From Ohtaekwangia sp. (GTDB taxonomy: Bacteria > Bacteroidota > Bacteroidia > Cytophagales > Cyclobacteriaceae): a DNA stretch of 64,000 nucleotides. The stretch lies in NCBI GenBank assembly GCA_036503775.1, contig DASXWH010000188.1, forward strand, positions 15,461 to 79,460. The letters run 5' to 3'. The notes under the pieces were generated by a model. That model was not told where the DNA came from. It did no database searches and saw only the letters and a list, made by a program, of their open reading frames with translations. The position numbers were made by a program, and so were the translations under genes. Below are positions 1 to 64,000 of this stretch, in pieces; the stretch's first letter is position 1, and the number at the start of each line of letters is the position of its first letter.

Positions 1-750
1 TCATTGGAGATGGCTTCTGTCCAGCTGGTGAATCGTATGATCTCTGCCGAAGCAGAACTCGAAGGCGAAAAGATCAAGAAGGGTAACCTGGCAGACCACG
101 AATGGAAACAGCTCGTTCATAAAACATCAAAGCTTACTACAGCTCCCATATTCATTGACGACACCCCGGCACTTTCAATTCTGGAATTGCGTGCCAAATG
201 CCGCAGGTTAAAAGCCGAGCATGGTGTTCAGTTGATCGTGATCGACTACCTCCAGCTCATGAAAGGTGATCAGGGAGGTAATCGCGAACAGGAAATTGCA
301 TCGATCTCCCGCGCGCTCAAGGGTATAGCCAAAGAACTTAGTGTGCCGGTACTCGCCCTGTCACAGTTGAGTCGTGGTGTTGAAACCCGCGGTGGTGATA
401 AACGCCCTCAGCTTTCTGACTTGCGTGAATCGGGTTCTATCGAACAGGATGCTGATATTGTTATGTTCCTGTACCGTCCTGAGTACTATAAAATTACGGT
501 TGACGAAGATGGTATGCCAACACAGGGAACGGGTGAAGTGATCATTGCCAAGCACCGTAATGGTTCCACGGGTAACGTTAAACTTAAATTCATTGGTAAG
601 TTTACCAAGTTTGCTGACCTCGACTCGCCTTCAGGTTACGATAATCCATTCTCCGGTATGATCACACGTGAAAGCCGGTTGAATACATTCAACAGTGGTG
701 ATGATGCACCTCCATTGCCACCCCGCGATGATGACGAAACGCCATTCTAA
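1..750 (+). CDS. dnaB: Replicative DNA helicase, C-terminal part (gene starts upstream of window)
   Basis: DnaB motifs IVIDYLQLM, REQEIASISRALKGIAKEL, ALSQLSR, DLRESGSIEQDADIVMFLYR, IIAKHRNG; frame is open from base 1. Confidence 0.98.
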   Translation, partial: SLEMASVQLVNRMISAEAELEGEKIKKGNLADHEWKQLVHKTSKLTTAPIFIDDTPALSILELRAKCRRLKAEHGVQLIVIDYLQLMKGDQGGNREQEIASISRALKGIAKELSVPVLALSQLSRGVETRGGDKRPQLSDLRESGSIEQDADIVMFLYRPEYYKITVDEDGMPTQGTGEVIIAKHRNGSTGNVKLKFIGKFTKFADLDSPSGYDNPFSGMITRESRLNTFNSGDDAPPLPPRDDDETPF

Positions 751-798
751 ATTCCAGAACATGAAACCTGGAACATGGAATCTGGAATCTCGAACCTT
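751..798. repeat. Degenerate heptamer tandem repeat with internal inverted repeat
   Basis: GAACATG-AAACCTG-GAACATG-GAATCTG-GAATCTC-GAACCTT at 757-798; ATTCCAGA (751-758) is the reverse complement of TCTGGAAT (781-788). Confidence 0.7.
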
Positions 799-869
799 AA
801 ATCGTTCGTTCACCGGATAATTTTCTGATCAACAGGTTCTTCTACCTATCTTTCGATAATTTTTAGAAG

Positions 870-1673
870 ATGACCGTCCTTCAGCGCATAGGCTTCGTGC
901 TTATTGTTTTTTTGTGTACTGATTCCTGTGTTACCCATGATCTAAGTGACGTAGTCGATTGCGACTTATCAGATCTCACGGTTACGTTGGAAGAGGTTGA
1001 TGATGCCACCAGTTGCACCACTGCAGATGGAATGATCCGGGTATCAGCCACCGGAGGCGAACCTCCTTATACCTTTGTATTGAATGGAGAACCGGTTGCC
1101 GGTGAAGAATTCAATAACCTTCCGGCAGGGATATACTCCATACTTGTCCAGGATAAAAAAGGGTGTGATGATACCTTGAATAATGTGATCGTCATGGCTG
1201 AAGATGTTTTGTTTACGACCACCATTGAACCGGATGATGAGTGTTTTAGTGATAATGGTTCTATTCTGGTGGAAGTTCTGGAAGGTAATCCACCGTATAC
1301 CTATAAGCTGGGTTCAGGCGAATTCTCTGAAGTTAATTTGTTCAGTCAGCTGGCACATGGCAATCATATGATAACCATCAAAGACAATACTGATTGTACC
1401 ATGGTGCTTAACATTACGGTACCCCGAGGCCAAACCGATGTAACGTGGGCATCGGATATACAACCTTTACTGGAAGCCAATTGTATAAACCCGAATTGTC
1501 ACAACGGTAAGGACCGGATAAATGATTTCCGGAAATATGCTGACGCTAAATTCTATGCAAAACAGATCAAAACACGAACGCAGGAAGGAAGCATGCCCTT
1601 TGATGGCAGCCTTGAACAATCTGAAATCGATGCCATTGCCTGCTGGGTAGATGATGGCGCATTGAATAATTAA
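870..1673 (+). CDS. Probable lipoprotein with SprB-like repeats and C-terminal cytochrome c-like domain (CX4CH)
   Basis: Hydrophobic leader ending TDSC; repeated GxIxVxAxGGxPPYTF/Y...F..L..G.Y.I.V.D units; C-terminal TWASDIQPLLEANCINPNCH...MP...IACWVDDGA. Confidence 0.7.
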   Translation: MTVLQRIGFVLIVFLCTDSCVTHDLSDVVDCDLSDLTVTLEEVDDATSCTTADGMIRVSATGGEPPYTFVLNGEPVAGEEFNNLPAGIYSILVQDKKGCDDTLNNVIVMAEDVLFTTTIEPDDECFSDNGSILVEVLEGNPPYTYKLGSGEFSEVNLFSQLAHGNHMITIKDNTDCTMVLNITVPRGQTDVTWASDIQPLLEANCINPNCHNGKDRINDFRKYADAKFYAKQIKTRTQEGSMPFDGSLEQSEIDAIACWVDDGALNN

Positions 1674-1762
1674 CCTTGTTAGGTTTTAGTTAATTATGGG
1701 AGCCACTCACGCAGTTTGGGGGGCGTTTCATATCTTTAAGAAATTTTGAGACCCCAATCCGT

Positions 1763-3550
1763 ATGATCCGATGTCTTTGGCTCGCCCTTATTTGTGGGGC
1801 CGCATTTCATGTCTATGCACAGGAAAATCCCTTTACAGACAGCTTGAAAAGAAATCTTGAAACAGCTTCGTCAGATGCTGAAAAGGTCAAGTGGCTTGGT
1901 ACTCTCTCTAATTTCTATTTCCCGGTAAATCGAAAACTTTCCGATGACTATAACCTGCAGCAATTTCAGTTAGCTGAAACCAGCCGCGACCGTAAACTCA
2001 TGGTGCTTGCCATGTTATCCAATGCCAGACGGCACTATAACATGAGCGGCAGCCAGGAAAATATAAACACCGGTGTTTCAATTTCAGAGAAGGCGTTGGA
2101 CCTTGCCCGATCTTCTGCGCTGGATGAACATCAGGCGTGGTCTTATATATACCTTGCTTTAGGGGCACGGCTAAATGGCGAAAATGATAAGGCACTGAAT
2201 TATAATAACCTGGCGTTATCCATTATCAGCACGTTGGATTCTGACTCATTGAGCGTGAATGGCTACAATTCTATTGGGAACACCTACAATGCGAAGAATG
2301 AAAAAATGCTGGCCTTCAGAAATTACCTGCATGCATTGAGCATAGCCGAAGAATCAGATAACTATTTTCTTCTCCGCGGATCTTATGCATCGCTCGCAAA
2401 TTTTTATTTGGGATTGGATGAGTTTGAAAAAGCCAAGGATTACTGGTATAAAAATCTTCGGTTGACACACCGCTTTAATAATAAGATTGACCGACTGGAT
2501 GTTTATAACAATCTCGGAAGAGTTTACGCTAATAATAAACAATTTGATCTGGCGCTTGAATTTTATCAGAAGTCAATTGCTTTGGCTGACACGTTAAAGT
2601 TTGAATTGGTAAAGCTTAATTCGTATGGAAGTATTCTGGATATGTATATGGCCAACAACGAAAACAAAAAAGCACTGGAGTTTTTTAATTCGAAACCGGA
2701 GCTTCAGGCGTTTATGAGAAACGCAGGTTTTGAATACATCGTTGATCAGGCTTTTGGAATGGCCTATACGTCTATAAGTAAATTTGATTCAGCATCGCAC
2801 TATCTCCGTAAAGCGGAAATCGGATTTGAAACCAAGGCCAGCAAAGCCAACAGGCTTTGGTTTTATAACAACATGGGAACGTTTTATAAAAAGAAAGGTG
2901 ATTTTAAAAATGCATTGATCTATTACCAGAAAGCACAACACGTCAGCGAAGATACGAGGAACATGGGAGCCATGCAGCTCATCCATCAAAATCTGGATTC
3001 AGTCTATCAGCGGCTCGGTGATTTTAAAAGTGCATATTTTCATAATAACCGTTATCAACAGCTGAAAGACAGTGTTGAAAAACTTTCCACTGAAAAAGAT
3101 CTGATGCTGCTGGAAGTTGACAATGAGAACAAACGAAAGGAGCGTGCGGCTGTACAAGCTGAAGAAGATAAGCGTACGCGCCACAATATTCAGTATATGG
3201 GTATCACAGCCGCTATTGCCGGGGTCTTTATTGTGCTGGTGATGTTGGGTATATTCAGTGTTTCAGCAGGAACGATCCGTATTCTGGGGTTCTTTGCCTT
3301 TATCTTCCTGTTTGAATTTATCATTCTGCTGGCCGATAACCAGATACATCACTGGACGCATGGGGAGCCGTGGAAAATACTAGCGATAAAGATTGGGTTG
3401 ATATCTGTCCTGCTGCCGCTTCATCACTTCATGGAAAAGAAAGTTATTCATTACCTCACTTCCAGGAAGATGCTTGAACTGAACGCGAACACAATTCTGT
3501 CAAAGATCATTCCCCGCAAGAATTCTGAGTCTGATACGGTTGAACAATAA
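1763..3550 (+). CDS. Signal peptide + TPR repeats + C-terminal three-TM membrane module
   Basis: Signal peptide to VYAQ; TPRs (e.g. YNNLGRVYANNKQFDLALEFYQKSIALA); three hydrophobic segments near C-terminus; no kinase or cyclase motifs. Confidence 0.8.
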   Translation: MIRCLWLALICGAAFHVYAQENPFTDSLKRNLETASSDAEKVKWLGTLSNFYFPVNRKLSDDYNLQQFQLAETSRDRKLMVLAMLSNARRHYNMSGSQENINTGVSISEKALDLARSSALDEHQAWSYIYLALGARLNGENDKALNYNNLALSIISTLDSDSLSVNGYNSIGNTYNAKNEKMLAFRNYLHALSIAEESDNYFLLRGSYASLANFYLGLDEFEKAKDYWYKNLRLTHRFNNKIDRLDVYNNLGRVYANNKQFDLALEFYQKSIALADTLKFELVKLNSYGSILDMYMANNENKKALEFFNSKPELQAFMRNAGFEYIVDQAFGMAYTSISKFDSASHYLRKAEIGFETKASKANRLWFYNNMGTFYKKKGDFKNALIYYQKAQHVSEDTRNMGAMQLIHQNLDSVYQRLGDFKSAYFHNNRYQQLKDSVEKLSTEKDLMLLEVDNENKRKERAAVQAEEDKRTRHNIQYMGITAAIAGVFIVLVMLGIFSVSAGTIRILGFFAFIFLFEFIILLADNQIHHWTHGEPWKILAIKIGLISVLLPLHHFMEKKVIHYLTSRKMLELNANTILSKIIPRKNSESDTVEQ

Positions 3551-3555
3551 ATACG

Positions 3556-3867
3556 TTACTCGTAAATCAATTCATCGAGAGCGGATTGTAGCTCACGAAG
3601 GGTCTTGAACTGCTGCTGACGTTTCGCTGTATCAATCCCTGATTTATAAATCTGTATAGCCTGTTCTTTCCTGGCCAGTAATTCGCACAGCTTGGCCGCG
3701 TGATAGTAGGTGGGTAGATAATCCGGATGGAGACGAAGCGCTTCTTCATATAATGTTAAGGCCTTACCGGAATCTGATTTGGATAGTTCCAGGGCAAGGG
3801 CATAGACGTTAAACGGATCACCTGAATCTTCCGCGTAGAATTTTTGAAGTTGCTCTAACCTTGTCAT
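3556..3867 (-). CDS. Small TPR protein
   Basis: MTRLEQLQKF...DPFNVYALALE...YLPTYYHAAKL; ATG at 3867 preferred over ORF-track start 3897. Confidence 0.8.
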   Translation of the reverse strand: MTRLEQLQKFYAEDSGDPFNVYALALELSKSDSGKALTLYEEALRLHPDYLPTYYHAAKLCELLARKEQAIQIYKSGIDTAKRQQQFKTLRELQSALDELIYE

Positions 3868-4044
3868 ATAATTCTTGGCCCGAAAGTAGGGCCGCAAAGC
3901 TTACTGCAAAAATCAGGTGTGAAAATTAATGCGGTGATTTCGCAGATTTTGAAATTTGTTCTTCGTTTCGCGTTTGGAAATCGGATTTTTGTATCTTGAC
4001 GCCTGTTTCTAAAAGTACTTTTGAACTAATTGATTTAGAGAGAG

Positions 4045-4776
4045 ATGAAGATTTTAGTATGCATTACACACGTTCCGGATACAACATCCAAAATCAATTT
4101 TACCGATAATAATACGAAGTTCGATCCTGCGGGTGTTCAGTTCATCATTGGCCCGTATGATGACTATGCCCTTGCCCGTGCGATTGAGATAAAGGAGGCA
4201 TCGGGAGCAACGGTAACGGTATTGAATGTAGGATTGGCTGACACCGAACCAACCATCCGGAAAGCATTGGCTATCGGAGCTGATGATGCAATTCGTGTGA
4301 ATGCAGAACCTGCAGATTCATTCTTTGTTGCCGCACAGATCGCAGAACATGCTAAAGGTTTTGATCTTGTTCTGATGGGACGTGAATCAATTGACTATAA
4401 CAGCGGTGTTGTACATGGTATTGTAGGAGAGATGCTCGGAATACCTTCTGTATCACCGGTTATGAAATTGGAAATCGAAGGCAATAAAGCAAAACTGGCG
4501 CGCGAAATAGAAGGTGGAAAGGAATATCTTGAAGTCAATCTTCCATTTGTTGCCGGATGCCAGGAACCCATTGCGGAATGGAAGATCCCCAATATGCGCG
4601 GTATTATGTCCGCCAGAACTAAACCATTGAAAGTGGTTGAACCTAAAGCTGTCAATAGCGGTGTTTCGCTTCAAAAATTTGAACTGCCTGCTCCCAAGGG
4701 TTCCGTAAAAATGATCAGTGCAGATAATGTAGGCGAATTGGTTTCCCTCTTAAAGAACGAAGCTAAAGTACTTTAA
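4045..4776 (+). CDS. etfB: Electron transfer flavoprotein beta subunit
   Basis: MKILVCITHVPDT, PYDDYALARA, ALAIGADDAIRV, GRESIDYNSG, PNMRGIMSARTKP. Confidence 0.96.
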   Translation: MKILVCITHVPDTTSKINFTDNNTKFDPAGVQFIIGPYDDYALARAIEIKEASGATVTVLNVGLADTEPTIRKALAIGADDAIRVNAEPADSFFVAAQIAEHAKGFDLVLMGRESIDYNSGVVHGIVGEMLGIPSVSPVMKLEIEGNKAKLAREIEGGKEYLEVNLPFVAGCQEPIAEWKIPNMRGIMSARTKPLKVVEPKAVNSGVSLQKFELPAPKGSVKMISADNVGELVSLLKNEAKVL

Positions 4777-4826
4777 GCTACTCCTGGTTTAAGATAATTG
4801 TAATTGATTAAATTAATTGATTGAAT

Positions 4827-5780
4827 ATGTCCACGTTGGTTTTTGTTGAAAGTGCAGAAGGAAAAATCAAAAAGACTTCTTTGGAAGCCGTAGCCTATGC
4901 ACATGCTATGAAAAATCCTGTCACTGCCATTGCCCTGGGTAGTGTTGATCAGTCAGAGCTTGAATCATTAGGTAAGTATGGTGCACAAAAAGTACTTCAT
5001 GCTTCAGATCCGAAGTTAGATGCCGGAGTCATTCAGGCATATGCTTCTGTGCTTGTAAAAGCCTTGCAGGATGAAAACGCAAATGTACTTGTACTGGCAA
5101 ACTCTTCGCTCGGAACACCCGTGGCGGCTCGTGTTGCAGCTAAGGTAGGAGCAAGTCTTGCTTCCAATGTGGTGGAGATTCCCGACACATCTGCAGGCTT
5201 TGTAGTAAAGCGTAGCATTTATACCGGTAAGGCTTTTGCAAAGGTGGAGTTGAAGAATGACAAGAAAGTAATCGGTTTGAAAAAGAATGCAGCCGAAGCC
5301 AGGGAGATTGGAAGCGCAGTTCAGGTTACTCCGTATCCGGTTTCATTGAACGATGCTGATTTTGCTGTAACCATAACATCCTCTGAAAAAGCGACAGGCG
5401 AAGTATTATTGCCGGAAGCAAATATTGTAGTATCCGGAGGCCGGGGAATGAAAGGTCCGGAGCAATGGGGCATCCTGGAAGAACTGGCAAAGACGCTTCA
5501 TGCAGCAACCGGTTGTAGTAAACCGGTTTCAGATATGGGTTGGAGACCTCACCATGAGCACGTTGGACAAACCGGTGTGAAGGTTGCACCCCAACTCTAC
5601 ATTGCCGTGGGAATATCCGGAGCAATTCAGCATTTAGCGGGCGTGAACTCCTCAAAATGTATCGTAGTAATAAACAAGGATGCTGAGGCACCTTTCTTTA
5701 AGGCCGCAGACTATGGAATTGTCGGAGATGCCTTCGATGTCATTCCTAAACTGACAGCAGCTATCAAAGCGGCAAAATAA
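4827..5780 (+). CDS. etfA: Electron transfer flavoprotein alpha subunit
   Basis: IVVSGGRGMKG, GCSKPVSDMGW, VGQTGVKVAPQLYIAVGISGAIQHLAG, INKDAEAPFFKAADYGIVGD; ATG at 4827. Confidence 0.96.
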   Translation: MSTLVFVESAEGKIKKTSLEAVAYAHAMKNPVTAIALGSVDQSELESLGKYGAQKVLHASDPKLDAGVIQAYASVLVKALQDENANVLVLANSSLGTPVAARVAAKVGASLASNVVEIPDTSAGFVVKRSIYTGKAFAKVELKNDKKVIGLKKNAAEAREIGSAVQVTPYPVSLNDADFAVTITSSEKATGEVLLPEANIVVSGGRGMKGPEQWGILEELAKTLHAATGCSKPVSDMGWRPHHEHVGQTGVKVAPQLYIAVGISGAIQHLAGVNSSKCIVVINKDAEAPFFKAADYGIVGDAFDVIPKLTAAIKAAK

Positions 5781-5855
5781 TCTGAAAACACAGTAGTATA
5801 GTCAATTGAATTGTTTGTAAGTTGTATTAGGAACGCAGCCAAGAAGAAGTACGTA

Positions 5856-6455
5856 GTGAAAAAAATCAAACTGGAAATATTAGGACTCTCATCCAGTCAG
5901 TCGCAAACCGGATCGTTTGCATTAGTGCTCGGGGAGACAGAAGGTAATCGAAGACTTCCCATAATCATCGGGATGTTTGAAGCGCAGGCAATAGCTATAG
6001 AGATTGAGAAGATCATTCCCAATCGCCCGATGACCCACGACTTGTTTAAATCGTTTGCCAACAATTTTCACTTTACCGTGGAAGAGATAATCATTTCTGA
6101 CCTGAAGGAGGGTGTGTTCTTCGGGAAGATTGTTTGTTCTGATGGTTTGAAAAAGACGGAAGTAGATGCCCGGCCTTCAGATGCTATCGCTATTGGTTTA
6201 CGATTTGACTCTCCCATTTATACATATGAAAATATCCTGGCAGAAGCAGGGATTGTTCTGACGGATGAGTCAGAGGAGGAGAAACCGGAGCCCAAAGTTG
6301 AGAAGGCTGCCAAGGTTAAGAAAGAATCATCAAAGAAGGATGATTTTAAAAACTACTCCGTTGATCGTTTGAATGAATTGCTGAAAGACGCTATTGACAA
6401 GGAGGATTATGAGCGTGCTGCTAAAATCCGTGATGAATTAAGCAAACGTAATTAG
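5856..6455 (+). CDS. Bifunctional nuclease (DUF151) family protein with C-terminal UVR domain
   Basis: LPIIIGMFEAQAIA, RPMTHDL, DARPSDAIAIGLR; C-terminal LKDAIDKEDYERAAKIRDE; GTG at 5856 is the likely start. Confidence 0.9.
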   Translation: MKKIKLEILGLSSSQSQTGSFALVLGETEGNRRLPIIIGMFEAQAIAIEIEKIIPNRPMTHDLFKSFANNFHFTVEEIIISDLKEGVFFGKIVCSDGLKKTEVDARPSDAIAIGLRFDSPIYTYENILAEAGIVLTDESEEEKPEPKVEKAAKVKKESSKKDDFKNYSVDRLNELLKDAIDKEDYERAAKIRDELSKRN

Positions 6456-6465
6456 ATTTTTACTC

Positions 6466-6495
6466 AGGCCGAAGCTTATCGTTTCGGCTTTTTTA
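6466..6495 (+). terminator. Intrinsic terminator
   Basis: AGGCCGAAGC-TTATC-GTTTCGGCTT followed by T-run, just after the DUF151 gene. Confidence 0.8.
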
Positions 6496-6525
6496 TAACA
6501 TCCCTTTAATCCTGCTGACACAATC

Positions 6526-7764
6526 ATGAGTATAAAGAATCGCCTGATCGTGATGAATTTTCTCGAGTTCTTCATCTGGGGATCATGGTTGATTTCGTTG
6601 GGAGGATACCTGATCGTGATCCTGAAATTTACCGGCACGCAGGTCGGCTACATTTATGGTACTATGGGCATTGCTTCATTGTTCATGCCGGCTATACTGG
6701 GTATTGTTGCTGACCGCTGGATCAATGCTGAACGCGTGCTGGGAATGTGTCACATCGTAGGCGCAGGACTGTTGTTTTACGCGTCATTTGTTACGGACTA
6801 TGAAACGATGTACCTGCTGATGTTATTGAATGCCATGGTTTACATGCCTACCATTGCCCTCAATAATGCAGTTTCCTATACCATTCTGGAAAGCCATGGC
6901 ATTGATATCATCACGGTATTTCCACCTATCCGGGTCTGGGGAACGGTTGGCTTCATCATCGCCATGTGGGTGGTTGATCTGGGTGGCTGGTCACTCAGCC
7001 CATGGCAATTGTACGTGAGTGCTAGTGCTGCGTTGTTGCTCGGGATTTATGCTTTTACACTTCCGGCATGTCCACCCAAAAAATCGAAACAAAAACGTTC
7101 TTTATTTTCTACGCTCGGTTTGGATGCCTTTGTGTTGTTCAAAGAAACCCGGATGCTGGTATTTTTTATTTTTGCCATGTTGCTCGGTGCGGCTTTGCAG
7201 ATTACCAATACGTTTGGCGAACCATTTCTTCACGACTTTGCTTCAGCGTATCCCAACTCGTTTGCCGTAAATCATCCAGGCCTCTTGATGTCTGTATCCC
7301 AGATTTCTGAAACATTATTTATTCTCACCATCCCTTTCTTCTTACAGCGATTTGGCATAAAGAAAGTGATGCTCATGAGTATTTTTGCCTGGGTATTGCG
7401 CTTTGGTCTGTTCGGTGTTGGTAATCCGGGTGATGGTTTGGTGTTATTGGTTTTGTCGATGATCATCTACGGTATGGCGTTCGACTTCTTTAATATCTCT
7501 GGCTCTCTTTTCGTAGAACGCGAAGCAGACGCCAGCATGACTGCTTCAGCTCAGGGACTATTCATGCTGATGACAAATGGAATAGGGGCCTTCCTCGGAG
7601 GTGCTATCAGTGGATGGGTTGTTGATTACTTCACCACCGATGGTGTTCGTGACTGGCAAAGCATCTGGTTTTCTTTTGCCGGATACGCCCTTGTTCTGGG
7701 TGTAATCTTTCCGTTTATATTCCGGTACCAGCATAAGGCAACATCATCCGTGCTTAAACACTAG
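6526..7764 (+). CDS. nupG: Nucleoside:H+ symporter (NupG/XapB family MFS)
   Basis: RLIVMNFLEFFIWGSW, GIVADRWINAERV, FPPIRVWGTVGFI, SQISETLFILTIPFFL, YGMAFDFFNISG. Confidence 0.88.
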   Translation: MSIKNRLIVMNFLEFFIWGSWLISLGGYLIVILKFTGTQVGYIYGTMGIASLFMPAILGIVADRWINAERVLGMCHIVGAGLLFYASFVTDYETMYLLMLLNAMVYMPTIALNNAVSYTILESHGIDIITVFPPIRVWGTVGFIIAMWVVDLGGWSLSPWQLYVSASAALLLGIYAFTLPACPPKKSKQKRSLFSTLGLDAFVLFKETRMLVFFIFAMLLGAALQITNTFGEPFLHDFASAYPNSFAVNHPGLLMSVSQISETLFILTIPFFLQRFGIKKVMLMSIFAWVLRFGLFGVGNPGDGLVLLVLSMIIYGMAFDFFNISGSLFVEREADASMTASAQGLFMLMTNGIGAFLGGAISGWVVDYFTTDGVRDWQSIWFSFAGYALVLGVIFPFIFRYQHKATSSVLKH

Positions 7765-7826
7765 GGTTCTCATTCGTAAATCCGTTTAACTATTTTATCT
7801 TTCAGATATTCCGTATTACCACATCC

Positions 7827-8510
7827 ATGACCGATCAGGAACATAAGGTATTGTCACATCTTGCTCAATTTGTTTCTGATCATAAAAAACAATTTGTTGA
7901 GAAGGTGCTCAGCGATCGTACCCGGCATATAACGGTTATCCTCGAGGATATTTATCAGTCACAAAATGCCAGCGCTGTAATTCGTACGGCTGAGTGCATG
8001 GGCTTACAGGATGTTCACATCGTAGAGAATACAGCCAAGTATCAGTTAAATATTCGTGTGTTGAAAGGATCTTACAAATGGATGAACATGGAGCGCTATC
8101 GGACACGCGATGTGAACAATACAAAAAACTGTTTTGATCGGTTGAAAGGTGAAGGATATAAAATCCTCGTAGCGGACCCTGCCGAGGATGGTGTTTCCAT
8201 TCATGATGTATCCGTGGATCAGGGAAGAGTTGCCCTGCTTTTCGGTAATGAACTCAGGGGCGTTTCATCCTACGCGCAGGAACATGCTGATCAACGTATA
8301 CGGATTCCTATGTATGGATTTACGGAGAGCCTTAATATATCAGTAAGTGTGGCGATCTGCCTGAACGCGTTGATCACTAAACTGCATACCGGTGAGAACA
8401 AACAAGGTCTTTCTGATGAAGAAAAAGATATCATCCGATTGAACTGGTTCAGAAAAATGGTTCGTAAGTCAGATATCATTGAACGCGAATTTGTGCGTTC
8501 AATTCAGTAG
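7827..8510 (+). CDS. trmH: TrmH/SpoU family RNA 2'-O-methyltransferase
   Basis: ILEDIYQSQNASAVIRTAEC, FGNELRGVS, IPMYGFTESLNISVSVA; exact substrate not determinable. Confidence 0.8.
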   Translation: MTDQEHKVLSHLAQFVSDHKKQFVEKVLSDRTRHITVILEDIYQSQNASAVIRTAECMGLQDVHIVENTAKYQLNIRVLKGSYKWMNMERYRTRDVNNTKNCFDRLKGEGYKILVADPAEDGVSIHDVSVDQGRVALLFGNELRGVSSYAQEHADQRIRIPMYGFTESLNISVSVAICLNALITKLHTGENKQGLSDEEKDIIRLNWFRKMVRKSDIIEREFVRSIQ

Positions 8511-8535
8511 TTTTGTTGTTGTCAATGTCTATAGA

Positions 8536-9183
8536 ATGCGTATTGTAAAAAAGATTTCCCTCATCCTGCTCATCGCATTCGTTGCCCTTATTTTATTCAG
8601 CAATATGCTGATTGTTTCCAGCACCGAAGACAGGGTTTTTTCAGACCTCTCAGCATTGCCCGATCACCGGGTGGCATTGGTACTGGGCACAAGCCATAAA
8701 ATTTCCGGAGGAAGACCTAATCCATTTTTTGAGAAACGAATTGAAACCGCTGCAGAACTTTACCGCATGGGTAAGATTGACCATTTTATTGTGAGCGGAG
8801 ACAACCGGTCAAAATATTATAACGAGCCTCTGGAAATGCAAAAAGCACTGATGAAGTTAGGTGTACCCTCGGCCGCCATTACACTCGATTATGCCGGTTT
8901 ACGAACACTCGACTCTATCGTTCGGTGCAAGGAAATTTTCGGGCAGGACAAAATTATAATCATCACGCAACCTTTTCACAGTTATCGGGCTCTGTTCATC
9001 AGCAGGTATTATGATATTGATGCTGTAGCCATGGTAGCGGATGAACCTGATTTAGAGTCTGCACTTAAGGTAAGACTTCGGGAATATCTGGCCCGCACCA
9101 AGGCAATTCTGGATTTATATGTTCTTAAGACCGCGCCACGGTTTATGGGGGAGAAAGAGGAGTTAAACGGAAAGGAAAGTTGA
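8536..9183 (+). CDS. sanA: SanA/YdcF (DUF218) family protein
   Basis: VLGTS, VSGDN, DYAGLRTLDSIVR, ITQPFH..RALFI, VRLREYLARTKA; N-terminal TM; ATG at 8536. Confidence 0.85.
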   Translation: MRIVKKISLILLIAFVALILFSNMLIVSSTEDRVFSDLSALPDHRVALVLGTSHKISGGRPNPFFEKRIETAAELYRMGKIDHFIVSGDNRSKYYNEPLEMQKALMKLGVPSAAITLDYAGLRTLDSIVRCKEIFGQDKIIIITQPFHSYRALFISRYYDIDAVAMVADEPDLESALKVRLREYLARTKAILDLYVLKTAPRFMGEKEELNGKES

Positions 9184-9221
9184 AACCATCACACCCTTTC
9201 CATAGTTAAAGTAGAAATCAT

Positions 9222-9229
9222 TAATTTTG
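9222..9229 (+). promoter_or_regulatory. Bacteroidota -7 promoter element
   Basis: TAATTTTG exactly matches TAnnTTTG, 17 nt upstream of the next start codon. Confidence 0.55.
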
Positions 9230-9246
9230 CTTTTAAAATCGAGCTT

Positions 9247-11757
9247 GTGCGTAACGTCCTGAGTAGAATAGTCCCTGTAGTTTTTCTGGGTTTCTTTTTT
9301 TTGGCATTTCTGCCGTCAGCATTTTCTCAGACCATCACCATAAAGGGGAAAATCACAGACTCCAATTCGGGTGACCCGATACCTTTTGTGAACATTCTTC
9401 TTAAAGGTACCAGCGTAGGGACAACCACTGATTTTGATGGGAACTATACCGTAAAAACTACCCTTTCGTCAGACTCCCTGGTGGCATCGTACATCGGATA
9501 CCGCTCAAAATCAAAAGCCGTAACACGGGAGGCTAATCAGACAATCAATTTTCAACTGGAAGAAAATGTTACTAACCTTCAGGAGATAGTCGTTTTGTCA
9601 GGAGAGAACCCAGCCTTTGAAATATTACGCAGAGTGGTTCGTAACAAAAGCGAAAATGACAAACGGAAGTTGTCAGCCTATGAATATGACACCTACACCA
9701 AAATTGAAATTGACGTAGATAATATCTCAGAGAAACTTCGTGAAAAGAAAATCATGAAGAAAATTGCTCAGGTGCTGGACAGTGTAGACCGGCTTGCAGG
9801 CGAAGATGGCAAACCCATATTGCCGATGTTTATTTCGGAAAGTGTTTCTAAGTTTTATTTTCGGGATAATCCCCAGTTAAAGTATGAGCACATTCTTAAA
9901 ACAAAGATCAGCGGAGTGGGAGTTGAGGATGGAACCTTAGTGACACAACTTGTAGGATCATCATTTCAGGAATATAACTTTTACCAGAACTGGTTGAATA
10001 TTCTGGGCAAGGATTTTGTCTCACCCATCGCAGATGGGTGGCGAATTTATTATGAATATGATCTTACTGACAGTTTATATGTTGGTGGTGAGTACTGTTA
10101 CCGGTTGGACTTCTTCCCTAAAAGTCCGCAGGATCTTGCCTTTACAGGCACCGTATGGATCACCAAAGCTGACTATGCCCTGAAACAGGTTGATGCGACA
10201 GTAGGCAAACAGGCCAACCTCAATTTCATAGAAAAAATAAAAATTCAGCAGGAGCTGGAAGCTACAGAAGAAGGTGCCTGGCTTCCGGTAAAGAACCGTG
10301 TGCTGATTGATGTTGGTGAATTGACCAATACTTCAGCTGGTATGCTGGCCAAGTTCTATACATCAAACAAAAACTTTGTTGTCAACAAGCCTCGCGATCC
10401 GGTGTTTTATAAACATCCGATCGTCATGGCCGAAGATGCACGGTTGAATGAAGACGAAGATCATTGGGATACGTTACGCCATGAGCCGTTGAGCGAGAGT
10501 GAAAGGAATGTCTATAAAATGATTGACACCCTGCAGAACATTCCTATTGTCAAGACATACATTGACATCATCAAAATTGTAGTGGATGGATATTATGATG
10601 CTGGCAAGATTTACATTGGGCCGTATGTAGGGCTTTTGGCCTACAACAATATTGAAGGGCTCCGCATTCAATCCGGGTTTAAGACCAGTATCGATTTCAG
10701 TAACAAGTGGGTGCTGCGTGGCCAGTTGGGTTATGGTTTTGGTGATCAGAAAGTAAAGTACTCAGGTTCTATTCAGCATATTTTGTCGCGCGAAAGATGG
10801 ACAACCCTTACGTTTCGGGCGCGAAGTGATATCGGCCGGGTGGGTATTGACGATGAAATACTTTCGGATAATTTCCTTTTCCTGGCTGCACAACGCTGGG
10901 GTAATTTCAGGAGAGGATATTACTATGATGAATCGCGCCTTAACTTCCAGCGTGAGTTGTTCAGAGGCTTTACCCAGCGCGTGGCCTTTAAGTACCTTAC
11001 CTTCAGACCAACATTCAACTTCGGTTATATAAGTCAGGGGGAAGGAAGTTCAAGCGATACCTTATCAAACTATGAAACCGCTGAGCTTATTATCGAATCA
11101 AGGTTTGCACGGGATGAACTATTTATCCAGGATGATAACGACCGGATCAGTCTGGGTACCTCCAAATGGCCTATCGTTACCCTTCGTTATACCCGTGGAT
11201 TTAAAGGTGTCATCGACAGTGACTTTGACTATACCAAGCTGAGGATGTCGGTCTATAAACGGATCCGCGTTGGGCCATTGGGAACCGGGTATCTAAATGT
11301 TACGGGAGAATACACATTTGGAGCCGTTCCGTATCCACTGCTTTCCCCACATATCGGAAACGAAACTCCGATCTATACTTCCGTTACCTTTAACCTGATG
11401 GACTTCGGTGAATTTGTCAGTGATCGCTATGCGGCATTGCAATATCAACATCACTTTGAAGGGTTTTTACTGAATCGTATTCCATTGATGCGAAAGCTGA
11501 AATGGAGACTGGTTGGTTCCTTCAATATGATCTATGGTGGCATGACTTCTGAAAACCAGGCTCTGATTCCTGTTGATGAGGATAAATACATGCCAGTGGG
11601 TTTTCTGGAACACAACAAACCATATATAGAAATGGGCTACGGGGTAGAGAATATCTTTAAGTTTTTCAGGGTGGACTTTGTTCACCGGTTAAGCTACCTG
11701 GATAACCCGGACACCCGGAAGTTCGGGATACTTTTTAGTTTCCATTTTAACTTATAA
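9247..11757 (+). CDS. Outer-membrane protein, carboxypeptidase-regulatory-like N-domain + probable DUF5686 barrel
   Basis: Signal peptide; IKGKITDSNSGDPIPFVNILLKGTSVGTTTDFDGNY; YEYDTYTKIEID; ends GVENIFKFFRVDFVHRL...FHFNL. Confidence 0.8.
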   Translation: MRNVLSRIVPVVFLGFFFLAFLPSAFSQTITIKGKITDSNSGDPIPFVNILLKGTSVGTTTDFDGNYTVKTTLSSDSLVASYIGYRSKSKAVTREANQTINFQLEENVTNLQEIVVLSGENPAFEILRRVVRNKSENDKRKLSAYEYDTYTKIEIDVDNISEKLREKKIMKKIAQVLDSVDRLAGEDGKPILPMFISESVSKFYFRDNPQLKYEHILKTKISGVGVEDGTLVTQLVGSSFQEYNFYQNWLNILGKDFVSPIADGWRIYYEYDLTDSLYVGGEYCYRLDFFPKSPQDLAFTGTVWITKADYALKQVDATVGKQANLNFIEKIKIQQELEATEEGAWLPVKNRVLIDVGELTNTSAGMLAKFYTSNKNFVVNKPRDPVFYKHPIVMAEDARLNEDEDHWDTLRHEPLSESERNVYKMIDTLQNIPIVKTYIDIIKIVVDGYYDAGKIYIGPYVGLLAYNNIEGLRIQSGFKTSIDFSNKWVLRGQLGYGFGDQKVKYSGSIQHILSRERWTTLTFRARSDIGRVGIDDEILSDNFLFLAAQRWGNFRRGYYYDESRLNFQRELFRGFTQRVAFKYLTFRPTFNFGYISQGEGSSSDTLSNYETAELIIESRFARDELFIQDDNDRISLGTSKWPIVTLRYTRGFKGVIDSDFDYTKLRMSVYKRIRVGPLGTGYLNVTGEYTFGAVPYPLLSPHIGNETPIYTSVTFNLMDFGEFVSDRYAALQYQHHFEGFLLNRIPLMRKLKWRLVGSFNMIYGGMTSENQALIPVDEDKYMPVGFLEHNKPYIEMGYGVENIFKFFRVDFVHRLSYLDNPDTRKFGILFSFHFNL

Positions 11758-11835
11758 GTTTATCCTTACTGTGTGAAGCTTTCGTCTTCTTTACCCATAT
11801 TTGCAGCCGGATTAATTTTGTAGTTTAATTCAGTT

Positions 11836-13770
11836 ATGAATGTAAAGATTTCTCTTCCTGACGGAAGTGTTCGGGAATATCCCCGAGGAGTGAAGGGTTC
11901 TGAGATAGCCTCAAGCATCAGTGAAGGTTTAGCAAGAGTAGCGTTGGCCATCGAGGTCAATGGTGAAGTGCGCGACCTGGCACGCCCCATCGAGCAGGAT
12001 GCTTCTATTAAAATTTTGACGTGGAACGACAAAGGTGGTAAATCCACTTTCTGGCACTCGTCCGCTCACCTCTTGGCAGAAGCACTGGAAGTATTGTATC
12101 CGGGTGTAAAATTCGGGGCAGGCCCGGCTATCGAAAACGGTTTTTATTATGATGTAGACCTGGGAGGGAGACCATTCGGTGATGATGATCTTTTGGCACT
12201 CGAAAATAAGATGAAAGAGCTCGCCAAAAAGGATAGTGCCTATGTTCGGTCGGATGTATCAAAAGCGGATGCGCTGAAGTACTTCACTGAAAAGGGTGAT
12301 GAGTATAAACTTGAACTGATCAATGATCTTCAGGACGGAACCATCACATTTTATAAGCAAGGTGATTTCACCGATCTGTGTCGTGGCCCTCATATTCCGA
12401 ACACCGGATTTTTAAAGGCCATTAAGCTGCTCAACGTAGCCGGTGCCTATTGGCGGAATAATCAGAACAACAAGATGCTTACCCGTATCTACGGGATCAC
12501 TTTTCCAAAAGCCAAAGAGCTGGAGGAATATCTTCATGTGCAGGAAGAGGCTAAGAAGCGTGATCACCGTAAACTCGGAAAGGAACTGGATTTGTTTGCC
12601 TTCTCCGAAAAAGTAGGTATGGGACTTCCCCTTTGGTTACCGAAGGGAACAATTCTGCGTGAGCGCCTCGAGCAGTTCATGCGGAGAGCACAGATAAAGG
12701 CAGGTTATGATCCGGTGGTAACACCACACATCGGTGGTAAGTCGTTATACGTCACTTCCGGGCATTATGAAAAATATGGAAAGGATTCCTTTCAGCCTAT
12801 TCACACTCCGGATGAAAATGAAGAGTTCCTGTTAAAGCCGATGAACTGCCCTCACCATTGTGAGATCTATAAGACAAGGCCACGCTCATACCGTGATTTG
12901 CCCATCCGGCTTGCAGAGTTTGGAACGGTATACCGGTATGAACAAAGCGGGGAACTTCATGGCCTCACGCGTGTAAGAGGATTTACCCAGGACGATGCAC
13001 ATATCTTTTGCCGGCCTGATCAGGTGAAGGAGGAGTTCATTAAAGTGATTGACCTTGTTCTGCATGTTTTTAACTCACTTGGATTTGAAAACTACACTGC
13101 GCAGGTATCGCTGAGAGACCCAGCTAATAAGCAAAAGTATATTGGCGAGGATCACCTGTGGGATAAGGCTGAGAAAGAGATCCAGGAAGCGGCAGACGAA
13201 CGGGGCCTTAAAACGGTAGCCGTTCAGGGTGAGGCAGCCTTCTATGGTCCGAAGCTCGACTTTATGGTCAGGGATGCTCTGGGCAGAAGCTGGCAATTGG
13301 GAACTATCCAGGTTGACTATCAGCTCCCGCAGCGATTTGAACTGGAGTATGTTGGATCAGATAACCAAAAGCATACCCCGGTAATGATTCACAGGGCGCC
13401 ATTTGGCTCTTTGGAGAGGTTTATTGCCGTGCTGATCGAGCATTGTGCCGGAAACTTTCCGCTTTGGCTGGCACCAGACCAGATTGCCGTAATGCCTATT
13501 TCAGAGCGTTTCAACGACTATGCTAAGGTGGTCTATGATAAGCTTAAAGCTCAGGATATCAGAGGATTACTTGATGACCGGGACGAAAAAATTGGTCGTA
13601 AGATTCGCGATGCCGAGACCCGGAAGATTCCTTACATGCTTATTGTGGGGGAAAAAGAAGTGGCCGAAAACAAGGTAGCGGTAAGGCGGCACGGGCTGGG
13701 TGATCAGGGTAGCGTACTTTTGGAGGAATTTGTAGACACTTTCAGGAAAGATTGTGCAGCTCCAAACTGA
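11836..13770 (+). CDS. thrS: Threonine--tRNA ligase
   Basis: TGS domain, [59 protein letters not shown]. Confidence 0.99.
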
Positions 13771-13773
13771 TAT

Positions 13774-13835
13774 TTTGAAAGATAGAAAATATAGCGATAT
13801 TTGCAGCCCTGTCAGCAAGCCTGGCAGTGTTTTTT
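13774..13835 (+). promoter_or_regulatory. Putative promoter (TTTG ... GATATTTG) followed by hairpin and T-tract upstream of infC
   Basis: TTTG 13774-13777, GATATTTG 13796-13803; stem CTGTCAG/CTGGCAG 13809-13827 then TGTTTTTT. Confidence 0.45.
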
Positions 13836-13855
13836 GGACTTAAACATCATCAGTT

Positions 13856-14434
13856 ATCAACAGTAGCACTAACAGACCCAGTAGTTTTAACAGACCCGTT
13901 AGGAGGGGACCACAGAAACCAGAAGAGCCGTATCGTATTAACGAAAGGATAACGGCACCAAAAGTTAGGGTGGTAGGAGAGAACATTAAGGTAGATGTTT
14001 ACCCGATCCAACAGGCTATTCGCCTGGCGCAGGAGCAGGGACTCGATCTGGTTGAAATTTCTCCCAACGCTGATCCTCCGGTTTGTAAGGTTGTTGATTA
14101 TTCGAAGTTTAAGTACGAACAAAAGAAGAAGCAGAAGGAGATAAAGGCAAAGACTGTAAAAGTTGTAATCAAGGAGATCCGTTTCGGACCTAATACCGAT
14201 GATCACGACTTTAACTTTAAGCTCAAACATGCGATTAGCTTTTTGCAGGAAGGTGCTAAAGTAAAAGCAACAGTTTTCTTCGCAGGTAGATCAATCGTGT
14301 ATAAGGAACGGGGCGAAATTCTGTTATTGAAATTTGCTCAGCTTTTGGAAGAACACGGTAAGGTAGAACAAATGCCTAAGCTTGAAGGTAAGCGTATGAG
14401 CATGATGGTTATGCCTAAAGCTGGAAAGAAATAG
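13856..14434 (+). CDS. infC: Translation initiation factor IF-3 with non-canonical start
   Basis: Frame is open upstream of the GTG at 13970 back to a TAA at 13841-13843 and contains [14 protein letters not shown]; no ATG/GTG/TTG in that stretch; ATC at 13856 is the best candidate; [27 protein letters not shown]. Confidence 0.9.
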
Positions 14435-14452
14435 TAGTTTAATTTTTATATC

Positions 14453-14647
14453 ATGCCTAAGTTAAAAACAAAATCAGGAGCCAAGAAACGCTTTAAAGTG
14501 ACTGGCACTGGTAAGATTAAGCATAAGCGTGCTTTTAAAAATCATATCCTGACTAAGAAGGAAACCAAACAAAAAAGAAGACTTGGTAACAAGTCATTGG
14601 TTGCCAAGTCAGATATGAACAATGTGAAAGCAATGCTTATTCTGTAA
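14453..14647 (+). CDS. rpmI: 50S ribosomal protein L35
   Basis: [23 protein letters not shown]...HILTKK. Confidence 0.98.
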
Positions 14648-14727
14648 TGGTTTAATGTTTAACCCGGATGCTGGCCTGAAGTTTCCCCTGAACAAGGAAC
14701 GCCATCAACCAAAAAATGTAAAGTAAA

Positions 14728-15072
14728 ATGCCAAGATCAGTAAACAATGTAGCTTCAAGAGCAAAACGTAAGCGCATCTTGAAGTTGGCCAAAGGGTTCT
14801 TTGGTCGCAAGAAGAATGTATGGACAGTAGCGAAGAATGCTGTCGAAAAAGGTTTAGGTTATGCTTACCGTGACCGTAAACAAAAGAAAAGAGAATTCAG
14901 GTCTGTATGGATCGCCCGTATCAACGCGGGAGCTCGTCTTCATGGTCTTTCCTATTCTGAATTAATGGGTAAGCTTAAGAAGTCAGGAGTAGATTTGAAC
15001 CGTAAGGTTCTTGCTGACCTGGCAATGAATCACCCCAGTGCATTTGAGGCGGTGATTAAAAAAGTAAAGTAA
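14728..15072 (+). CDS. rplT: 50S ribosomal protein L20
   Basis: [43 protein letters not shown]. Confidence 0.99.
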
Positions 15073-15089
15073 GAGTTATCTTATATGAT

Positions 15090-15120
15090 AAAAGGGGGGC
15101 TGATCGCCCCCTTTTTGTTT
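15090..15120 (+). terminator. Intrinsic terminator of the infC-rpmI-rplT operon
   Basis: AAAAGGGGGGC-TGATC-GCCCCCTTTTT. Confidence 0.85.
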
Positions 15121-15244
15121 TAGGGAAAATTACTCTATCTTAGAAACCACTTTTTGAACTGAGCCTATTTTTTGAACCGTAACCTGTGTATCACTTAACT
15201 TATTGGCTTCCTTTACCTAAATTTCACCTTCGGGAAAGTGTTTC

Positions 15245-18200
15245 ATGTTGAATCAACCACTTAATAACGAAGGCCAGAAATCAACATCTCCTGCATTGAT
15301 CGATGTTCAGGTAGAAGGAGAAAATCCTTTTCCAGGTCTGCGTCCCTTTACCATTGAAGAGTGCCATCTGTTTTTTGGACGAGAGGGGCAGGTGGATGAA
15401 ATCCTTAATCTAATCTCAAAAAACCGGTTTGTTTCAGTACTGGGTTACTCTGGTAGCGGTAAGTCCTCTCTTATGACTTGCGGTCTTATCCCCGTGTTAT
15501 ATGGTGGCTTTGTTACCAATTCAGGACCGCATTGGAATGTAATTTCCGCCCGCCCGGGAAATTCACCTATTCAAGGACTTACGGATGCTATCGTAAAGTT
15601 CATGGTGAATAAAAAGCAGATAAACCCTCAGGATACTCCCATTCACAAGGCTATTGTAAACTCCGTGCTTCGCAGCGGACCCAATGGATTGATCGATATT
15701 GCCCGATACATCCAGACGAATGAGAAAGAGAATATATTTCTGCTGATTGACCAGTTTGAAGAGATATTCAGGTACAGGACTGAAGAATCGGGTGAGATCC
15801 AGAATGACGGTCAGCTTTTTGTCAGTCTGGTTTTAAATGCCGTGCAGCAGTCTGATGTATCCGTTTATGCAGCCTTAACCATGCGCTCTGATTTCATTGG
15901 AGAGTGTGCTGCCTTTCCCGGATTAACACAGCTTATTAATAACAGCAATTATCTCGTCCCGCAGATGAATCGGGAGCAGAAGAAAATTGCTATCGAAGGA
16001 CCTGTTGCTGTTGCCGGTGGCAAGATTTCGCAGCGTTTGGTGAAACGGCTCTTGAGCGATATGGGAAACAACCAGGATCAGCTCCCCATTCTTCAACATG
16101 CGCTTATGCGCACGTGGGATTATTGGATGGTGAATCGTGAGCCAGGTGAACCGCTTGATATCAGACATTACAATGCTGTTGGAAAGATATCCGAGGCATT
16201 GTCCCAGCACGCCAATGAAGCATACGATGAATTAACCACACGCAACAAGGCTATTGCTGAAGTGCTGTTTAAGAATATTACAGAACGCAACCAGGAGAAC
16301 CGGGGAATGAGGAGACCCTGCCGGCTGGGTTTAATAGCACAGTTGGCGGAAGCCAGCGAAGAAGAGGTGATGGATGTGGTGGAGCAGTTTAGAAAACCCG
16401 GTCGTTCGTTCCTGATGCCGGGTGCACATGTGTCCCTGACCAGTGATTCGATGATTGAACTTTCACACGAAAGTTTGATGCGTATCTGGAACAGGCTTGA
16501 AGTATGGGTTGAGGATGAGTTCGAGTCAGCATCCATGTATAAGCGTTTGTCTGAAGCCGCTGCCATGTATCAGATTGGCAAAACGGGTTTATGGCGTCCG
16601 CCTGATTTACAACTCGCATTAAACTGGCAAAAGAAACAGAGGCCAACCCGTGAGTGGGGACAACGTTATGATGAAGCCTTTGAACGTGCTGTAGTATTCC
16701 TTGACACCAGCCGGATTACCTATGAGGCTGAATTAAAAAATCAGGAGATGATGCAGAGGCGCGTACTGCGAAGGACGCGCGTAACAGCAGTCATTTTAGG
16801 TATAGCTTTCATTGTCGCGATCCTTTTCTTCGTGTATGCTTACCTGCAAAAACTTCAGGCCGATACGGACAGGCTTTATGCGGAAACTCAAACCATAGAA
16901 GCCAAGAAGCAGCAGGCGGAAGCCTTGAAGCAAAAAACAGAAGCCGATAAGCAACGTGAATCTGCCCAGAATGCCAGAGACCAGTTGCAAACCTCTCTTC
17001 AAACCTTGGAAGATGCTTATGAATTGGTGGAGCGGGAACGTGATCGTGCTGAGGCTGCTCTTTTGTTTGCTAAAATCGAAGAGGAGCGTGCCGTAGAAGC
17101 CGGAGCAAAAGAAAAGATCGCGTTGGAAGAAGCACAGATGAACCTTGAACTGGCGGAAGCCAACCTGAACTATGCCAACAGTCTTTACTTTCTGACAAAA
17201 GCGCAGGAATTGGCTTCGAAAGCAGCCGTAGAGGAAGACGATAAACAATTAGCCGGCCTTCAGGCCATGCAAGGGTATATCTACCACAGAAGATATAATG
17301 GTAAAACCTATGATCCTTATATCTACCGCGGTCTTTACAGCGCTATAACCAAGCTGGATAATTCGAATTACAATGCCATGAAGATTCAGGGCCCGCCAAG
17401 GGTACACCTGAAATCACTTGTTGTCCCTAAAGGTGGAAAAGAATTTTATGTTTCAGGAGTTGATGGCCGTGTATACCGTGGTGACTTTCAAAAGCTCACG
17501 AATTCGGTCATGAATTTTGCTACCCCTTATCCCAGCAAAGTAATAGCCATCAGTAATGATCAGTCTGTTCTGGTAAATGGAAGTGACTCAACGTTCATCC
17601 AGATATATAATCTTCAAAAGAGCGCTAAAGCTTCAGTAGTAAAAGGCTTTAGTGGCCCAACCAATGACATTGAGTTCATACCGGGCAGTTCAGATTTTAT
17701 TGTGGTAAGCGGTGGCAATACAATCTCCAGAGTCACATCGAGTGGTGAGGCCAGAACACTGGCAAAGCTTCCTTTTGAATTAAAAACAATAACCATAAGT
17801 CCGGACGGAAACACGGTGGCCGGTGGAACATGGTCTGGCCAGGTGGTATTGTTTGACTTAAGAAACAACAATCATAGAGTGTTATTCGATGAAGTATCAA
17901 GCCGCATATTATCTATAAAGTATAACCCTTCAGGTACGCAGCTGGCCTACGGTTTAGAAGATATTGCCAACAAGCGTGGTCTGGTTAAGCTGTATGATTT
18001 CGCCTCTGAAAGATCAAGGCAGTTTACGGGACATAAAGCTGGTGTTAATGATGTTGAGTTCAGCGCGGATGAGAAGTTGCTGGCCAGTGCCGGCCTGGAT
18101 AAACGACTTCAGTTGTATGTTCTTGAAAATGTTGAAGACCTGCCGGTAGTAATGGATAATAACAACGGTTATGTATGGGATATCGCCTTTGCAAATGGCT

Positions 18201-18388
18201 CCGATATATTGATTGCTTCCTGCAGTGAATCTGAAATCAGAGTATGGCCGACTGATCCGGCTACACTGGCTGAATTAATATGTCCTAAGATCACCCGAAA
18301 CATGACACAGGATGAGTGGAAAAGATATGTAGGGAAGGAGATCAGTTATGAGAACACATGTATAAATGTATTGATACAACAACGCTGA
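15245..18388 (+). CDS. nSTAND1-like NTPase + single TM + coiled coil + WD40 beta-propeller
   Basis: NPFPGLRPF, FFGRE, Walker A GYSGSGKSS, Walker B LLIDQFEEIF, LTMRSDF, QLPILQHAL, ELSHESL; TM VTAVILGIAFIVAILFFVYAYL (~16781-16846); A/E/K/Q-rich helix; WD40 repeats (GHKAGVNDVEFSADEKLLASAGLDKRLQLY). Confidence 0.88.
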   Translation: MLNQPLNNEGQKSTSPALIDVQVEGENPFPGLRPFTIEECHLFFGREGQVDEILNLISKNRFVSVLGYSGSGKSSLMTCGLIPVLYGGFVTNSGPHWNVISARPGNSPIQGLTDAIVKFMVNKKQINPQDTPIHKAIVNSVLRSGPNGLIDIARYIQTNEKENIFLLIDQFEEIFRYRTEESGEIQNDGQLFVSLVLNAVQQSDVSVYAALTMRSDFIGECAAFPGLTQLINNSNYLVPQMNREQKKIAIEGPVAVAGGKISQRLVKRLLSDMGNNQDQLPILQHALMRTWDYWMVNREPGEPLDIRHYNAVGKISEALSQHANEAYDELTTRNKAIAEVLFKNITERNQENRGMRRPCRLGLIAQLAEASEEEVMDVVEQFRKPGRSFLMPGAHVSLTSDSMIELSHESLMRIWNRLEVWVEDEFESASMYKRLSEAAAMYQIGKTGLWRPPDLQLALNWQKKQRPTREWGQRYDEAFERAVVFLDTSRITYEAELKNQEMMQRRVLRRTRVTAVILGIAFIVAILFFVYAYLQKLQADTDRLYAETQTIEAKKQQAEALKQKTEADKQRESAQNARDQLQTSLQTLEDAYELVERERDRAEAALLFAKIEEERAVEAGAKEKIALEEAQMNLELAEANLNYANSLYFLTKAQELASKAAVEEDDKQLAGLQAMQGYIYHRRYNGKTYDPYIYRGLYSAITKLDNSNYNAMKIQGPPRVHLKSLVVPKGGKEFYVSGVDGRVYRGDFQKLTNSVMNFATPYPSKVIAISNDQSVLVNGSDSTFIQIYNLQKSAKASVVKGFSGPTNDIEFIPGSSDFIVVSGGNTISRVTSSGEARTLAKLPFELKTITISPDGNTVAGGTWSGQVVLFDLRNNNHRVLFDEVSSRILSIKYNPSGTQLAYGLEDIANKRGLVKLYDFASERSRQFTGHKAGVNDVEFSADEKLLASAGLDKRLQLYVLENVEDLPVVMDNNNGYVWDIAFANGSDILIASCSESEIRVWPTDPATLAELICPKITRNMTQDEWKRYVGKEISYENTCINVLIQQR

Positions 18389-18392
18389 TGGT

Positions 18393-19553
18393 ATGAGATT
18401 ATCCCGGGTTGTTCTGACTATTTTTTTTGCTGCAGCAATTAGCTGTCTTCAGGCTCAGGATCAGTGCGAACTTACGCTAGGCCAGGCTGCAGATGAATTC
18501 AACGCGGGTCATTTCTATGACATACCGGGCTTGTTGAAAGATTGTCTTAATCAACGGCAGAAACCGGAATGGCGTCAGCGTGCATATCTGCTTTTAGCCC
18601 AAACGTATTTGCTCCTTGACGATCCTGAAGGTGCTGAACGAAGCTACCTGGAGGTACTCAGAGCGAACCCGGAGTATGTTACGAATGACACTCAGGACCC
18701 TATTGATTTGGTTTATCTGAGTTCAAAATTCACTGCCTCACCTGTTTTTTCCCTGTTCGGCAAGATTGGCCCTAATGTTTCGATCATCAGACAGATCGTT
18801 GACCGCAAAGCCTTTGTAGGCAGTATTGATGAGCGTTATATACTTCGACCGGGATTTCAGATTGCCTTTGGAGCGGACTGGAACTATGACGACAACCTTT
18901 CTGTGGCACTGGAAGGGAATTTTGTTTTCAGTGCGTACAAATTGGAAAGCAAAGGTGTATTCGACCATGATGTGGTAGAATTTAAAGATCAGCAAACCTG
19001 GGCCCGGATACCACTGTCTGTTAAGTACACCGATGATCAGGGAAAATACCGGCCTTATGGATATGTAGGGATTTCAGCTGACATCCTCTTGAGCGATAGA
19101 GCTACATTCCTGTATACCGATGGCACGCTTAACCAAACGGATGGAGTTGTAAAAATGGACCAACAGGTTGAGGAGAGTCCCGTGTTGAATTTAAAATCCA
19201 AACGAAACACATTTAATTACTCCTGGTTTATTGGTGGTGGACTTAAATACAAACTTGGTCTTCAATACGCCTTTATTGACCTGCGCTATTCATTTGGAAT
19301 GACCAACCTGGTCAATACAAATAATAGTATCTATGAATACGGCATGGGTGACAGAACCTCAGCGGATTTTCAGGGCACCGGAGAACCGACAATGACCTGG
19401 GGACACATTGATGATTATTTCAGAATGGATAATCTGTTTTTATCTGTGGGATATGTATACCCGCTCTATAAGCCACGAAAATTGAAGAAGGCCCGTTCGC
19501 GATCTGTTTTACGTTCGATCAAAAAACAAAAGCATGAAGTTACGGGCGACTAA
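18393..19553 (+). CDS. Outer-membrane beta-barrel (PorT/OMP_b-brl_2-like) with N-terminal TPR-like domain
   Basis: Signal peptide to LQAQ; helical AYLLLAQTYLLLDDPEGAERSYLEVLRANPEY; alternating strands RIPLSVKY, RPYGYVGISADILL, FIDLRYSFGMTN, LSVGYVYP. Confidence 0.72.
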   Translation: MRLSRVVLTIFFAAAISCLQAQDQCELTLGQAADEFNAGHFYDIPGLLKDCLNQRQKPEWRQRAYLLLAQTYLLLDDPEGAERSYLEVLRANPEYVTNDTQDPIDLVYLSSKFTASPVFSLFGKIGPNVSIIRQIVDRKAFVGSIDERYILRPGFQIAFGADWNYDDNLSVALEGNFVFSAYKLESKGVFDHDVVEFKDQQTWARIPLSVKYTDDQGKYRPYGYVGISADILLSDRATFLYTDGTLNQTDGVVKMDQQVEESPVLNLKSKRNTFNYSWFIGGGLKYKLGLQYAFIDLRYSFGMTNLVNTNNSIYEYGMGDRTSADFQGTGEPTMTWGHIDDYFRMDNLFLSVGYVYPLYKPRKLKKARSRSVLRSIKKQKHEVTGD

Positions 19554-20865
19554 TCTTTTATTTATTCTGACGTTGCTTTGTATTGCTTTTGCCTGTGATA
19601 CAGGTGGGGAGTATACGGGAGAATCTGAAAAGTATTTTATTAAATACTATGGTGAAGATGGAGAACAGGAAGCAGTCGATTTCCATATTAATGACGATGG
19701 AACGGTGCTTATTCTCGCCAGTACAGTAACACCTTCAGGTTTCAAGCAGATACTGCTAATTAAAGTCGATGATAAGGGGAATATCCTCTGGCAAAAAAAA
19801 TACGGAACACCAAATGTAAATGAGGGGCCTCAGGACATTGAACCTACTGTAAATGGCGGACAATTTCTGATCTTATCAAACATGTTTTTAGGAACCGATC
19901 CGTCAACAAATGAAGGTAAGTATGACTTCAAGGTAATTCGAATTGAAGAAGATGGTACAAAGATCGATAGCATGGTGTTTAACAATAACGGGGGTGACTG
20001 GGAAACTCAGTTTATGCGGTCGATAACTCCGATCTCTAATGGAGGTTTTGTTACTACGGGAAACTCTACTGATGAAACTATTTTTGATCCTGATAAAGTC
20101 CCACCCTCGGTTGATCTGGAAGAATTAATCATTCTCACATTTAATTCTGACTATTCACAATACTTGTCGCAAAATCCGGTATCGCCCGGAGAACAATTTG
20201 GTTCGGGCATTAAAATCTTTGAGGATGGTAATGATGCAGACAGATTTTTTTGGTTCTGTTACCTCGATCAGAAACCGGCCAGTCATGAAGCTGAGAATTC
20301 AAACTTTGCAACGTTCAGTTTTGGATTGAGCGGCCAGTTGGAAGTACCACCTCCGGGTAGCGAATCAGCTGTGTTCTCAGGTGTGGATGGTACCGATGAA
20401 ATATTAGTCTCGGTTTGCAAAGTACCGAATTCTCTGGGGGGAGGATTTTATGAATTGGGAACATCCCGATCTTCATCTACGGCAACATCGGGAACGTTGT
20501 ATTTTAGTCGGAGAGGTCCAAACCTTACAAAAACAAGTGAAGGTTTCGTATTGAATAAGGAGGGTAATCCGTTAGGCGGTAATCTTTCCGCTGTAGATGT
20601 AGCACCTGCTAAAGTGGTTGAAGGTTTTTTAGTATTAGCGAATGAACAGACTTCAACGGGAAGTACGATACGTCTGACCAGGCTCACATCATCAAGCCGG
20701 GAGGAATGGTCAACTAATTTTGGATCATTTGGCAGGTTCAACAGCGGAGCAAAAGTGGCCGAATTACCGGACGGAAGAATCTTTGTTTTGGGGACAATTG
20801 CACTGGAAACTCAGAAGAAGGTAGCCCTGATCAAGGTTAATCGGAATGGCGAATTTTTAAACTAG
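19534..20865 (+). CDS. Lipoprotein, probable beta-propeller-like repeats, function unknown
   Basis: Lipobox ..IAFA-C at residue 21; repeats LLIKVDDKGNILWQKKYG, RLTSSSREEWSTNFG, LIKVNRNGEF. Confidence 0.7.
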   Translation: MKLRATNLLFILTLLCIAFACDTGGEYTGESEKYFIKYYGEDGEQEAVDFHINDDGTVLILASTVTPSGFKQILLIKVDDKGNILWQKKYGTPNVNEGPQDIEPTVNGGQFLILSNMFLGTDPSTNEGKYDFKVIRIEEDGTKIDSMVFNNNGGDWETQFMRSITPISNGGFVTTGNSTDETIFDPDKVPPSVDLEELIILTFNSDYSQYLSQNPVSPGEQFGSGIKIFEDGNDADRFFWFCYLDQKPASHEAENSNFATFSFGLSGQLEVPPPGSESAVFSGVDGTDEILVSVCKVPNSLGGGFYELGTSRSSSTATSGTLYFSRRGPNLTKTSEGFVLNKEGNPLGGNLSAVDVAPAKVVEGFLVLANEQTSTGSTIRLTRLTSSSREEWSTNFGSFGRFNSGAKVAELPDGRIFVLGTIALETQKKVALIKVNRNGEFLN

Positions 20866-20942
20866 CGTAAAGCTTGTATATTTCGTGGTTACATTTTTTA
20901 AGGGAAATTCATAAACACCCTAACCGGAATCCCCTTTTGACA

Positions 20943-23900
20943 ATGAGGAGATATTTTTTAGCCTTTTTAGTAACCCTTTCCGCTTTTGCGGCAATTCCGG
21001 CTCATGCCCAGTGTAATTTCACGGGTCTTAATTCTTCGTATTGTATTGACAATGGCTTGGTTCCGCTCACCGGAGGGACTACATATTATGGCCCTGGTGT
21101 TACCGGAAGCAATTTTAATCCATCAGTTGCCGGACTAGGTACCCACCAGCTTGTTACCACTTCAGGATCAGCAACTACTTACTTTGTTCAAACAACAGGC
21201 ACGTTTAATCCTGTGGCAGGATCAGGGACTTCGGTCGTACTGGCCGATGATGCAGAAACCGGATTATTAAGCATCGGTTTTACATTCAATTTTTTTGGTA
21301 CCAACTATACCGATCTGCGTATCGCTTCGAATGGACTATTGGGGTTTGGATCTCCAGCTGCATTAACAAACAGTAACAATGTGGCACTGCCAAATGCAGT
21401 TGATCCGGACAATATTATCGCCTTTGCCTGGGATGACCTGAATCCTGCTCTCGGAGGTACGATCGATTACTTCACAACAGGTTCTGCACCCTACCGGAAG
21501 TTCATCGTGAACTTCACGAATATCAGACGAGTTACTTCGTTGACTACAGTTACTATACAGGTGCAGCTCCATGAGAGCACCAATATCATAGAGCTTCACT
21601 CCACGAATGTTGACTTCTCAGCCAACTTTGCTACACAGGGTATTGAAGGTCCTGATACGGGTACTACGGTGGCTTATGTTGTACCCGGTAGAAATCTCGC
21701 TTCGTTTACCGCTGTCAACGACTTTAAAGCATTTGTCCCGACTTGTGTCGATATCCAGAATGTAACGGTCACTGGATTACCAACGGCTTCGCTTACGGTT
21801 TCACCGGCTTCAACTACCGTATGTGCAGGAAGTTCTGTTCCTGTTACCATTACATCGGCACAGGCGGGTGTACTCTACCAGCTTCGTAACAATGCAACAA
21901 ATGTTCCGCTTAGCGGGAGTTTTTCGGGATCAGGTGGTAATCTGATTATCAATAGCGATCCCATCTCAGCAAACACAGTTATAAAAGTCTACGCACAAAA
22001 TGCAACTACACTTTGTGATGTTGATCTTTCAAACCTTGTAACCGTTACCACCACAACACCTCCGACAGCAGCAGCGGCTGGCTCTGATAATTCTGTATGT
22101 GGACTGACGGCAAATCTTACCGGAAATATTCCTGGAGTTGGTACAGGATTATGGACGAAAATAAGCGGCCCGGGAACAGTTAATTTTGGTGATAATACAC
22201 TTGGAACATCAACCGCTACGGTTGATGCATATGGTACGTACATTCTTCGCTGGACAACAAGCAATGGAGTATGTACACCAAGTACAGATGATGTTATAAT
22301 AACCTATAGCCAGGCTCCGATCATTGCCACCGATCCATCTCCTCAGGTTGCCTGTACCAACTCATCTGCCACGTTCAGTGTAGTTGCTAATGGCACAGCG
22401 CTTACATATCAGTGGCGTAAAGGTGGAGTTAACATAGGAGGGGCAACCAGTTCGAGTTATACCATATCCAATGTAACAGCCACTGATGTCGACAACTATG
22501 ATGTCGTGGTGAGCGGCTCATGTGGCTCACCAGTTACCAGTACAGCAGCTTCCTTAACTGTAAATTCGTTACCATCAATTTCTGTTCATCCTGTATCGCA
22601 ATCAATTTGCGTAGGAGGTGGGGTTACATTTAGTGTTACAGCCGCAGGTACAGGTGTTACGTATCAGTGGCGCAAGGGGGGAGTAAACATAGTCGGAGCT
22701 ACGAGTTCAAGTTATAGCATAGCCAGCGTTGCCACGGGTGATGCGGGACTTTATGATGTAGTGGTAGGGGGCACGTGTACACCAAGTGTGACGAGTGCAT
22801 CTGCGACCTTAACGGTCAATACCCTTCCGTCCATCACGGCTCAGCCTGCACCCGCGCAGTCGATCTGCGAGCGCAGCGGAGTAAGCTTCAGTGTTACGGC
22901 TACAGGCACGGGCTTAACGTATCAGTGGCGCAAGAACGGAGTAGACATCGGAGGCGCCACGGGTTCACTGTATACGATAGCATCCACCAGTACTTCCGAT
23001 GCTGGCAGCTACACGGTAGTGGTGAGCGGCACCTGTACACCGGGAGTTACCAGCGCAGCGTCAGTATTAACCATCAACGAGCAGCCGGAGATCCTTACGG
23101 GTCCGGTGTCGCAGTCTATCTGTGTGGGCAGTGGCGTTACCTTCACGGTGTCTGCGGGTGTGACTACAGGTGTTACGTATCAGTGGCGCAAGGGGGGAGT
23201 AAACATAGTCGGAGCTACGAGTTCAAGTTATAGTATAGCCAGCGTTGCCACGGGTGATGCGGGACTTTATGATGTAGTGGTAAGCGGCACGTGTACACCA
23301 AGTGTGACGAGTGCATCCGCGACCTTAACGGTCAATACCCTTCCGTCCATCACGGCTCAGCCTGCACCCGCGCAGTCTATCTGCGAGGGCAGCGGAGTAA
23401 GCTTCAGTGTAACGGCTACGGGTACAGGCTTAACGTATCAGTGGCGCAAGAACGGAGTAGACATTGGAGGCGCGACAGCTTCCACCTATTCCATATTGAA
23501 TGTAACAACTGCCGATGCAGCAGACTATGATGTTGTTATCAATGGTACCTGTACACCTGGAGTCACGAGTGCAATAAGTGCGCTTGCTGTAAATACCTTA
23601 CCGGTAATCACAGCACATCCGGTAACAAGCCAGACGATCTGTGAAGGAAGCATTGCCAGCTTTAGTGTCACGGCAACCGGCACAAACCTGACCTATCAGT
23701 GGCGGAAGAATGGCGTGGATATCGGAAGCGCAACCTCTTCAACATATACCATTCCTGCTACGGCAACGACCGATGCCGGAGTTTACGCTGTTTTAGTTAG
23801 TGGCACATGTGTACCTCCGATGTTGAGTACAAGCTCTCAGCTTATCATCAACGAACAACCCGAGATAATCACGCAACCTGTTTCCGAGATTATTTGTGCA

Positions 23901-26900
23901 GGTCAGAATGTGACCTTCAGCGTGGATGCTGGTGTTACTACAGGCGTAAGTTATCAATGGAGAAAAAATGGATCGAACATAGGAGGGGCAACATCCTCAA
24001 CGTATACCATTACGAATGCGGTAGCAGGTGATGCCGGCAGCTATGACGTAGTGATAAGTGGTGCCTGTGCACCGAGCTTACCAAGTTCAGCGGCAACACT
24101 CACAGTAAATCCGATTCCGGATGCGCTGGCTTCAGATCAGGCAATATGCAGTGGGCAAACAACCAATATCGCCATCACTAATCCGAATGGAGTTTCAGGT
24201 ACTACATTCAGCTGGACAGTGCAGAATTCAATTGGCGTCAGTGGTGCCTCCGCAGGAACCGGTGGACCGAACACGGCTAACATTGCCCAACTGCTTTCAA
24301 CGACCGGACCTGCACAGGGATCGGTGACATACATAATAACACCTGTGGCTGCGGGATGTAATGGAACTTCTGTAGCGGTGAGTGTGAATGTTAAACCTAT
24401 CCCGGATGTTGCCGCGTCACCACAGGTTATTTGTAACGGATCGAGTACAAGTATTGCGATAACAAATCCGAATGGTGTTGCCAATACAACCTTTACATGG
24501 ACTGTAGTATCATCTCCCAACGTTACCGGAGCATCAGCCGGAACGGGGTCTGCAATCACTCAGGTTTTGAATTTAGTATCCGCTACCAGTTCGGGAACAG
24601 TTACCTACGAGGTTACACCCATTTCCGGTGGTTGTCTGGGAACACCTGTTACCGTTTCTGTCACGGTTAATCCAAGGCCTCAGATCACAACACCTCCGGC
24701 ATCTATGATCCAGGAGATCTGTAGTGGTGTGCCATTGAATTTTACACCATCAACCTCGATCGGAGCTACATTGGACTGGACATCTTCCATTGTAGGACCT
24801 CCATTGACAGGTGTTTCAGCTTCCGGTTCAGGAGCGATAACGGATACTCCTGTCAACGCTTCGAATACAAGCTCATTCATTATCTATACCATAACACCTT
24901 CAATAGGAGGAACCTGCAGCGGAACTCCAGCGAATTTTGTTGTGAATGTTAAACCGAGACCAACAGCAGCAGCTAATCCACAAACGATCTGTTCTGGAAA
25001 TTCAACGTCTGTGTCGATCACAAACCCCAACAATGTTTCGGGAACAACCTTCTCCTGGGTGGCAACACCTACGGATGTGAACGGATATTCAGATGGTTCC
25101 GGAAATGTAATCAGCCAGGTGCTTTCTACGGCTATTATGGATACTCCGGGATCAGTAGATTACTTGATAACGCCTTCAGCCAATGGCTGCGCAGGAACAC
25201 CGATCAATGTCCTGGTGGATGTTAAGCCTGTACCTGTAATTACCAATACGGCTGCGAGTTTGTCACAACAGATATGCAGTGACGAGACCCTAAATCTTAA
25301 CCTGACCTCAACAATTACAGGGGCCACTTTCTCCTGGACAACTACATTTACCGGGCCGATTGATCCGGCATCGATCAATGCGGGTTCCGGAACCGTTATA
25401 AATGATTCGCCCAGGAACATTGGAAATACAACAGGTATCGTTACCTATACCATCACACCAAGTTTCAACGGTTGTGATGGTGTACCTGTCAGCTTTGTTG
25501 TTGCTGTTAAACCCATCCCATCTGCAACGGCATCAAATGTCACGGTCTGCAGCGGTGAGACAGCTATCGTATCCATACTTCCGACACCGAATAATGTTGC
25601 GGGAACTACTTTCGCATGGACAGCTACACCAACTTCAAATGTTGTGGGAGGGCTAAGCGGAAACGGCTCCACGATCAGTCAGACATTATCCACAACGGAT
25701 GCATCCATTGGATCGGTTACATATTCGATCACTCCAACGGCTAATGGATGTAGTAATCCTGTACCTGTAACGGTGACGGTTACCGTGAATCCTTCTGTAA
25801 CCGTGAATGCAGGTTCTGACTTTAGTGTATGTGAACCCGTTACTTTCCCGATCAGCGGAACGGTATCCGGAAGCGCTACTACCGGAACATGGTCAATCGT
25901 TTCTGGTGGTGGTACCTTATCTTCAAGTTCAACTGCGCCTTCAGGAACTCCGGGCGAATATTTAATTACAGCAACCTACACAGTTGATCCTGCAGATATA
26001 GCTGCAAGCGTTACGTTCAGATTAACCACAAATGATCCGGATGGCGGTTCAGGACCTTGCACAGACAAATCAGATGAACTGACGGTAAATATTAATGAAC
26101 AGGCAAAGCTGACTGTTCCGGCTAACTATACAGTTTGTGAGCCGACCAGATTTACACTTGCCGGAACCTTAACCGGTAGTGCTACATCGGGTTCATGGAG
26201 TTTGATAACGGGTAACGGTGGTTTAAATGTAAGTAATGTTTCGGTGGTGAGCCCGACACTGCGGAATGTAACCGCAGACTATTTCCCGGATGTCACTGAC
26301 GTTACAACTACTTTACGGTTCAGATTGACTACGATTGATCCGGATGGTTCCGGTCCTTGCGTGGCCGAATACGCTGAGGTTGACGTTCATGTGAATCAGT
26401 CTGCTCGTGTTAATGCAGGTATTGATTTTGAAATATGCAAAGGCGAGGTTGCCCAACTCAATGGAAGCCTTGCACCTTCAGCATCGTCAATTACCTGGAG
26501 TGGTGAACCTGCCTCGCGGTTCTCTGATATAAATGATCTGGCATCTCAGTTCATGCCAACGCAGGCAAACATTGATGCTGGTGGTGTTACATTAACGATC
26601 TCTTCAAATGATCCGGATGGTAGCGGACCCTGCGGCATTGTAAATGATGATGTGTTCATCAGGATTAATCCTATTCCTCAACCTGTGATAGCAGACCTGG
26701 CAAATTCATATGCGGAGAATGACCCGATCGTGCCCATCACGGGTTTCCCGTCTCCGGGTGTATTCACAGGACCTGGTATACAAGCCGGAACAAACCTTTT
26801 CGATCCGGGTGATGCGAACATCGGTTTTGATACGATTGTGTATACGTATACCAACCCTACTACAGGTTGCGTTGGAGATACGAGCAAGGTTGTTATCATT

Positions 26901-29396
26901 AACCCGCTTACAGATATAAATTTTGGTCTGCAGGTTGAAGGCTCTCCGTTTGTTGATTTCAGTATCGAACCTAAGATATGCAGTAACAATGGAAAGGTGA
27001 GACTAATTGGTGATCCGGATATTTCGGAAGGCGAGGATCCTACCGATTTTTCCGCCCCGATCACTCCGGAAATACTGGGTTCAGACGCGATGGGTTGGTA
27101 CATAAATACAGATGGAAGATGGTCCGGTCAATACTTTGTTAAGTATACCTACACCAATGAGTTCGGTGCAACCAACGAGATCCTGAAGAAGATCATTATA
27201 AATGCTTCACCGAAAGCTCAGATCGGAGCTAGTAATTCATGCGTAACGGATATCGTTCAGTTCACTGACCTGTCTGTGATACCGGATGATTCATTGAATG
27301 CACAAATAGAAAGGTGGGAGTGGGACTTTGATGACGGAGGCGCCAAGAAAACAGATCAGAACCCGGATTGGAAATTCGACACAGAAGGATTTTATGACGT
27401 GGTGTTGACTGTCACTACATTTGATAACTGTACAGCAGATACCGTTAAGCAGATACGTATTGGTACAACACCGGATGTTGACTTTGAGTGGACAAAAGTA
27501 TGCGTGTCACGTGATACAACTGAGTTTAGAAATTTGTCCGATGGAGGTATCAGTAATATTATAAAATACCAGTGGGATTTTGGTGATACCTATACAACGC
27601 CTTTGGATACAGCATCCGAAATGATTCCTCCGACACTGGATGGCGGCCGCACGTCCAACACATTCCAGGATCCTTATCATAAATACGATGCTTTCTCAAC
27701 GTACAATGTAGTACTTACAGCAGAGACGGATGATGGTTGTATCAGTTCGAAAACGAAGAAAGTATACATTCTCGACTACCAGAAACCGGATGAAGAACTG
27801 GATTCAGCCTACATTGAAAACTTCGACAGTGGCCCAGGTACATGGGTGAAGATAGATGCTGATACCGCATCGAGTTGGGTGTTCGGTCTCCCTGCCGGAA
27901 ATGTGATTAATTCTGCGGCTTCGGGTAACAATGCATGGTGGACAGGTTCGAATCCGAATTCAGTCACGGATTACAGTACGTACTTCGACAATGAAAACTC
28001 TGAAGTTATCGGACCCTGTCTGAATTTGAGTGCGCTTGAACGGCCTATGATATCACTCAGCTACTGGTCAGATACCCCGCAGGGATTTGATGGAGCAGTC
28101 GTTCAATATTCAACCGATGGTGGACAAAACTGGGAAACGATCGGGGACGCTTTGGGTGCTGGTATTAACTGGTATAATGCACCTGACCTTGTAAGTGAAC
28201 CCGGTGGACAGGATAACTATGCATGGTCATCACGTAATGCAAAATGGAGAAGAGCAAGCTTCAACCTGGATCAGATAACCCAGCGTGATCTGGTAGTGTT
28301 CCGGGTAGCGTTTGCAAGTAATAATGATAACCTGAATGATCCGAAAACATTAAATGGTTTTGCATTCGATGATATTTATATCGGTGAGAAGAGAAAGAAT
28401 GTGTTGGTTGAACATTTCACCAGTGATAATCTTGATGCTCCAGGTCTTTTCGCAATTGACTACCTGGATGGTCTTGATGCCCGGAACTTCAACCGGATCC
28501 AGTACCACATTGCCAATCCTTCCGGTGATGTTATCAACGAAGCTAATCAGGCTGATCCGTATGCGCGAACGCTTTTGTATAGCGTGCAGGCTGCACCGGT
28601 TGCGATCATGGATGGTATTACCGGGGCTTTTGGTAAAGAAACCAACTTCAACGGAGCGTATGACAAAATAACCAATGAAGAATTAGACAGAAGATCACTT
28701 GAAGAGCCTTCATTTGATATAACAGTTGACATTAATCCTTCTGCACCGGATATGTTGAATGTTGATTTCCAGTATTCATTTATTGATATGGATGATACGA
28801 TTTCAGCTCCGGTCATCTTACACGCTGCATTGGTGGAGACAGGTTTACCGGGTAATCCGTATGGTAATAAGAACTCATTACGGAAGCTTCTCTTTGGTCC
28901 GGAGGGATGGGTTATTGATGCTCAATTGAATGCAGGGGTATTGTTTGACTCCATACGATCGAATATGAATTTCCCGATTGATGTTCCGGTGGTCGATGGT
29001 AACAAGCTTTCAATCATTGCCTTTGTACAGGAAAAGAAAACGACACGGATACTTCAGTCGGTACAGGTGCCCATTCCAGGTCCTAAGCAATCACAGGCTC
29101 CGGTAGGACTTCCGGATGATCCGATTGTGTCTGAGATCAGTAAAGTAAGTATCTATCCTAACCCGGCATCCCAGAACATCAACGTGTACCTGGAAGAGAA
29201 GCTGAAACATGACTATCACTGGAAGATCATTGACCAGCGTGGTGTGGTGGTATTGGATGGTGAACTGCAGCGCGATCTGACCAACGCTCAGCAGGTGGAT
29301 ATCAGCACCATTGCCAATGGTATTTACTTCATGGCCATTCAGTATGGCGACCGTGCAGTTCTCTACAAGAAGATAGCGGTGATGAACAGAAATTAA
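20943..29396 (+). CDS. Giant T9SS-secreted multi-domain surface protein (nidogen-like, Ig, PKD-like, PKD, MAM/ConA-like, Omp28-like, type A CTD)
   Basis: ATG at 20943 gives signal peptide MRRYFLAFLVTLSAFAAIPAHAQ; 7x QWRK(N/G)G Ig units; 6x TF.W...V.Y.ITP units; 3x DPDG(G)SGPC units; W(E/Q)WDF PKD motifs; CTD IYPNPASQ...ANGIYFMAI...KKIAV. Confidence 0.88.
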   Translation: MRRYFLAFLVTLSAFAAIPAHAQCNFTGLNSSYCIDNGLVPLTGGTTYYGPGVTGSNFNPSVAGLGTHQLVTTSGSATTYFVQTTGTFNPVAGSGTSVVLADDAETGLLSIGFTFNFFGTNYTDLRIASNGLLGFGSPAALTNSNNVALPNAVDPDNIIAFAWDDLNPALGGTIDYFTTGSAPYRKFIVNFTNIRRVTSLTTVTIQVQLHESTNIIELHSTNVDFSANFATQGIEGPDTGTTVAYVVPGRNLASFTAVNDFKAFVPTCVDIQNVTVTGLPTASLTVSPASTTVCAGSSVPVTITSAQAGVLYQLRNNATNVPLSGSFSGSGGNLIINSDPISANTVIKVYAQNATTLCDVDLSNLVTVTTTTPPTAAAAGSDNSVCGLTANLTGNIPGVGTGLWTKISGPGTVNFGDNTLGTSTATVDAYGTYILRWTTSNGVCTPSTDDVIITYSQAPIIATDPSPQVACTNSSATFSVVANGTALTYQWRKGGVNIGGATSSSYTISNVTATDVDNYDVVVSGSCGSPVTSTAASLTVNSLPSISVHPVSQSICVGGGVTFSVTAAGTGVTYQWRKGGVNIVGATSSSYSIASVATGDAGLYDVVVGGTCTPSVTSASATLTVNTLPSITAQPAPAQSICERSGVSFSVTATGTGLTYQWRKNGVDIGGATGSLYTIASTSTSDAGSYTVVVSGTCTPGVTSAASVLTINEQPEILTGPVSQSICVGSGVTFTVSAGVTTGVTYQWRKGGVNIVGATSSSYSIASVATGDAGLYDVVVSGTCTPSVTSASATLTVNTLPSITAQPAPAQSICEGSGVSFSVTATGTGLTYQWRKNGVDIGGATASTYSILNVTTADAADYDVVINGTCTPGVTSAISALAVNTLPVITAHPVTSQTICEGSIASFSVTATGTNLTYQWRKNGVDIGSATSSTYTIPATATTDAGVYAVLVSGTCVPPMLSTSSQLIINEQPEIITQPVSEIICAGQNVTFSVDAGVTTGVSYQWRKNGSNIGGATSSTYTITNAVAGDAGSYDVVISGACAPSLPSSAATLTVNPIPDALASDQAICSGQTTNIAITNPNGVSGTTFSWTVQNSIGVSGASAGTGGPNTANIAQLLSTTGPAQGSVTYIITPVAAGCNGTSVAVSVNVKPIPDVAASPQVICNGSSTSIAITNPNGVANTTFTWTVVSSPNVTGASAGTGSAITQVLNLVSATSSGTVTYEVTPISGGCLGTPVTVSVTVNPRPQITTPPASMIQEICSGVPLNFTPSTSIGATLDWTSSIVGPPLTGVSASGSGAITDTPVNASNTSSFIIYTITPSIGGTCSGTPANFVVNVKPRPTAAANPQTICSGNSTSVSITNPNNVSGTTFSWVATPTDVNGYSDGSGNVISQVLSTAIMDTPGSVDYLITPSANGCAGTPINVLVDVKPVPVITNTAASLSQQICSDETLNLNLTSTITGATFSWTTTFTGPIDPASINAGSGTVINDSPRNIGNTTGIVTYTITPSFNGCDGVPVSFVVAVKPIPSATASNVTVCSGETAIVSILPTPNNVAGTTFAWTATPTSNVVGGLSGNGSTISQTLSTTDASIGSVTYSITPTANGCSNPVPVTVTVTVNPSVTVNAGSDFSVCEPVTFPISGTVSGSATTGTWSIVSGGGTLSSSSTAPSGTPGEYLITATYTVDPADIAASVTFRLTTNDPDGGSGPCTDKSDELTVNINEQAKLTVPANYTVCEPTRFTLAGTLTGSATSGSWSLITGNGGLNVSNVSVVSPTLRNVTADYFPDVTDVTTTLRFRLTTIDPDGSGPCVAEYAEVDVHVNQSARVNAGIDFEICKGEVAQLNGSLAPSASSITWSGEPASRFSDINDLASQFMPTQANIDAGGVTLTISSNDPDGSGPCGIVNDDVFIRINPIPQPVIADLANSYAENDPIVPITGFPSPGVFTGPGIQAGTNLFDPGDANIGFDTIVYTYTNPTTGCVGDTSKVVIINPLTDINFGLQVEGSPFVDFSIEPKICSNNGKVRLIGDPDISEGEDPTDFSAPITPEILGSDAMGWYINTDGRWSGQYFVKYTYTNEFGATNEILKKIIINASPKAQIGASNSCVTDIVQFTDLSVIPDDSLNAQIERWEWDFDDGGAKKTDQNPDWKFDTEGFYDVVLTVTTFDNCTADTVKQIRIGTTPDVDFEWTKVCVSRDTTEFRNLSDGGISNIIKYQWDFGDTYTTPLDTASEMIPPTLDGGRTSNTFQDPYHKYDAFSTYNVVLTAETDDGCISSKTKKVYILDYQKPDEELDSAYIENFDSGPGTWVKIDADTASSWVFGLPAGNVINSAASGNNAWWTGSNPNSVTDYSTYFDNENSEVIGPCLNLSALERPMISLSYWSDTPQGFDGAVVQYSTDGGQNWETIGDALGAGINWYNAPDLVSEPGGQDNYAWSSRNAKWRRASFNLDQITQRDLVVFRVAFASNNDNLNDPKTLNGFAFDDIYIGEKRKNVLVEHFTSDNLDAPGLFAIDYLDGLDARNFNRIQYHIANPSGDVINEANQADPYARTLLYSVQAAPVAIMDGITGAFGKETNFNGAYDKITNEELDRRSLEEPSFDITVDINPSAPDMLNVDFQYSFIDMDDTISAPVILHAALVETGLPGNPYGNKNSLRKLLFGPEGWVIDAQLNAGVLFDSIRSNMNFPIDVPVVDGNKLSIIAFVQEKKTTRILQSVQVPIPGPKQSQAPVGLPDDPIVSEISKVSIYPNPASQNINVYLEEKLKHDYHWKIIDQRGVVVLDGELQRDLTNAQQVDISTIANGIYFMAIQYGDRAVLYKKIAVMNRN
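22649..23476 (+). repeat. Near-identical intragenic direct repeat (22649-22960 and 23165-23476)
   Basis: Two ~312-bp copies offset by 516 bp (172 codons); I count 12 mismatches by eye (~96% identity). Confidence 0.9.
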
Positions 29397-31309
29397 TCGG
29401 GGAGTATTTCCTGTGAAAGTTCTGGGAGGATCACATTGCACCGGTTGATAAAGTCATTGGCTAACCTTTTCACTTCCGACAGATTGGTTTGAGCTTTACT
29501 GTTTTCTTCAATGAAAACAATATCAGATCGCATAGCATCAAGGCCCATGAGGGTGAAAGATGGTTTGATCTGGTGAACAAGCCTGGATAGTTTAGTCCAG
29601 TCGCTGGCTTCCATGGATACTTTCATCTCCTGAAGAACCGGTGGTATGGTTTGGATAAAGGTTGTCACCATTTCCCGGATAAATTCCTGGTTGTTACCGG
29701 ATACTGAACGGAGGTAATCCAGATTGTAAGTAGGGGTACCGGCAGGCTTGAATGACTTAAGTATCTCCTTGTCACTGGGCCTGATCTTTAAATCTTCAAA
29801 GAGCTTGCGATAGAGATCTTCTGGCGTGAAGGGCTTTGGCAGGTAATCGTTCATACCGGCAGCAAGGCATTTTTCGACATCGTGGGGTGTAGCGTTCGCT
29901 GTCAGCGCGATTATGGGAACCTGTGCAGATTGAGCCATCGCCCGGATTACTTTGGTGGCTTCGTATCCATCCATTACCGGCATCTGGATATCCATCAGAA
30001 CAACATCAAAGAAACTGTTCTTGATTTTTTCAATGGCTACCAATCCGTTTTCTGCCGTGTCAATGAGGCAATGCCATTTCTTCAAAATGCTCTTGGCGTA
30101 AAGACGGTTGATGTCGTTATCCTCTACCAGTAATACCCTCAGCTCTTCAACTTTTGTATCTTTTAATACTTTGTCTTGTTGTGGTGTGGTGTTCAGAATA
30201 GCTTTTACTTTTCCGATAGAGTAGGGGATTACCACCATAAATGTGGATCCGACATTCTCACGACTCACCACATGTATTTTACCATTCTGCAATTCCACCA
30301 GTTGTCGTACAATGGTAAGTCCAAGGCCTGTACCACCATACCTTCGCGTAACGCTTTCATCGGCCTGGCTGAAGCTTTCAAAAATGGTATTCAGTTTTTC
30401 TTCCGGGATACCAATGCCCGTATCACTCACTTCAATTTTTACCCAGCAGACACCCCGCTGTTCCCGCTCAGCAAAACATTTGATCTGTATTGATCCATTG
30501 TGAGTGAACTTCACGGCATTGCTGATCAGGTTGATGAGGATCTGATTTAACCTCACCGGATCACCCAACAGTATTTTATTCAGCTTCTCATCGATGGAGT
30601 AGCTCAGATCAATTTTCTTTTCCTTGGCCTGATAGGTAAACGTTCCAATGAGCGAGGGGAGAAGGTCGAGTAAATTGAAGGCTATTTTTTCGAGACGCAG
30701 TTTCCCGGATTCTATGGCGGCAAGATCCAGGATATCATTGATGATCACCTTGAGGTTTTCAGCGGAATGGCGGATAGCATTCAGGTATGTTTCGCGTTCA
30801 TCAGGGCTTGGATTTTGTCCCAGCAGGTTAGCCATCCCGGCTATTCCATTAATGGGGGTCCGTATTTCGTGACTGATGTTTGCCAGAAATTGTTCTTTGG
30901 CTTTTTGAAGACGCTTAAGTTCAACCTCATCATTCTTTCGTTGTTCAATATTACGGCAGTCCAGAATGAACCCGGATAATCCTTCCTTATGCTTCAGGTT
31001 GATAGCGTTGAATTCCAGGTAGCGGTATGTTCCGTCTTTGCTGAGGAACTGAAATTCTACATTTTCAGTGTACGCACGTTTTTGGCTGAGCTTGAATTTC
31101 TCACGCATCTCCTTCACCGTTGAAGGAAGCAGATAGTCAAAAAAGTTCTTGCCTATGAGGCTTTTTGCCCGGTAGCCCAGGGTTTCCATTACGGAAGCAT
31201 TGTGGTAGTTAATGTTTCCGGTATAATCAACCACAAAGATGATATCCGAACCGTCTTCAACAACGGCTTCGTAGAAAGCACCTTTCTTAACGTAGTTCTG
31301 TAATTTCAT
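29393..31309 (-). CDS. Cytoplasmic hybrid histidine kinase (PAS-HisKA-HATPase-REC-Hpt)
   Basis: PAS N-terminus with no TM; FLANISHEIRTPING; NAVKFT, DTGIGI, GGTGLGL; VLMDIQMP; Hpt-like LVHQIKPS. Confidence 0.92.
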   Translation of the reverse strand: MKLQNYVKKGAFYEAVVEDGSDIIFVVDYTGNINYHNASVMETLGYRAKSLIGKNFFDYLLPSTVKEMREKFKLSQKRAYTENVEFQFLSKDGTYRYLEFNAINLKHKEGLSGFILDCRNIEQRKNDEVELKRLQKAKEQFLANISHEIRTPINGIAGMANLLGQNPSPDERETYLNAIRHSAENLKVIINDILDLAAIESGKLRLEKIAFNLLDLLPSLIGTFTYQAKEKKIDLSYSIDEKLNKILLGDPVRLNQILINLISNAVKFTHNGSIQIKCFAEREQRGVCWVKIEVSDTGIGIPEEKLNTIFESFSQADESVTRRYGGTGLGLTIVRQLVELQNGKIHVVSRENVGSTFMVVIPYSIGKVKAILNTTPQQDKVLKDTKVEELRVLLVEDNDINRLYAKSILKKWHCLIDTAENGLVAIEKIKNSFFDVVLMDIQMPVMDGYEATKVIRAMAQSAQVPIIALTANATPHDVEKCLAAGMNDYLPKPFTPEDLYRKLFEDLKIRPSDKEILKSFKPAGTPTYNLDYLRSVSGNNQEFIREMVTTFIQTIPPVLQEMKVSMEASDWTKLSRLVHQIKPSFTLMGLDAMRSDIVFIEENSKAQTNLSEVKRLANDFINRCNVILPELSQEILPD

Positions 31310-32671
31310 TTAAATCCCTGCCGCCTCCATTTCCTTGAGATATCGGTAAAGGGAGGATTTTCCAATATCAAGCTTCTGCGCTACATCCAGCACATTATTG
31401 TCATACTTGTTCAGGTAATGGCGGATGATGCGATACATAAATTCCTGCATGGTCATTTCCTGGTATAGGAAAGACTCCATTCGGGTAGTGCTGTTGAAGC
31501 TTATATCCTGTGCGCGTATCTCCTGGTCTTCAGCCATAACTGCAGACAATTCAATAATCGATTTAAGCTCACGGATGTTTCCCGGGAAGGGGTATTGAAG
31601 CAGCTTTTCCTGTGCCTCCTGGCTGATTTTAAACTTGCGCATCTGGTTATCCTGAGCGAACTGATCCAGGAAATGTTTGGCTATAAGTATCACATCCTGA
31701 CCACGTTCACGTAACGGTGGTAAATGGATGGGTAAGCCCAGCAGACGATAATATAAGTCCTCGCGGAACCGCCCGCCTTTCACTTCTTCAGCCAGATCTT
31801 TATGCGTTGCAGCGATGATCCGAACATCCAGCTTTATTACCTGATTACCACCGATTCGGGTTATTTCCCGCTCTTGCAATACCCGTAAAAGTTTAGCCTG
31901 AAGGTTAAGGTCCATCTCACCAATTTCATCCAGGAAAATGCTGCCGCCTTCAGACTCTTCAAACTTCCCGATCCTGCGGGTGACCGCCCCGGTAAAGGAG
32001 CCCTTCTCATGACCGAAGAGTTCACTTTCAATAAGGTCTCTTGGAATAGCGGCAATGTTAACGGCTACGAACGGTTTGTTCTTGCGCTTGGAATTATAAT
32101 GAATGGCCTTGGCCACAAGTTCTTTACCTGTACCTGTTTCTCCCGATATACTTACTGAGATGTTAGTCTGAACCGCCTTTTCCAGAAGTGAAAAGGTGCG
32201 CTTGATCGCAACACTTGTACCGATGATGCTTTTTTCGAACTCGTACTTTTCTGAAATTTCCTTTTTCAGATGGTCGATTTCTTTGATCAGCGAGGTGCGG
32301 TTCCTGGCGTTATTGATCGAGTTAAGAAGACGCTCTTTTGTTTCGTGGTCTTTTGAAATATAGTCATAGGCTCCCAGTTTCAGGAGTTCCACCGCGGTGT
32401 GGATTTTCTCCTGAGCAGAAACCACAATGACGTTGATGTTGGGATCATGACTCCTTATCTGACTCAGCACTTTTTCTCCGGGCATGTCCGGTAAGGAATA
32501 GTCCAGTGTAATTACGGCTGGGTTTTTATACAGATTCTCCAGGCAGTTCTTGCCCGAATTGTAATACTCCACTTCATAGTCCGGATTGAGTTCCAGAACA
32601 TATTTGAGGAATTTGGTGTATGCAGGATCATCCTCAACTACAAAAATTTTAACGGGATCTTTCTCGTACAT
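31310..32671 (-). CDS. Sigma-54-dependent response regulator (NtrC family)
   Basis: REC (VVEDD, TLDYSLPD); GETGTGKE; GSFTGA; FLDEIGEM; FREDLYYRL; GNIREL; C-terminal HTH. Confidence 0.92.
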   Translation of the reverse strand: MYEKDPVKIFVVEDDPAYTKFLKYVLELNPDYEVEYYNSGKNCLENLYKNPAVITLDYSLPDMPGEKVLSQIRSHDPNINVIVVSAQEKIHTAVELLKLGAYDYISKDHETKERLLNSINNARNRTSLIKEIDHLKKEISEKYEFEKSIIGTSVAIKRTFSLLEKAVQTNISVSISGETGTGKELVAKAIHYNSKRKNKPFVAVNIAAIPRDLIESELFGHEKGSFTGAVTRRIGKFEESEGGSIFLDEIGEMDLNLQAKLLRVLQEREITRIGGNQVIKLDVRIIAATHKDLAEEVKGGRFREDLYYRLLGLPIHLPPLRERGQDVILIAKHFLDQFAQDNQMRKFKISQEAQEKLLQYPFPGNIRELKSIIELSAVMAEDQEIRAQDISFNSTTRMESFLYQEMTMQEFMYRIIRHYLNKYDNNVLDVAQKLDIGKSSLYRYLKEMEAAGI

Positions 32672-32858
32672 GAGTTACAGGTTCAATAGAAAGTAAATAT
32701 ACAGGTGAAATGTGCACCGGCCAAGTTCGCGGTGAAGGCTATGAGGTAACCGGATCATACTTTTAAAATGCATGTTTTTAACCGGAATATAATGCAAAGA
32801 ATAGTTTATCTGTAACCAATATTTTAAGAACTTTAAGGAAGCCCATTCCTTAACCCTG

Positions 32859-33323
32859 ATGATTCCAGAATTTGATAGACTTGACGACTCCGAGATGGAG
32901 TTGGTTTTGAAAGCACCGGTGCTGGTGTGTATTCTGATTGCCGGTGCCGATGGCGATATCGATCGGAAAGAAATCAATGAAGCGATATCTATTGTAAAAA
33001 AACAAAATAAGGGACAGTCCGTGCTATCCGGATTTTTTAGAGTGATGGCAGAAGATTTTGAGGATAAAATAAAGATCCTTATTCAAAGTTATCCCTTCGA
33101 ATCAACCCAGCGCAATCCCTTGATTATTGAAGAGCTTAGTAAGCTCAGCTCAACCTGGACGAAAATGGATAAGTCATTCTCTCTGGCCTATTACACCATG
33201 TTAAAAAGTCTTGCCGAAAAGATAGCGTCATCTTCCGGTGGTCTTTGGGGAATCAATACCGTGACATCCGAAGAAGCCAAGTATATTGGTTTGCCCATGG
33301 TGCAGGATCCGGCAAAAAATTAA
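32859..33323 (+). CDS. Hypothetical protein, TerB-like helical domain
   Basis: ILIAGADGDIDRKE resembles the TerB-like ADG.ID..E motif; similarity judged by eye only. Confidence 0.5.
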   Translation: MIPEFDRLDDSEMELVLKAPVLVCILIAGADGDIDRKEINEAISIVKKQNKGQSVLSGFFRVMAEDFEDKIKILIQSYPFESTQRNPLIIEELSKLSSTWTKMDKSFSLAYYTMLKSLAEKIASSSGGLWGINTVTSEEAKYIGLPMVQDPAKN

Positions 33324-33396
33324 TTCATCTTTCTTTTCCAGCCTGTTCAGCCTTTGCTAACTATTTACATCTTTGCAGCGGTTTTGAAACGCTGCC

Positions 33397-33963
33397 ATGG
33401 CTGGTCAATCATCTGTTTTCGGAAGTTCTGTAGTGCCCTTTCGGTTGGTGTTTCTGATGTGGGCTTTCTTCTACCTGGAGTTTATCCTTGGATTTCCGCT
33501 TAGTGTCTACGGTATTGTGCCCCGTACGTTTCAGGGATTGTTAGGTGTTTTCATTGCACCCCTTATACACGGTGATTTGATTCACCTGATTTCGAATACG
33601 ATCCCTATGCTTTTTCTGGGATCAGTTTTGTTCTTCTTCTATGAACGAATAGGGGGGCAGGTTTTTTTTCGCGCATACTTCTGGACAAACATTCTGGTAT
33701 GGCTTTTCGCACGACCGGCTAATCACATTGGAGCCAGCGGTGTAGTCTATGGGCTGGCATTTTTTCTGATATTTTTCGGAATATTCAGACGAGACATCAT
33801 ATCTATTTTGATCTCCGTAATTGTTATACTCCTGTATGGTGGAGTGTTTTACGCGGTACTGCCTATTGGCCTCGATCCACGCATCTCGTGGGAATCTCAC
33901 CTGGCCGGAGCTATCGTTGGTGTTTTTACAGCCATAACTTTTCGTAATCAAAAGAAGGTATAG
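33397..33963 (+). CDS. Rhomboid family intramembrane serine protease
   Basis: LIHGDLIHLISN, HIGASG (catalytic Ser), SWESHLAG (catalytic His). Confidence 0.92.
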   Translation: MAGQSSVFGSSVVPFRLVFLMWAFFYLEFILGFPLSVYGIVPRTFQGLLGVFIAPLIHGDLIHLISNTIPMLFLGSVLFFFYERIGGQVFFRAYFWTNILVWLFARPANHIGASGVVYGLAFFLIFFGIFRRDIISILISVIVILLYGGVFYAVLPIGLDPRISWESHLAGAIVGVFTAITFRNQKKV

Positions 33964-33992
33964 CTGAATTATTTTATCAGATATTTGAACAC

Positions 33993-35015
33993 ATGGACGC
34001 AGCTGCAAAAAAGATACTCACTGATCTGAAGGCCCGGAAGTATTCTCCGGTTTATTTCCTGCAAGGTGAGGAGACCTACTACATTGATCTGATCTCTGAT
34101 TACATACAGGAACACGTGTTGTCCGAGGCTGAGAAAGGATTCAATCAGGTTGTTGTGTATGGTAAGGATTGTGCAATGTCTACCATACTTACACATGCCC
34201 GCAGATTCCCCATGATGGCCGAACGGCAGGTTGTAATTGTTAAGGAAGCACAGGATATCCAGGATTTAAACAAGGATACCGGTGCCCGGTTGTTACTGGA
34301 TTACCTCACCAAAGCTGTACCCAGTACGGTATTGGTGTTCTGTCATAAGTACAAAAGTCTGGACAAACGAAAAGAATTGGGGAAGAAAATAGACCAACTC
34401 ACCGTTTGTCTCACCACCAAGAAGCTGTATGATAATCAGCTTCCGGAGTTTGTGAGCGAATATGTTGGAGGTAAAAAAGTAAGCATTGAAGACCGGGCGG
34501 TTCAGGCATTTTGTGAATATGTTGGTAATGATCTCAACCGGCTTACGAATGAAATTGACAAAGTCATTATCTCGTTACAGCCCGGTGAGAGTATTGGTCT
34601 TGACCGGGTGATGAATCAGGTGGGTATCAGTAAAGAGTATAACATCTTTGAGCTGCAGAAAGCAATTCTTAATCGTGATTCACTGCTGGCAAATAAGATC
34701 GTTAACTACTTTGCGAGTAACACCCGGAAGAATCCCATGATCCCGGTTGTAGCATACCTGTTCTCCTTTTTCAGCAAACTCCTGATGGCATCACAGGCTA
34801 CAGATAAAAGTGATAAGGGACTAGCTAGTGAGCTGAAAGTGAGCCCTTATGCAGTTCGTGATTATAGTCTGGCTTTACGTCAGTTTCCCCTTCCGAAAAT
34901 CATTGATAACATCGCTGCACTAAAAGATGCAGACCTTAAACTTAAAGGTGTGAATACCGGAGCTGATGATGAAGGTCAGGTATTCCGCGAGTTGATCTGG
35001 AAGCTGATGAACTGA
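33993..35015 (+). CDS. holA: DNA polymerase III delta subunit
   Basis: VYFLQGEETYYID, KGFNQVVVYGKD, RFPMMAERQVVIVKEAQ, GISKEYNIFELQKA. Confidence 0.93.
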   Translation: MDAAAKKILTDLKARKYSPVYFLQGEETYYIDLISDYIQEHVLSEAEKGFNQVVVYGKDCAMSTILTHARRFPMMAERQVVIVKEAQDIQDLNKDTGARLLLDYLTKAVPSTVLVFCHKYKSLDKRKELGKKIDQLTVCLTTKKLYDNQLPEFVSEYVGGKKVSIEDRAVQAFCEYVGNDLNRLTNEIDKVIISLQPGESIGLDRVMNQVGISKEYNIFELQKAILNRDSLLANKIVNYFASNTRKNPMIPVVAYLFSFFSKLLMASQATDKSDKGLASELKVSPYAVRDYSLALRQFPLPKIIDNIAALKDADLKLKGVNTGADDEGQVFRELIWKLMN

Positions 35016-35181
35016 GATCACGTTAATTCATCTGCATATTTGCACGTTGGACTGAAGAGTTGCTATCTTTAAGTCCATGCAAATTGGACAGCGAAGAATT
35101 TTTAATTCTTATTTTTTTGGTTCTTTATTTGCAATAATTTTTTGGCAACGCTGTTTTTATCACAAACTGTCTCTGAAAGTA

Positions 35182-38100
35182 ATGCAAAGGTTTATTGCCC
35201 TTTTATTTTTTGTTTTTTGTCTTCAGTCTCTTTACGCCCAGGATCAGCTTTCACAGAATAAGGTTGAAAGACTTTATCAACAGGGAACAGACCTGGTGAA
35301 TCATGCCAACTATGGAGCCGCCCGTGAAGCATTCACTGAATTTTTGTCGCAGGCATCGTCAACAGATTCGCGCAGAAGCGAAGCGGAGTACTATGTGGCA
35401 TTCTGTGCGCTTAACCTCAGTCATAAAGACGGGGAGAAACTGATTGACGATTTTATTGATAATAATCCTTCCAGTCCAAAAGCATCAACGGCTTTCTATG
35501 ATCTGGCTGTCTTCTTTTATGGTGAAGGTAATTACATCAAAGCATCCCAGTATTTTACAAAAGTAGATTTCCCGGCCCTTACCCAGGATCAGCAGAATCA
35601 GGGACACTTCAAATGGGGGTATAGTCTCTTCAATCAGAAAAAACTGGATGAAGCACTTGAACAATTCAATTTTGTAAAACGGCAGAGCAATGAATACACT
35701 CCAGCGGCAAATTATTATGCCGGCTTCCTGGAATATTCTAAAGGTTTGTATGACGAAGCGTTATTTGATCTGAAGCGGGCTGAAGCCAACGCATCGTATG
35801 CATCCATAGTGCCTTACCTGATTACCAATATCTACTACCGCCAGAAACGGTATGATACGGTTATTGAGTACGCAAACAGCATTAAGGGGCGGACGGATGT
35901 TTCCAATGCGGCTGATATTTCTATGCTTGTGGCAGAAGCCTATTACTTTAAAGGTGATTTCAAAAAGGCAGTTGATGCGTATCAGAAATACTTTGAGGCC
36001 AACGGAAAGCCTGAAAGCGGTCTGTTGTTCCGCGCTGGATATGCCAACTATGTGGCCGGAAATACTGAAAGGGGTATCGAGTATCTCGATAAGGCCGCGG
36101 CTTCAAAGGACACTGTCAGCTACTATGCATCCTATTATTTAGGAATACTTCATCTCAAAAGTGGCAATAAACCTCTGGCACTTAACTCTTTTAATTTTGC
36201 CAGGAAGAATCCTGTCGACAAGAATTTAGCAGAAGAGAGCTCCTTTCAATTTGGTAAGCTGGCCTATGATGCCGGTAAGCCAGAGCTCGCTATTACCGAG
36301 TTCGAGTATTTCCTCAAAACCTATCCGTCAAGTAATCATTCCATTGAAGTAAAGGAGTTGTTGGCGCAGGCGTACATCAATGGAAATAATTTTAATAAGG
36401 CAATAGAATACATAGAAGCTCTACCATCACGCAATCAATATATCAATCAGGCATATCAGAAAGCGGCCTACCTCAAAGGATCGGAGCTGTTTAATAAAGA
36501 AGAGTATGCGAGTGCTGTTGAATATTTTGGTAAATCTCTGGAGTACCCAATTGATAAAGGATATGTTGCGCTGGCAAGTTTCTGGAATGGTGAAGCTTAT
36601 TCCATCGGTAAGAAATACAAAGAAGCTATAACTAACTATCAGGGTGTGATCAGCAGTACAGCCGCAGAACCTGAAATTACACTGAAGACACGTTATGGGT
36701 TAGGCTATGCCCATTACAACCTGAAAGAGTATGATAAAGCGCTGTATAACTTTAAGGAGTTCACGAACAAAGCGAATAAAAATTCTCCCAACTATAATGA
36801 CGCTCTCATCAGGCTGGCTGATTGCTATTATGTAAGCAAACAATACAGTGAAGCCATAGCCACATATAATCGTGCAAAATCCGCTTCCTCTCCCGACAAT
36901 GATTATGTTCTTCTTCAGACCGGTATCATAAATGGGATTCAGCGAAAGTACAGTGAAGCGCGAACTCAATTCACTGAACTGATCCGTAATTATCCCAAAT
37001 CACAATACCGTGATGAAGCCATATTCCAGCGGGCACAATTTGAAATTGAACAAGGAAACTATCAACAGGCAATTGATGGGCTTTCTCAGCTGATCAATGA
37101 AGGAAACAATTCACCGTATGTCCCATACGCCTACATGCGCAGAGCGGCTTCCGCTTTTAACCTTAAACAGTACGACCGTACCGTAAGTGATTATTCGACC
37201 GTCATTCAGAATTTCCCCACACACCCCGCAGCTCAGGAGGCTTTGGTACCGCTTCAGGAAGCACTGAGTTTGTCAGGTAAGTCGGGTGATTTTGATGCGT
37301 ATCTGGAGAAAGTTGAAAAGGCCAATCCCAAGAGTGAGGGCCTTGAGAATCTAAAATTTGAATCCGCAAAGAATCAATACTTCGATCAGCAGTATCAGAA
37401 ATCCATTACAAGCTTCAATAGCTTTCTGGCCACCTATCCCGAAACAGCAAAGGCCAGGGAAGCACGTTTTTACATTGCAGAATCTCATTACCGGCTTCGT
37501 GATTTTGAGAAAGCGCTGCCCGTCTATACTGAGTTAGGTAATGACATGACCTTTGAGAACAGCGGTAAAGCCATTGCACGCCTGGCCGAAATTGAATTTA
37601 AGAAAGGAAACTACGAGAGGGCGATTATAAACTACCACCGCATGGAGAAGTTAGCCACAAATAAAAAGGATCAGTACACCGCATGGTCTGGTTTGATGGA
37701 ATCATTTTACCTCACAACCAAGTATGACTCAGCTGATGTTTACGCCAGAACAATTCTGGAGAGAGGTAATATCAGTGCAGGTGCACAAAACAAGGCGTCA
37801 TTATATCTCGGAAAGACAGCCATGGCCAAAGGTGACTATGAAACAGCCAAGGATGAATTTCTGAATACTCTGAATGCTGCCCGTGATGAATATGGTGCTG
37901 AAGCTAAATATTTGCTGGCGAGAATATTCTTTGATCAGAAGGAACATAAGCAGTGTTATGAAACGCTGATCAGTCTGAATAGCGATTTTTCGGCATATGA
38001 AGAATGGGTGGGTAAATCCTTCCTGCTGTTGGCCGACAACTTCATGGTGCAGGACGATGTGTTCCAGGCCCGGGCAACGCTGCAGTCTCTGATTGACCAG

Positions 38101-38208
38101 TTCCCGCTTCAGTCTGTAAAAGATGAAGCCCGGAAAAAATTAAAGCAACTAGAACAGCTTGAACTGGAGAAGCAAAAGAAAGCTGAAGCAGATACATTGG
38201 ATAATTGA
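35182..38208 (+). CDS. Large exported TPR protein
   Basis: ATG at 35182 gives signal peptide MQRFIALLFFVFCLQSLYAQ; many TPRs through to the C-terminus (QARATLQSLIDQFP). Confidence 0.88.
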   Translation: MQRFIALLFFVFCLQSLYAQDQLSQNKVERLYQQGTDLVNHANYGAAREAFTEFLSQASSTDSRRSEAEYYVAFCALNLSHKDGEKLIDDFIDNNPSSPKASTAFYDLAVFFYGEGNYIKASQYFTKVDFPALTQDQQNQGHFKWGYSLFNQKKLDEALEQFNFVKRQSNEYTPAANYYAGFLEYSKGLYDEALFDLKRAEANASYASIVPYLITNIYYRQKRYDTVIEYANSIKGRTDVSNAADISMLVAEAYYFKGDFKKAVDAYQKYFEANGKPESGLLFRAGYANYVAGNTERGIEYLDKAAASKDTVSYYASYYLGILHLKSGNKPLALNSFNFARKNPVDKNLAEESSFQFGKLAYDAGKPELAITEFEYFLKTYPSSNHSIEVKELLAQAYINGNNFNKAIEYIEALPSRNQYINQAYQKAAYLKGSELFNKEEYASAVEYFGKSLEYPIDKGYVALASFWNGEAYSIGKKYKEAITNYQGVISSTAAEPEITLKTRYGLGYAHYNLKEYDKALYNFKEFTNKANKNSPNYNDALIRLADCYYVSKQYSEAIATYNRAKSASSPDNDYVLLQTGIINGIQRKYSEARTQFTELIRNYPKSQYRDEAIFQRAQFEIEQGNYQQAIDGLSQLINEGNNSPYVPYAYMRRAASAFNLKQYDRTVSDYSTVIQNFPTHPAAQEALVPLQEALSLSGKSGDFDAYLEKVEKANPKSEGLENLKFESAKNQYFDQQYQKSITSFNSFLATYPETAKAREARFYIAESHYRLRDFEKALPVYTELGNDMTFENSGKAIARLAEIEFKKGNYERAIINYHRMEKLATNKKDQYTAWSGLMESFYLTTKYDSADVYARTILERGNISAGAQNKASLYLGKTAMAKGDYETAKDEFLNTLNAARDEYGAEAKYLLARIFFDQKEHKQCYETLISLNSDFSAYEEWVGKSFLLLADNFMVQDDVFQARATLQSLIDQFPLQSVKDEARKKLKQLEQLELEKQKKAEADTLDN

Positions 38209-38228
38209 TCGTTTTATTTTTTGCGATA

Positions 38229-39923
38229 ATGAAAATGACTTTTCATAGAATAGTGAACACAGCGATGAGTAAAGTATACATCCTGACTTTTAGTTTTTGT
38301 ATGACGTATGTCATGGTACAGGCTCAGGATCCTAAACAGTGGGATGGAGAAGGTGACCTGAAGCCTATTGAGGTTATCATCACAACCGAGCGTCAGATTA
38401 CATTACCCAGTGCGAACCGTAATTTTGACAAGGTTCCGCCCCGCCCGGTAGAAGCGACTAAGCCGCCTTTTACCTATGACTTCAGATCGTTCAGTTTCCA
38501 GGCACCACAGGTTTCACTACCCGTCAAGCCTTTAAAATTAAAAGCCCAAAGCAAACCTACGTTATATGGAGGCTATCTGCGGGCAGGTTATGGTAACTAC
38601 GCTTCGCCTTTGCTTGAGGCCTACATCAACTCGACACGGGATAAGAACAAACTTTATGGTGCACGCTTTCATCACCGAAGTTCTGGTAAGGGGCCGGTCG
38701 ATGGGAAGAATTCCGGCAGTGGATCAACAGGTATTTCTGTATTTGGAAAATCATTCAGTGACGACCTTGCCTTGTCCGGTAATCTGAGCTATGACAACCG
38801 AACCACTCATTTTTATGGTTATCCCAGCGATGCAGAGGTCAATGAGGACTCGTTGAAACAATCGTATAAGGTATTCAAACTTTCGGGCGAGCTGACCAAC
38901 GCTAAAAACTCTGACATTGCCTACAGGCTTGGGGCAGGGTTCAGCTATCTTTCCGATAAGTTCGATGCCCGGGAAACAGAAGTTAATTTACTGTTCAATT
39001 CCTCTTATGATATTGATGACGAGACACGGATTGATCTGGACGCAGGTTACTATGGGATTACACGCAAGGACGAAGCAGTTGAAGCCAAGCCACGAAGCTT
39101 ATTCACTGTATCGCCTTCCTATTCTCTGTTGGTAATGGAAAGTATAAAGCTGACTGTTGGATTGACCGCAGCTTTTGAAAATGATAGTATTGACTCCAAG
39201 AGTGCTCATCTCTACCCGAATTTCAGAGCAACGTATCCGGTAAGTCCATCGGTTGACCTGGTGGCTTCACTGACAGGTGGTATAGAGAAAGTATCTTTGC
39301 AGTCTTTAAGTAACGAAAACCTTTGGCTTGCTCCGAATGTTCCGGTATTTCATACCAACAAGACATTTGACCTGGAAGTTGGTCTGAAGGCCAGACTGGG
39401 TAACAAAGTATCTGCACAGGCCGGTCTTTCCATGGCTAACTTAAAAAACTGGTACTCCTATGTAAATCTGCCGGAGGATCCATCGAAGTTTACAGTAGCC
39501 TATGATGAAGGGGGAGTGAAGCGCACTAACCTTTATGCTTCGCTGAGTTATGCACAGTCTGAGCTAGCCAAATTCATGGTAAGGGGAGACTACTTTGGAT
39601 ATAGGGCAGATGAACTGAGTGAAGTATGGCACCGGCCAACGTACAGATTAACGGCACACGGGTCGTACAACCTGTATCAAAAGATGATCTTCAGTGCTGA
39701 CCTCATTGCTCAGGGAGGTATGAAAGCTTTTGACCCTGAAACAGGCAACGATGTCAAGCTTGATGGTGCCTTTGACCTGAATCTTAAAGGGGAGTACCTC
39801 TTCTCCGAGAGCTTCTCAGCCTTCGTTCAGTTGAACAATATTACCTCTAATGAATACCCCTTGTTCCTGAACTACCCGGTCCGTGGCTTTCAGTTATTGG
39901 CCGGCATAACCTGGAGTTTCTGA
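38229..39923 (+). CDS. Outer-membrane beta-barrel of the short 'TonB-dependent receptor-like' Bacteroidota type
   Basis: Signal peptide (start 38229 or 38265); GYLRAGYGNY, alternating strands, ends YPVRGFQLLAGITWSF; at ~560 aa it is short for a classical plug+22-strand TBDT. Confidence 0.7.
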   Translation: MKMTFHRIVNTAMSKVYILTFSFCMTYVMVQAQDPKQWDGEGDLKPIEVIITTERQITLPSANRNFDKVPPRPVEATKPPFTYDFRSFSFQAPQVSLPVKPLKLKAQSKPTLYGGYLRAGYGNYASPLLEAYINSTRDKNKLYGARFHHRSSGKGPVDGKNSGSGSTGISVFGKSFSDDLALSGNLSYDNRTTHFYGYPSDAEVNEDSLKQSYKVFKLSGELTNAKNSDIAYRLGAGFSYLSDKFDARETEVNLLFNSSYDIDDETRIDLDAGYYGITRKDEAVEAKPRSLFTVSPSYSLLVMESIKLTVGLTAAFENDSIDSKSAHLYPNFRATYPVSPSVDLVASLTGGIEKVSLQSLSNENLWLAPNVPVFHTNKTFDLEVGLKARLGNKVSAQAGLSMANLKNWYSYVNLPEDPSKFTVAYDEGGVKRTNLYASLSYAQSELAKFMVRGDYFGYRADELSEVWHRPTYRLTAHGSYNLYQKMIFSADLIAQGGMKAFDPETGNDVKLDGAFDLNLKGEYLFSESFSAFVQLNNITSNEYPLFLNYPVRGFQLLAGITWSF

Positions 39924-39977
39924 TGTCCTTCAGTTACCCTTTCACCAGCCCGGAACATCAATGTTAGCCTGTGAACG

Positions 39978-40008
39978 TTTGTATCCCTGAAATTTTAGCT
40001 TATTTTTG
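39978..40008 (+). promoter_or_regulatory. Bacteroidota sigma-A promoter (-33 TTTG, -7 TATTTTTG)
   Basis: TTTG 39978-39981, 19-nt spacer, TATTTTTG 40001-40008 upstream of the SPOR gene. Confidence 0.65.
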
Positions 40009-40046
40009 TATGATAACCTGTTCCTTAAAACCATAATATTTAGAAC

Positions 40047-40805
40047 ATGGCCAGAAGAAAAAAGCAAAACGAAGATCAATCTCCCGACAATACCGATAAC
40101 ATCAACAATGAATCCGATGATAGCTTCGGACTCCCCGAAGTAGAATATGAACCGTTAAAACGTGATGAGCCTCAGTCATCAACAAGCGGAGAATCAGAAT
40201 CCTCCTACGAGGAAGTAAGCAATGAACAAACTCAGGAAGAAGTCGTTCAGGAAGAACCCATAGATGAGCCTTCCTACAGACCTTCATATGAAGAAGAGGA
40301 AGAGCGGCCATCCGTGTTACCTAAAGTTCTTGTGATTGTTGTGTTACTGGCGATAGCTCTTGGAGCAGGATGGTGGTTCTTTATTGAGAGCCCTAAACGA
40401 GAGGCTGCTAAAATTGCAGAACAGGAAGCGAGAGCAAAGGCTGAACGCCTGCGCCTGGCTGAAGAGGAAAGACTTGCCGAACTGAAGCGTCAGGAAGATG
40501 AGCAGAGACGCGCTGATTCGCTGGCAAATCTTACCCCTAAAGAAGGATCTATTGAAACCCTTACCGATCGGACAAGACGTTATTATGTGGTGGTTTCCAG
40601 TGCTATCGATGATGATCTGGTCATGGATTATGCGAAGAAACTCAGCAAGAATGGTGTGAACTGTACGATAATTCCTCCATTTGGTAAAACGAAATTCAGC
40701 CGGTTAGCAGTTGATGTTAAAGATTCGTTTGCCGATGCCCAATCTGCCGCTGATGCCCTCAAAGGCGGTGATTTTGGCAGTGAAATTTGGGTTGTGAAAT
40801 ATTAA
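40047..40805 (+). CDS. Bitopic membrane protein with coiled coil and C-terminal SPOR-like domain
   Basis: Acidic N-terminus; TM VLVIVVLLAIALGAGWWFF; EEERLAELKRQE helix; YYVVVSSA...AKKL...FSRLAV...A...L...EIWVVKY. Confidence 0.72.
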   Translation: MARRKKQNEDQSPDNTDNINNESDDSFGLPEVEYEPLKRDEPQSSTSGESESSYEEVSNEQTQEEVVQEEPIDEPSYRPSYEEEEERPSVLPKVLVIVVLLAIALGAGWWFFIESPKREAAKIAEQEARAKAERLRLAEEERLAELKRQEDEQRRADSLANLTPKEGSIETLTDRTRRYYVVVSSAIDDDLVMDYAKKLSKNGVNCTIIPPFGKTKFSRLAVDVKDSFADAQSAADALKGGDFGSEIWVVKY

Positions 40806-40834
40806 GTCAGCATAGCCGCAGCAGGCTGGCTGAC
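40806..40834 (+). terminator. GC-rich hairpin after SPOR gene (no U-tract)
   Basis: GTCAGC..AGCC-loop-GGCT.GCTGAC. Confidence 0.4.
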
Positions 40835-40877
40835 GTGAACGGAAGTAGCTGTAATATTTTTTAAACTCGCTTCTTTC

Positions 40878-41537
40878 ATGATTTTACTTCAGGTCGTAAA
40901 TGACGCTGAGTCACTTTCTGACTCAGTCGTTTCCGTTGGATTATCCGTAACCGGCATTCTGGTTATGATACCTATTGGTATTCTTTTAATCCTTGTAATT
41001 TATCTGGTAGTGGATCGCTTACAGGTGATCAGCAAGGCAAACCAGAATCCCGATCAGTTCATGCTGAAGGTGAAAGCACTCGTTTTGAAGGGTGATATTA
41101 CTAGCGCCAGAACCCTGTGCGCACAGCAGGATACCCCGGTAGCGCGGATGATAGAAAAGGGGCTATCCCGTATCGGAAGTCCATTGCGAAATATCGAGGC
41201 AGCCATCGAGAACACAGGCAGACTTCAACTCTTTAAACTCGAAAAGAATATCTCTGTACTGTCAACCGTTGCGGGTGCTGCACCACTGCTGGGATTTTTA
41301 GGAACGACATTTGGAGTGATTGAAGTATTTACGATCTCAAAAGAAAGCGGAGCATTGCTTCCGGATTTACTTTCGTCAGGTATGTACAATGCCATGATCA
41401 CCACCGTGGCAGGATTGATTGTTGGCCTGATTTCCTATCTGGCATACAATTATCTGGTGGCACAGGTGAGGAGTGTGGTACACAAAATGGAGTACACCTC
41501 CATCGATTTTATTGATATGCTGCAAGAACCGCGATAA
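40878..41537 (+). CDS. exbB: MotA/TolQ/ExbB proton channel family protein
   Basis: LSTVAGAAPLLGFLGTTFG, AMITTVAGLIVGL. Confidence 0.88.
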   Translation: MILLQVVNDAESLSDSVVSVGLSVTGILVMIPIGILLILVIYLVVDRLQVISKANQNPDQFMLKVKALVLKGDITSARTLCAQQDTPVARMIEKGLSRIGSPLRNIEAAIENTGRLQLFKLEKNISVLSTVAGAAPLLGFLGTTFGVIEVFTISKESGALLPDLLSSGMYNAMITTVAGLIVGLISYLAYNYLVAQVRSVVHKMEYTSIDFIDMLQEPR

Positions 41538-41556
41538 TCATTACGTTGTTATTGAA

Positions 41557-41949
41557 ATGAGACTAAACCCGGCAAATAAGACTGACAGTGGAATGGGCAT
41601 TGTTTCAATTGCCAGTGTTGTCTTTTTATTGCTGTTCTTTTTTGTGGTCACCACTTCGTTTATAACGCCTTTTGGGATACCGCTAAAATTTCCGAAAAGT
41701 GAACAGCGGGTATCGGAGTATCTTACGCTGGCCACAGTGACGATCACAAAAGATCTCAAATACTTTGTTGATCGTAAGGAGGTAACAAGGGGTACACTGG
41801 AGGGTGAGCTCAAAAGCAGACTCAAAGGGCAGGATGGATGGGTTGTAGTATTGATTGATCAATCTGTTCCTGCCGAACATCTGATTACGGTAGCAGATGT
41901 AATAACAAAACTGGATGCAAAAGTAATAATAGGAACAAAGCCTGAGTAA
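41557..41949 (+). CDS. exbD: ExbD/TolR family protein (lacks the conserved TM Asp)
   Basis: ATG at 41557; IASVVFLLLFFFVVTTSFITPFGIPLKFP; VLIDQSVPAEHLITVADV. Confidence 0.82.
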   Translation: MRLNPANKTDSGMGIVSIASVVFLLLFFFVVTTSFITPFGIPLKFPKSEQRVSEYLTLATVTITKDLKYFVDRKEVTRGTLEGELKSRLKGQDGWVVVLIDQSVPAEHLITVADVITKLDAKVIIGTKPE

Positions 41950-41958
41950 ATTAGCACT

Positions 41959-42834
41959 ATGATCACCCGGAAAAAAGAAGTAAAAAACCAACGGATAGCA
42001 TTCTTGACATCAATTGGTATCCATTCACTGATACTGGTGGTGTTGTTGTTTCTGGTTGCCTGGCAGGCACCGGATCCTCCCTTAGGAGCCCTTGGCTATG
42101 GTGGAGTAGAAGTAAATCTGGGATTTGACGAACAGGGTTATGGTGATATTCAGCCTGAAAATCTGGTGGGATCTGAAGGAACCCAGCAAGAGGAACCCGA
42201 GAAAACAAATGAAGAACCTCAACCTCAGGAACCGGAAACAAAACCTGAACAGGAGATCGTTTCAGAAGAGGAAAGTGCTGTAGCGGTGAAAGCTAAAAAG
42301 GAAGATGATAAACCGGTTGAAAAGCCAAAAGAAAAGCCGGTAGAGGTAAAGAAGGAGCCCGAGAAGAAAGTTGACCAAAATGCCACTTATAAGCCGAATA
42401 CGCAAAAAACTGAATCGGATAATAAGACAACGGATGGTAAGGCTGGTAAGTCCGGAAACCATGGTGACGATAAAGGAACAACGGGTGACAAAGGCAATCC
42501 GGAAGGCTCTCTGGACGCCAAAGCATTATACGGCAAACCCGGAAGCGGTGGGGGTGATGGAGGTGGCGTATCCATGTCCGGGTTCAATGGTTTTGAGTGG
42601 CCCAAGGTGGTTACCCCTGAGTTACCCAGCAACGCATTTGGCGTTTATGAGTTCACGGTTAAAATAGATGAGCAGGGAGAAGTGATCAGCGTAACCCCAT
42701 TACAACGTGGTCTGAGTCTTGAGGCGGAGAAAAAACTAAAAGATATGATTCAACGCCTTTCCTTTATCGCCAAGGGTTCAAACCTACCACCGCAGACCGA
42801 AGGGAAAATAATATTCAGAGTTGTTTCAAACTAA
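41959..42834 (+). CDS. TonB/TolA-like energy transducer
   Basis: N-terminal TM with SxxxH (TSIGIH); P/E/K-rich linker; Gly-rich segment; C-terminal FTVKIDEQGEVISV...GKIIF. Confidence 0.75.
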   Translation: MITRKKEVKNQRIAFLTSIGIHSLILVVLLFLVAWQAPDPPLGALGYGGVEVNLGFDEQGYGDIQPENLVGSEGTQQEEPEKTNEEPQPQEPETKPEQEIVSEEESAVAVKAKKEDDKPVEKPKEKPVEVKKEPEKKVDQNATYKPNTQKTESDNKTTDGKAGKSGNHGDDKGTTGDKGNPEGSLDAKALYGKPGSGGGDGGGVSMSGFNGFEWPKVVTPELPSNAFGVYEFTVKIDEQGEVISVTPLQRGLSLEAEKKLKDMIQRLSFIAKGSNLPPQTEGKIIFRVVSN

Positions 42835-42842
42835 CGCAATAC

Positions 42843-43052
42843 TTGCCTGATCAACGTTATATTCTCTTCGTTCAGGACGTGTTGATAACACTTCATGCTA
42901 ATATCCGAGAACTGAAGGAACGCAGAACCTTTGCCGACCCTGAAGAGCTTACGCACATAGAAGCCAAGCTTCTGGCCTATACTGAAATGCTTGGCATTCT
43001 CAAATCAAGTGCAGATGAATTTGGTGTTGATCGTAAAGAAATTGGTCTTTGA
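42843..43052 (+). CDS. Small hypothetical helical protein (69 aa)
   Basis: Fills the tonB-folC gap exactly; amphipathic helical composition; TTG start. Confidence 0.5.
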   Translation: MPDQRYILFVQDVLITLHANIRELKERRTFADPEELTHIEAKLLAYTEMLGILKSSADEFGVDRKEIGL

Positions 43053-43102
43053 GTTAATCATAAAGTTCAGCGAATTAACAACCAGCCCTTATCTTGCCGC
43101 GC

Positions 43103-44398
43103 ATGCTCACCACCTACGCAGACGTACTTTCATACCTTTATAAAAATCTTCCGATGTTTCAGCGCGTGGGCGCTGTCGCGTACAAGGGAGACCTCTCAAA
43201 CACGATCCGGTTGTGCGAGGTGCTTGGTGATCCACAAAGAAAATTTAGATCCATTCATGTAGCGGGAACCAATGGCAAAGGGAGTACATCACATATGCTG
43301 TCTTCCATTATGCAGTCTGCCGGATATAAAACAGGCTTGTATACTTCGCCTCACCTCAAGGAATTTACAGAGCGCATACGGATCAATGGCCAAGAGATAG
43401 ACAGAGAATTTATTGTTGATTTTGTAAACCGGATCAAACCTGCTATTAAGGAGATCAATCCTTCTTTTTTTGAGATAACGGTGGCCATGGCATTTGAATA
43501 CTTTGCACAGAAGAACGTTGATATAGCCGTGGTTGAAGTAGGCCTTGGTGGCCGGCTGGATTCAACTAACATAATCACACCTGAAGTTTCAGTGATCACC
43601 AACATCGGTTGGGATCATAAAGACATCTTAGGGGACACACTCGAAAAGATTGCGTCAGAAAAAGCAGGAATCATCAAACCGGGTGTCCCCGTGGTGATCA
43701 GTGAACGTCAGCAGGGCATTGATAATATCTTTATCCAGAAGGCCTCAGAAGTAAACACAGAAATTGTTTTTTCCTGTGATCAATTCAGTGTTTTTCAGAA
43801 GAATGTCAAACAAGGTTTTGCCTATGAGATATTACACGCAGATCATTCTATATTCTCAGATTTATATTTACCCCTTCAGGGATCTTATCAGCGTAAGAAC
43901 CTGGGTGGAGTAATGGCTGCAGTTGAAGTATTAAAGGCTAAGGGCTGGCGGATTTCCAATGATCAGGTAAAAGATGGTTTGTTAAAAGTAGTGTCACAGA
44001 CCGGACTCAAAGGAAGGTGGCAAATATTAAATGAGAGGCCCTTAATGATCTGCGATACCGGCCATAATATTGATGGAATTCATGAAGTGCTTTCACAGCT
44101 AAAAGCTCAGCCTTTTGATAAGCTGCACATGGTGTGGGGAATGGTACGTGACAAGGATATTTCTGATATTCTCTCCGTACTTCCGAAAGAGGCAAATTAC
44201 TATTTTTGCCAGGCCAAAATTCCAAGGGCTATGGGAGCTGGTGAACTGGCTCAGCAAGCTTTTGAAAAGGGATTAAGGGGGGTGATCATTCCCGATGTAA
44301 ATGAAGCTATCCGGGAAGCAAAGACAAAAGCCTCACCCGATGACCTGATTTTTATTGGCGGAAGTACGTTTGTGGTAGCAGAAATCGATAATCTATAA
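43103..44398 (+). CDS. folC: Folylpolyglutamate synthase/dihydrofolate synthase
   Basis: IHVAGTNGKGS, GLYTSPHL, EVGLGGRLDSTN, EKAGIIK, GRWQ, CDTGHN, GSTFVVAE; ATG 43103 or TTG 43094. Confidence 0.96.
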   Translation: MLTTYADVLSYLYKNLPMFQRVGAVAYKGDLSNTIRLCEVLGDPQRKFRSIHVAGTNGKGSTSHMLSSIMQSAGYKTGLYTSPHLKEFTERIRINGQEIDREFIVDFVNRIKPAIKEINPSFFEITVAMAFEYFAQKNVDIAVVEVGLGGRLDSTNIITPEVSVITNIGWDHKDILGDTLEKIASEKAGIIKPGVPVVISERQQGIDNIFIQKASEVNTEIVFSCDQFSVFQKNVKQGFAYEILHADHSIFSDLYLPLQGSYQRKNLGGVMAAVEVLKAKGWRISNDQVKDGLLKVVSQTGLKGRWQILNERPLMICDTGHNIDGIHEVLSQLKAQPFDKLHMVWGMVRDKDISDILSVLPKEANYYFCQAKIPRAMGAGELAQQAFEKGLRGVIIPDVNEAIREAKTKASPDDLIFIGGSTFVVAEIDNL

Positions 44399-44408
44399 TT
44401 GTTTAAGA

Positions 44409-45062
44409 GTGAAACGTAAACAGGAGCGGTTCAGAACCATTGAAGAAAGAGCTAATGTTATTGAACCGAGTAAACCCGAGTATCATCAGATCAAGAGTAA
44501 ATGGGGTAAGGATCATTTTAAGAACGACAATCCCATTACACTGGAGCTGGCGTGTGGCCGTGGTGAATATTCTGTAGGGCTTGGAAAATCCTTTCCGGAT
44601 AAAAACTTTATCGGCATTGATATTAAAGGTGAACGTCTTTGGAAAGGAAGCACCTTAGCCATGGAGCAGAAGCTGGATAATGTAGCATTTCTGCGAACAC
44701 ATATATTGCTCGTTGAGAACTTTTTTGATCAGGCCGAGGTAGACGAGATATGGATTACGTTTCCAGATCCCCGTCCCAAGAAGCGTGATATCAAAAGACG
44801 ACTTACCAATTCAAGGTTTCTTAATATGTATAAGAGAATCGTGAAGGGAGGAGGGTATATCCGGTTGAAAACGGATAATACCCAACTTTATGAATATACA
44901 TTGGAGGAACTACAGGGGCGCAATGACATATTCGATCTCCAGTTTACTCCCGACTTATATACCTCCGAACTACGGGCCGAATGTTTTGATATCAAAACCA
45001 AATACGAAGAGGAGTTCAGTGCCAAGGGTGAAAAGATCAAGTATCTGCGATTTCACTTCTGA
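44409..45062 (+). CDS. trmB: tRNA (guanine-N7)-methyltransferase
   Basis: LELACGRGEY, FIGIDIKGERLW, WITFPDP.PK, RRLT, LKTDN. Confidence 0.95.
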   Translation: MKRKQERFRTIEERANVIEPSKPEYHQIKSKWGKDHFKNDNPITLELACGRGEYSVGLGKSFPDKNFIGIDIKGERLWKGSTLAMEQKLDNVAFLRTHILLVENFFDQAEVDEIWITFPDPRPKKRDIKRRLTNSRFLNMYKRIVKGGGYIRLKTDNTQLYEYTLEELQGRNDIFDLQFTPDLYTSELRAECFDIKTKYEEEFSAKGEKIKYLRFHF

Positions 45063-45116
45063 TATCAAATAACAATTTCATAATACCGGATCAGCCGTTG
45101 GAAGTCTGTGCTACGT

Positions 45117-45124
45117 TATCTTTG
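45117..45124 (+). promoter_or_regulatory. Bacteroidota -7 promoter element
   Basis: TATCTTTG upstream of the phosphoesterase-glycosyltransferase pair. Confidence 0.55.
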
Positions 45125-45200
45125 TATCATAAAGACTTCTTCATAGGTTTGGGCGATTCCCTGAAGGCAATTTTGTCTTGGGGAATCACTATTTTCAAGC

Positions 45201-46058
45201 ATGGGAAAGAAAAAAAAGCGGGACGTAGAACTCGTTATCCTGTCTGATATACACCTCGGCACCTATGGTTGTCATGCCGAAGAGTTACTCCGCTACCTGA
45301 AAAGCATCAAGCCCAAAAAACTTATCCTCAACGGTGATGTTATTGACATGTGGCAGTTCAGTAAACGCTACTGGCCCAAATCCCACATGCAGGTGATCAA
45401 GTATATCATGGGGCTGCTTTCTAAAAACACCAAAGTGATTTACCTCACCGGCAACCATGACGAAATGCTTCGCAAGTTCTCAGGTTTTAAACTGGGTTCC
45501 TTTCAGATCGACAATAAAACGGTACTTAAATTAAATGGTAAACGTGCCTGGATTTTTCATGGTGATGTATTTGACGTTACCATGCAATATTCCAAGTGGC
45601 TTGCTAAACTGGGTGCTATCGGGTATGACACGCTTATCTTAATCAATACCATTGTAAACTGGGTGCTAACCAAACTGGGAAGAGAAAAGATATCACTTTC
45701 CAAACGGGTAAAGGATAGTGTAAAGTCTGCAGTAAAATTTATTAACGACTTCGAAAAAACAGCGGCCGATATCGCCATTGAGAACAGGTATGACTACGTG
45801 GTTTGCGGCCATATCCATCAGCCGGAAATGAAAACAATTCAAACGGAAAAGGGTAGTGTAATTTATTTAAATTCGGGTGACTGGATTGAGAACCTGACAA
45901 GTCTCGAATACAATTCAAACGAATGGAAGGTATATCGGTATGAAGATGATAAAGTAGCGAAGTCAGTTAAGTTGCCGAAACGGTTTCGTGGTGATAAGCT
46001 CGACAACGATGAGATTTTCCGTGACCTGGTCAATGAATTTTTAAATGTAAAGAAGTGA
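45201..46058 (+). CDS. LpxH/PlcP-like metallophosphoesterase (UDP-2,3-diacylglucosamine hydrolase family)
   Basis: LSDIHLG, NGDVID, GNHDE, FHGDVFD, CGHIH, NSGDW. Confidence 0.88.
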   Translation: MGKKKKRDVELVILSDIHLGTYGCHAEELLRYLKSIKPKKLILNGDVIDMWQFSKRYWPKSHMQVIKYIMGLLSKNTKVIYLTGNHDEMLRKFSGFKLGSFQIDNKTVLKLNGKRAWIFHGDVFDVTMQYSKWLAKLGAIGYDTLILINTIVNWVLTKLGREKISLSKRVKDSVKSAVKFINDFEKTAADIAIENRYDYVVCGHIHQPEMKTIQTEKGSVIYLNSGDWIENLTSLEYNSNEWKVYRYEDDKVAKSVKLPKRFRGDKLDNDEIFRDLVNEFLNVKK

Positions 46059-47047
46059 AAATATTGTACGCCATTCAGGGAACTGGTAACGGTCACCTTG
46101 CCCGCGCGGAAGACGTTATACCGGTTCTTCAGCAATACGGTGATCTTGAACTTTTTGTAAGTGGAGCACAGGCGGATATTAAATTGCCCTATTCGGTGAA
46201 GTACAAATCGAAAGGCCTGAGTTTCTTTTTTGGAAAAAGCGGTGGGATTGATTTCTTAAAAACATTCCGCCAGAATAGCTCCAAGGATGTGTATAAAGAG
46301 ATAAAGAAATTCCCTATTGAAAAGTTTGATCTGGTTATCAATGACTTTGAACCGATATCGGCTTGGGCATGCCGTAAGCGTGGCGTGCCGTGCGTTGGAT
46401 TAAGTCACCAGTCAGCTTTATTGTCCTCTAAAATTCCCAGACCTAAAAAGATTGATCCGGTTGGAGAGTGGATTGTACACAACTATGCACCGGCACAAAA
46501 GTATGTTTCATTTCACTTTGAACCGTATGATACCGATATGTACACCCCGGTAATCCGGTCAGCTGTTCGCGAAAGCAACAATGTCACGAAAGAACACTAT
46601 ACCGTATATCTTCCATCATATGATGATAAAAAGCTGGTACCCATTTTAGCGGCAATTCCTCAGGTACGATGGCATATTTTTTCTAAACATGCACGCAAGG
46701 CTTATCACATCGGGAGGTTGTCTGTTTACCCGGTAAACAAAGATGACTTTGCAGTGAGCATGACCTCAGCAAAAGGAGTTTTGTGTGGTGCAGGTTTTGA
46801 AACACCGGCAGAAGCCTTATACCTTGGAAAGAAGCTCATGGTTGTTCCCATGAAAGCACAGCTTGAACAGCATTACAACGCAGCATCGTTGAAACAGCTG
46901 GGTGTACCTGTATTGAAAAAGATGAAGAAAAAGAATCTGGACAAGATTATAGACTGGATCGAAACGGACAGCAAAGTTTCAGTGGACTATAAAAATATCA
47001 CAGGTGAAGCCGTTGAACGCGCAGTTTCGTTGGGAAAGAGTTTGTAG
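46055..47047 (+). CDS. GT-B glycosyltransferase (MJ1255/VC2487-like, GT28 C-terminal-like)
   Basis: MKILYAIQGTGNGHLARA, INDFEPISAWA, GAGFETPAEALYLGKKLMVVPMKAQLEQ; overlaps the upstream gene by 4 nt. Confidence 0.85.
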   Translation: MKILYAIQGTGNGHLARAEDVIPVLQQYGDLELFVSGAQADIKLPYSVKYKSKGLSFFFGKSGGIDFLKTFRQNSSKDVYKEIKKFPIEKFDLVINDFEPISAWACRKRGVPCVGLSHQSALLSSKIPRPKKIDPVGEWIVHNYAPAQKYVSFHFEPYDTDMYTPVIRSAVRESNNVTKEHYTVYLPSYDDKKLVPILAAIPQVRWHIFSKHARKAYHIGRLSVYPVNKDDFAVSMTSAKGVLCGAGFETPAEALYLGKKLMVVPMKAQLEQHYNAASLKQLGVPVLKKMKKKNLDKIIDWIETDSKVSVDYKNITGEAVERAVSLGKSL

Positions 47048-47120
47048 TCTGCTATAATTCACCTTGTAATCTGTTATATAAATACCTGTATTCTCAGGTG
47101 TTGAATAACTCCTTCATTCA

Positions 47121-47153
47121 TTCGTAACGCTCATGTAATTATCCGGTAATGAC
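47121..47153 (+). promoter_or_regulatory. Three 11-bp-spaced direct repeats, putative OmpR/PhoB-type operator
   Basis: GTAA at 47124, 47135 and 47146; TATTTTTC (-7-like) at 47161. Confidence 0.5.
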
Positions 47154-47183
47154 TGGCGCGTATTTTTCCATTGCGATATTGAA

Positions 47184-47873
47184 ATGAGCGATAAGAAACA
47201 TTTACGGGTGCTGGTGGTTGATGACGATAAAGATATTCTTGATCTGTTAGAATACAACCTGGAGAAGGAGGGGTTTAAGGTAAAAACACTGGACGATAGT
47301 TTACGGGCTGTGGAAGTTGCCAGAGATTTTGTTCCTGACCTGATCATCCTAGATATTATGATGCCTCATCCTAACGGTATTGAGATCTGTCGTTCGCTGC
47401 GTGGGTTGAATCAGTTTAAGGATACCTATATATTTTTCCTGACGGCAAAATCTGAGGCCTACTATCATGAAGCAGCCCTGGATACCGGAGGAGACGATTA
47501 CATTGAGAAGGTAATTGGACTCCGGGCGTTAACGTACAAAGTAAGTACGGTTCTCAAACGAAGATTTGTGATCCGGAAAAGTATTGCTGAATTGAAAATC
47601 GGGAACCTGAGGATAAATCGTAAGTCGAACTCAGTAAAGATGGGGGACGTAGAGGTGCGACTTAGTAAACCTGAATTTGAATTGCTTTTCTTTTTTGCGC
47701 AGAACCCACGCAAATCTATTTCACAGGAAAATCTCCTGCACAATATATGGGGATCTGAGATTTATCTCTTTGATACTTCCATTGAAGTATATATTCAAAA
47801 TCTGAGAAAGAAACTAGGTATAAACCTGATCCACGAAACAAACGATCACAAGTACAGATTAAACCTGTGGTGA
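47184..47873 (+). CDS. Orphan OmpR/PhoB-family response regulator
   Basis: VVDDDKDI, IILDIMMP, FLTA; winged-helix LSKPEFELLFFFAQNP...IWG...IEVYIQNLRKKL. Confidence 0.9.
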   Translation: MSDKKHLRVLVVDDDKDILDLLEYNLEKEGFKVKTLDDSLRAVEVARDFVPDLIILDIMMPHPNGIEICRSLRGLNQFKDTYIFFLTAKSEAYYHEAALDTGGDDYIEKVIGLRALTYKVSTVLKRRFVIRKSIAELKIGNLRINRKSNSVKMGDVEVRLSKPEFELLFFFAQNPRKSISQENLLHNIWGSEIYLFDTSIEVYIQNLRKKLGINLIHETNDHKYRLNLW

Positions 47874-47874
47874 T

Positions 47875-48426
47875 CTAATCATCGGTTTCCAATATTTCGA
47901 AAATTTCAGCGAGTTCCTGATAGTCCTTTAACCCTGGTTTTTCTTCCTGGCTGCCTTTCAGAGCAATTCCATAAATATTGTATCGCTTTAATACCTCATC
48001 CACATTGTCACCTGTTTTTAACTCAATAAGTCTTTTAACTGATGTCTCCGGAATACCGGAATCAGTCTTCGTGAGAATATATTCTGGTTCTCCTGACGGA
48101 GTATCACCTTTCGCAAGGTTAAGGATGTATGGGATCGATATTACTTCAATCAAATTCAACTCAGCAAGACTTAGTTCAAGGTAATCGGGACGATAGTTTT
48201 CGAGTATTGAATTTAGCGCTGCATGGCTCTTTAGACCATAGATTTCCGCTACCACCGTAGGCCCGGTAACCCACCCACGGATTTCCTGAAAAGCTGCGGG
48301 ACTAATGAAATTTTCCTGCCCTTCAACAACCCTGAATCCTAACATATCAGCCCCCATGCCAGCGCAATACCGGGCATCACTCAAATTGGTTATACTGCCT
48401 ACCTTTACGAATGTTTTTAACGACAT
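47875..48426 (-). CDS. TrpF (phosphoribosylanthranilate isomerase)-like protein, short and degenerate
   Basis: VKVGSITNLSDARYCAGMGADMLGF; E..KPGLKD; ATG at 48426; lacks the KICG cysteine. Confidence 0.72.
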   Translation of the reverse strand: MSLKTFVKVGSITNLSDARYCAGMGADMLGFRVVEGQENFISPAAFQEIRGWVTGPTVVAEIYGLKSHAALNSILENYRPDYLELSLAELNLIEVISIPYILNLAKGDTPSGEPEYILTKTDSGIPETSVKRLIELKTGDNVDEVLKRYNIYGIALKGSQEEKPGLKDYQELAEIFEILETDD

Positions 48427-48504
48427 AGCTTTAATAGCAAAGAAAAAATAACTTTGTGGTTTACGTTTCAATTTTAGCGCGGATTTAGACAAAACAAAAC
48501 TGAA

Positions 48505-49197
48505 TTGGTGAAGTATTTTCTGAGAATTTTGACGGGCATGGTGTTGGGGGTGGTGATTTCGTGCGATTCATCAGATGAACAACAGCCAGATACGGGTAAA
48601 GAGTACTTTCCCCTTCAGACCGGTCTCTTCCAGATTTATGATGTTGAACGAACCGAATACACACTAGGTGTACCTACGACAGAGATGTATCAATTGAAAA
48701 CTGCCGTGGTTGATTCTTTTCTAAATGTGGATGAAACCTACATCTATGTTATTCACCGAAGCTCCCGTATAAGTGAAGCGTCACCATGGAGTTATATAGA
48801 TACCTGGTCGGTGAGAGATGCTTCTGCTGAAGCTGTTGTTAATGTTGGAAACTTTCCGGTGGTGAGCCTGAAGTACCCCGTGAGTTCAGGGTTGAGCTGG
48901 AATGCAAATGTCTACAACACCAGGGATGAAGACGAATTTACTATTGAAAGCCTGAACCAGCAGTTGTCATTCGGAGGTACTGAATTTTCAGATTGTCTGA
49001 CTGTTGAGCAAAATAACAATGAGGACTTTATCGTGGCGTTGGATCAACGAAAAGAGATTTACGCCAGGGGTATAGGGTTGGTGTATAAAGATTCAACAGT
49101 TCTTTATTACTGCACTCAACCCGATTGTATTGGCCAGGAAATTGTAGAAGATGGTGTTATATACAAGCAATCTATCAAGACATATGGCATGGAATAA
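48505..49197 (+). CDS. Hypothetical lipoprotein
   Basis: Lipobox VVIS-C followed by acidic DSSDE; YFPLQTG, YARGIGLV. Confidence 0.7.
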   Translation: MVKYFLRILTGMVLGVVISCDSSDEQQPDTGKEYFPLQTGLFQIYDVERTEYTLGVPTTEMYQLKTAVVDSFLNVDETYIYVIHRSSRISEASPWSYIDTWSVRDASAEAVVNVGNFPVVSLKYPVSSGLSWNANVYNTRDEDEFTIESLNQQLSFGGTEFSDCLTVEQNNNEDFIVALDQRKEIYARGIGLVYKDSTVLYYCTQPDCIGQEIVEDGVIYKQSIKTYGME

Positions 49198-50800
49198 ACA
49201 CATATTCATGGTTGTGCTGTTTATGATGGCTATCTCTGCGTTGGCCCAGGAGAACCGATATGTAGTATTTTTTAAGGATAAAACTGGTTCTCCATACAGT
49301 ATTTCGAATCCGGCAGAATTCCTTTCACAGCGATCTGTCAACAGGAGAATTCAACAGGGCATTGCTGTCAATGAAAACGATCTTCCGGTAAATGAAAGTT
49401 ACGTAAACAACGTTCAGGGCACCGGAGCCGAAGTCTACTTCCGGTCCAGATGGATGAATGCCTTACTTATTCAATGTGATCAATCCCTCCTGGAAAGTAT
49501 TCAGAATTTATCCTGCGTTGAGCGTGTTGAATTTGTAGCTCCCGGATATAAACTGAGCAATGGCAGAAAAAGATCATCAGTAAAAAACAAGACTACGAAA
49601 GCCAGCGAGGTAACGGATGAGCAATTAGCCATGATCGGTCTGGACGTAATGCAAGCTGAAGGACTTAAAGGGGAAGGTGTATCCATTGGCATTTTCGATA
49701 GTGGATTTATGGGTGTAAATGTGACTGACCCGTTCTCACACGCACGTGATGAAGGCCATATTAACCTTGAACTTTCACACGATTTTGTATTCAATACCGA
49801 TAATGTATTTCAGTATGATGAACATGGTGGAGCTGTCTTCTCCATCATTGCAGCATACCAACCCGGAACGTTTACAGGCGGTGCGTATGAAGCCGATTAT
49901 CAGCTCTACGTCACGGAAGACGTTAGCTCAGAATATCGCATCGAAGAATATAACTGGGTTTTCGCAGCGGAGCGTGCTGACAGCGCAGGGGTAGACATCA
50001 TAAGTTCATCGCTTGGGTATTATAATTTTGACGATGCTTCAATGAATTACCCCAAATCTGCTATGGATGGAAAGACTACCGTTGTTAGTCGTGCAGCTCA
50101 ATGGGCAGCCGACAGGGGTATAATTGTGATTTGCAGTGCCGGTAACGAAGGCGCTAATTCCTGGCAGACGATAACGGCCCCTGCAGATGCCCGTGATGTT
50201 CTGGCAGTTGGTGGCGTAAATTCCGGACTTACCCGCGTCAACTCCAGTTCAAAAGGTCCCAGCGCAGATGGCAGGGTAAAACCAGACGTTATGGCCTTGG
50301 GACAAAGTACCAGTATAATTCTCCCCAGCGGAAATACCGGAGTCGCCACCGGGACTTCACTGGCTGCTCCGCTGGTAACAAGCCTGGCTGCTGGTCTGCG
50401 GCAAAAATTTCCGGAACTGACATCACTGGTTATTATTGAAGCTATCCGCAATTCAGCGTCTCAATCAACAAATCCGGATGCTTTTTTGGGTTATGGTATT
50501 CCAAACTTTTCGCGGGTGACAAAGTACATTGAGCAATTGGAGAAAAATACCTTTGAGGTGTATCCCAATCCGGTTGTAGCCGACTCGCTCATTATAAAAC
50601 CTTATGATCCGAACCAGGTCAGCTCATGTCAGATGGAGTTAGTAAACTCACAAGGGCAGATTATACAACAGAAGTCTCTTAGTTTTTCAACTGATGCGCG
50701 GCAATTTACTGTGGACATGATATCGTGTTCAGCCGGGTTATACTTTATCCGTCTTTGGTGGAACGGGAAGGTATTTGTGTATAAAATTGTCAAGGTATAG
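49184..50800 (+). CDS. S8 subtilisin-like serine peptidase with T9SS CTD
   Basis: Triad motifs IFDSGF, EHGGAV, GTSLAAP; SAGNEG; KPDVMALG; CTD EVYPNPV...AGLYFIRL...KIVKV; ATG at 49184. Confidence 0.9.
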   Translation: MAWNKHIFMVVLFMMAISALAQENRYVVFFKDKTGSPYSISNPAEFLSQRSVNRRIQQGIAVNENDLPVNESYVNNVQGTGAEVYFRSRWMNALLIQCDQSLLESIQNLSCVERVEFVAPGYKLSNGRKRSSVKNKTTKASEVTDEQLAMIGLDVMQAEGLKGEGVSIGIFDSGFMGVNVTDPFSHARDEGHINLELSHDFVFNTDNVFQYDEHGGAVFSIIAAYQPGTFTGGAYEADYQLYVTEDVSSEYRIEEYNWVFAAERADSAGVDIISSSLGYYNFDDASMNYPKSAMDGKTTVVSRAAQWAADRGIIVICSAGNEGANSWQTITAPADARDVLAVGGVNSGLTRVNSSSKGPSADGRVKPDVMALGQSTSIILPSGNTGVATGTSLAAPLVTSLAAGLRQKFPELTSLVIIEAIRNSASQSTNPDAFLGYGIPNFSRVTKYIEQLEKNTFEVYPNPVVADSLIIKPYDPNQVSSCQMELVNSQGQIIQQKSLSFSTDARQFTVDMISCSAGLYFIRLWWNGKVFVYKIVKV

Positions 50801-50873
50801 TATTTCATGGTCTTTCGGTTGCTCTAAGAATTCTCGGGTCTAATCCGTATTTTTAACCCGTATTTTTTACTCT

Positions 50874-51527
50874 ATGACAAGACCAATTGTAGCTCCTTCC
50901 ATACTGGCTTCCGACTTTGCCAATCTTCAACGTGAAATTACAATGCTCAATGAAAGCCAGGCCGACTGGATTCACGTAGATATCATGGATGGTGTATTCG
51001 TTCCCAATATTTCAATGGGCTTACCGGTAGTTGAAGCGGTAAACCGTCATGCACGCAAACCCCTTGATGTGCATCTGATGATCGTTCAACCGGAACGGTA
51101 TGTTGAAGCCTTTCGTAAGGCAGGGGCAGAGATCATCTCGGTCCATGTTGAAGCCTGCCCGCATTTGCACAGGAATCTTCAGCAGATTAAATCATTGGGA
51201 GCAAAGGCTGGAGTCGCTATTAATCCTCATACTTCACTGTCAGATCTGGAAAATGTAATTACCGATATTGATCTGGTTTGCGTCATGTCAGTTAACCCGG
51301 GATTCGGAGCACAGAAGTTCATAGAGAATACCTATCAGAAGGTAAAGTCGCTTAAAAAAATGATCAGTGATTCAGGCTCAAAAGCCCTTATAGAAATTGA
51401 CGGTGGAGTAAATCAGCAAAACGCCAAAGCCTTACTTGATGCGGGTGCAGATGTACTGGTGGCGGGTAACTTTGTTTTTACCGCCCCTGATCCCATACAG
51501 GTGATCGCTCAGCTTAAGAAAGCTTAA
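50874..51527 (+). CDS. rpe: Ribulose-phosphate 3-epimerase
   Basis: VAPSILASDF, HVDIMDGVFVPN, LDVHLMI, MSVNPGFGAQ, IEIDGG. Confidence 0.97.
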   Translation: MTRPIVAPSILASDFANLQREITMLNESQADWIHVDIMDGVFVPNISMGLPVVEAVNRHARKPLDVHLMIVQPERYVEAFRKAGAEIISVHVEACPHLHRNLQQIKSLGAKAGVAINPHTSLSDLENVITDIDLVCVMSVNPGFGAQKFIENTYQKVKSLKKMISDSGSKALIEIDGGVNQQNAKALLDAGADVLVAGNFVFTAPDPIQVIAQLKKA

Positions 51528-51609
51528 AAGCAACTTACTCCGAAACCTCAAACCGTATGTTGTCGTATCTTCGGCAAGGTTTTTGACCTTTTACGTTAAA
51601 CGAGCAGTT

Positions 51610-52188
51610 ATGCAAAAGACCCTACCGCTTATCATCAGTTTATTAATGCTGTCTGTTTCCTGTGCCCGGACAGTGACCCGTGTTGAACCTACTACTCAAA
51701 TTGATTTAAGTGGCCGTTGGAATGACACCGATTCACGCATGGTAGCCGACAAGATGATTTTTGATCTTTTCGATTCGGAATCATTTAAGAGTTACGCCAA
51801 TAAACTGGGACGCAAACCTGTAATTATCGTAGGGCTTATCAAAAACAAAACTTCCGAACATATTGATGCCAATAACTATGTAAAGAAATTTGAAGTAGTG
51901 ATTCACAATTCAGGAATAGCTGAGTTGGTAGAGTCTGAGGAGTTCCGCGACAAACTTCGTCTGGAGCGTGCAGATCAGCAGGACTTCGCATCCGCATCGA
52001 CAGCAGCCAAGTGGGGAGAGGAGACCGGTGCTGATGTGATGTTGTTTGGTGAAATGACTTCTGAGACGGATACCTACAACAAGAAACGCGTAGTTAATTA
52101 CATCACTACTTTATTCCTGACTGATCTCGAATCGAACAAGCGTATCTGGTACGGGCAAAATGAGATCAAGAAGCTGGTGAAGAATTGA
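51610..52188 (+). CDS. LpoB-like (CsgG-fold) lipoprotein
   Basis: ATG at 51610; lipobox SVS-C; DLSGRWNDTD, IKNKTSEHID, GADVMLFG. Confidence 0.75.
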   Translation: MQKTLPLIISLLMLSVSCARTVTRVEPTTQIDLSGRWNDTDSRMVADKMIFDLFDSESFKSYANKLGRKPVIIVGLIKNKTSEHIDANNYVKKFEVVIHNSGIAELVESEEFRDKLRLERADQQDFASASTAAKWGEETGADVMLFGEMTSETDTYNKKRVVNYITTLFLTDLESNKRIWYGQNEIKKLVKN

Positions 52189-52210
52189 CCTCACGATTCT
52201 ATCAACACGC

Positions 52211-53665
52211 ATGAACATCAAAAGGTTAATATCAGGTTGGCGGATAAATTCTTCAGCATTAGCCGGAAGCTTAAAGTCTGTTATATATTTTCTATCGGTA
52301 TTCATTCTCTTGATTTTTGCGGGGTGTGCGAGTTACTATCAGAAGAACGTGGATTTCAATAAGGAATTTGAAACCGGTGATCTGAAACAAGCCCTTGAAA
52401 CGCTCAAAAAGAATAACAATGAAGCGCATGGAAGAAGCCGCTTCCTGTATTTCGCTAATAATGGATTACTTCTTTCCATACTTGGCAAGTATACCGAAAG
52501 TAATGAAGCCTTTGAAAAAGCCTTTCTCTTTGGTGAAGATTATCGTATAAATTATTTACAGGAAGCTGCGTCATACCTGACAAACCCCAACATGACCATG
52601 TATCGTGGCGAAGACCATGAACACCTGATGGTACTTTACTTCAAAGCCATCAATTTTCTGAAGATGAACAAACCGGATGATGCGTTGGTGGAATGCAGGA
52701 GGCTTAACATTCGTCTTAATCAGTTAAGCGATAAGTATGCCTCTGAAGAAAAATTTCAGCGTGATGCCTTTGTTCATACACTCATGGGAATCATCTACCA
52801 GTCGGTTAAAGATTATAACAACGCATTCATTGCTTACCGGAATGCCTATGAAGTGTATGAGGGGCCCTATACAACCATGTTCGGTATGCAAGTACCTGAG
52901 CAGCTTAAACTGGATCTTCTCAATACAGCCTATTGGACGGGGTTTAAGGATGAATTTGAGCGCTACAAAGAGAAATTTCAATTGATGGAATATCAACCCA
53001 CAGCTCCGGATGCTGATTTGATTTTCTTCTGGCATAACGGTCTTGGTCCCATTAAAGATGAGTGGAGTATAAATTTTGCCATTGACCATAAAGCAGATAA
53101 CGTGGTGGTGTTCAACAACCCCGGCATTCCGGTTGTTTTCCCGTTTACACTGGATGATGACAAAGAAAAGTCTGATCTGGCAAGCCTGGAAGTTTTTCGC
53201 GTTGCCTTTCCCCGGTATGTAGAGCGACCGGTTTACTTTCAGTCAGGAAATATTCAGCTGGGCGATAGCACGTATGCACTTGAATTAGCCGAAGATGTTA
53301 ACAAGGTAGCCTTCAAAAGTTTGCAGCAACGTATGCTGGAAGAGTTCAGTAAAGGACTATTGAGGGCTGCACTAAAAAAAGCGGCAGAACACAGTATCCG
53401 TAAGGATGATGAAATGCTGGGAGCGTTGATTGGGGCAGTGAATGCCATGACTGAAAAAGCTGATACACGAAACTGGCAAACCCTTCCGCACAGCATCTAT
53501 TATGCCCGCATTCCTCTTAAAGAAGGTACAAATTCTATAACCTTTAATCTCAATTCAGCTGTACCGACTCCAACCAAATACGATTTTACCTACCAGGCAC
53601 TGAAGGGCCAGACACTTTTTCATACCTTCTCATCGTTAGAGAGTACATACCCACGGTATTATTAA
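52211..53665 (+). CDS. COG3014-like TPR lipoprotein
   Basis: IFAG-C lipobox-like site; YRGEDHE, NFL.M...DDALVECRR, EKADTRNWQTLP; true start may be downstream of 52211. Confidence 0.72.
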   Translation: MNIKRLISGWRINSSALAGSLKSVIYFLSVFILLIFAGCASYYQKNVDFNKEFETGDLKQALETLKKNNNEAHGRSRFLYFANNGLLLSILGKYTESNEAFEKAFLFGEDYRINYLQEAASYLTNPNMTMYRGEDHEHLMVLYFKAINFLKMNKPDDALVECRRLNIRLNQLSDKYASEEKFQRDAFVHTLMGIIYQSVKDYNNAFIAYRNAYEVYEGPYTTMFGMQVPEQLKLDLLNTAYWTGFKDEFERYKEKFQLMEYQPTAPDADLIFFWHNGLGPIKDEWSINFAIDHKADNVVVFNNPGIPVVFPFTLDDDKEKSDLASLEVFRVAFPRYVERPVYFQSGNIQLGDSTYALELAEDVNKVAFKSLQQRMLEEFSKGLLRAALKKAAEHSIRKDDEMLGALIGAVNAMTEKADTRNWQTLPHSIYYARIPLKEGTNSITFNLNSAVPTPTKYDFTYQALKGQTLFHTFSSLESTYPRYY

Positions 53666-53695
53666 TCAAATGACAACACAGTATCATCGATTCAA

Positions 53696-54838
53696 TTGAA
53701 GTTGCCTAATAGGATGATTGCTGAATTTGATTTACCTTTAACCTTCAATAGCCAGACTATTAATGGCTTACATTTTTTAAGGTTTGACTTTAACCCCATT
53801 TTTCTGAAGCGTTACGCTGCAATACTCACCCTGACCTCATTTTTTCTGGTGATTGCTCCAGAGGTGTTTGCACAATATGAAAATGAAAAAGAGGCTTCCA
53901 TTCCGCTGGAACATTTTTATGTTAAACGCCAGGGGGTAGGCACGCTCCGGAAGATCCTGAGCAAGATCACATTCGGACTTAGTACGGGTTATGGACGGAC
54001 TACCTTCAAGCATGATCTGGATGGACTCGGAATTCTGCAGAACCCTGATTCAATGCCGAAGTTATTTCAACCTGGCAATGTCGCTGCCGGCTATTCGAAT
54101 TGGTTTAATAAGGCAGAAGCATCAGGTAATACAGTACAACCTGGTGCTTTTCTGGTCGATTCAGATACAACAGAGATTGGATTTAAAAGTAAGTCGTTCA
54201 ATATCCCGTTAAAGGCTACGATGCATGTGGAGTTTGACCGGTATCGGATTGGCTTAGGGTATTCTTTTGAGTATACCCACTTAGGCGCTTTTGAAGCTAC
54301 GCGTTATGGTGATCAGATAAACAATTTCTCCCCCGACTTTAACAGTTTTTTTTTAAAGAAGTACTTTCTCATGTTAGGAGGAGCGGTGTATCGTTATGAG
54401 GATTACCTTCTGGTGGTGGATGCCAATATCGGTGGCTATAGCCTGGGTAAGAATTTTGACAAGAGTGTTATTAAAAAAGGTGCATACTTTAATCTCGGTG
54501 TTGCTGTTGAACGGGAGATGTCAGAATATTTCAAAATTTTCGTTCGGCCATCCTACGAAATAAAGAGCTATAAATTGACGATACCCGAATCAGGGCCAAC
54601 GATTACGCACAAGTTCAATGCTTTTTATTTTAACATCGGTGTTACCTATCGTTTTCCTGAACTTCGTAAATGTTTCTTAAAAACGTGCAAGGCACAAATG
54701 AATCATGCTCATGGCAATCGTGAATACAGAAGCCGCGTTCATCCGATTTACAAAAAGCAAAATCCGCATTACGGAGAAAATCATCCTACCCTGATAAAGT
54801 ATAGGGGGAAAAACAAAAAGAAGCTTAATCCTTATTAA
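53696..54838 (+). CDS. Hypothetical outer-membrane-type protein with Cys/His, Lys-rich C-terminal tail
   Basis: Signal-like segment ending VFAQ; alternating strands ending FNIGVTYRFP; tail CFLKTCKAQMNHAH; start codon uncertain. Confidence 0.6.
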   Translation: MKLPNRMIAEFDLPLTFNSQTINGLHFLRFDFNPIFLKRYAAILTLTSFFLVIAPEVFAQYENEKEASIPLEHFYVKRQGVGTLRKILSKITFGLSTGYGRTTFKHDLDGLGILQNPDSMPKLFQPGNVAAGYSNWFNKAEASGNTVQPGAFLVDSDTTEIGFKSKSFNIPLKATMHVEFDRYRIGLGYSFEYTHLGAFEATRYGDQINNFSPDFNSFFLKKYFLMLGGAVYRYEDYLLVVDANIGGYSLGKNFDKSVIKKGAYFNLGVAVEREMSEYFKIFVRPSYEIKSYKLTIPESGPTITHKFNAFYFNIGVTYRFPELRKCFLKTCKAQMNHAHGNREYRSRVHPIYKKQNPHYGENHPTLIKYRGKNKKKLNPY

Positions 54839-57800
54839 TGCAATTTCAGCTTCACCGTAAAGATGGTGAACTGTCCCAACTCTGACTGGATTGAAATCTC
54901 ACCTTCAAGTTTTTCGACTGTCTCCTTTACGATATAAAGCCCGAGTCCCGATCCCTTCGATTGATCAGTTGCACGATAGAACATATTGAATACTTTATCC
55001 TGATTTTCCCTGCTGATCCCGATGCCGTTATCTTTTACTTCAATGATCGCATATCCGTTCGTTTGTGAAAATCCGATTTCTACGTACGAATGGTTCCCTT
55101 GTTCATTCCGATACTTGAATGAATTTGAAATCAGGTTAGTAAGTATGATTTTGACACGCAAGTAGTCTGACTTCAAAATATCGTCATTCCCGAATTTTTT
55201 AATGATGCTGATCTCCTCAGCGTGGAAGGGATATTTTAATTCATCCAGAACCTCATCCACGAGTTCACCGAACTTAAATTCCTGGTGCATGATTTTGTGC
55301 CCCATGTTCCGGGAGAACTGGGTAAGGCTTTTAATAACGCCCTCCAGCTTCATTACACTTTTTTGCATGTGATCGAGATGAAACTGAAGTTCGTTGCTTT
55401 TATTTTCAATCTTGGTCAGTTGTATCAGACCTAGTATCGATTTCAACGGTGCACTCAGATCGTGTGATGCGCTGTATACAAATCGATCAAGCTCCTGGTT
55501 GGCTTTTACCAGCTTGGTGGTACGTTCCTGAACCCGTTCGTCCAGTTCATTATTGGTTTTTACCAACTCTTCATGTGTTTGCTTTAGTTTGTTATTAACA
55601 AGCTCCACGTGGTTCTTCTGCACAAACAAATCTTCCATCGTTGAAGTTAATTCTTCATTCGTGGTCTCAATTTCATCCTGTTTTTGCTGAAGTTCTTTTA
55701 CCAGTTCTTTGAGTTGTGCAGTTCGTTCATTTACCTTGGTTTCCAGTTCGGTATTCTTTTTTCGGAGTCTTGTTATCCGGAGATAAACCACCAGGTATAT
55801 TCCCACAAGTATAACGATAGCAATAATGGCCTTGAACCACCACGTTTTCCAGTAGGGAGGTGTAATCACGATGCGGATGATCCGTCCTTCTTCATTCCAT
55901 ACACCATCGTTGTTTGAAGCTTTCACATGAAAAAAGTATTCTCCCGGATCCAGATTGGTATACGTAGCCGAATGCTGGTTGCCAACATAGTTCCAGTCTT
56001 TTTCCAGACCTTCAAGCCGGTAAGCATACTGATTCTTTTCCGCATGGGTAAAATTGATGGCGATAAAGTCGAGTGTAAATACAGAATGTTCGTGAGACAG
56101 CGTGATCGCATCAAGTTCCATAATATGCCTGGGGAGCACAGAATCAGTATCATTACTTGATATCGGCTTATTAAAAATTTTGAGTCCGGTAAGGTAGATC
56201 TTCGGGGCAAATGGATTGTTCTGGACACTATCGGGAATAAAACTGTTATAACCATTCGATCCGCCAAAGAGAAGTTCACCTTTGCGGGTCTTATAAACAC
56301 TGTATCGGGAGAACTCCCCGCGTTGCAGACCATCTTTGCTATCGTAATTGCTTATGGCGATTCCGGCAAGCGGATCGAATTTCGTTATGCCTTTTACCGT
56401 GCCGAGCCAGAGGTGACCATGATTATCTTCAGCGATAGATTTAACATGATCGGTAGGTAGCCCATGCCGGCTCGTGTATGTTTTAAATGTTCCGCTCTCC
56501 GGAATATACCGGGATAATCCTCCACCTGTTGCCAGCCATATATTTTTCCGGCTGTCTTCAAATATGTGATTAACAAGTTTAGCAGGAAGACTGGCCGAAT
56601 CCTGGGGATCCGGTAAAAAGCGTTGGAATATACCTTGTTGAATTTCTGCGCGCTTCAGCAAATTAAGGCCGCTGTCTTCAGTCCCGAACCAGATATTGCC
56701 TTCCGTATCTTCTAAAATAACGGGTACAATGTTGTTGCTAAGACTTTGCGCATTATTGGGCTCATTGCGATAGGTTCTCAGGGTTTTAGTCTTCCAGTTA
56801 AAGAGGCTGACACCACCATCATACGTGCAGATCCAAAGGTTTCCCTCCTTGTCTTTTACAATGTTGAATACACTTCGAAGATTCGCATTATCAGGTTCAA
56901 AACTGGTAAATGTTTTTTTCTTACGATCCAGGAGGTTGATACCTCCCTGCCAGGTACCGATCCAAAGGAGGCCATCGTTGTCTTCACAGATGGCCAATAC
57001 GGAATTGGATCGGATGGTTTTCTGATTTGCAGGATCATGTTGGAATACACTAAACTTTTCACTTTCACGATCCAGAAAATTCAATCCTCCGCCATCGGTT
57101 GCCAGCCAGAGGTTTCCATCACGGTCTTCGAAGAATGCCCTTACGATATTGTTGGTCAATCCTCCGGTAGACTTTTGATGGAGATTAAACTTCAGAAGGT
57201 ACTTATCCCAAACGTCAATGCCATCGAGAGAACTGCCAAGCCACAATCGCCCTTGTGTATCTTCTGAAGCGCACCAATAGGAGGTGCTGTACACACCAAA
57301 ACGATTCAGCGGATCGGGTTTGAACCGTATGAAATTATCGATGCCAGGATCATATAAATTCATCCCTCCATTTTCATTACACGACCAAAGGCGGTTGGAT
57401 TTATCAACATATAAGGCTTTGATGAAATCGTTGGCTAACGTTGCAGGATTGTTTTTATCGTAGCGATAATGTTTGAATATCATCTTCTGATCCTGTTCCA
57501 CTAAACGGTCAACGCCAAAAAAGCTCAGACCTATCCAGAGGACATTATCCTTATCAATCACAATGGACGAAACGTCACGATCCGCAAGGCTCTCCGGATC
57601 GTTTGGATCAGGTCTGTAGTGCGAAGCTTTGTGATTGGTAACATCCAGTTTGATCAGACCATTTTCAACAGTGCCAACCCAGAGTACATTGTTTCGTCCT
57701 TTGCAAAGCGCTGAGAGGTGAGTGGTTTTGATCAGGTCATCTCCTTTTTTCGAGAATGGCACAAACGTTTGCTGGTTTTCATCAAAATAAAACAAGCCGT

Positions 57801-58290
57801 TGCGCTGACTGGCTACCCATATTCTGCCATTGTCGTCTTCAACAATTTCTCGGATGCGATTTGTATTCGGATCGAGTGGATTGGTTAAATCACTTTCTGT
57901 TTTATAGCGAATAAAGTTATTCTGATCCCGGTTGAAACGGCATATACCATCATAGGTACCGATCCATAAATTCCCTTTCGTGTCTTCTAAAATTGTCTCT
58001 ATCCGGTTCTCTTGTATAGAGGCAGTATCATTGGAAGTAAAGTAGACCTCAAAATCTTCACCGTCATAACGGTGTAATCCGCTGAGCGTTCCGATCCATA
58101 AATACCCGTAGCGGTCTTCGCAGATAGAGAATACCTGGTTGTTGTTAAGTTCCTTGTTGAGATGCTGGAATTTAAAGGTGGCGGGGTTAATCTGCGCACT
58201 TAGATAGCCTGGTAAAAGCGTAAGACAAAGTGTGATTAAAAATCCGATTTCGGCTATTCGTTTTATTGCCATGGTGGCCTTTAGATTCAT
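54835..58290 (-). CDS. Membrane sensor histidine kinase with periplasmic beta-propeller (Reg_prop) and Y_Y_Y domains
   Basis: Repeated D..G.LWIGT..GG.. blades; YAYRLEGLEKDW...ATYTNLDPGEYFFHVKASN; PPYWKTWWF TM; FVYSASHDLSAPL; DNGIGI, GSGLGL; start 58290 or 58272. Confidence 0.9.
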   Translation of the reverse strand: MNLKATMAIKRIAEIGFLITLCLTLLPGYLSAQINPATFKFQHLNKELNNNQVFSICEDRYGYLWIGTLSGLHRYDGEDFEVYFTSNDTASIQENRIETILEDTKGNLWIGTYDGICRFNRDQNNFIRYKTESDLTNPLDPNTNRIREIVEDDNGRIWVASQRNGLFYFDENQQTFVPFSKKGDDLIKTTHLSALCKGRNNVLWVGTVENGLIKLDVTNHKASHYRPDPNDPESLADRDVSSIVIDKDNVLWIGLSFFGVDRLVEQDQKMIFKHYRYDKNNPATLANDFIKALYVDKSNRLWSCNENGGMNLYDPGIDNFIRFKPDPLNRFGVYSTSYWCASEDTQGRLWLGSSLDGIDVWDKYLLKFNLHQKSTGGLTNNIVRAFFEDRDGNLWLATDGGGLNFLDRESEKFSVFQHDPANQKTIRSNSVLAICEDNDGLLWIGTWQGGINLLDRKKKTFTSFEPDNANLRSVFNIVKDKEGNLWICTYDGGVSLFNWKTKTLRTYRNEPNNAQSLSNNIVPVILEDTEGNIWFGTEDSGLNLLKRAEIQQGIFQRFLPDPQDSASLPAKLVNHIFEDSRKNIWLATGGGLSRYIPESGTFKTYTSRHGLPTDHVKSIAEDNHGHLWLGTVKGITKFDPLAGIAISNYDSKDGLQRGEFSRYSVYKTRKGELLFGGSNGYNSFIPDSVQNNPFAPKIYLTGLKIFNKPISSNDTDSVLPRHIMELDAITLSHEHSVFTLDFIAINFTHAEKNQYAYRLEGLEKDWNYVGNQHSATYTNLDPGEYFFHVKASNNDGVWNEEGRIIRIVITPPYWKTWWFKAIIAIVILVGIYLVVYLRITRLRKKNTELETKVNERTAQLKELVKELQQKQDEIETTNEELTSTMEDLFVQKNHVELVNNKLKQTHEELVKTNNELDERVQERTTKLVKANQELDRFVYSASHDLSAPLKSILGLIQLTKIENKSNELQFHLDHMQKSVMKLEGVIKSLTQFSRNMGHKIMHQEFKFGELVDEVLDELKYPFHAEEISIIKKFGNDDILKSDYLRVKIILTNLISNSFKYRNEQGNHSYVEIGFSQTNGYAIIEVKDNGIGISRENQDKVFNMFYRATDQSKGSGLGLYIVKETVEKLEGEISIQSELGQFTIFTVKLKLH

Positions 58291-58534
58291 GTATTTTAAT
58301 ATACGGTGATTAAGGGTTGGATACAAAAACGATTCCCTTGAATTCTTTGGGTGGAGCGATTATGTATCTCATTTTTCAGTCAGTTTCCGGTGCTAAAATA
58401 TTTCATTTTTCCATTGGTCAAATGACTTGAAATTCGGGTTGGAAACTATTTCAATACAGCTTCTTCCATTGACGTTTTTTACTATCTTGCGAGGCTTTAA
58501 AAGTGCTTTTATAAGCGTAAAAATTGAATTCTAA

Positions 58535-61069
58535 ATGGCAGAAGAAACCGGTGGCCAGACACCTGGCAGGCAAAGTATAATCCCGATCAATATTGAAGAC
58601 GAAATGCGTGGGGCGTACATCGATTATTCGATGTCGGTCATTATTTCACGCGCCCTGCCCGATGTACGGGATGGGTTGAAACCGGTTCACCGCAGGGTGC
58701 TTTATGGAATGCTTGAACTGGGCGTTAATTACAACAAGCCATATAAAAAATCAGCCCGTATTGTAGGGGAGGTTCTGGGTAAGTATCACCCCCATGGAGA
58801 TGCTTCTGTTTATGATACCATGGTGCGGATGGCACAGGACTGGTCTTTGCGTTATACCCTTGTGGATGGTCAGGGAAACTTTGGGTCCATTGATGGAGAC
58901 TCACCAGCTGCCATGCGTTATACCGAAGCCAGACTTCGCAGGATTGCAGAAGAGATGCTGGCAGATATCAATAAAGACACGGTTGATTTTCAACCTAACT
59001 TTGACGATTCCCTCACTGAACCAAGTGTACTCCCCGCCAAGCTGCCTAACCTTTTGGTTAATGGATCATCCGGTATTGCGGTAGGCATGGCCACCAATAT
59101 GGCGCCTCATAACCTGGGTGAGGTTGTGGATGGTACGATTGCCTATATCGACAATAATGATATTACCATAGCCGAGCTGATGAAATTCGTAACAGCTCCT
59201 GATTTCCCCACAGGTGGGTTAATCTATGGTCACTCGGGAGTTCAGGAGGCTTACCTGACAGGCCGGGGACGGGTGGTAATGCGTGCAAAAGCCGAGATTG
59301 TAACCTCGTCAACCGGGAAAGATCAGATCATCGTAACCGAGGTTCCCTACATGGTCAACAAAGCCATGATGATCGAGAAGACCGCTGCACTCATCAATGA
59401 AAAGAAAATTGAAGGTATCTCGGATATCCGGGATGAATCTGACCGTGACGGATACCGGATTGTATATGACCTCAAGCGTGAAGCTATCCCGAATATTGTA
59501 TTAAACAATCTCTTTAAGTACACGCAATTACAATCATCCTTTGGTGTGAACAACGTGGCGCTGGTTAAAGGCCGCCCGATGACATTGAACCTGAAGGACC
59601 TGATCAAATACTTCGTTGAACACAGGCATGAGGTAATCATCCGGAGAACCAAGTTCGAGTTGGCTGAAGCTGAACGCAGAGCTCATATCCTGGAAGGATA
59701 CCTTATCGCACTTGACAACCTGGATGAGGTCATTTCCCTGATCCGGAACTCAAAAGACCCTGAAACGGCAAAGGACGGTTTGATGACCCGTTTCGGATTA
59801 TCCGAAATTCAGGCTAAAGCCATTCTCGATATGCGCCTTCAGCGCCTCACCGGACTTGAGCGCGACAAGATTCAGCAGGAGTATGCCGAGGTTAAGGCTT
59901 TAATTGACAGACTCAATGAGATTCTGGCCAATGAACCTATCCGGATGCAGATCATTAAAGATGAGCTGCTGGAAATGAAGGAACGGTACGGTGATAAGCG
60001 AAGAACTGAAGTTGTTCATAGTGATGATGACATTACCGTTGAAGCCTTGATTCCAAATGAAGAAATGGTGATCACCATTTCGAATCAGGGATATATTAAA
60101 CGAACATCACTTTCAGAATACCGCACACAAGGCAGGGGAGGAATTGGATCCAAAGGGGTAACCACCAAGGACGATGATTTTACTGAGCACTTGTTCATTG
60201 CGCAGGCGCACAATTACCTGTTGATCTTCACCGATCAGGGTAAAGTATATTGGAAGAAAGCATATGAAATTCCGGAAGGAAATAAAGTATCCAAAGGACG
60301 GGCTATTCAGAATCTGATCAACATTGAACCCGGAGATACAGCGCGTGCCATCATCAATATCAAAAACCTGACAGACGAAAATTACATTAATAATAACTAT
60401 GTAATTCTCTGTACTGAAAAAGGTGTTATCAAGAAAACTTCCCTTGAAGCTTACTCAAGACCCAGACAGGGTGGTATCAATGCCATTACGATCCACGATG
60501 GTGACCGGCTTTTGAATGCATCCATGACCAATGGAAACAATCATATTATCATTGCGAAGAGTGAAGGTAAAGCCGTTCACTTCCACGAGTCAGATGTTCG
60601 CCCGATGGGAAGAACAGCGGCTGGTGTGAGAGGTGTAACCCTCGAGTCGGATGAAGACAAAGTGGTTGGCATGGTCTGCATCACCGGTCAGGATGCAAAC
60701 CTGCTGGTAGTGTCAGAAAACGGTTATGGAAAACGATCATCCATTGATGATTACCGCATCACCAAACGTGGTGGCAAAGGCGTTAAGACGATCAATATCA
60801 CGGATAAAACTGGCAAGCTTGTTGCCATCAAGGAAGTATTCGATGAAGATGAACTGATGATCATCAACCGTTCAGGCATCACCATTCGCATCAAGGTAGG
60901 CGAATTGCGGGTTATGGGACGTGCTACACAGGGTGTCCGCCTCATTAAACTGAATGATGATGACCGGATTTCATCTGTAGAAAAGATTCAGCAGATCGTT
61001 GAAGAGAAGAACGAAAGTGAAGAAAAGAACAACAATACTGACAGCACCGACAACACAGAAAACACCTAA
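58535..61069 (+). CDS. gyrA: DNA gyrase subunit A
   Basis: [37 protein letters not shown], GyrA-box-like QGRGGIG, C-terminal pinwheel repeats. Confidence 0.98.
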
Positions 61070-61097
61070 AACTTTTATACTCTACTTAACATTTCAG

Positions 61098-62273
61098 ATG
61101 ATGAAAAAAATAGTAATCGTTTTGTTTCTCCTGGTTCCCGGGATTCTATCGGCTCAAAAGGAAGTCAAGCCGAATATCAACAAGGCCATGACCGCGCTGA
61201 CATCAGGAAAATTTGATGAAGCCAAATCTACCATTGATGCAGCTACAACCTATGAGAAAACCATGAATGATGGTAAGACCTGGTTTTACAGAGGCGTTAT
61301 ATACGGTGCTTTGGACACTACGGCATCGTATAAATCAACGGAAGATCTGACGGCTGTTTCAGCAGCTTCATTTCAGAAGGCACGCGAAATTTCAGGTGGT
61401 AAAACATCATCTTATTTTGTTACCACAAGTGCTTCTCCGTTACCCTTGGCATTTGACCAGGCGATAACCGATATCGCTAACCGTTATCTGGTAAAAGGTG
61501 GAAAATTATTTGGCGAAGAAGACTACAAAGGTGCTCTTGTTCAATTCGAAAAAGGTATTGCGTTTAAGCCTGACACTACATTTTATTTATATGCAGGTTA
61601 TTCCGCGTACAATGCGGAAGAACGTAAAAAATCAATTGACTACCTTACACAATACGCGAAGCAGGGTGGAAGGGAGCAACAAGCCCTGACAATGCCAGCG
61701 CTTATTGCGTATGAAGATCAGACGTATGAAGAATCTCTTGTAGCTGCCCGTGATGTATTGAAAATATTGCCTGGTCACAAGGACATGAAGGCTATTGAGC
61801 TTAACTCTTTGATCCAGCTGAAGAAATACGATGATGCTGCCACTCTCCTGGCTTCCGACCTGAAAGCCAATCCGAATGACGCACAGGGACATTACCTGCT
61901 GGGCGTTTTGAATACAGAGTTAAAGAAGGAAGCTGACGCTAAAAAGAACTTTGAAGATGCTGTTCGCATTGACCCAAATCACTATGAGGCATCGCTTGCA
62001 CTCGCCCGCATATACTATTTCGATGCGAAAGTCATTAAAGACGAAATGAACGCGCTGGGTATTTCTGCAGCCGACAAGAAAAAGAGACTTGAATTGGACT
62101 CCAAGTACCTTGAAAAGCTGAAGATAGCGTTACCATACTGGCAAAAGTTGGAGAAAATCAAGCCAGACAGCCAGGATGTACTGGATGGTTTGTATACAAT
62201 CTATGGCGATCTTGATAACCAGGAGCAATTGAAGCGCCTGGAGAAGCGTTACAAGGAGCTCGGTATTGAATAA
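61098..62273 (+). CDS. Exported TPR protein
   Basis: ATG at 61098 gives signal peptide MMKKIVIVLFLLVPGILSAQ; several TPRs. Confidence 0.82.
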   Translation: MMKKIVIVLFLLVPGILSAQKEVKPNINKAMTALTSGKFDEAKSTIDAATTYEKTMNDGKTWFYRGVIYGALDTTASYKSTEDLTAVSAASFQKAREISGGKTSSYFVTTSASPLPLAFDQAITDIANRYLVKGGKLFGEEDYKGALVQFEKGIAFKPDTTFYLYAGYSAYNAEERKKSIDYLTQYAKQGGREQQALTMPALIAYEDQTYEESLVAARDVLKILPGHKDMKAIELNSLIQLKKYDDAATLLASDLKANPNDAQGHYLLGVLNTELKKEADAKKNFEDAVRIDPNHYEASLALARIYYFDAKVIKDEMNALGISAADKKKRLELDSKYLEKLKIALPYWQKLEKIKPDSQDVLDGLYTIYGDLDNQEQLKRLEKRYKELGIE

Positions 62274-62291
62274 CATTACCGTAAGAAACAG

Positions 62292-62325
62292 AGAAGGGTT
62301 GGCCAACGTCAACCCTTTTTTGTTT
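62292..62325 (+). terminator. Intrinsic terminator
   Basis: AGAAGGGTTGGC-CAAC-GTCAACCCTTTTTT. Confidence 0.8.
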
Positions 62326-62445
62326 TATAAACGATTATATCCGGTCGAAACATTTTCAAGGTAGGTGCACCAGCCTTACGATTGTTACATTCTGATTTCT
62401 ATCTATATTTCAATTCATCTTTAACGCTCTAGTATACCCTGACTC

Positions 62446-63990
62446 ATGAATGGAACAGTCGTAACCAAAGAACAAAAGAAAACACTTTGGTTTGTTATCA
62501 CCGCATCCTCCGTAGGCACCCTGATCGAATGGTATGACTTCTATATTTTCGGAAGTCTGGCAATGATCCTTTCAGAACAATTTTTTCCACAGTCAAATCC
62601 AACAGCAGCCTTTCTTTCTACGCTCGCCACATTTGCTGCCGGATTTATTGTAAGGCCCTTTGGTGCTATTGTGTTTGGAAGACTTGGAGATATTGTAGGC
62701 AGGAAGTATACGTTTCTGGTCACGCTGATACTTATGGGTGGTTCTACCTTTGCTATCGGATTGGTTCCGGGTTATCAAAGCATTGGAATAGTAGCACCCA
62801 TCCTGGTACTCATACTAAGACTCTTGCAAGGCCTCGCATTGGGTGGCGAATATGGTGGTGCTGCCACCTATGTAGCTGAGCATGCACCCGCTGCTCAACG
62901 TGGTTTTTACACCAGCTTTATTCAGACAACGGCAACGCTGGGACTTTTCGTTTCTATCGGAGTGATACTCGCTGTACGGCAGAACATAACGCCCGAGCAA
63001 TTTAATGACTGGGGATGGAGAATTCCTTTTTTACTGTCTGCCTTACTGGTAGCAGTTTCAGTTTTTATCCGGCTTCGGATGCATGAGTCACCACTTTTTG
63101 CAAAGATCAAAGCAGAAGGAAAGATTTCGAAGAATCCCATTAAGGAAAGTTTTGGAAAAAAAGAAAATCTGAAACTCGTACTGATTGCTCTGTTTGGAGC
63201 TGCCGCTGGACAAGGTGTAGTGTGGTACACCGGTCAGTTTTATGCAATGACGTTTATTGAAACTACTCTGAATGTCGAATTTGTTCAGACCCGGAATATC
63301 ATTGCCATAGCACTTCTTATTGGTACACCGCTCTTTATTTATTTTGGTTGGTTGTCTGATAAGATCGGAAGAAAAATGATCATGATGGCCGCGTTGATCC
63401 TCGCTGTTTTTTTATACAGACCGATCTACAAAAAAATGTATGACCTGGCGGATATATCAATTAAGACAGAATTAGCAGACCAGAAAAGTATTACCACCTC
63501 ACATGCTGTATCTGAATCCGGTGATTCCATAACCGTGCGAAAGGTTAATCATGTATTTTCTGATGATACGAAAGTTATTGAAACCCTTACCGAAAAGAAA
63601 AGTGCAAAAGGCGTGACGAATGAAACGAAGCGGGAAGTTATTCTGGCAGATGACGGTTATTATTCCATGATTGGACTTGTACTGATTCAGGTTGTATTGG
63701 TAACTATGGTTTATGGCCCCATTGCAGCTTTCCTGGTTGAATTGTTTCCAACCCGGATCCGTTACACATCCATGTCTTTACCCTACCATATTGGTAATGG
63801 AATTTTCGGGGGACTGACACCTTTACTGGCTACCAGTTTGTTTTTATCCAGCAAGACTGAGGCTAATCCTGCTGGCGATCCGCTTGCCGGATTGTGGTAT
63901 CCGATATGGGTTGCCGCGATTACTTTTATTATCGGGATGATCTTCCTGAGTAACAAGCGTAAAGCGGATGTTATTGAAGATCATGAATGA
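62446..63990 (+). CDS. MFS transporter, metabolite:H+ symporter (MHS) family
   Basis: GTLIEWYDFY, RPFGAIVFGRLGD.VGRK, LQGLALGGEYGGA, WGWRIPF, ELFPTRIRYT. Confidence 0.92.
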   Translation: MNGTVVTKEQKKTLWFVITASSVGTLIEWYDFYIFGSLAMILSEQFFPQSNPTAAFLSTLATFAAGFIVRPFGAIVFGRLGDIVGRKYTFLVTLILMGGSTFAIGLVPGYQSIGIVAPILVLILRLLQGLALGGEYGGAATYVAEHAPAAQRGFYTSFIQTTATLGLFVSIGVILAVRQNITPEQFNDWGWRIPFLLSALLVAVSVFIRLRMHESPLFAKIKAEGKISKNPIKESFGKKENLKLVLIALFGAAAGQGVVWYTGQFYAMTFIETTLNVEFVQTRNIIAIALLIGTPLFIYFGWLSDKIGRKMIMMAALILAVFLYRPIYKKMYDLADISIKTELADQKSITTSHAVSESGDSITVRKVNHVFSDDTKVIETLTEKKSAKGVTNETKREVILADDGYYSMIGLVLIQVVLVTMVYGPIAAFLVELFPTRIRYTSMSLPYHIGNGIFGGLTPLLATSLFLSSKTEANPAGDPLAGLWYPIWVAAITFIIGMIFLSNKRKADVIEDHE

Positions 63991-64000
63991 TTTATACAAA

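Follow-up and report, generated by a model that had tools for sequence, protein, structure and literature searches.

The window analyzed here, a 64,000-nucleotide stretch of DNA from an Ohtaekwangia sp. contig, carries four consecutive genes on the forward strand. They encode a STAND NTPase (15245 to 18388; 1047 aa), an outer-membrane barrel protein (18393 to 19553; 386 aa), a lipoprotein (19534 to 20865; 443 aa), and a giant surface protein with a type IX secretion system (T9SS) sorting domain (20943 to 29396; 2817 aa counted from the ATG, with the longest frame starting at TTG 20874). The first two genes are 4 nt apart, the second and third overlap by 20 nt, and 77 nt separate the third from the fourth; such spacings are typical of translational coupling. 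Upstream, an intrinsic terminator lies 3' of rplT (15090 to 15115, forward strand; a G+C-rich stem of 9 bp with a T-run behind it) and is the upstream limit of the cluster in the lineage of the window. The order thrS-infC-rpmI-rplT-STAND was retained in 50 related loci. Apart from the rplT terminator, a scan for sigma-70 promoters and terminators gave counts no higher than those in shuffled sequence, and the Bacteroidota -7 box (TANNTTTG) was absent from the 129-nt leader. The four open reading frames, the lengths of the gaps and overlap, the rplT terminator, and the domain calls were all as stated in an earlier note on this DNA.

The first gene encodes a bitopic protein with a cytoplasmic nSTAND1 domain, one transmembrane (TM) helix, a helical stalk, and a predicted periplasmic WD40 propeller. 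Its identity to orthologues is 60 to 70%, and its start (MLNQP...) is conserved in relatives. The nSTAND1 domain (residues 28 to 443; 15326 to 16573, forward strand) matched PF20703 at 307.6 bits (cutoff, 27.1); its mean identity is 71% among window-type proteins and 52% between these and a paralogous type described below. Walker A (GYSGSGKSS) and Walker B (LLIDQFEE) were each kept in at least 95% of 69 homologues. The N terminus has no signal peptide, and the NTPase domain begins after just 27 unconserved residues, leaving no fused effector. The TM helix (residues 513 to 534; 16781 to 16846, forward strand) is the sole apolar helix, and its core is 100% apolar. In the 15-residue flanks, K+R averaged 6.0 on the N side (net +5.0) versus 2.6 on the C side (net -0.3), and the N side was richer in all 69 homologues; the predicted orientation is N-in/C-out.

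Beyond the TM helix, the helical stalk (residues 539 to 652; 16859 to 17200, forward strand) forms a membrane-to-propeller segment of fixed length. Measured between two conserved anchors, it was exactly 114 aa in 68 of the 69 homologues, representing both types, and 128 aa (+14) in the remaining one. Sequence identity in this segment is just 25 to 44%, with Ala at heptad spacing. As a single helix the stalk would be ~17 nm long, and its invariant length is new evidence for a putative periplasm-spanning bridge. The propeller and its C-terminal cap follow (17342 to 18385, forward strand; WD40-type propeller family matches at residues ~730 to 1010). The propeller is conserved rather than hypervariable (58% identity within the window type), and both cysteines of a conserved pair (C1013 and C1039) were present in 66 of 69 homologues.

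The second gene (forward strand) encodes an outer-membrane protein with a signal peptide, a TPR-like helical domain, a small beta-barrel, and, as its last element, a basic helix. It matched OMP_b-brl_2 (PF13568) at 30.9 bits (cutoff, 27), and its TPR matches were subthreshold. An AF2 model (pLDDT 91) placed TPR-like helices at the N terminus, ~10 strands at residues 117 to 359, and the basic helix at the C terminus; the top Foldseek matches were OprG, OmpW, Ail, and OmpX (probability 1.00). The model thus predicts a small OmpW/OmpX-class anchor with a periplasmic TPR-like domain, in which a cysteine pair (C25 and C51) is conserved in an alignment of 37 orthologues and paralogues. Three other identities for the barrel were rejected: a PorT/SprT homologue (NF052311; 20.1 bits against a cutoff of 125), a secretion conduit (at OmpW/OmpX size, too small to pass a 2817-aa protein), and an SprF-like protein (the twin Cys of the SprF C-tail is missing, and an N-terminal TPR-like domain is present instead). 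The third gene (forward strand) encodes a lipoprotein, lipidated at Cys21 according to its lipobox, with a beta-propeller of the SBBP/DUF5122 type according to profile matches and an AF2 model. Cys21 was invariant in 37 homologues; the lipobox reads L-S-C-D-T in relatives and A-F-A-C-D-T in the window, atypical at -3 and -2. The model (pLDDT 89) is an all-beta propeller whose best Foldseek match was the CylK propeller (TM 0.66), and profile searches gave weak SBBP/delta-60 matches.

Along the giant surface protein (forward strand), the signal peptide is followed by ~290 aa that form a conserved N-terminal domain, then by Ig/PKD-like repeats, and finally by a conserved C-terminal module with a C-terminal sorting domain (CTD) of type A. 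Read from the sequence, its N terminus, MRRYFLAFLVTLSAFAAIPAHA/Q, is a Sec signal peptide. Domain matches were to PKD_5, Ig_3, PKD_4, and the T9SS type A CTD, the last at residues 2737 to 2812 (29151 to 29378, forward strand; TIGR04183, 32.9 bits, cutoff 23; PF18962, 45.5 bits, cutoff 27). Core T9SS genes occur in the same genome (SprA on contig C191 and GldM on contig C206), and export by the general T9SS is predicted. The N-terminal ~500 aa are 42 to 56% identical among orthologous positions. At the other end, a C-terminal "base" module (residues ~2114 to 2816; 27282 to 29393, forward strand) consists of PKD_4, a Reelin-subrepeat-B-like domain, ~250 aa of unknown fold, and the CTD. Matches to this module were obtained in the giant proteins of two other loci, at 26% over 732 aa (E 1e-52) in the paralogous cluster and at 28% over 913 aa (E 6e-77) in Bacteroidales; it is common to all three loci, whereas the repeat region is not. 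PDB sequence searches with the C-terminal module and with the TIR-like protein described below returned PKD-domain matches only, and relaxing the Pfam threshold to E 1 for both terminal modules of the giant protein brought up no further domains. The placement in successive envelope layers put forward in the earlier note agrees with the predicted sites of the four products: a cytoplasmic NTPase with a periplasmic propeller, a TPR domain attached to a barrel in the outer membrane, a lipoprotein, and a T9SS cargo.

The same gene order was found in all 80 related loci wherever the sequence was long enough, much more often than chance would allow. The barrel gene lay directly 3' of the STAND gene in every locus with room for it, tblastn artifacts aside; the lipoprotein gene came next in 58 of 58 window-type loci and was identified in the paralogous type by open reading frame and lipobox; and a giant T9SS open reading frame was the last gene each time. 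A paralogous cluster on contig C185 of the same genome encodes, in order, an MFS/HEAT/cNMP protein, a TIR+DUF4062 protein, a STAND protein, a barrel, a lipoprotein, and a giant T9SS protein, in genes that abut, any gap or overlap being no longer than a few bases. Its STAND protein is 40% identical to that of the window and its barrel 24%. The order also occurs in Bacteroidales, with different flanking genes. Comparison of gene neighborhoods, proposed earlier as a check, therefore found the four-gene order conserved in both paralogous lineages and in two orders. The majority of the 80 loci come from one family-level clade in which the flanks (thrS-rplT, and histidine kinase and sigma-54 regulator genes) are likewise syntenic. 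Inside the rplT-linked clade, synteny could largely be plain descent, and the case rests on comparing the two paralogous types.

The STAND gene was present in 160 of 251 genomes of the Cytophagales family, representing 91 of 132 genera, in a fixed chromosomal setting that is a housekeeping context and not a defense island. Phylum-wide, 10 of 301 Bacteroidota genomes had an nSTAND1 match, 5 of them in the full-length TM-WD40 form. Within Ohtaekwangia, identities were 68% for the STAND protein, ~60% for the barrel, and 47% for the lipoprotein, versus 90 to 92% for thrS and 96% for rplT. The module is faster evolving than its housekeeping neighbors, a pattern that also fits a conflict role.

The ancestral unit is one of six genes, encoding an MFS-like/HEAT/cNMP-binding membrane protein, a TIR/DUF4062-like protein, the STAND-TM-WD40 protein, the barrel, the lipoprotein, and the giant protein. 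In the tree, MFS+TIR-linked, MFS-linked, and rplT-linked clusters form a nested series, with the window in the rplT-linked clade; the window is the most derived, unbundled form of the operon. Its cNMP-domain partner is encoded on another contig, and the sole TIR-like homologue in the genome lies inside the paralogous cluster on C185. The reading of the four genes as a unit thus stands as regards co-inheritance in a fixed order and was incomplete, with two more conserved partners encoded elsewhere in the genome. The cNMP-domain protein was found in 4 of 301 Bacteroidota genomes, all 4 of which have the full-length STAND-TM-WD40 protein in equal copy number.

Eight genomes carry the window-type cluster alone, and because they do, dependence of this cluster on the paralogous cluster in the same genome was rejected. 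Each of the eight has exactly one STAND and one TIR-like gene; one cNMP-domain gene was present in all five that were tested, and in a sixth it is adjacent. Retention of the TIR-like gene in genomes that have no paralogous cluster was observed as well, and in the three such genomes examined it persists as an orphan at the former site of that cluster. In the genome of the window, which has both types, the single TIR-like gene probably serves two paralogous receptors.

The TIR-like partner has three alpha/beta modules. At the column aligned with the Glu of a canonical TIR from the same genome, which served as the reference, 13 of 13 orthologues have a hydrophobic residue. Its DUF4062 module has [E/D]-[I/L]-Q at roughly the expected spacing. 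Seven proteins from five component families (STAND, barrel, lipoprotein, TIR-like, and cNMP-domain) were scanned against PADLOC-DB 2.0, and none gave a family-level match. The weak matches were to a WD40 repeat (E 2e-7) and between the C-terminal region of the cNMP-domain protein and a TIR "Effector" model (E 2e-4), a region that is cNMP binding by Pfam.

The inner part of this module has a precedent. The architecture nSTAND1+TM+BetaPropeller is listed 278 times by Kaur, Iyer, Burroughs, and Aravind (eLife 2021, PMC8195603, Figure 2 source data). The STAND protein of the window has the same architecture, and the three inner genes tabulated correspond to the inner half of the C185 cluster; both upstream genes adjoin the STAND gene on C185, whereas neither does in the window. 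The tables end at the STAND gene: the barrel, lipoprotein, and giant T9SS protein were not found listed there, and no discussion of topology was found in the text (PMC8195603). In a literature search, we found no description of the six-gene module or of its envelope half. The view that no system of such composition had been characterized consequently holds for the envelope half and for characterization of any kind, and it is limited to these because the inner part, with its two upstream genes, had already been tabulated in the supplement of Kaur et al. (2021, PMC8195603).

On balance, and with modest confidence, we favor the interpretation that the four genes make up the envelope half of a trans-envelope signaling module of six components, conserved in and specific to Bacteroidota, with a transmembrane NLR-like (STAND) switch at its center. 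In its favor are the gene order kept in both paralogous types, the abutting six-gene cluster on C185, the copy numbers of the partners, the nested series in the tree, the predicted topology and the stalk length, the Cys pairs in parts predicted to be periplasmic, the small barrel with its TPR domain, the T9SS core genes, and the frequency of the STAND gene in a fixed context. The module is best read as a trans-envelope signaling device rather than as a mobile phage-defense island or a secretion pore. A rigid stalk of constant length would hold the WD40 propeller beneath the outer membrane, where the propeller may dock on the TPR domain, the lipoprotein, or both, and the base of the giant surface protein may in turn be held by these. 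If the giant protein were bound, pulled on, or lost, the propeller contact would change and flip the nucleotide switch or oligomeric state of the STAND protein in the cytoplasm, with output passing to the TIR-like protein and the cNMP-domain transporter-like protein. The TIR-like protein would probably be a scaffold rather than an NADase, and we take outside-in to be the more likely direction of signaling. Cargo with a type A CTD is normally cleaved and then released or lipid anchored, which counts against coupling of the giant protein to the barrel or lipoprotein. A fuller version of the signaling model, which we offer tentatively as possible rather than probable, is a "transmembrane NLR": a periplasmic WD40 sensor held at a set distance from the inner membrane would read a polymorphic, T9SS-displayed giant protein via a dedicated barrel and lipoprotein and report via a TIR-like adaptor that is enzymatically silent and a transporter-like protein gated by cyclic nucleotides, serving surface, kin, or prey sensing and not abortive infection.

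The same parts could instead work inside-out: acting via the barrel and lipoprotein, the STAND protein would be a device dedicated to the display, anchoring, or quality control of one cargo, licensing or organizing how its own giant T9SS protein attaches to the surface, for example, by controlling clustering or release. We regard this as doubtful. It would fit a last gene that always encodes a giant T9SS protein with a conserved base beside the CTD, and the weak similarity of the barrel to PorT/SprT-type T9SS accessory barrels. Gliding adhesins with a dedicated barrel partner are also known, namely SprB with SprF (PMC12635249), and in SprB-SprF and PorP/PorT pairs a giant T9SS surface protein is encoded beside a small dedicated barrel, as here (PMC12635249). 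However, the CTD of the window protein is type A, not type B, and its barrel fails the PorT/SprT model (20 bits versus 125) and does not have the twin Cys of SprF. Moreover, STAND NTPases are switches and no motors, a barrel of OmpW/OmpX size cannot pass the 2817-aa protein, and the cytoplasmic partners (cNMP-binding domain and TIR-like protein) resemble signaling parts. Powering of display by the NTPase, raised in the earlier note, is therefore unlikely to run through the barrel, which would be a small anchor and no conduit.

An anti-phage or conflict system of the nSTAND1 type, which would sense envelope attack (phage on the giant protein or an effector entering the periplasm) and fire a TIR-dependent abortive response, seems to us unlikely and ranks below inside-out display. 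nSTAND1, TIR, and DUF4062 domains are characteristic of conflict systems (PMC8195603; bioRxiv 10.64898/2026.05.01.722283), distribution across the phylum is patchy (nSTAND1 in 10 of 301 genomes, 5 with full-length TM-WD40), the module diverges faster than its neighbors and increasingly so toward the outside, and the repeat regions of the giant proteins vary. Against these features stand the lack of a PADLOC match for any of the five component families scanned, the fixed housekeeping setting with no defense island, and vertical inheritance through 91 of 132 genera of the family. The TIR-like gene is gone from the window-type operon, the canonical TIR Glu position is hydrophobic in all 13 aligned orthologues, and the propeller does not show hypervariability. 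Unlike the conflict systems of Kaur et al. (2021), the window form has no fused or adjacent effector, and its setting is not conflict-like; next to its STAND gene there is no effector or effector-associated domain (TIR, caspase, trypsin, or EAD), the upstream neighbors being rplT and its terminator. That the four genes are unrelated neighbors, held together only by descent and a compact genome, is very improbable: most of the 80 loci do belong to one family-level clade whose flanks are syntenic too, but the order survives between paralogues of 24 to 40% identity in one genome and in Bacteroidales with other flanks, the copy numbers of unlinked partners track the cluster, and the gene spacings are typical of translational coupling.

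The signaling module that we favor resembles several known systems in part. The bacterial NLR-like anti-phage proteins Avs and bNACHT and the Apaf-1-type WD40 STAND proteins likewise join a C-terminal repeat sensor to a P-loop STAND switch, and in Apaf-1 the WD40 propeller is the ligand sensor, with ligand binding leading to oligomerization (PMC13581612). Those proteins, however, are soluble and cytoplasmic and sense inside the cell, whereas the sensor of the window protein is predicted to lie beyond the membrane on a fixed stalk and is tied to genes for outer-membrane partners. DUF4062, STAND, and WD40 domains are fused in human TEP1 and NWD1 (bioRxiv 10.64898/2026.05.01.722283), while here neighboring genes encode them. 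In comparison with the DUF4062 (NIR)/TIR-like NADases (Swarozyc, TEP1, and NWD1), the partner protein here has three alpha/beta modules and a TIR module without the canonical Glu, and it is encoded outside the window. In FecA-FecR-FecI, TonB/TolA, and GldLM/PorLM, an inner-membrane protein spans the periplasm to reach an outer-membrane partner, and GldM/PorM and TolA share with the present case the concept of a long periplasmic spacer. Unlike these systems, to which it has no homology, the cluster has no ExbB/TolQ/GldL-type motor and no sigma or anti-sigma factor, and its transducer is an NTPase switch.

Current understanding of STAND/NLR proteins is that they sense within the cytoplasm. If this STAND protein is wired through both membranes to a surface protein, the NLR concept would extend to sensing outside the cytoplasm, and the giant T9SS "adhesins," a large class, would acquire a signaling role. 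The window shows unbundling of the operon without loss of any part, and it therefore defines which genes belong together. The module is common, occurring in about two-thirds of the genomes of a large Cytophagales family from soil and freshwater, and it is genetically compact. Should the transmembrane NLR model prove true, it would constitute a new outside-in signaling route in diderm bacteria, made of immune-type parts.

Four plus-strand genes of the window encode a STAND-TM-WD40 NTPase (gene 1, 15245-18388), an outer-membrane barrel with a TPR-like domain (gene 2, 18393-19553), a lipoprotein (gene 3, 19534-20865), and a giant T9SS surface protein (gene 4, 20943-29396 from its ATG; the frame is open from a TTG at 20874). 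Genes 1 and 2 are separated by 4 nt, genes 2 and 3 overlap by 20 nt, and 77 nt lie between genes 3 and 4. Upstream of gene 1 are thrS, infC, rpmI, and rplT, followed by a strong hairpin terminator (15090-15115) between rplT and gene 1. Scans for sigma-70 promoters and terminators gave no more matches than shuffled sequence except at this terminator, and the 129-nt leader contains no Bacteroidota −7 box, so that no promoter is assigned. Re-derivation of the ORFs, spacings, and domain matches reproduced every coordinate and domain call of the earlier note, which had proposed a trans-envelope unit here. Downstream, on the minus strand, a hybrid histidine kinase (PAS-HisKA-HATPase-REC-Hpt; 29393-31309) and a sigma-54-dependent response regulator (31310-32671) are convergent with the giant gene, the stop codons overlapping by 4 nt. 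At least three further genera-level relatives (L055, G324, and G351) have this pair at the same position (66 to 90% identity).

We scanned one genome per species and recovered 80 loci encoding a relative of the STAND protein. At every locus with sufficient sequence, the STAND, barrel, lipoprotein, and giant ORFs followed one another in that order, bearing out the predicted conservation of gene order. In the most distant loci, lipoproteins were identified by ORF, lipobox, and DUF5122/SBBP matches. Three loci that seemed to lack the barrel were truncated tblastn segments, and no gene was missing from them. Within the GTDB family of the window, the STAND gene was found in 160 of 251 genomes and 91 of 132 genera. 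In a few genomes or metagenome-assembled genomes (L045, L047, and L063; G251, G420, and G469), its frame is broken, either as truncated ORFs of 603 to 888 aa or by a single in-frame TAA, which may reflect pseudogenes or assembly errors.

The proposed four-gene unit is thus co-inherited, but it is not the whole system, since distant loci and a second cluster in the same genome add two genes. In Raineya, an unclassified Cytophagales metagenome-assembled genome, Bacteroidales, and Marinilabiliales, STAND is preceded by a 435- to 490-aa protein with TIR_2 and DUF4062 matches, and ahead of this lies an ∼1,050-aa protein with twelve predicted helices, HEAT repeats, and a cyclic-nucleotide-binding (cNMP) domain; HAMP-PP2C or HAMP-histidine-kinase genes sometimes intervene. 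The complete paralogous cluster on contig C185 (1364-17134, minus strand) consists of abutting genes for the MFS-like/HEAT/cNMP protein, the TIR/DUF4062-like protein, STAND, barrel, lipoprotein, and a giant T9SS protein of 1,847 aa (STAND 40% and barrel 24% identical to those of the window). The window-type cNMP-domain protein is encoded apart, on contig C23 (4.6 kb), and the only TIR-like gene of this family in the genome is that of the C185 cluster. On contig C120 (20733-26028), the genome encodes a third nSTAND1 protein (1,306 aa) immediately after a canonical TIR-domain protein (472 aa). The two resemble a common soluble TIR-STAND pair of the conflict type and are not related to the envelope module. 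Text searches of the literature returned no description of the six-gene module. The nSTAND1+TM+BetaPropeller architecture occurs 278 times in the supplementary tables of Kaur et al. 2021 (PMC8195603), which list the inner three genes of the neighborhood (the two upstream genes and STAND) and where the STAND gene is the last entry of the table rows; the main text names nSTAND1 once and discusses neither topology nor outer-membrane genes. Recent work identifies DUF4062 as a TIR-like NADase domain, which human TEP1 and NWD1 carry in fusion with NACHT-WD40 (bioRxiv 10.64898/2026.05.01.722283).

Among 301 genomes sampled across the phylum, the cNMP-domain protein was present in four, all of which also encode a full-length STAND-TM-WD40 protein in matching copy number (2 + 2, 2 + 2, 1 + 1, and 1 + 1). 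Where both clusters are present, the STAND and cNMP-domain genes each occur twice and the TIR-like gene once. Eight genomes have a single STAND-TM-WD40 gene, of the window type, and all eight retain one TIR-like gene. Exactly one cNMP-domain gene was found in each of the five such genomes tested, unlinked in the rplT-linked clade; in a sixth it is adjacent. In the three examined, the lone TIR-like gene is intact (43 to 66% identity) and bordered by the same three genes that flank the C185 cluster, the remainder of which has been lost. The distance of the unlinked cNMP-domain gene varies: in one rplT-linked genus (G338:C4:10264-32189) it follows shortly after the cluster, only ∼16 kb downstream of STAND and in the same orientation, and in another it is ∼290 kb away. 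A maximum-likelihood tree of STAND, for which an unrelated nSTAND1 protein from the genome of the window served as root, formed a nested series, with MFS+TIR-linked sequences deepest, then MFS-linked, then a single rplT-linked clade (53 rows; rplT upstream in all 50 with upstream sequence). The window STAND falls inside this clade, nearest Ohtaekwangia and Pseudochryseolinea. The window therefore represents the last stage of an operon that came apart with every part retained. Such unbundling is the strongest argument for all six genes working together.

The gene 1 product lacks an N-terminal signal peptide. Its nSTAND1 NTPase domain (residues 28 to 443; 307.6 bits) is followed by one apolar helix (513 to 534), a long helical stretch, and a propeller of the WD40 type. 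Across the 69 aligned homologues, the 15-residue segment ahead of the helix is without exception richer in Lys+Arg than the 15-residue segment behind it (mean, 6.0 versus 2.6; net charge, +5.0 versus −0.3). Because of this excess on the N-terminal side, the positive-inside rule predicts a cytoplasmic NTPase and a periplasmic propeller. Of the 69 sequences, 66 retain a cysteine pair close to the C terminus, and a second pair, in the TPR-like domain of the barrel, is conserved at 90% or more. Both pairs are consistent with an oxidizing compartment. In 68 of the 69 sequences, which include both types, the stalk between conserved post-membrane and pre-propeller anchors has a length of exactly 114 residues; in the remaining one it is two heptads longer (128 residues). 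Its identity is only 25 to 44%, with Ala recurring at every seventh position. If a single helix, it would span ∼17 nm, on the scale of the periplasm, and a length strictly kept without sequence conservation is the pattern that would be expected of a spacer or ruler.

The gene 2 product matches OMP_b-brl_2, and its AlphaFold2 model (pLDDT 91) comprises a TPR-like domain of four to five helices, a small, approximately ten-stranded barrel, and a basic C-terminal helix. Because the solved folds closest to the model are OprG, OmpW, Ail, and OmpX, the protein appears to be an anchor rather than a channel. Window-type barrels finish with a basic tail of ∼20 residues (KPRKLKKARSRSVLRSIKKQ...; 19480-19553), helical in the model; Bacteroidales barrels of the paralogous type terminate directly after a KPKK motif. 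The lipobox cysteine of gene 3 is invariant, and the model of its product (pLDDT 89) is a beta-propeller, for which the CylK propeller is the best match (TM 0.66). In the gene 4 product, a Sec signal peptide and Ig and PKD-like repeats are accompanied by a T9SS sorting domain of type A that scores over both curated cutoffs; SprA and GldM of the T9SS are encoded in the genome. Giant proteins of close relatives have the N-terminal ∼500 residues in common, those of all types share a C-terminal module of 700 to 900 residues (26% identity, E = 1e-52, to the same-genome paralogue; 28%, E = 6e-77, to a Bacteroidales protein), and the repeat region between the shared ends differs. Within the Ig repeats, 300-nt blocks at 22649-22948 and 23165-23464 are 97% identical, which points to recent intragenic duplication or gene conversion; a third block (23423-23722) is 66% identical. 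We consider it unlikely that the module is a dedicated controller of display or anchoring.

In favor of an envelope-sensing conflict (immune) system are the parts list, the patchy spread over the phylum, and divergence that climbs toward the outside. Identity to Ohtaekwangia falls from 90 to 92% (thrS) and 96% (rplT) to 68% for STAND, about 60% for the barrel, 47% for the lipoprotein, and 42% for the giant N terminus; the NTPase domain diverges least, then the propeller and barrel about equally, then the lipoprotein, then the giant protein, and divergence of the module as a whole far outpaces that of adjoining thrS, infC, and rplT. However, PADLOC gave no match, inheritance is vertical, the propeller is conserved, and the housekeeping neighborhood is fixed and syntenic across many genera, including the convergent kinase-regulator pair. 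In the TIR module, the position aligned with the canonical catalytic Glu is, moreover, hydrophobic in 13 of 13 TIR-like orthologues, and we regard such a system as rather improbable. That the four genes are merely unrelated neighbors is very improbable.

The comparisons show that the genes are inherited together and co-occur and that the length of the stalk is fixed, whereas topology and folds are predictions from sequence or models. We consider a trans-envelope signaling device the most likely reading. As to its contacts, direction, and output, we infer that the propeller, kept at a set distance, would dock onto the TPR domain of the barrel, the lipoprotein, or both, and that the giant surface protein would be held at its base by one or both of these. 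The STAND NTPase would thereby be switched by events at the surface, and its output may be relayed via the TIR-like and cNMP-domain proteins.

Follow-up and report, generated by a model that had tools for sequence, protein, structure and literature searches.

Results

Gene C encodes a predicted membrane-spanning STAND protein

In the window (the whole 64,000-nucleotide stretch of DNA that was analysed), gene C occupies positions 15245..18388 of the plus strand and encodes a 1047-residue protein in which an nSTAND1 NTPase is followed by a transmembrane (TM) helix, a helical stalk and a WD40 propeller. Upstream of C lie thrS, identified with Pfam, and open reading frames named infC, rpmI and rplT by sequence and conservation in relatives, without HMM; genes D, E and F follow downstream. 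The protein begins with a variable tail (residues 1-26, 15245..15322) that has no Pfam match, is predicted to be disordered (pLDDT 31-34) and is 35% identical across close orthologues. Residues 28-443 (15326..16573) match Pfam PF20703 along positions 1-372 of the 379-position profile (E = 2.4e-91; score 307.6 bits, cut-off 27.1), and the NTPase domain, predicted to be cytoplasmic, thus begins at N27-P28-F29, past the tail.

Across 45 homologues with 32-87% identity to C (alignment A1), seven of nine positions in the Walker A motif GYSGSGKSS (residues 67-75, 15443..15469) are invariant (G67, S69, G70, G72, K73, S74 and S75, the exceptions being Y68 and S71), as are D169, Q170, F171, E172 and E173 of the Walker B region FLLIDQFEE (residues 165-173, 15737..15763). 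Equally invariant are TMRSD (212-216), LP (280-281) and SHES (407-410), which we take to be the STAND sensor, GxP-like and MHD-like motifs. The NTPase is the best-conserved part of C, with identities of 75% to close homologues and 59% to distant ones; such conservation, in a domain with nothing fused to it, we count as a sign of constraint. Motif conservation makes C a candidate for nucleotide binding, hydrolysis and nucleotide-dependent oligomerization.

Past the NTPase, a conserved juxtamembrane segment (residues 444-512, 16574..16780), also predicted to be cytoplasmic, carries W461, W471, R474, Y475, E480, E496, E501 and Q504, all invariant in the 45 homologues, and ends in RRVLRRTR. The single TM helix (residues 513-534, 16781..16846; VTAVILGIAFIVAILFFVYAYL) is the sole hydrophobic peak (Kyte-Doolittle 2.83, 19-residue window) and is found in every full-length homologue. 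In an AlphaFold2 model (mean pLDDT 84), a continuous helix (residues 479-662) traverses the membrane. Beyond it, the predicted periplasmic stalk (residues 535-662, 16847..17230) has 128 helical residues and would reach ~19 nm at 0.15 nm per residue; residues 541-598 have a pLDDT of only 44-50 when modelled as a monomer. Between residues 539 and 644, alanine recurs with a seven-residue period in a single register. It is the commonest residue at 13 of 16 stalk heptad positions, occurring in 41-45 of the 45 sequences at 10 of these, and the stretch from 535 to 690 is 156 residues long in 32 of the 45 homologues.

Two 'neck' helices (residues 667-705, 17243..17359; pLDDT >90 in the model) join the stalk to a seven-bladed WD40 beta-propeller (residues 711-1002, 17375..18250). 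The propeller has WD40-type matches in Pfam and the PDB, and its model can be superposed by Foldseek on WD40 domains that have seven blades (TM-score against PkwA, 0.90). Searched by sequence against the PDB, C matched WD40 proteins and no solved relative of the NTPase. Model and alignment place helices at the C terminus (residues 1005-1046, 18257..18382) with a cysteine pair, C1013/C1039, that is present in 44 of the 45 homologues and missing as a pair in the remaining one. An earlier note, made from the sequence alone, had described a start of ~25 residues before the NTPase, intact Walker A and Walker B motifs (GYSGSGKSS and IDQFEE) and a coiled stalk of ~125 residues and ~18 nm, and had proposed checking the nSTAND1 and WD40 assignments by HMM search; the profiles, the invariant residues and the model bear out each of these points.

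Flank charges and exported partners suggest a periplasmic propeller

The 15 residues on the N side of the TM helix include 6 K/R and 1 D/E, and the 15 on the C side 2 K/R and 3 D/E. Among homologues with one hydrophobic peak at a cut-off of 1.6 (n = 137), the N flank is the more positive in all 137, with a mean net charge of +3.4 versus -0.7. From this positive-inside bias we infer an N-in/C-out topology, in which the NTPase is cytoplasmic and the stalk and WD40 propeller are almost certainly periplasmic. The co-operonic partners D, E and F, all of which carry export signals, point to the same orientation, as do a D-type TPR-like module that precedes the plug in TonB-dependent receptors, a periplasmic position, and the conserved C1013/C1039 pair in the C-terminal part of C. 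The earlier note had reached this topology from the basic RRVLRRTR patch before a single TM helix, and the broader evidence agrees.

Gene C heads a predicted envelope operon

Spacing and gene order predict that C leads a conserved envelope operon of four genes, C-D-E-F: C and D are separated by 4 nt, D and E overlap by 20 nt, and E and F are separated by 8 nt. Gene D (18393..19553, plus strand) encodes a Sec signal peptide, then a TPR-like module (residues ~22-112) that contains a Cys pair, an outer-membrane (OM) beta-barrel and a basic C-terminal helix. Unlike TonB-dependent receptors, D of the window is a small barrel with no plug; its weak, sub-threshold NCBIfam matches are to PorT/SprT-type barrels of the type IX secretion system (T9SS). 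Gene E (19534..20865, plus strand) encodes a lipoprotein (signal ...CIAFAC/DTGG) that is probably a beta-propeller. Gene F (20874..29396, plus strand) encodes a surface protein of 2840 residues with Ig/PKD repeats and a C-terminal type IX secretion domain.

D lies directly 3' of C at all full-length loci examined in the host family (f1), paralogue included, and E is conserved 3' of D; this C-D(-E) synteny extends to the paralogue at 41% identity. A giant open reading frame follows E in all three operon forms, and F is highly variable among loci. The full order of C, OM barrel with a Cys-pair TPR-like module, lipoprotein and giant T9SS substrate occurs in the window, in relatives and in the paralogue. 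In other families, TonB-dependent receptors (plug plus barrel) beside C relatives bear the D-type TPR-like module before the plug. A profile of this module gave 7 matches at E <= 5e-32 among 301 Bacteroidota genomes, all directly 3' of a full-length C and in exactly the 5 genomes having one; weaker relatives of the module also occur in genomes without C. Such strict gene adjacency suggests that the module is a likely docking partner of the C stalk or propeller. The earlier note had read C as a receptor-like transmembrane NLR analogue; the bitopic STAND anatomy stands, but the protein is not a lone receptor, since it heads this conserved operon.

The effector is absent in cis

The gap between rplT and C is 172 bp and contains a G+C-rich, terminator-like hairpin 3' of rplT (15090..15115, plus strand; 9-pair stem AAAAGGGGGGC...GCCCCCTTTT, then a T-rich tail) that divides the ribosomal-protein operon from C. 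The open frame of C reaches just 8 codons upstream of its ATG (1055 versus 1047 residues). With rplT and the terminator immediately before C, there is no space for an upstream effector, and the gap and the short extension together rule out an upstream or frameshifted one. No effector domain (nuclease, TIR, SIR2, protease or DUF4062) is fused to the C NTPase, which is preceded by the 26 disordered residues only, and no TIR or DUF4062 gene abuts or overlaps the 5' end of C in the window. The lack of an effector domain proposed in the earlier note therefore holds in cis, given the tail and the short open frame, but not genome-wide: two further genes, B on contig C185 and an A of matching lineage on contig C23, lie elsewhere.

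Genes A and B persist at unlinked sites

Relatives of the locus, and a paralogous operon in the same genome, have two additional genes 5' of C. A encodes a polytopic membrane protein that combines HEAT and cNMP-binding parts, and B encodes a TIR/DUF4062 protein (TIR_2 and DUF4062 matches); in the ancestral operon form, B abuts C and A comes before B. The C locus of the window is a pared-down version of this conserved envelope module of six genes, A-B-C-D-E-F. A tree built from 42 C proteins nests the 8 genes beside rplT with A-C forms in a 100/100 clade, itself inside a 99/98 A-C clade, and members from other families fall among A-B-C forms. The reconstructed order of change runs from A-B-C-DEF through A-C-DEF to rplT|C-DEF, and window C lacks a cis effector because the operon was split in evolution.

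Comparison of genomes indicates that A and B are unlinked from window C, not lost. In the source genome, B is on C185, the site of the paralogous operon; a TIR or DUF4062 gene abuts or overlaps the 5' end of the NTPase gene both there and in a third TIR plus TM-nSTAND1 pair on contig C120. The A gene matched in lineage to window C, A2, is on C23 as an intact open reading frame of 1052 residues with HEAT and cNMP_binding matches (E = 6e-9), so we rejected the idea that it is a pseudogene. NCBIfam profiles gave nothing above threshold for C, D, E, A2 or B. All 11 genomes with the window C lineage have one clear B (one genome adds a weak match, E = 3e-13), and in all 11 the number of A genes equals that of C genes, the A2 lineage always accompanying the window C lineage. 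Loss of A from the rplT form was likewise rejected, an unlinked A2-lineage gene being present in 7 of 7 rplT-form genomes tested.

In three genomes (G324, G338 and G361), the rplT form is the single C, and B is kept as an orphan at the ancestral site, where A and C-F have been deleted. These genomes have B without a paralogous C-F and weaken the idea of an effector borrowed solely from the paralogous operon. Across 121 family genomes, 76 of 76 that are B-positive are also C-positive, with the co-occurrence counts inflated by phylogenetic inertia. Since B occurs in every genome with any C, it may have been kept for a role that does not depend on window C. At the position of its first TIR-like domain that we take to be the catalytic Glu site, B has H, Y, N or G in the host family, and B may therefore be an adaptor instead of an enzyme. 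The output in trans that the earlier note had proposed fits these unlinked partners.

Discussion

A possible trans-envelope STAND switch

We consider it reasonably probable that C is a bitopic STAND switch forming the inner-membrane end of the C-D-E-F module, that it senses the surface complex and that its trans partners are A2 and B. The NTPase would sit in the cytoplasm, and one helix would cross the membrane and extend ~19 nm into the periplasm, bearing the seven-bladed propeller. There the propeller would read the state of an outer-membrane and surface complex made up of D (the OM barrel with its periplasmic TPR-like module), lipoprotein E and the giant T9SS surface protein F, presumably through contact with D. 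The signal would run outside-in, from the propeller down the continuous helix to the NTPase, which would exchange nucleotide and oligomerize in the STAND manner. B and A2 are the probable cytoplasmic partners of window C, and their retention at unlinked sites predicts that A2 and B mutants phenocopy C mutants.

To our knowledge, characterized bacterial NLR-like STAND proteins are all soluble and sense within the cytoplasm. If the proposed mechanism is true, C would show an NLR module coupled across a membrane, and a STAND protein with an extracytoplasmic repeat sensor and a dedicated OM partner would be a bacterial counterpart of a transmembrane pattern receptor. The window locus offers a useful natural experiment, being the minimal form, with an effector neither fused to C nor next to it and with a stable position on the chromosome. 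More speculatively, Cytophagales may hold a vertically inherited, non-immune trans-envelope receptor on NLR logic, in which a STAND reads a surface complex of lipoprotein, OM barrel with TPR module and giant, polymorphic T9SS adhesin and signals in trans to a TIR-like adaptor and a cNMP-binding transporter-like membrane protein. We offer this generalization tentatively and think it more doubtful than the mechanism itself; on this view, the STAND would sense through a periplasmic WD40 propeller on a fixed-length, Ala-striped stalk, and the partner genes could sit anywhere in the genome.

Alternative functions

Signalling could instead run inside-out, which we regard as unlikely. The cytoplasmic NTPase cycle, which nucleotide or cNMP status might set by way of A, would alter how the stalk and propeller oligomerize and so govern the assembly, anchoring or release of F via D and E; output would be mechanical and periplasmic, with no need for a cytoplasmic effector. 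LapD/LapG control of the LapA adhesin follows a comparable logic. The window form without a cis effector fits this scheme, as do an invariant C-D-E-F core from which A and B are separable, a giant T9SS protein after E without exception, and the sub-threshold resemblance of D to PorT/SprT-type barrels; the near-constant length and fixed Ala register of the stalk are as expected of a rigid strut. Yet STAND NTPases are known as ligand-triggered switches rather than motors, the operon encodes no protease or other periplasmic output enzyme, and all genomes tested keep A and B, linked or not, which points to a cytoplasmic branch.

Somewhat less likely again is an envelope sensor of conflict, in which the periplasmic WD40 domain detects a phage or competitor component and the STAND activates B NADase chemistry and cNMP-gated A, halting growth in the manner of an Avs with an external sensor. 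nSTAND1 has been described among predicted counter-invader systems, Avs2 and other defence systems contain DUF4062 as a TIR-like NADase domain, and relatives carry caspase or TIR fusions. The third TIR plus TM-nSTAND1 pair in the source genome and the variability of F are also in keeping with conflict, as are the patchy distribution of C in the phylum (13 of 301 Bacteroidota genomes) and full-length relatives on plasmids, the three such records coming from Runella rosea (88 kb) and Persicobacter (405-859 kb). In phages, we found just two partial NTPase-like matches, in unannotated 'Bacteriophage sp.' records. Against a defence role, PADLOC returned nothing meaningful for C, D or E (for C, a WD40-repeat match to HEAT-ARM_XIII and one marginal P-loop match), and the presumed catalytic Glu of the first TIR-like domain of B is not kept in the host family. 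The rplT form occupies a fixed housekeeping site beside infC-rpmI-rplT in 8 genera and no mobile island, its orthologues are 58-87% identical with near-constant length, most host-family genomes have one to two copies, and the constant partners are envelope structural proteins. The locus behaves like a fixed envelope function linked to a giant type IX-secreted surface protein, a caution that STAND, TIR or cNMP gene sets are not always phage defence.

It is very improbable that the hydrophobic helix is a mere anchor or is misoriented, leaving the WD40 domain cytoplasmic as in soluble STANDs: classical WD40 domains are mostly cytoplasmic, and N-in/C-out is itself only predicted, but C has no second hydrophobic segment to bring the chain back, its NTPase requires cytoplasmic nucleotide, a long stalk would be purposeless inside the cytoplasm, and the uniform flank bias and exported partners speak for the periplasm.

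Comparison with known systems

The supplement of Kaur, Iyer, Burroughs and Aravind 2021 (eLife 10:e70394, PMC8195603) lists 'nSTAND1+TM+BetaPropeller' 278 times, and C, with the same Pfam family and domain order, belongs to the class as those rows define it. Its Cytophagales rows include 'TIR+DrHyd-> nSTAND1+TM+BetaPropeller' and the fused 'TIR+nSTAND1+TM+BetaPropeller'. The layout appears there as table rows, the main text mentioning nSTAND1 once and without topology, and the passages retrieved from its table show no downstream barrel, lipoprotein or giant T9SS genes and no effector-less rplT-adjacent form. Kibby et al. predicted membrane or periplasmic sensing for some TM-bearing NACHT proteins. 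The view in the earlier note that antiphage and NLR-like STANDs are usually soluble with fused effectors is mostly so, although membrane-spanning STANDs were already on record in the rows of Kaur et al. 2021 and in Kibby et al. Our literature search found no paper joining STAND, NTPase, WD40 and type IX secretion.

Avs and bNACHT proteins share with C a STAND switch and a repeat sensor, and DUF4062, which B matches, has been shown to be a NADase effector domain in PsAvs2. They are mostly soluble with the effector fused N-terminally, whereas the effector-like partner of C is a separate, unlinked gene; C also differs in having no meaningful PADLOC match and in its fixed chromosomal place next to genes for ribosomal proteins. 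Like C, the STAND-WD40 switches of the AP-ATPase clade, Apaf-1 among them, combine a P-loop STAND NTPase with a following WD40 sensor, and Foldseek ranks full-length murine Apaf-1 (3sfz) first against the whole C model (E = 8.8e-19). Apaf-1 is soluble, with an N-terminal CARD effector-recruitment domain and two propellers; C, in contrast, has no N-terminal domain, a single propeller, and a TM helix and 128-residue stalk after the NTPase.

In FecA-FecR cell-surface signalling, an OM barrel with a periplasmic N-terminal extension is encoded beside a bitopic inner-membrane protein; in other families, D is itself a TonB-dependent receptor with plug and barrel. The C-D pair departs from this system in that a TPR-like module bearing a Cys pair takes the place of the FecA-type signalling domain, and a STAND NTPase that of the anti-sigma factor in the inner membrane, in an operon without an ECF sigma gene. 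The likeness lies in the arrangement: D has a barrel extension, and the adjacent gene encodes bitopic C, whose periplasmic part could receive it.

Results

The window's STAND NTPase gene (gene C; 15245-18388, + strand) encodes 1047 residues. In a Pfam search, nSTAND1 (PF20703) covers 28-443 (E 2.4e-91) and propeller models of the WD40 type match at about 730-1010. Both Walker motifs, A (GYSGSGKSS, 67-75) and B (IDQFEE, 168-173), are intact; in 45 aligned homologues sharing 32-87% identity, seven of the nine Walker A positions (Y68 and S71 excepted) and D169-E173 of Walker B are invariant. Likewise invariant are TMRSD (212-216), LP (280-281) and SHES (407-410), which we take to be the sensor, GxP-like and MHD-like STAND positions. 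The reading frame, an NTPase starting after ~25 residues and intact Walker motifs, as read earlier from the sequence, are thus borne out by Pfam and the alignment. An AlphaFold2 model (45-row alignment, mean pLDDT 84.3) depicts a compact NTPase, an unbroken helix (479-662) that includes the transmembrane segment, two neck helices (667-705), a propeller (711-1002) and C-terminal helices. Using Foldseek, we found full-length Apaf-1 to be the top match for the whole chain, and the propeller superposes on seven-bladed WD40 domains with a TM-score of 0.9. Identity is highest in the NTPase (75% with close, 59% with distant homologues); the propeller (61% and 30%) and stalk (49% and 28%) are the least conserved parts.

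We found no sign of an effector fused to gene C. Upstream lie thrS, assigned by Pfam, and three further open reading frames that we read as infC, rpmI and rplT; rplT is followed by a G+C-rich hairpin and its T tail (15090-15115), leaving a 129 bp spacer. Upstream of the ATG the frame is open for 8 codons only, with no hidden effector, and the 26-residue N-terminal tail is variable and predicted to be disordered. These features confirm the absence of an N-terminal effector, as first claimed from the sequence.

The sole membrane-spanning candidate is residues 513-534 (Kyte-Doolittle 2.83), whose N-side flank has six K/R and one D/E and whose C-side flank has two K/R and three D/E. At a cut-off of 1.6, 137 of 161 homologues have one hydrophobic peak and the remainder one dominant peak at that position. 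In all 137 single-peak proteins, the N-side flank is the more positive. Past the membrane run 128 helical residues, about 19 nm, in line with the ~125 residues and roughly 18 nm of the earlier note. Heptad positions of the stalk (539-644) keep one uninterrupted register, with alanine commonest at 13 of 16 and found in 41-45 of the 45 sequences at 10 such positions; those in between vary, with many E, K, R and Q residues. The distance from membrane segment to propeller is 156 residues in 32/45 sequences, and the cytoplasmic end of the long helix is nearly invariant (E496, E501, Q504, R506, R510 and R512). We infer that the stalk is a rigid transmission element packing against its own copies or a partner.

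The next three genes of the operon, D, E and F, all carry export features. D starts 4 nt after gene C and encodes 386 residues: behind a Sec signal peptide come a helical TPR-like module, which has a cysteine pair, and an OMP_b-brl_2 barrel. Its model has a helical domain (22-112), long strands (113-363) and a basic C-terminal helix. The D C-terminus (window 19474-19553) has no terminal aromatic residue and instead a conserved basic segment (consensus ...VGYxxPLYKPRKLKK...), modelled as an amphipathic helix (369-383), which is unusual in a barrel protein. E, overlapping D by 20 nt, encodes a 443-residue lipoprotein (signal ...AFAC/DTGG), and F, 8 nt after E, a 2840-residue Ig/PKD protein whose C-terminal domain is of the type IX secretion kind. 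The order C-D-E recurs in every same-family full-length locus examined, with a giant open reading frame next wherever the contig continues. Divergence grows from the cell inside outward: orthologues with 58-63% identity in C share 41-48% in D and 27-32% in E, and F ranges from 1642 to more than 3985 residues across all loci. In draft relatives (L053, L054, L060, L062-L066) the contig often ends a few kb into F; its Ig/PKD repeats probably break assemblies, so that F is often truncated in databases. Two minus-strand genes of 638 and 453 residues (window 29393-32671) follow F, with same-size, same-orientation reading frames after F in two relatives (L055, L056). Judged by size and orientation, gene order past F may be syntenic too.

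Members of two other Bacteroidota families have a TonB-dependent receptor (Plug and barrel) directly after gene C. The N-terminal ~110 residues of these receptors are homologous to the D module (E 1e-10 and 3e-13), cysteine pair included, and pre-plug extensions of known TonB-dependent receptors are periplasmic. Searching 301 Bacteroidota genomes with a D-module profile gave seven matches at E <= 5e-32, each of them directly downstream of a full-length C; the genomes concerned are precisely the five with such a gene, and weaker relatives of the module are present elsewhere. In the C protein itself, C1013 and C1039 are kept in 44/45 sequences and both are absent from the remaining one, which has a truncated tail. 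Together, the charge bias, the exported neighbours, the receptor link, the genome search and the cysteine pair support the predicted N-in/C-out topology with a periplasmic propeller, as the earlier note proposed.

The host genome (5.4 Mb, 309 contigs) has a second, paralogous six-gene operon on contig C185. Its C has the same layout and is 41% identical to the window's; D, E and F are also present. Its remaining genes are A, encoding 1068 residues with a polytopic membrane region, HEAT repeats and a weak, sub-threshold cNMP-binding match at the C-terminus (E 0.021), and B, encoding 482 residues with a weak TIR_2 match and DUF4062. We distinguished three operon forms among 58 loci: A-B-C-DEF, A-C-DEF and, as in the window, C-DEF directly after rplT. 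A maximum-likelihood tree built from 42 C proteins places the eight rplT-adjacent genes inside a 100/100 clade with two A-C forms, which is nested in a 99/98 clade of A-C forms; A-B-C forms, including members of other families, occupy the other side. The simplest reading of this nesting is that B left the operon first and that the operon then separated from A.

A and B are unlinked from the rplT-form operon, not discarded. All 11 tested genomes with the window's C lineage contain one clear B (plus an extra weak match, E 3e-13, in one), and their A and C counts are equal, each genome having either two of both or one of both. This C lineage is always accompanied by A2, an A lineage that shares 31-34% identity with the A of the paralogous operon. 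A2 sits next to C in A-C forms and at another site in genomes with the rplT form. The host's A2 is an intact 1052-residue reading frame on contig C23 with HEAT and cNMP_binding matches (E 6e-9). Three relatives' genomes (G324, G338 and G361; 99-100% complete) each contain a single C, in the rplT form, and retain an orphan B beside the orthologue (72-79% identity) of a 774-residue gene flanking the host's six-gene operon; A and C-F are gone from that site. In G338, only some 6.7 kb and three genes separate the end of F from A2 (contig C4:29031-32189), which lies downstream in the same orientation. Among 121 family genomes, a C-type match is present in 83 and a B in 76, and every B-positive genome is C-positive.

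In the first TIR-like domain of B, the position that we take to hold the catalytic glutamate is occupied by H, Y, N or G in the window's family, and a glutamate appears there only in a distant relative; B may therefore be an adaptor, not an enzyme. The host genome encodes a third membrane-spanning nSTAND1 protein on contig C120 (L052:5734-9654, - strand; 1306 residues), with a single transmembrane segment near residue 572 followed by TPR repeats and a weak WD40 match. The start of its gene is overlapped by a clear TIR gene (L052:9611-11029, - strand; TIR_2 E 8.8e-15). With this third pair, linkage to a TIR gene is the norm for this genome, from which the window's gene C departs.

Discussion

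Our analysis confirms the earlier note's observation on gene C and supports its interpretation in part. Output was proposed to be in trans or mechanical; retention of A2 and B makes the former the better option and allows candidate partners to be named. We lean towards an outside-in switch, in which the propeller would read a D/E/F complex, the long helix would pass the signal to the NTPase, and the NTPase would oligomerise and engage B and A2. Direction is the weakest step of this scheme. Signalling could instead run inside-out, with gene C controlling display of F and output being periplasmic or mechanical, a reading we consider unlikely and one that leaves the retained A2 and B to be accounted for.

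An envelope-level antiphage sensor would explain the immune-type parts, the sparse distribution (a match in only 13/301 genomes across the phylum), full-length relatives on three plasmid records (Persicobacter, 405 and 859 kb; Runella rosea, 88 kb) and the third TIR-paired protein of the host genome. However, we found no meaningful PADLOC match, and a classical defence role fits poorly with a location next to ribosomal-protein genes that is constant across eight genera, with the one to two C copies that most genomes in the family have, and with more than 120 full-length database relatives that are 62-87% identical and 1032-1061 residues long; we regard this explanation as quite improbable. A cytoplasmic propeller is hardly credible beside the topological evidence.

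On the Runella rosea plasmid (L077; NZ_CP030852.1, 56757-77897), the C-D pair recurs with cytoplasmic wiring of another kind. Its C, 31% identical, is flanked on one side by partner-switching genes (a STAS protein, an anti-sigma antagonist and an RsbW-like ATP-binding protein) and on the other by a TonB-dependent receptor, a GNAT, a histidine kinase and a 962-residue 'MFS transporter' that is possibly A-like.

Our literature search found no paper tying an nSTAND1-TM-propeller protein to an outer-membrane barrel, lipoprotein or type IX substrate. The architecture itself is on record: Kaur et al. 2021 (PMC8195603) list 'nSTAND1+TM+BetaPropeller' 278 times in a table of source data, with Cytophagales rows that have an upstream 'TIR+DrHyd' gene and versions fused to TIR or caspase, and the main text mentions nSTAND1 once. 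Sensing across the envelope also has precedents as a prediction. Kibby et al. considered membrane or periplasmic signal sensing possible for TM-bearing NACHT proteins; for some of the STAND proteins targeted by DGRs, Dore et al. predicted sensor domains in the periplasm.

Follow-up and report, generated by a model that had tools for sequence, protein, structure and literature searches.

The folC-linked ExbB-ExbD pair of an Ohtaekwangia genome is probably a proton-uncoupled stator which was superseded by a second pair and now stands midway between full function and deletion; we put the probability of this reading at about 0.6. A transmembrane (TM) aspartate is regarded as an indispensable element of the MotB, ExbD and TolR stators. 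In the ExbD examined here a serine, Ser20, occupies its position. The protein is a natural variant without Asp, seen repeatedly in a known family of stators, and redundancy largely accounts for it. Its gene lies in a window of 64,000 nucleotides, i.e. the whole stretch of DNA that was analysed (Table 1).

The open reading frame matched the Pfam ExbD profile PF02472 with 58.9 bits at a cut-off of 25.4 (6.8e-16; profile positions 5-126 of 128). In the product one TM helix at the N-terminus precedes a periplasmic domain, and the gene adjoins an ExbB gene (PF01618) located 19 nt upstream. The start is backed by homology, the window having MRLNPANKTDSG where a relative of the same genus has MRLNSKNKVDAG. 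Read from the DNA, the TM segment is G14-IVSIASVVFLLLFFFVVTTSF with AGT as codon 20. Ser20 aligns with the aspartate of the orthologue consensus FSMASMTDLIFLLLIFFMLTSSF. When a profile of the orthologue group was compared with solved structures, ExbD (1.5e-7) and TolR (7.6e-4) were matched and column 20 fell on D25 in 'pfiDVMLVLLIIFM' of E. coli ExbD (6TYI_Y) and on D23 in 'pllDVLLVLLLIFM' of TolR (9DDM_Y); a phmmer search of the PDB with the single ExbD protein yielded no matches. Thus, Ser20 is found where the family has its protonatable TM aspartate (D25 in ExbD, D23 in TolR, D32 in MotB). Among 108 unique orthologues column 20 is Asp in 103 (GAC/GAT), Asn in three (AAT/AAC) and Ser in two (AGT). 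A sequence-only reading of this DNA had placed the serine on the proton-conducting aspartate and had proposed an alignment of orthologues; DNA, alignment and the mapping onto D25 and D23 all bear it out. Among the ways in which it might fail, it had named a sequencing error at about 41614-41616 and another acidic residue in the TM segment. Neither was encountered. Three independent Logan run assemblies (SRR11823712, SRR11823713 and SRR11823714) matched the window at 100% identity over 2.7-12.4 kb, with AGT as codon 20 in each, and Ser is two nucleotides away from Asp; therefore, an error of sequencing or assembly is very unlikely. Residues 11-47 of ExbD contain neither D nor E, and D10 is cytoplasmic and also present in Asp-bearing orthologues. 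Hence no substitute acid can be aligned into the TM segment, a hydrophobic stretch of residues 14-36 with a mean Kyte-Doolittle hydropathy of 2.5.

Table 1. Features of the folC-linked locus (positions in the window) and location of the second motor pair.
Feature	Position	Strand	Remarks
TPR protein, 1043 aa, YbgF/CpoB-like repeats	35077..38208	+	NCBIfam tol_pal_ybgF TIGR02795; syntenic
Outer membrane (OM) beta-barrel-like protein	38235..39923	+	weak Pfam OMP_b-brl match (9e-4), below cut-off; syntenic in ~70 loci
Bitopic protein: acidic N-terminus, one TM, coiled region, small C-terminal domain	40047..40805	+	syntenic in ~85 loci
ExbB/TolQ-like pentamer subunit, 219 aa	40878..41537	+	Pfam PF01618, 7.8e-24
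ExbD/TolR-like subunit, Ser20 replacing the TM Asp	41557..41949	+	130 aa; Pfam PF02472 match
Ser20 codon AGT at the Asp position	41614..41616	+	read from DNA; same in three run assemblies
TonB/TolA-like force transducer, 291 aa	41959..42834	+	NCBIfam tolA_full 2.6e-8, below cut-off
Conserved small ORF, 69 aa	42843..43052	+	many relatives have it at this position by tblastn (identity up to 82%)
folC, Mur-ligase family	43094..44398	+	Pfam Mur_ligase_M/C; anchor and rate control
Pair 2, ExbB2-ExbD_2	C32:27744-28829 (G000)		after a TPR gene, before nuoA

The gene order TPR protein, OM barrel, bitopic protein, ExbB, ExbD, TonB-like protein, small ORF, folC is syntenic in about 80 species-representative genomes of Cytophagales, among them Ohtaekwangia, Chryseolinea, Fulvivirga and MAGs of Cyclobacteriaceae. 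It also occurs in genomes of about 1 Mb and there provides the only ExbD candidate. The small ORF is a called gene in the metagenome contig L125. For the TPR protein the TIGR02795 model scored 206.9 bits (cut-off 90.1), distributed over eight stretches, i.e. repeats. The best NCBIfam matches of the motor proteins were all below cut-off (tolQ 57.6 vs 221, tolR 24.8 vs 127 and tolA_full 33.5 vs 59.5 bits), and no TolB or Pal genes were present within 35077-44398. The bitopic protein had no match in Pfam, its C-terminal domain not even at E <= 10, and an identity as a 'SPOR' protein was unsupported by Pfam. The putative force transducer is built like TonB/TolA proteins: an N-terminal TM segment containing SxxxH leads into a disordered linker, in which Lys, Glu and Pro are abundant, and the C-terminal domain is of the TonB type; the SxxxH motif, which the sequence-only reading had reported as kept, is S18xxxH22. 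In the AlphaFold model the TM segment and the C-terminal domain had pLDDT values of 84-95 and the linker was disordered. Foldseek ranked TonB C-terminal domains best for the C-terminal domain (probability 0.99-1.0) and those of TolA lower, and a profile of the protein searched against PDB sequences gave nothing meaningful. A TolQ/TolR/TolA-TonB-like triplet next to a TPR protein of the YbgF/CpoB type resembles the proteobacterial Tol-Pal system (TolQ-TolR-TolA-TolB-Pal-CpoB); in contrast to it, the window locus stays below cut-off for the TolQ, TolR and TolA models, and an OM barrel is encoded there together with a bitopic protein. We therefore call the locus Tol-like, short of membership in Tol-Pal. 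According to a survey of 2025, tol-pal loci could not be identified in Bacteroidetes (PMC12204202).

The folC-linked exbB-exbD genes (pair 1) are not the only ones in the genome. The sequence-only reading had suggested counting further exbD genes; four were found besides that of the window, i.e. five in all, and all four carry Asp. Two belong to a canonical cluster ExbB-ExbD1-ExbD2-TonB at C32:21973-24736, one is an orphan on contig C16 that has no ExbB of its own, and one, ExbD_2, is part of pair 2. Conservation is strong among the orthologues of pair 2 (ExbD_2 SLNDIMFFLLLFF / SLNDIMFFLLLFFLIISTV; GT and LYEKM in ExbB2), and the best family match of the pair was TolQ. In a sample of 151 genomes of the family nearly every genome has exactly one type of pair. 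The state of both pairs was determined for 60 genomes from two genera, g1 and g48. Pair 1 alone was present in 25 (7 of g1, 18 of g48), pair 2 alone in 27 (12 and 15), both pairs in four (1 and 3) and neither in four (0 and 4); the association is negative (Fisher p = 1e-8). In at least 24 related genomes with pair 2 the folC-linked exbB-exbD genes were cleanly deleted and the TolA-like gene was kept, resulting in the order bitopic gene, TonB-like gene, small ORF, folC. Of the genomes of g1, 20/20 contain the TonB-like gene, and of those of g48, 36/40. Conversely, G229, which has pair 1 only, has TPR2, a gap of 537 bp and nuoA. This indicated that pair 2 was either inserted or deleted at one fixed site.

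Asp-less orthologues are, apart from the window, those of genome G187 (Ser; TM segment SVFALASVVLLLFILFM), of G203, which carries L063 (Asn), of the metagenome contigs L125-L127 (Asn) and of a short contig that carries P0002 (Asn). The codons fit a single-step route GAT -> AAT -> AGT. Asp was lost in three of the four genomes with both pairs (Ser in the window's genome, G000, and in G187, Asn in G203), and G217 retained it. In the pair-1-only genomes checked Asp was lost in 0/38, compared with 3/4 when both pairs were present (p = 3.5e-4). Pair 2 accompanies each Asp-less case whose genome is known, i.e. G000, G187 and G203. These data suggest that pair 2 most likely took over the TolA-like transducer. 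Against this stands G217, which has both pairs with Asp; therefore, co-existence does not force the loss of Asp. The possibility of a technical cause, be it a base misread in codon 20 or motor pairs of two organisms binned together in a 309-contig assembly, is next to nil. Besides the concordance of the three run assemblies, Ser requires two base changes and is accompanied by 14 further changes at conserved sites, and both pairs were seen together again in G187, G203 and G217. Contigs C188 and C32 are typical in composition (GC plus tetranucleotide distance, 6th and 61st percentile), and each carries unique single-copy functions, C188 the only folC and C32 the only canonical ExbB-ExbD1-ExbD2-TonB cluster. 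Thus, the presence of both pairs is no artefact of binning.

Did the Asp-less variants arise once? The window and G187 share the change from T-D to A-S with the identical AGT codon. Their mutual identity is 42% and 46%, lower than to Asp-type proteins (48-54%, compared with the 42%). The nearest relative has 53% identity, and contigs of the same population were identical to the window. In a FastTree of ExbB plus ExbD the window grouped with G187 (support 0.90), and L125, an Asn variant, joined them (0.96). That window and G187 descend from one Asp-less ancestor was rejected because flanking-gene trees and genus assignment place them apart. We regard their grouping in this tree as a product of long-branch attraction or of convergence; alternatively, a transfer of pair 1 between the two lineages might account for it. 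In a maximum-likelihood tree of the flanking genes the window was sister to the deletion genome G004 (bootstrap 99), and G203 was located among Asp-type Chryseolinea. Therefore, the losses of Asp were at least partly independent. Three or four lineages at least have lost Asp naturally, to Ser twice and to Asn two or three times.

The rest of the motor pair was compared at columns which are at least 95% conserved among about 100 Asp-type orthologues (43 columns in ExbD, 92 in ExbB; Table 2). Changes rise stepwise in ExbD and ExbB, from G217 (2 and 5) via the Asn variants (2-4 and 7-8) to the Ser variants (15-17 and 22-26), and then comes deletion. Among themselves, the Asp-type proteins of both genera reach 79-80% identity; with the window they share 48% (ExbD) and 61% (ExbB). 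Its neighbours are barely changed (1/24 conserved columns in the TonB-like protein, 0/18 in the bitopic protein, 2/106 in FolC); therefore, the burst in the motor pair does not reflect a generally long branch. In G203 Asp is one of only two changed conserved columns in ExbD, and Asp was also lost early in L125. By its position in this series the loss in G203 looks more like targeting than like chance. The columns violated in both window and G187 overlapped marginally (p = 0.15 for ExbD, p = 0.04 for ExbB).

Table 2. Changed residues at conserved columns of the motor pair (column definition in the text).
Source	Column 20	ExbD	ExbB
Window	Ser	15/43	22/92
G187	Ser	17/43	26/92
L125	Asn	4/43	7/92
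G203	Asn	2/43	8/92
G217 (both pairs)	Asp	2/43	5/92
Background, median		0	0
Background, maximum		4	11

Within ExbB the violations in the window are located in TM1 (4/9) and in the region TM2-loop-TM3 (14/47), and the cytoplasmic domain is hardly affected (2/26). Residues invariant in 92/92 orthologues are altered (M137L, V144T, M147V, A150V, E157S and K199S) and one codon is deleted in frame after F151 at the end of TM2. Changes in the Asp-less lineages were enriched in the TM2-TM3 loop QEEGsVSPKLL (18/63 vs 12% expected, p = 3e-4), which is altered in 4/4 Asp-less lineages vs 16/100 background sequences. K163 turned acidic, to Asp in the window and to Glu in G203. Position 171, a site similar to E176, is T/E-variable across the family. 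The pore threonines are kept, as had been claimed from the sequence alone (T143 in GFLGT, T175/T176 in AMITT). The diverged ExbB N-terminus, which the same reading had pointed out, carries no meaning because the N-terminus varies throughout the family; the real divergence is in TM1 and TM2-loop-TM3.

Could the Ser20 protein nonetheless be part of an active motor? It might form, within a pentamer of ExbB or of ExbB2, a heterodimer with ExbD_2 or with the C16 orphan, or the proton might be carried by E149 or D163 of ExbB. Four Asp-bearing paralogues are available, one of them lacking its own ExbB, TonB clusters of Bacteroidota routinely hold two different ExbD genes, the Thr rings of ExbB are kept, and residue 163 is acidic in window and G203. 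We consider this quite improbable. E149 in TM2 was discarded as a compensating carboxylate because it is unspecific, Glu being present there in 13/92 Asp-type orthologues. The TM segment of the window has not shifted toward the sequence of ExbD_2, and the invariant pore-lining residues of ExbB are altered (M137L, V144T, M147V, A150V and the deletion after F151). Furthermore, E. coli ExbD D25N is dominant-negative with no rescue by the wild type, and relatives delete pair 1. For the heterodimer with an Asp-bearing ExbD encoded elsewhere, which the sequence-only reading had listed, specific support is absent.

Mutants of well-studied stators give an idea of what a neutral residue does at this site. 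The D25N, D25C and D25A variants of E. coli ExbD have no activity, although the D25N protein still inserts, forms dimers and binds to ExbB; when D32 of MotB was replaced in 15 ways, only D32E was slightly active, and TolR D23R is inactive (bioRxiv 10.1101/2022.09.26.509584). Family and TM position are the same as here, and a neutral residue abolishes the response to the PMF. The difference is that those are engineered single changes, whereas the loss in the window is natural, recurrent and accompanied by a remodelled ExbB and a replacement motor. Because the E. coli ExbD, TolR and MotB mutants are inactive, we infer a loss of conductance. By this analogy the Ser20 axle in its remodelled pentamer should operate without proton coupling, and PMF-dependent energisation of the TonB/TolA partner by pair 1 would have been lost. 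To this extent the earlier suggestion of a non-conducting or structural motor stands: the coupling residue is lost and the accelerated change is limited to ExbB and ExbD. A precedent for a dimeric inner subunit devoid of a TM aspartate is the 5:2 motor GldLM/PorLM, in which GldL carries a protonatable Glu paired with an Arg of GldM, i.e. the charge is on the outer ring. Unlike in that system, where moreover a sequence relationship to the present proteins is absent, the ExbB TM helices have no lineage-specific carboxylate.

The genes are nevertheless intact. In the window and in G187 ExbB and ExbD are full-length open frames which contain neither stop codons nor frameshifts. In a neutral simulation substitutions were placed on the genes of a relative down to the observed excess divergence; with indels excluded, stop-free survival was 0.064 for ExbD, 0.096 for ExbB and about 0.006 jointly per lineage. 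Replacements at conserved columns had a mean BLOSUM62 score of +0.32 vs -0.41 for neutral single-step changes (p = 0.004; G187, p = 0.00015). TM hydropathy increased from 1.85 to 2.5 with Met, Thr, Asp and Ser lost, and the helix is uninterrupted. A plain neutral pseudogene drifting free of any constraint, to which the acceleration restricted to the two motor genes, the missing essential residue and the deletion of pair 1 in relatives would point, is accordingly very improbable: open frames in two lineages, replacements more conservative than the neutral spectrum and a TM segment that is still a good hydrophobic helix do not go with simple pseudogenisation, which the sequence-only reading had named as a way to overturn it. 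Intact frames and conservative replacements could mean that a function was retained and that the pair is not a passenger.

Such a function might be static. Pair 1 would be silenced yet positively kept as a scaffold, anchor or brake, which could, e.g., hold or sequester the TolA-like protein or attach to peptidoglycan via the conserved periplasmic domain, and pair 2 would provide the energy. This is rather unlikely, though it is the strongest of the alternatives. Two Ser lineages that diverged deeply have both kept open frames, replacements are conservative, and the TM segment of the window became more hydrophobic. In G187 the violations of ExbD spare the periplasmic domain (2/17) compared with N-terminus and TM (15/26; p = 0.004), as those of the window spare the cytoplasmic domain of ExbB. 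Asp is among the earliest changes in G203 and L125, window and G187 converge on A-S with AGT, and ExbD D25N still assembles in E. coli. On the other hand, the contrast between periplasmic domain and TM was not significant for the window ExbD (p = 0.33), at least 24 related genomes do without pair 1, and open frames would equally fit downstream polarity and the toxicity of misfolded membrane proteins. We know of no Asp-less stator with a known static function. We see only a modest chance that selection repeatedly removed Asp once a second pair had arrived, by single missense changes from D to N and then N to S, and that the complex was kept to serve the TolA-like transducer as a scaffold or brake that does not rotate.

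The superseded, proton-uncoupled stator which we favour would have come about as follows. The window ExbD would be the axle subunit of an ancestral, folC-linked, TolQ-TolR-TolA-like envelope motor of Cytophagales. Pair 2 would then have arrived and energised the retained TolA-like protein in trans, a displacement by a paralogue that is suggested by the distribution of the pairs. Pair 1 would have lost Asp early (GAT -> AAT -> AGT), neighbouring polar TM residues would have turned hydrophobic, and ExbB would have been remodelled in the pore-lining TM2, the TM2-TM3 loop and TM1 under weaker constraint. The old pair would persist as intact, foldable membrane proteins incapable of the canonical proton-driven action of a 5:2 motor. 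A gap of 9 nt separates exbD from the tolA-like gene downstream, and folC follows shortly after; the frames may be held open by the cost of misfolded membrane proteins and by the risk of polar effects on these two genes. Sister lineages would have gone the whole way and excised exbB-exbD cleanly. The 'decaying paralog' of the sequence-only reading is thus half right: relatives with pair 2 have deleted pair 1, but the gene is the ancestral orthologue and the newcomer is the other pair. That a non-cognate pair can energise a TonB or TolA transducer, as proposed here for pair 2, is known from E. coli, where ExbBD and TolQR substitute for each other at about 10% according to Braun and Herrmann (1993), as cited in bioRxiv 10.1101/2022.09.26.509584. 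There, both systems are kept and cross-complementation is partial, whereas here the distribution suggests full replacement with deletion of the original pair.

The Cytophagales provide a natural graded series within one stator family, Asp, Asn, Ser with a remodelled pore and, finally, deletion, and the series is tied to a replacement pair. The coupling residue tends to be lost early while the protein stays intact. In Bacteroidota, a motor which is encoded elsewhere can apparently take over a transducer of the TolA/TonB type. The ExbB loop and pore residues, constrained only as long as Asp is present, are candidates for a proton path. If it was selection that removed Asp, an ExbB-ExbD complex lacking Asp would be a 'pseudo-motor' that performs a static task, and the QEEG...K loop, M147, A150, I169, I184 and K199 would map the proton path. 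For annotation, 'ExbD' calls in genomes of the Ohtaekwangia/Chryseolinea type do not always stand for working motors. Finally, a Tol-like locus is conserved in an order of bacteria in which a Tol-Pal system is not recognised.

The second TolQR-like pair of the genome, the Asp-bearing ExbB2-ExbD_2, is located on contig C32 immediately 5' of nuoA. In G229, a genome which carries only the folC-linked pair, the same gene arrangement is found without ExbB2-ExbD_2, and a 537-bp gap takes its place (L192). The adjoining nuoA/nuoB are about 90% identical to those of some relatives. The NDH-1 operon beside the second pair seems to be patchily distributed as well, because no nuoA/nuoB match at E <= 1e-60 was obtained in five of the six tested genomes with only the folC-linked pair. 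The genome further encodes an orphan Asp-bearing ExbD, which resembles ExbD2 of the canonical cluster; neither an ExbB nor a TonB gene is adjacent to it on contig C16.

Features of the folC-linked locus, the second pair and the orphan ExbD
Feature	Location	Loci
TPR, OM barrel, bitopic protein, ExbB, ExbD, TonB-like, small ORF, folC (in this order)	window 35077-44398	L006-L085
C-terminal domain of TonB/TolA-like protein	window 42526-42831	L132-L188
Small ORF (69 aa) between TonB-like gene and folC	window 42843-43052	
Canonical ExbB-ExbD1-ExbD2-TonB cluster, PstS-like gene, 559-aa TPR gene, ExbB2-ExbD_2 (in this order)	C32:21973-28829	L001, L002, L004
nuoA/nuoB	C32:29140-30090	
Orphan ExbD (165 aa)	C16:44999-45496	L003

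The assembly of G203, a MAG with Asn at the ExbD Asp column, breaks exactly inside the Asn-type exbD, where contigs C846 and C374 both terminate and overlap (L129, L164, L063). This may reflect strain heterogeneity at the locus. In two incomplete MAGs in-frame stops were encountered, i.e. two TGA in the ExbB2 match of G224 and several stops in the folC-type ExbB and TonB-like matches of G221; the genes may truly be pseudogenes, or the stops may stem from errors of assembly.

At least two sequence types can be distinguished for the C-terminal domain of the TonB/TolA-like protein, 'PLQRGLSLEAE..KLK..' and '..SLS.EAA.ACR..', and they do not track genus boundaries. The window protein has the type that is frequent in the other genus, with 62-66% identity there versus 41-53% within its own genus, and this similarity pattern suggests allelic exchange. 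In many Chryseolinea-type genomes, some of which have an intact Asp-type motor pair, the motor-binding His of SxxxH is replaced by Gln.

The entire folC-linked locus is conserved throughout the Cytophagales, and in some genomes of about 1 Mb it contains the sole ExbD. The small ORF is kept in position and sequence in many relatives (up to 82% identity); it had no family match. The TPR protein of the locus passed the threshold of the Tol-Pal YbgF model. A Tol-like envelope system has not been reported in the phylum (PMC12204202), and the folC-linked locus may constitute such a hitherto unrecognised system.
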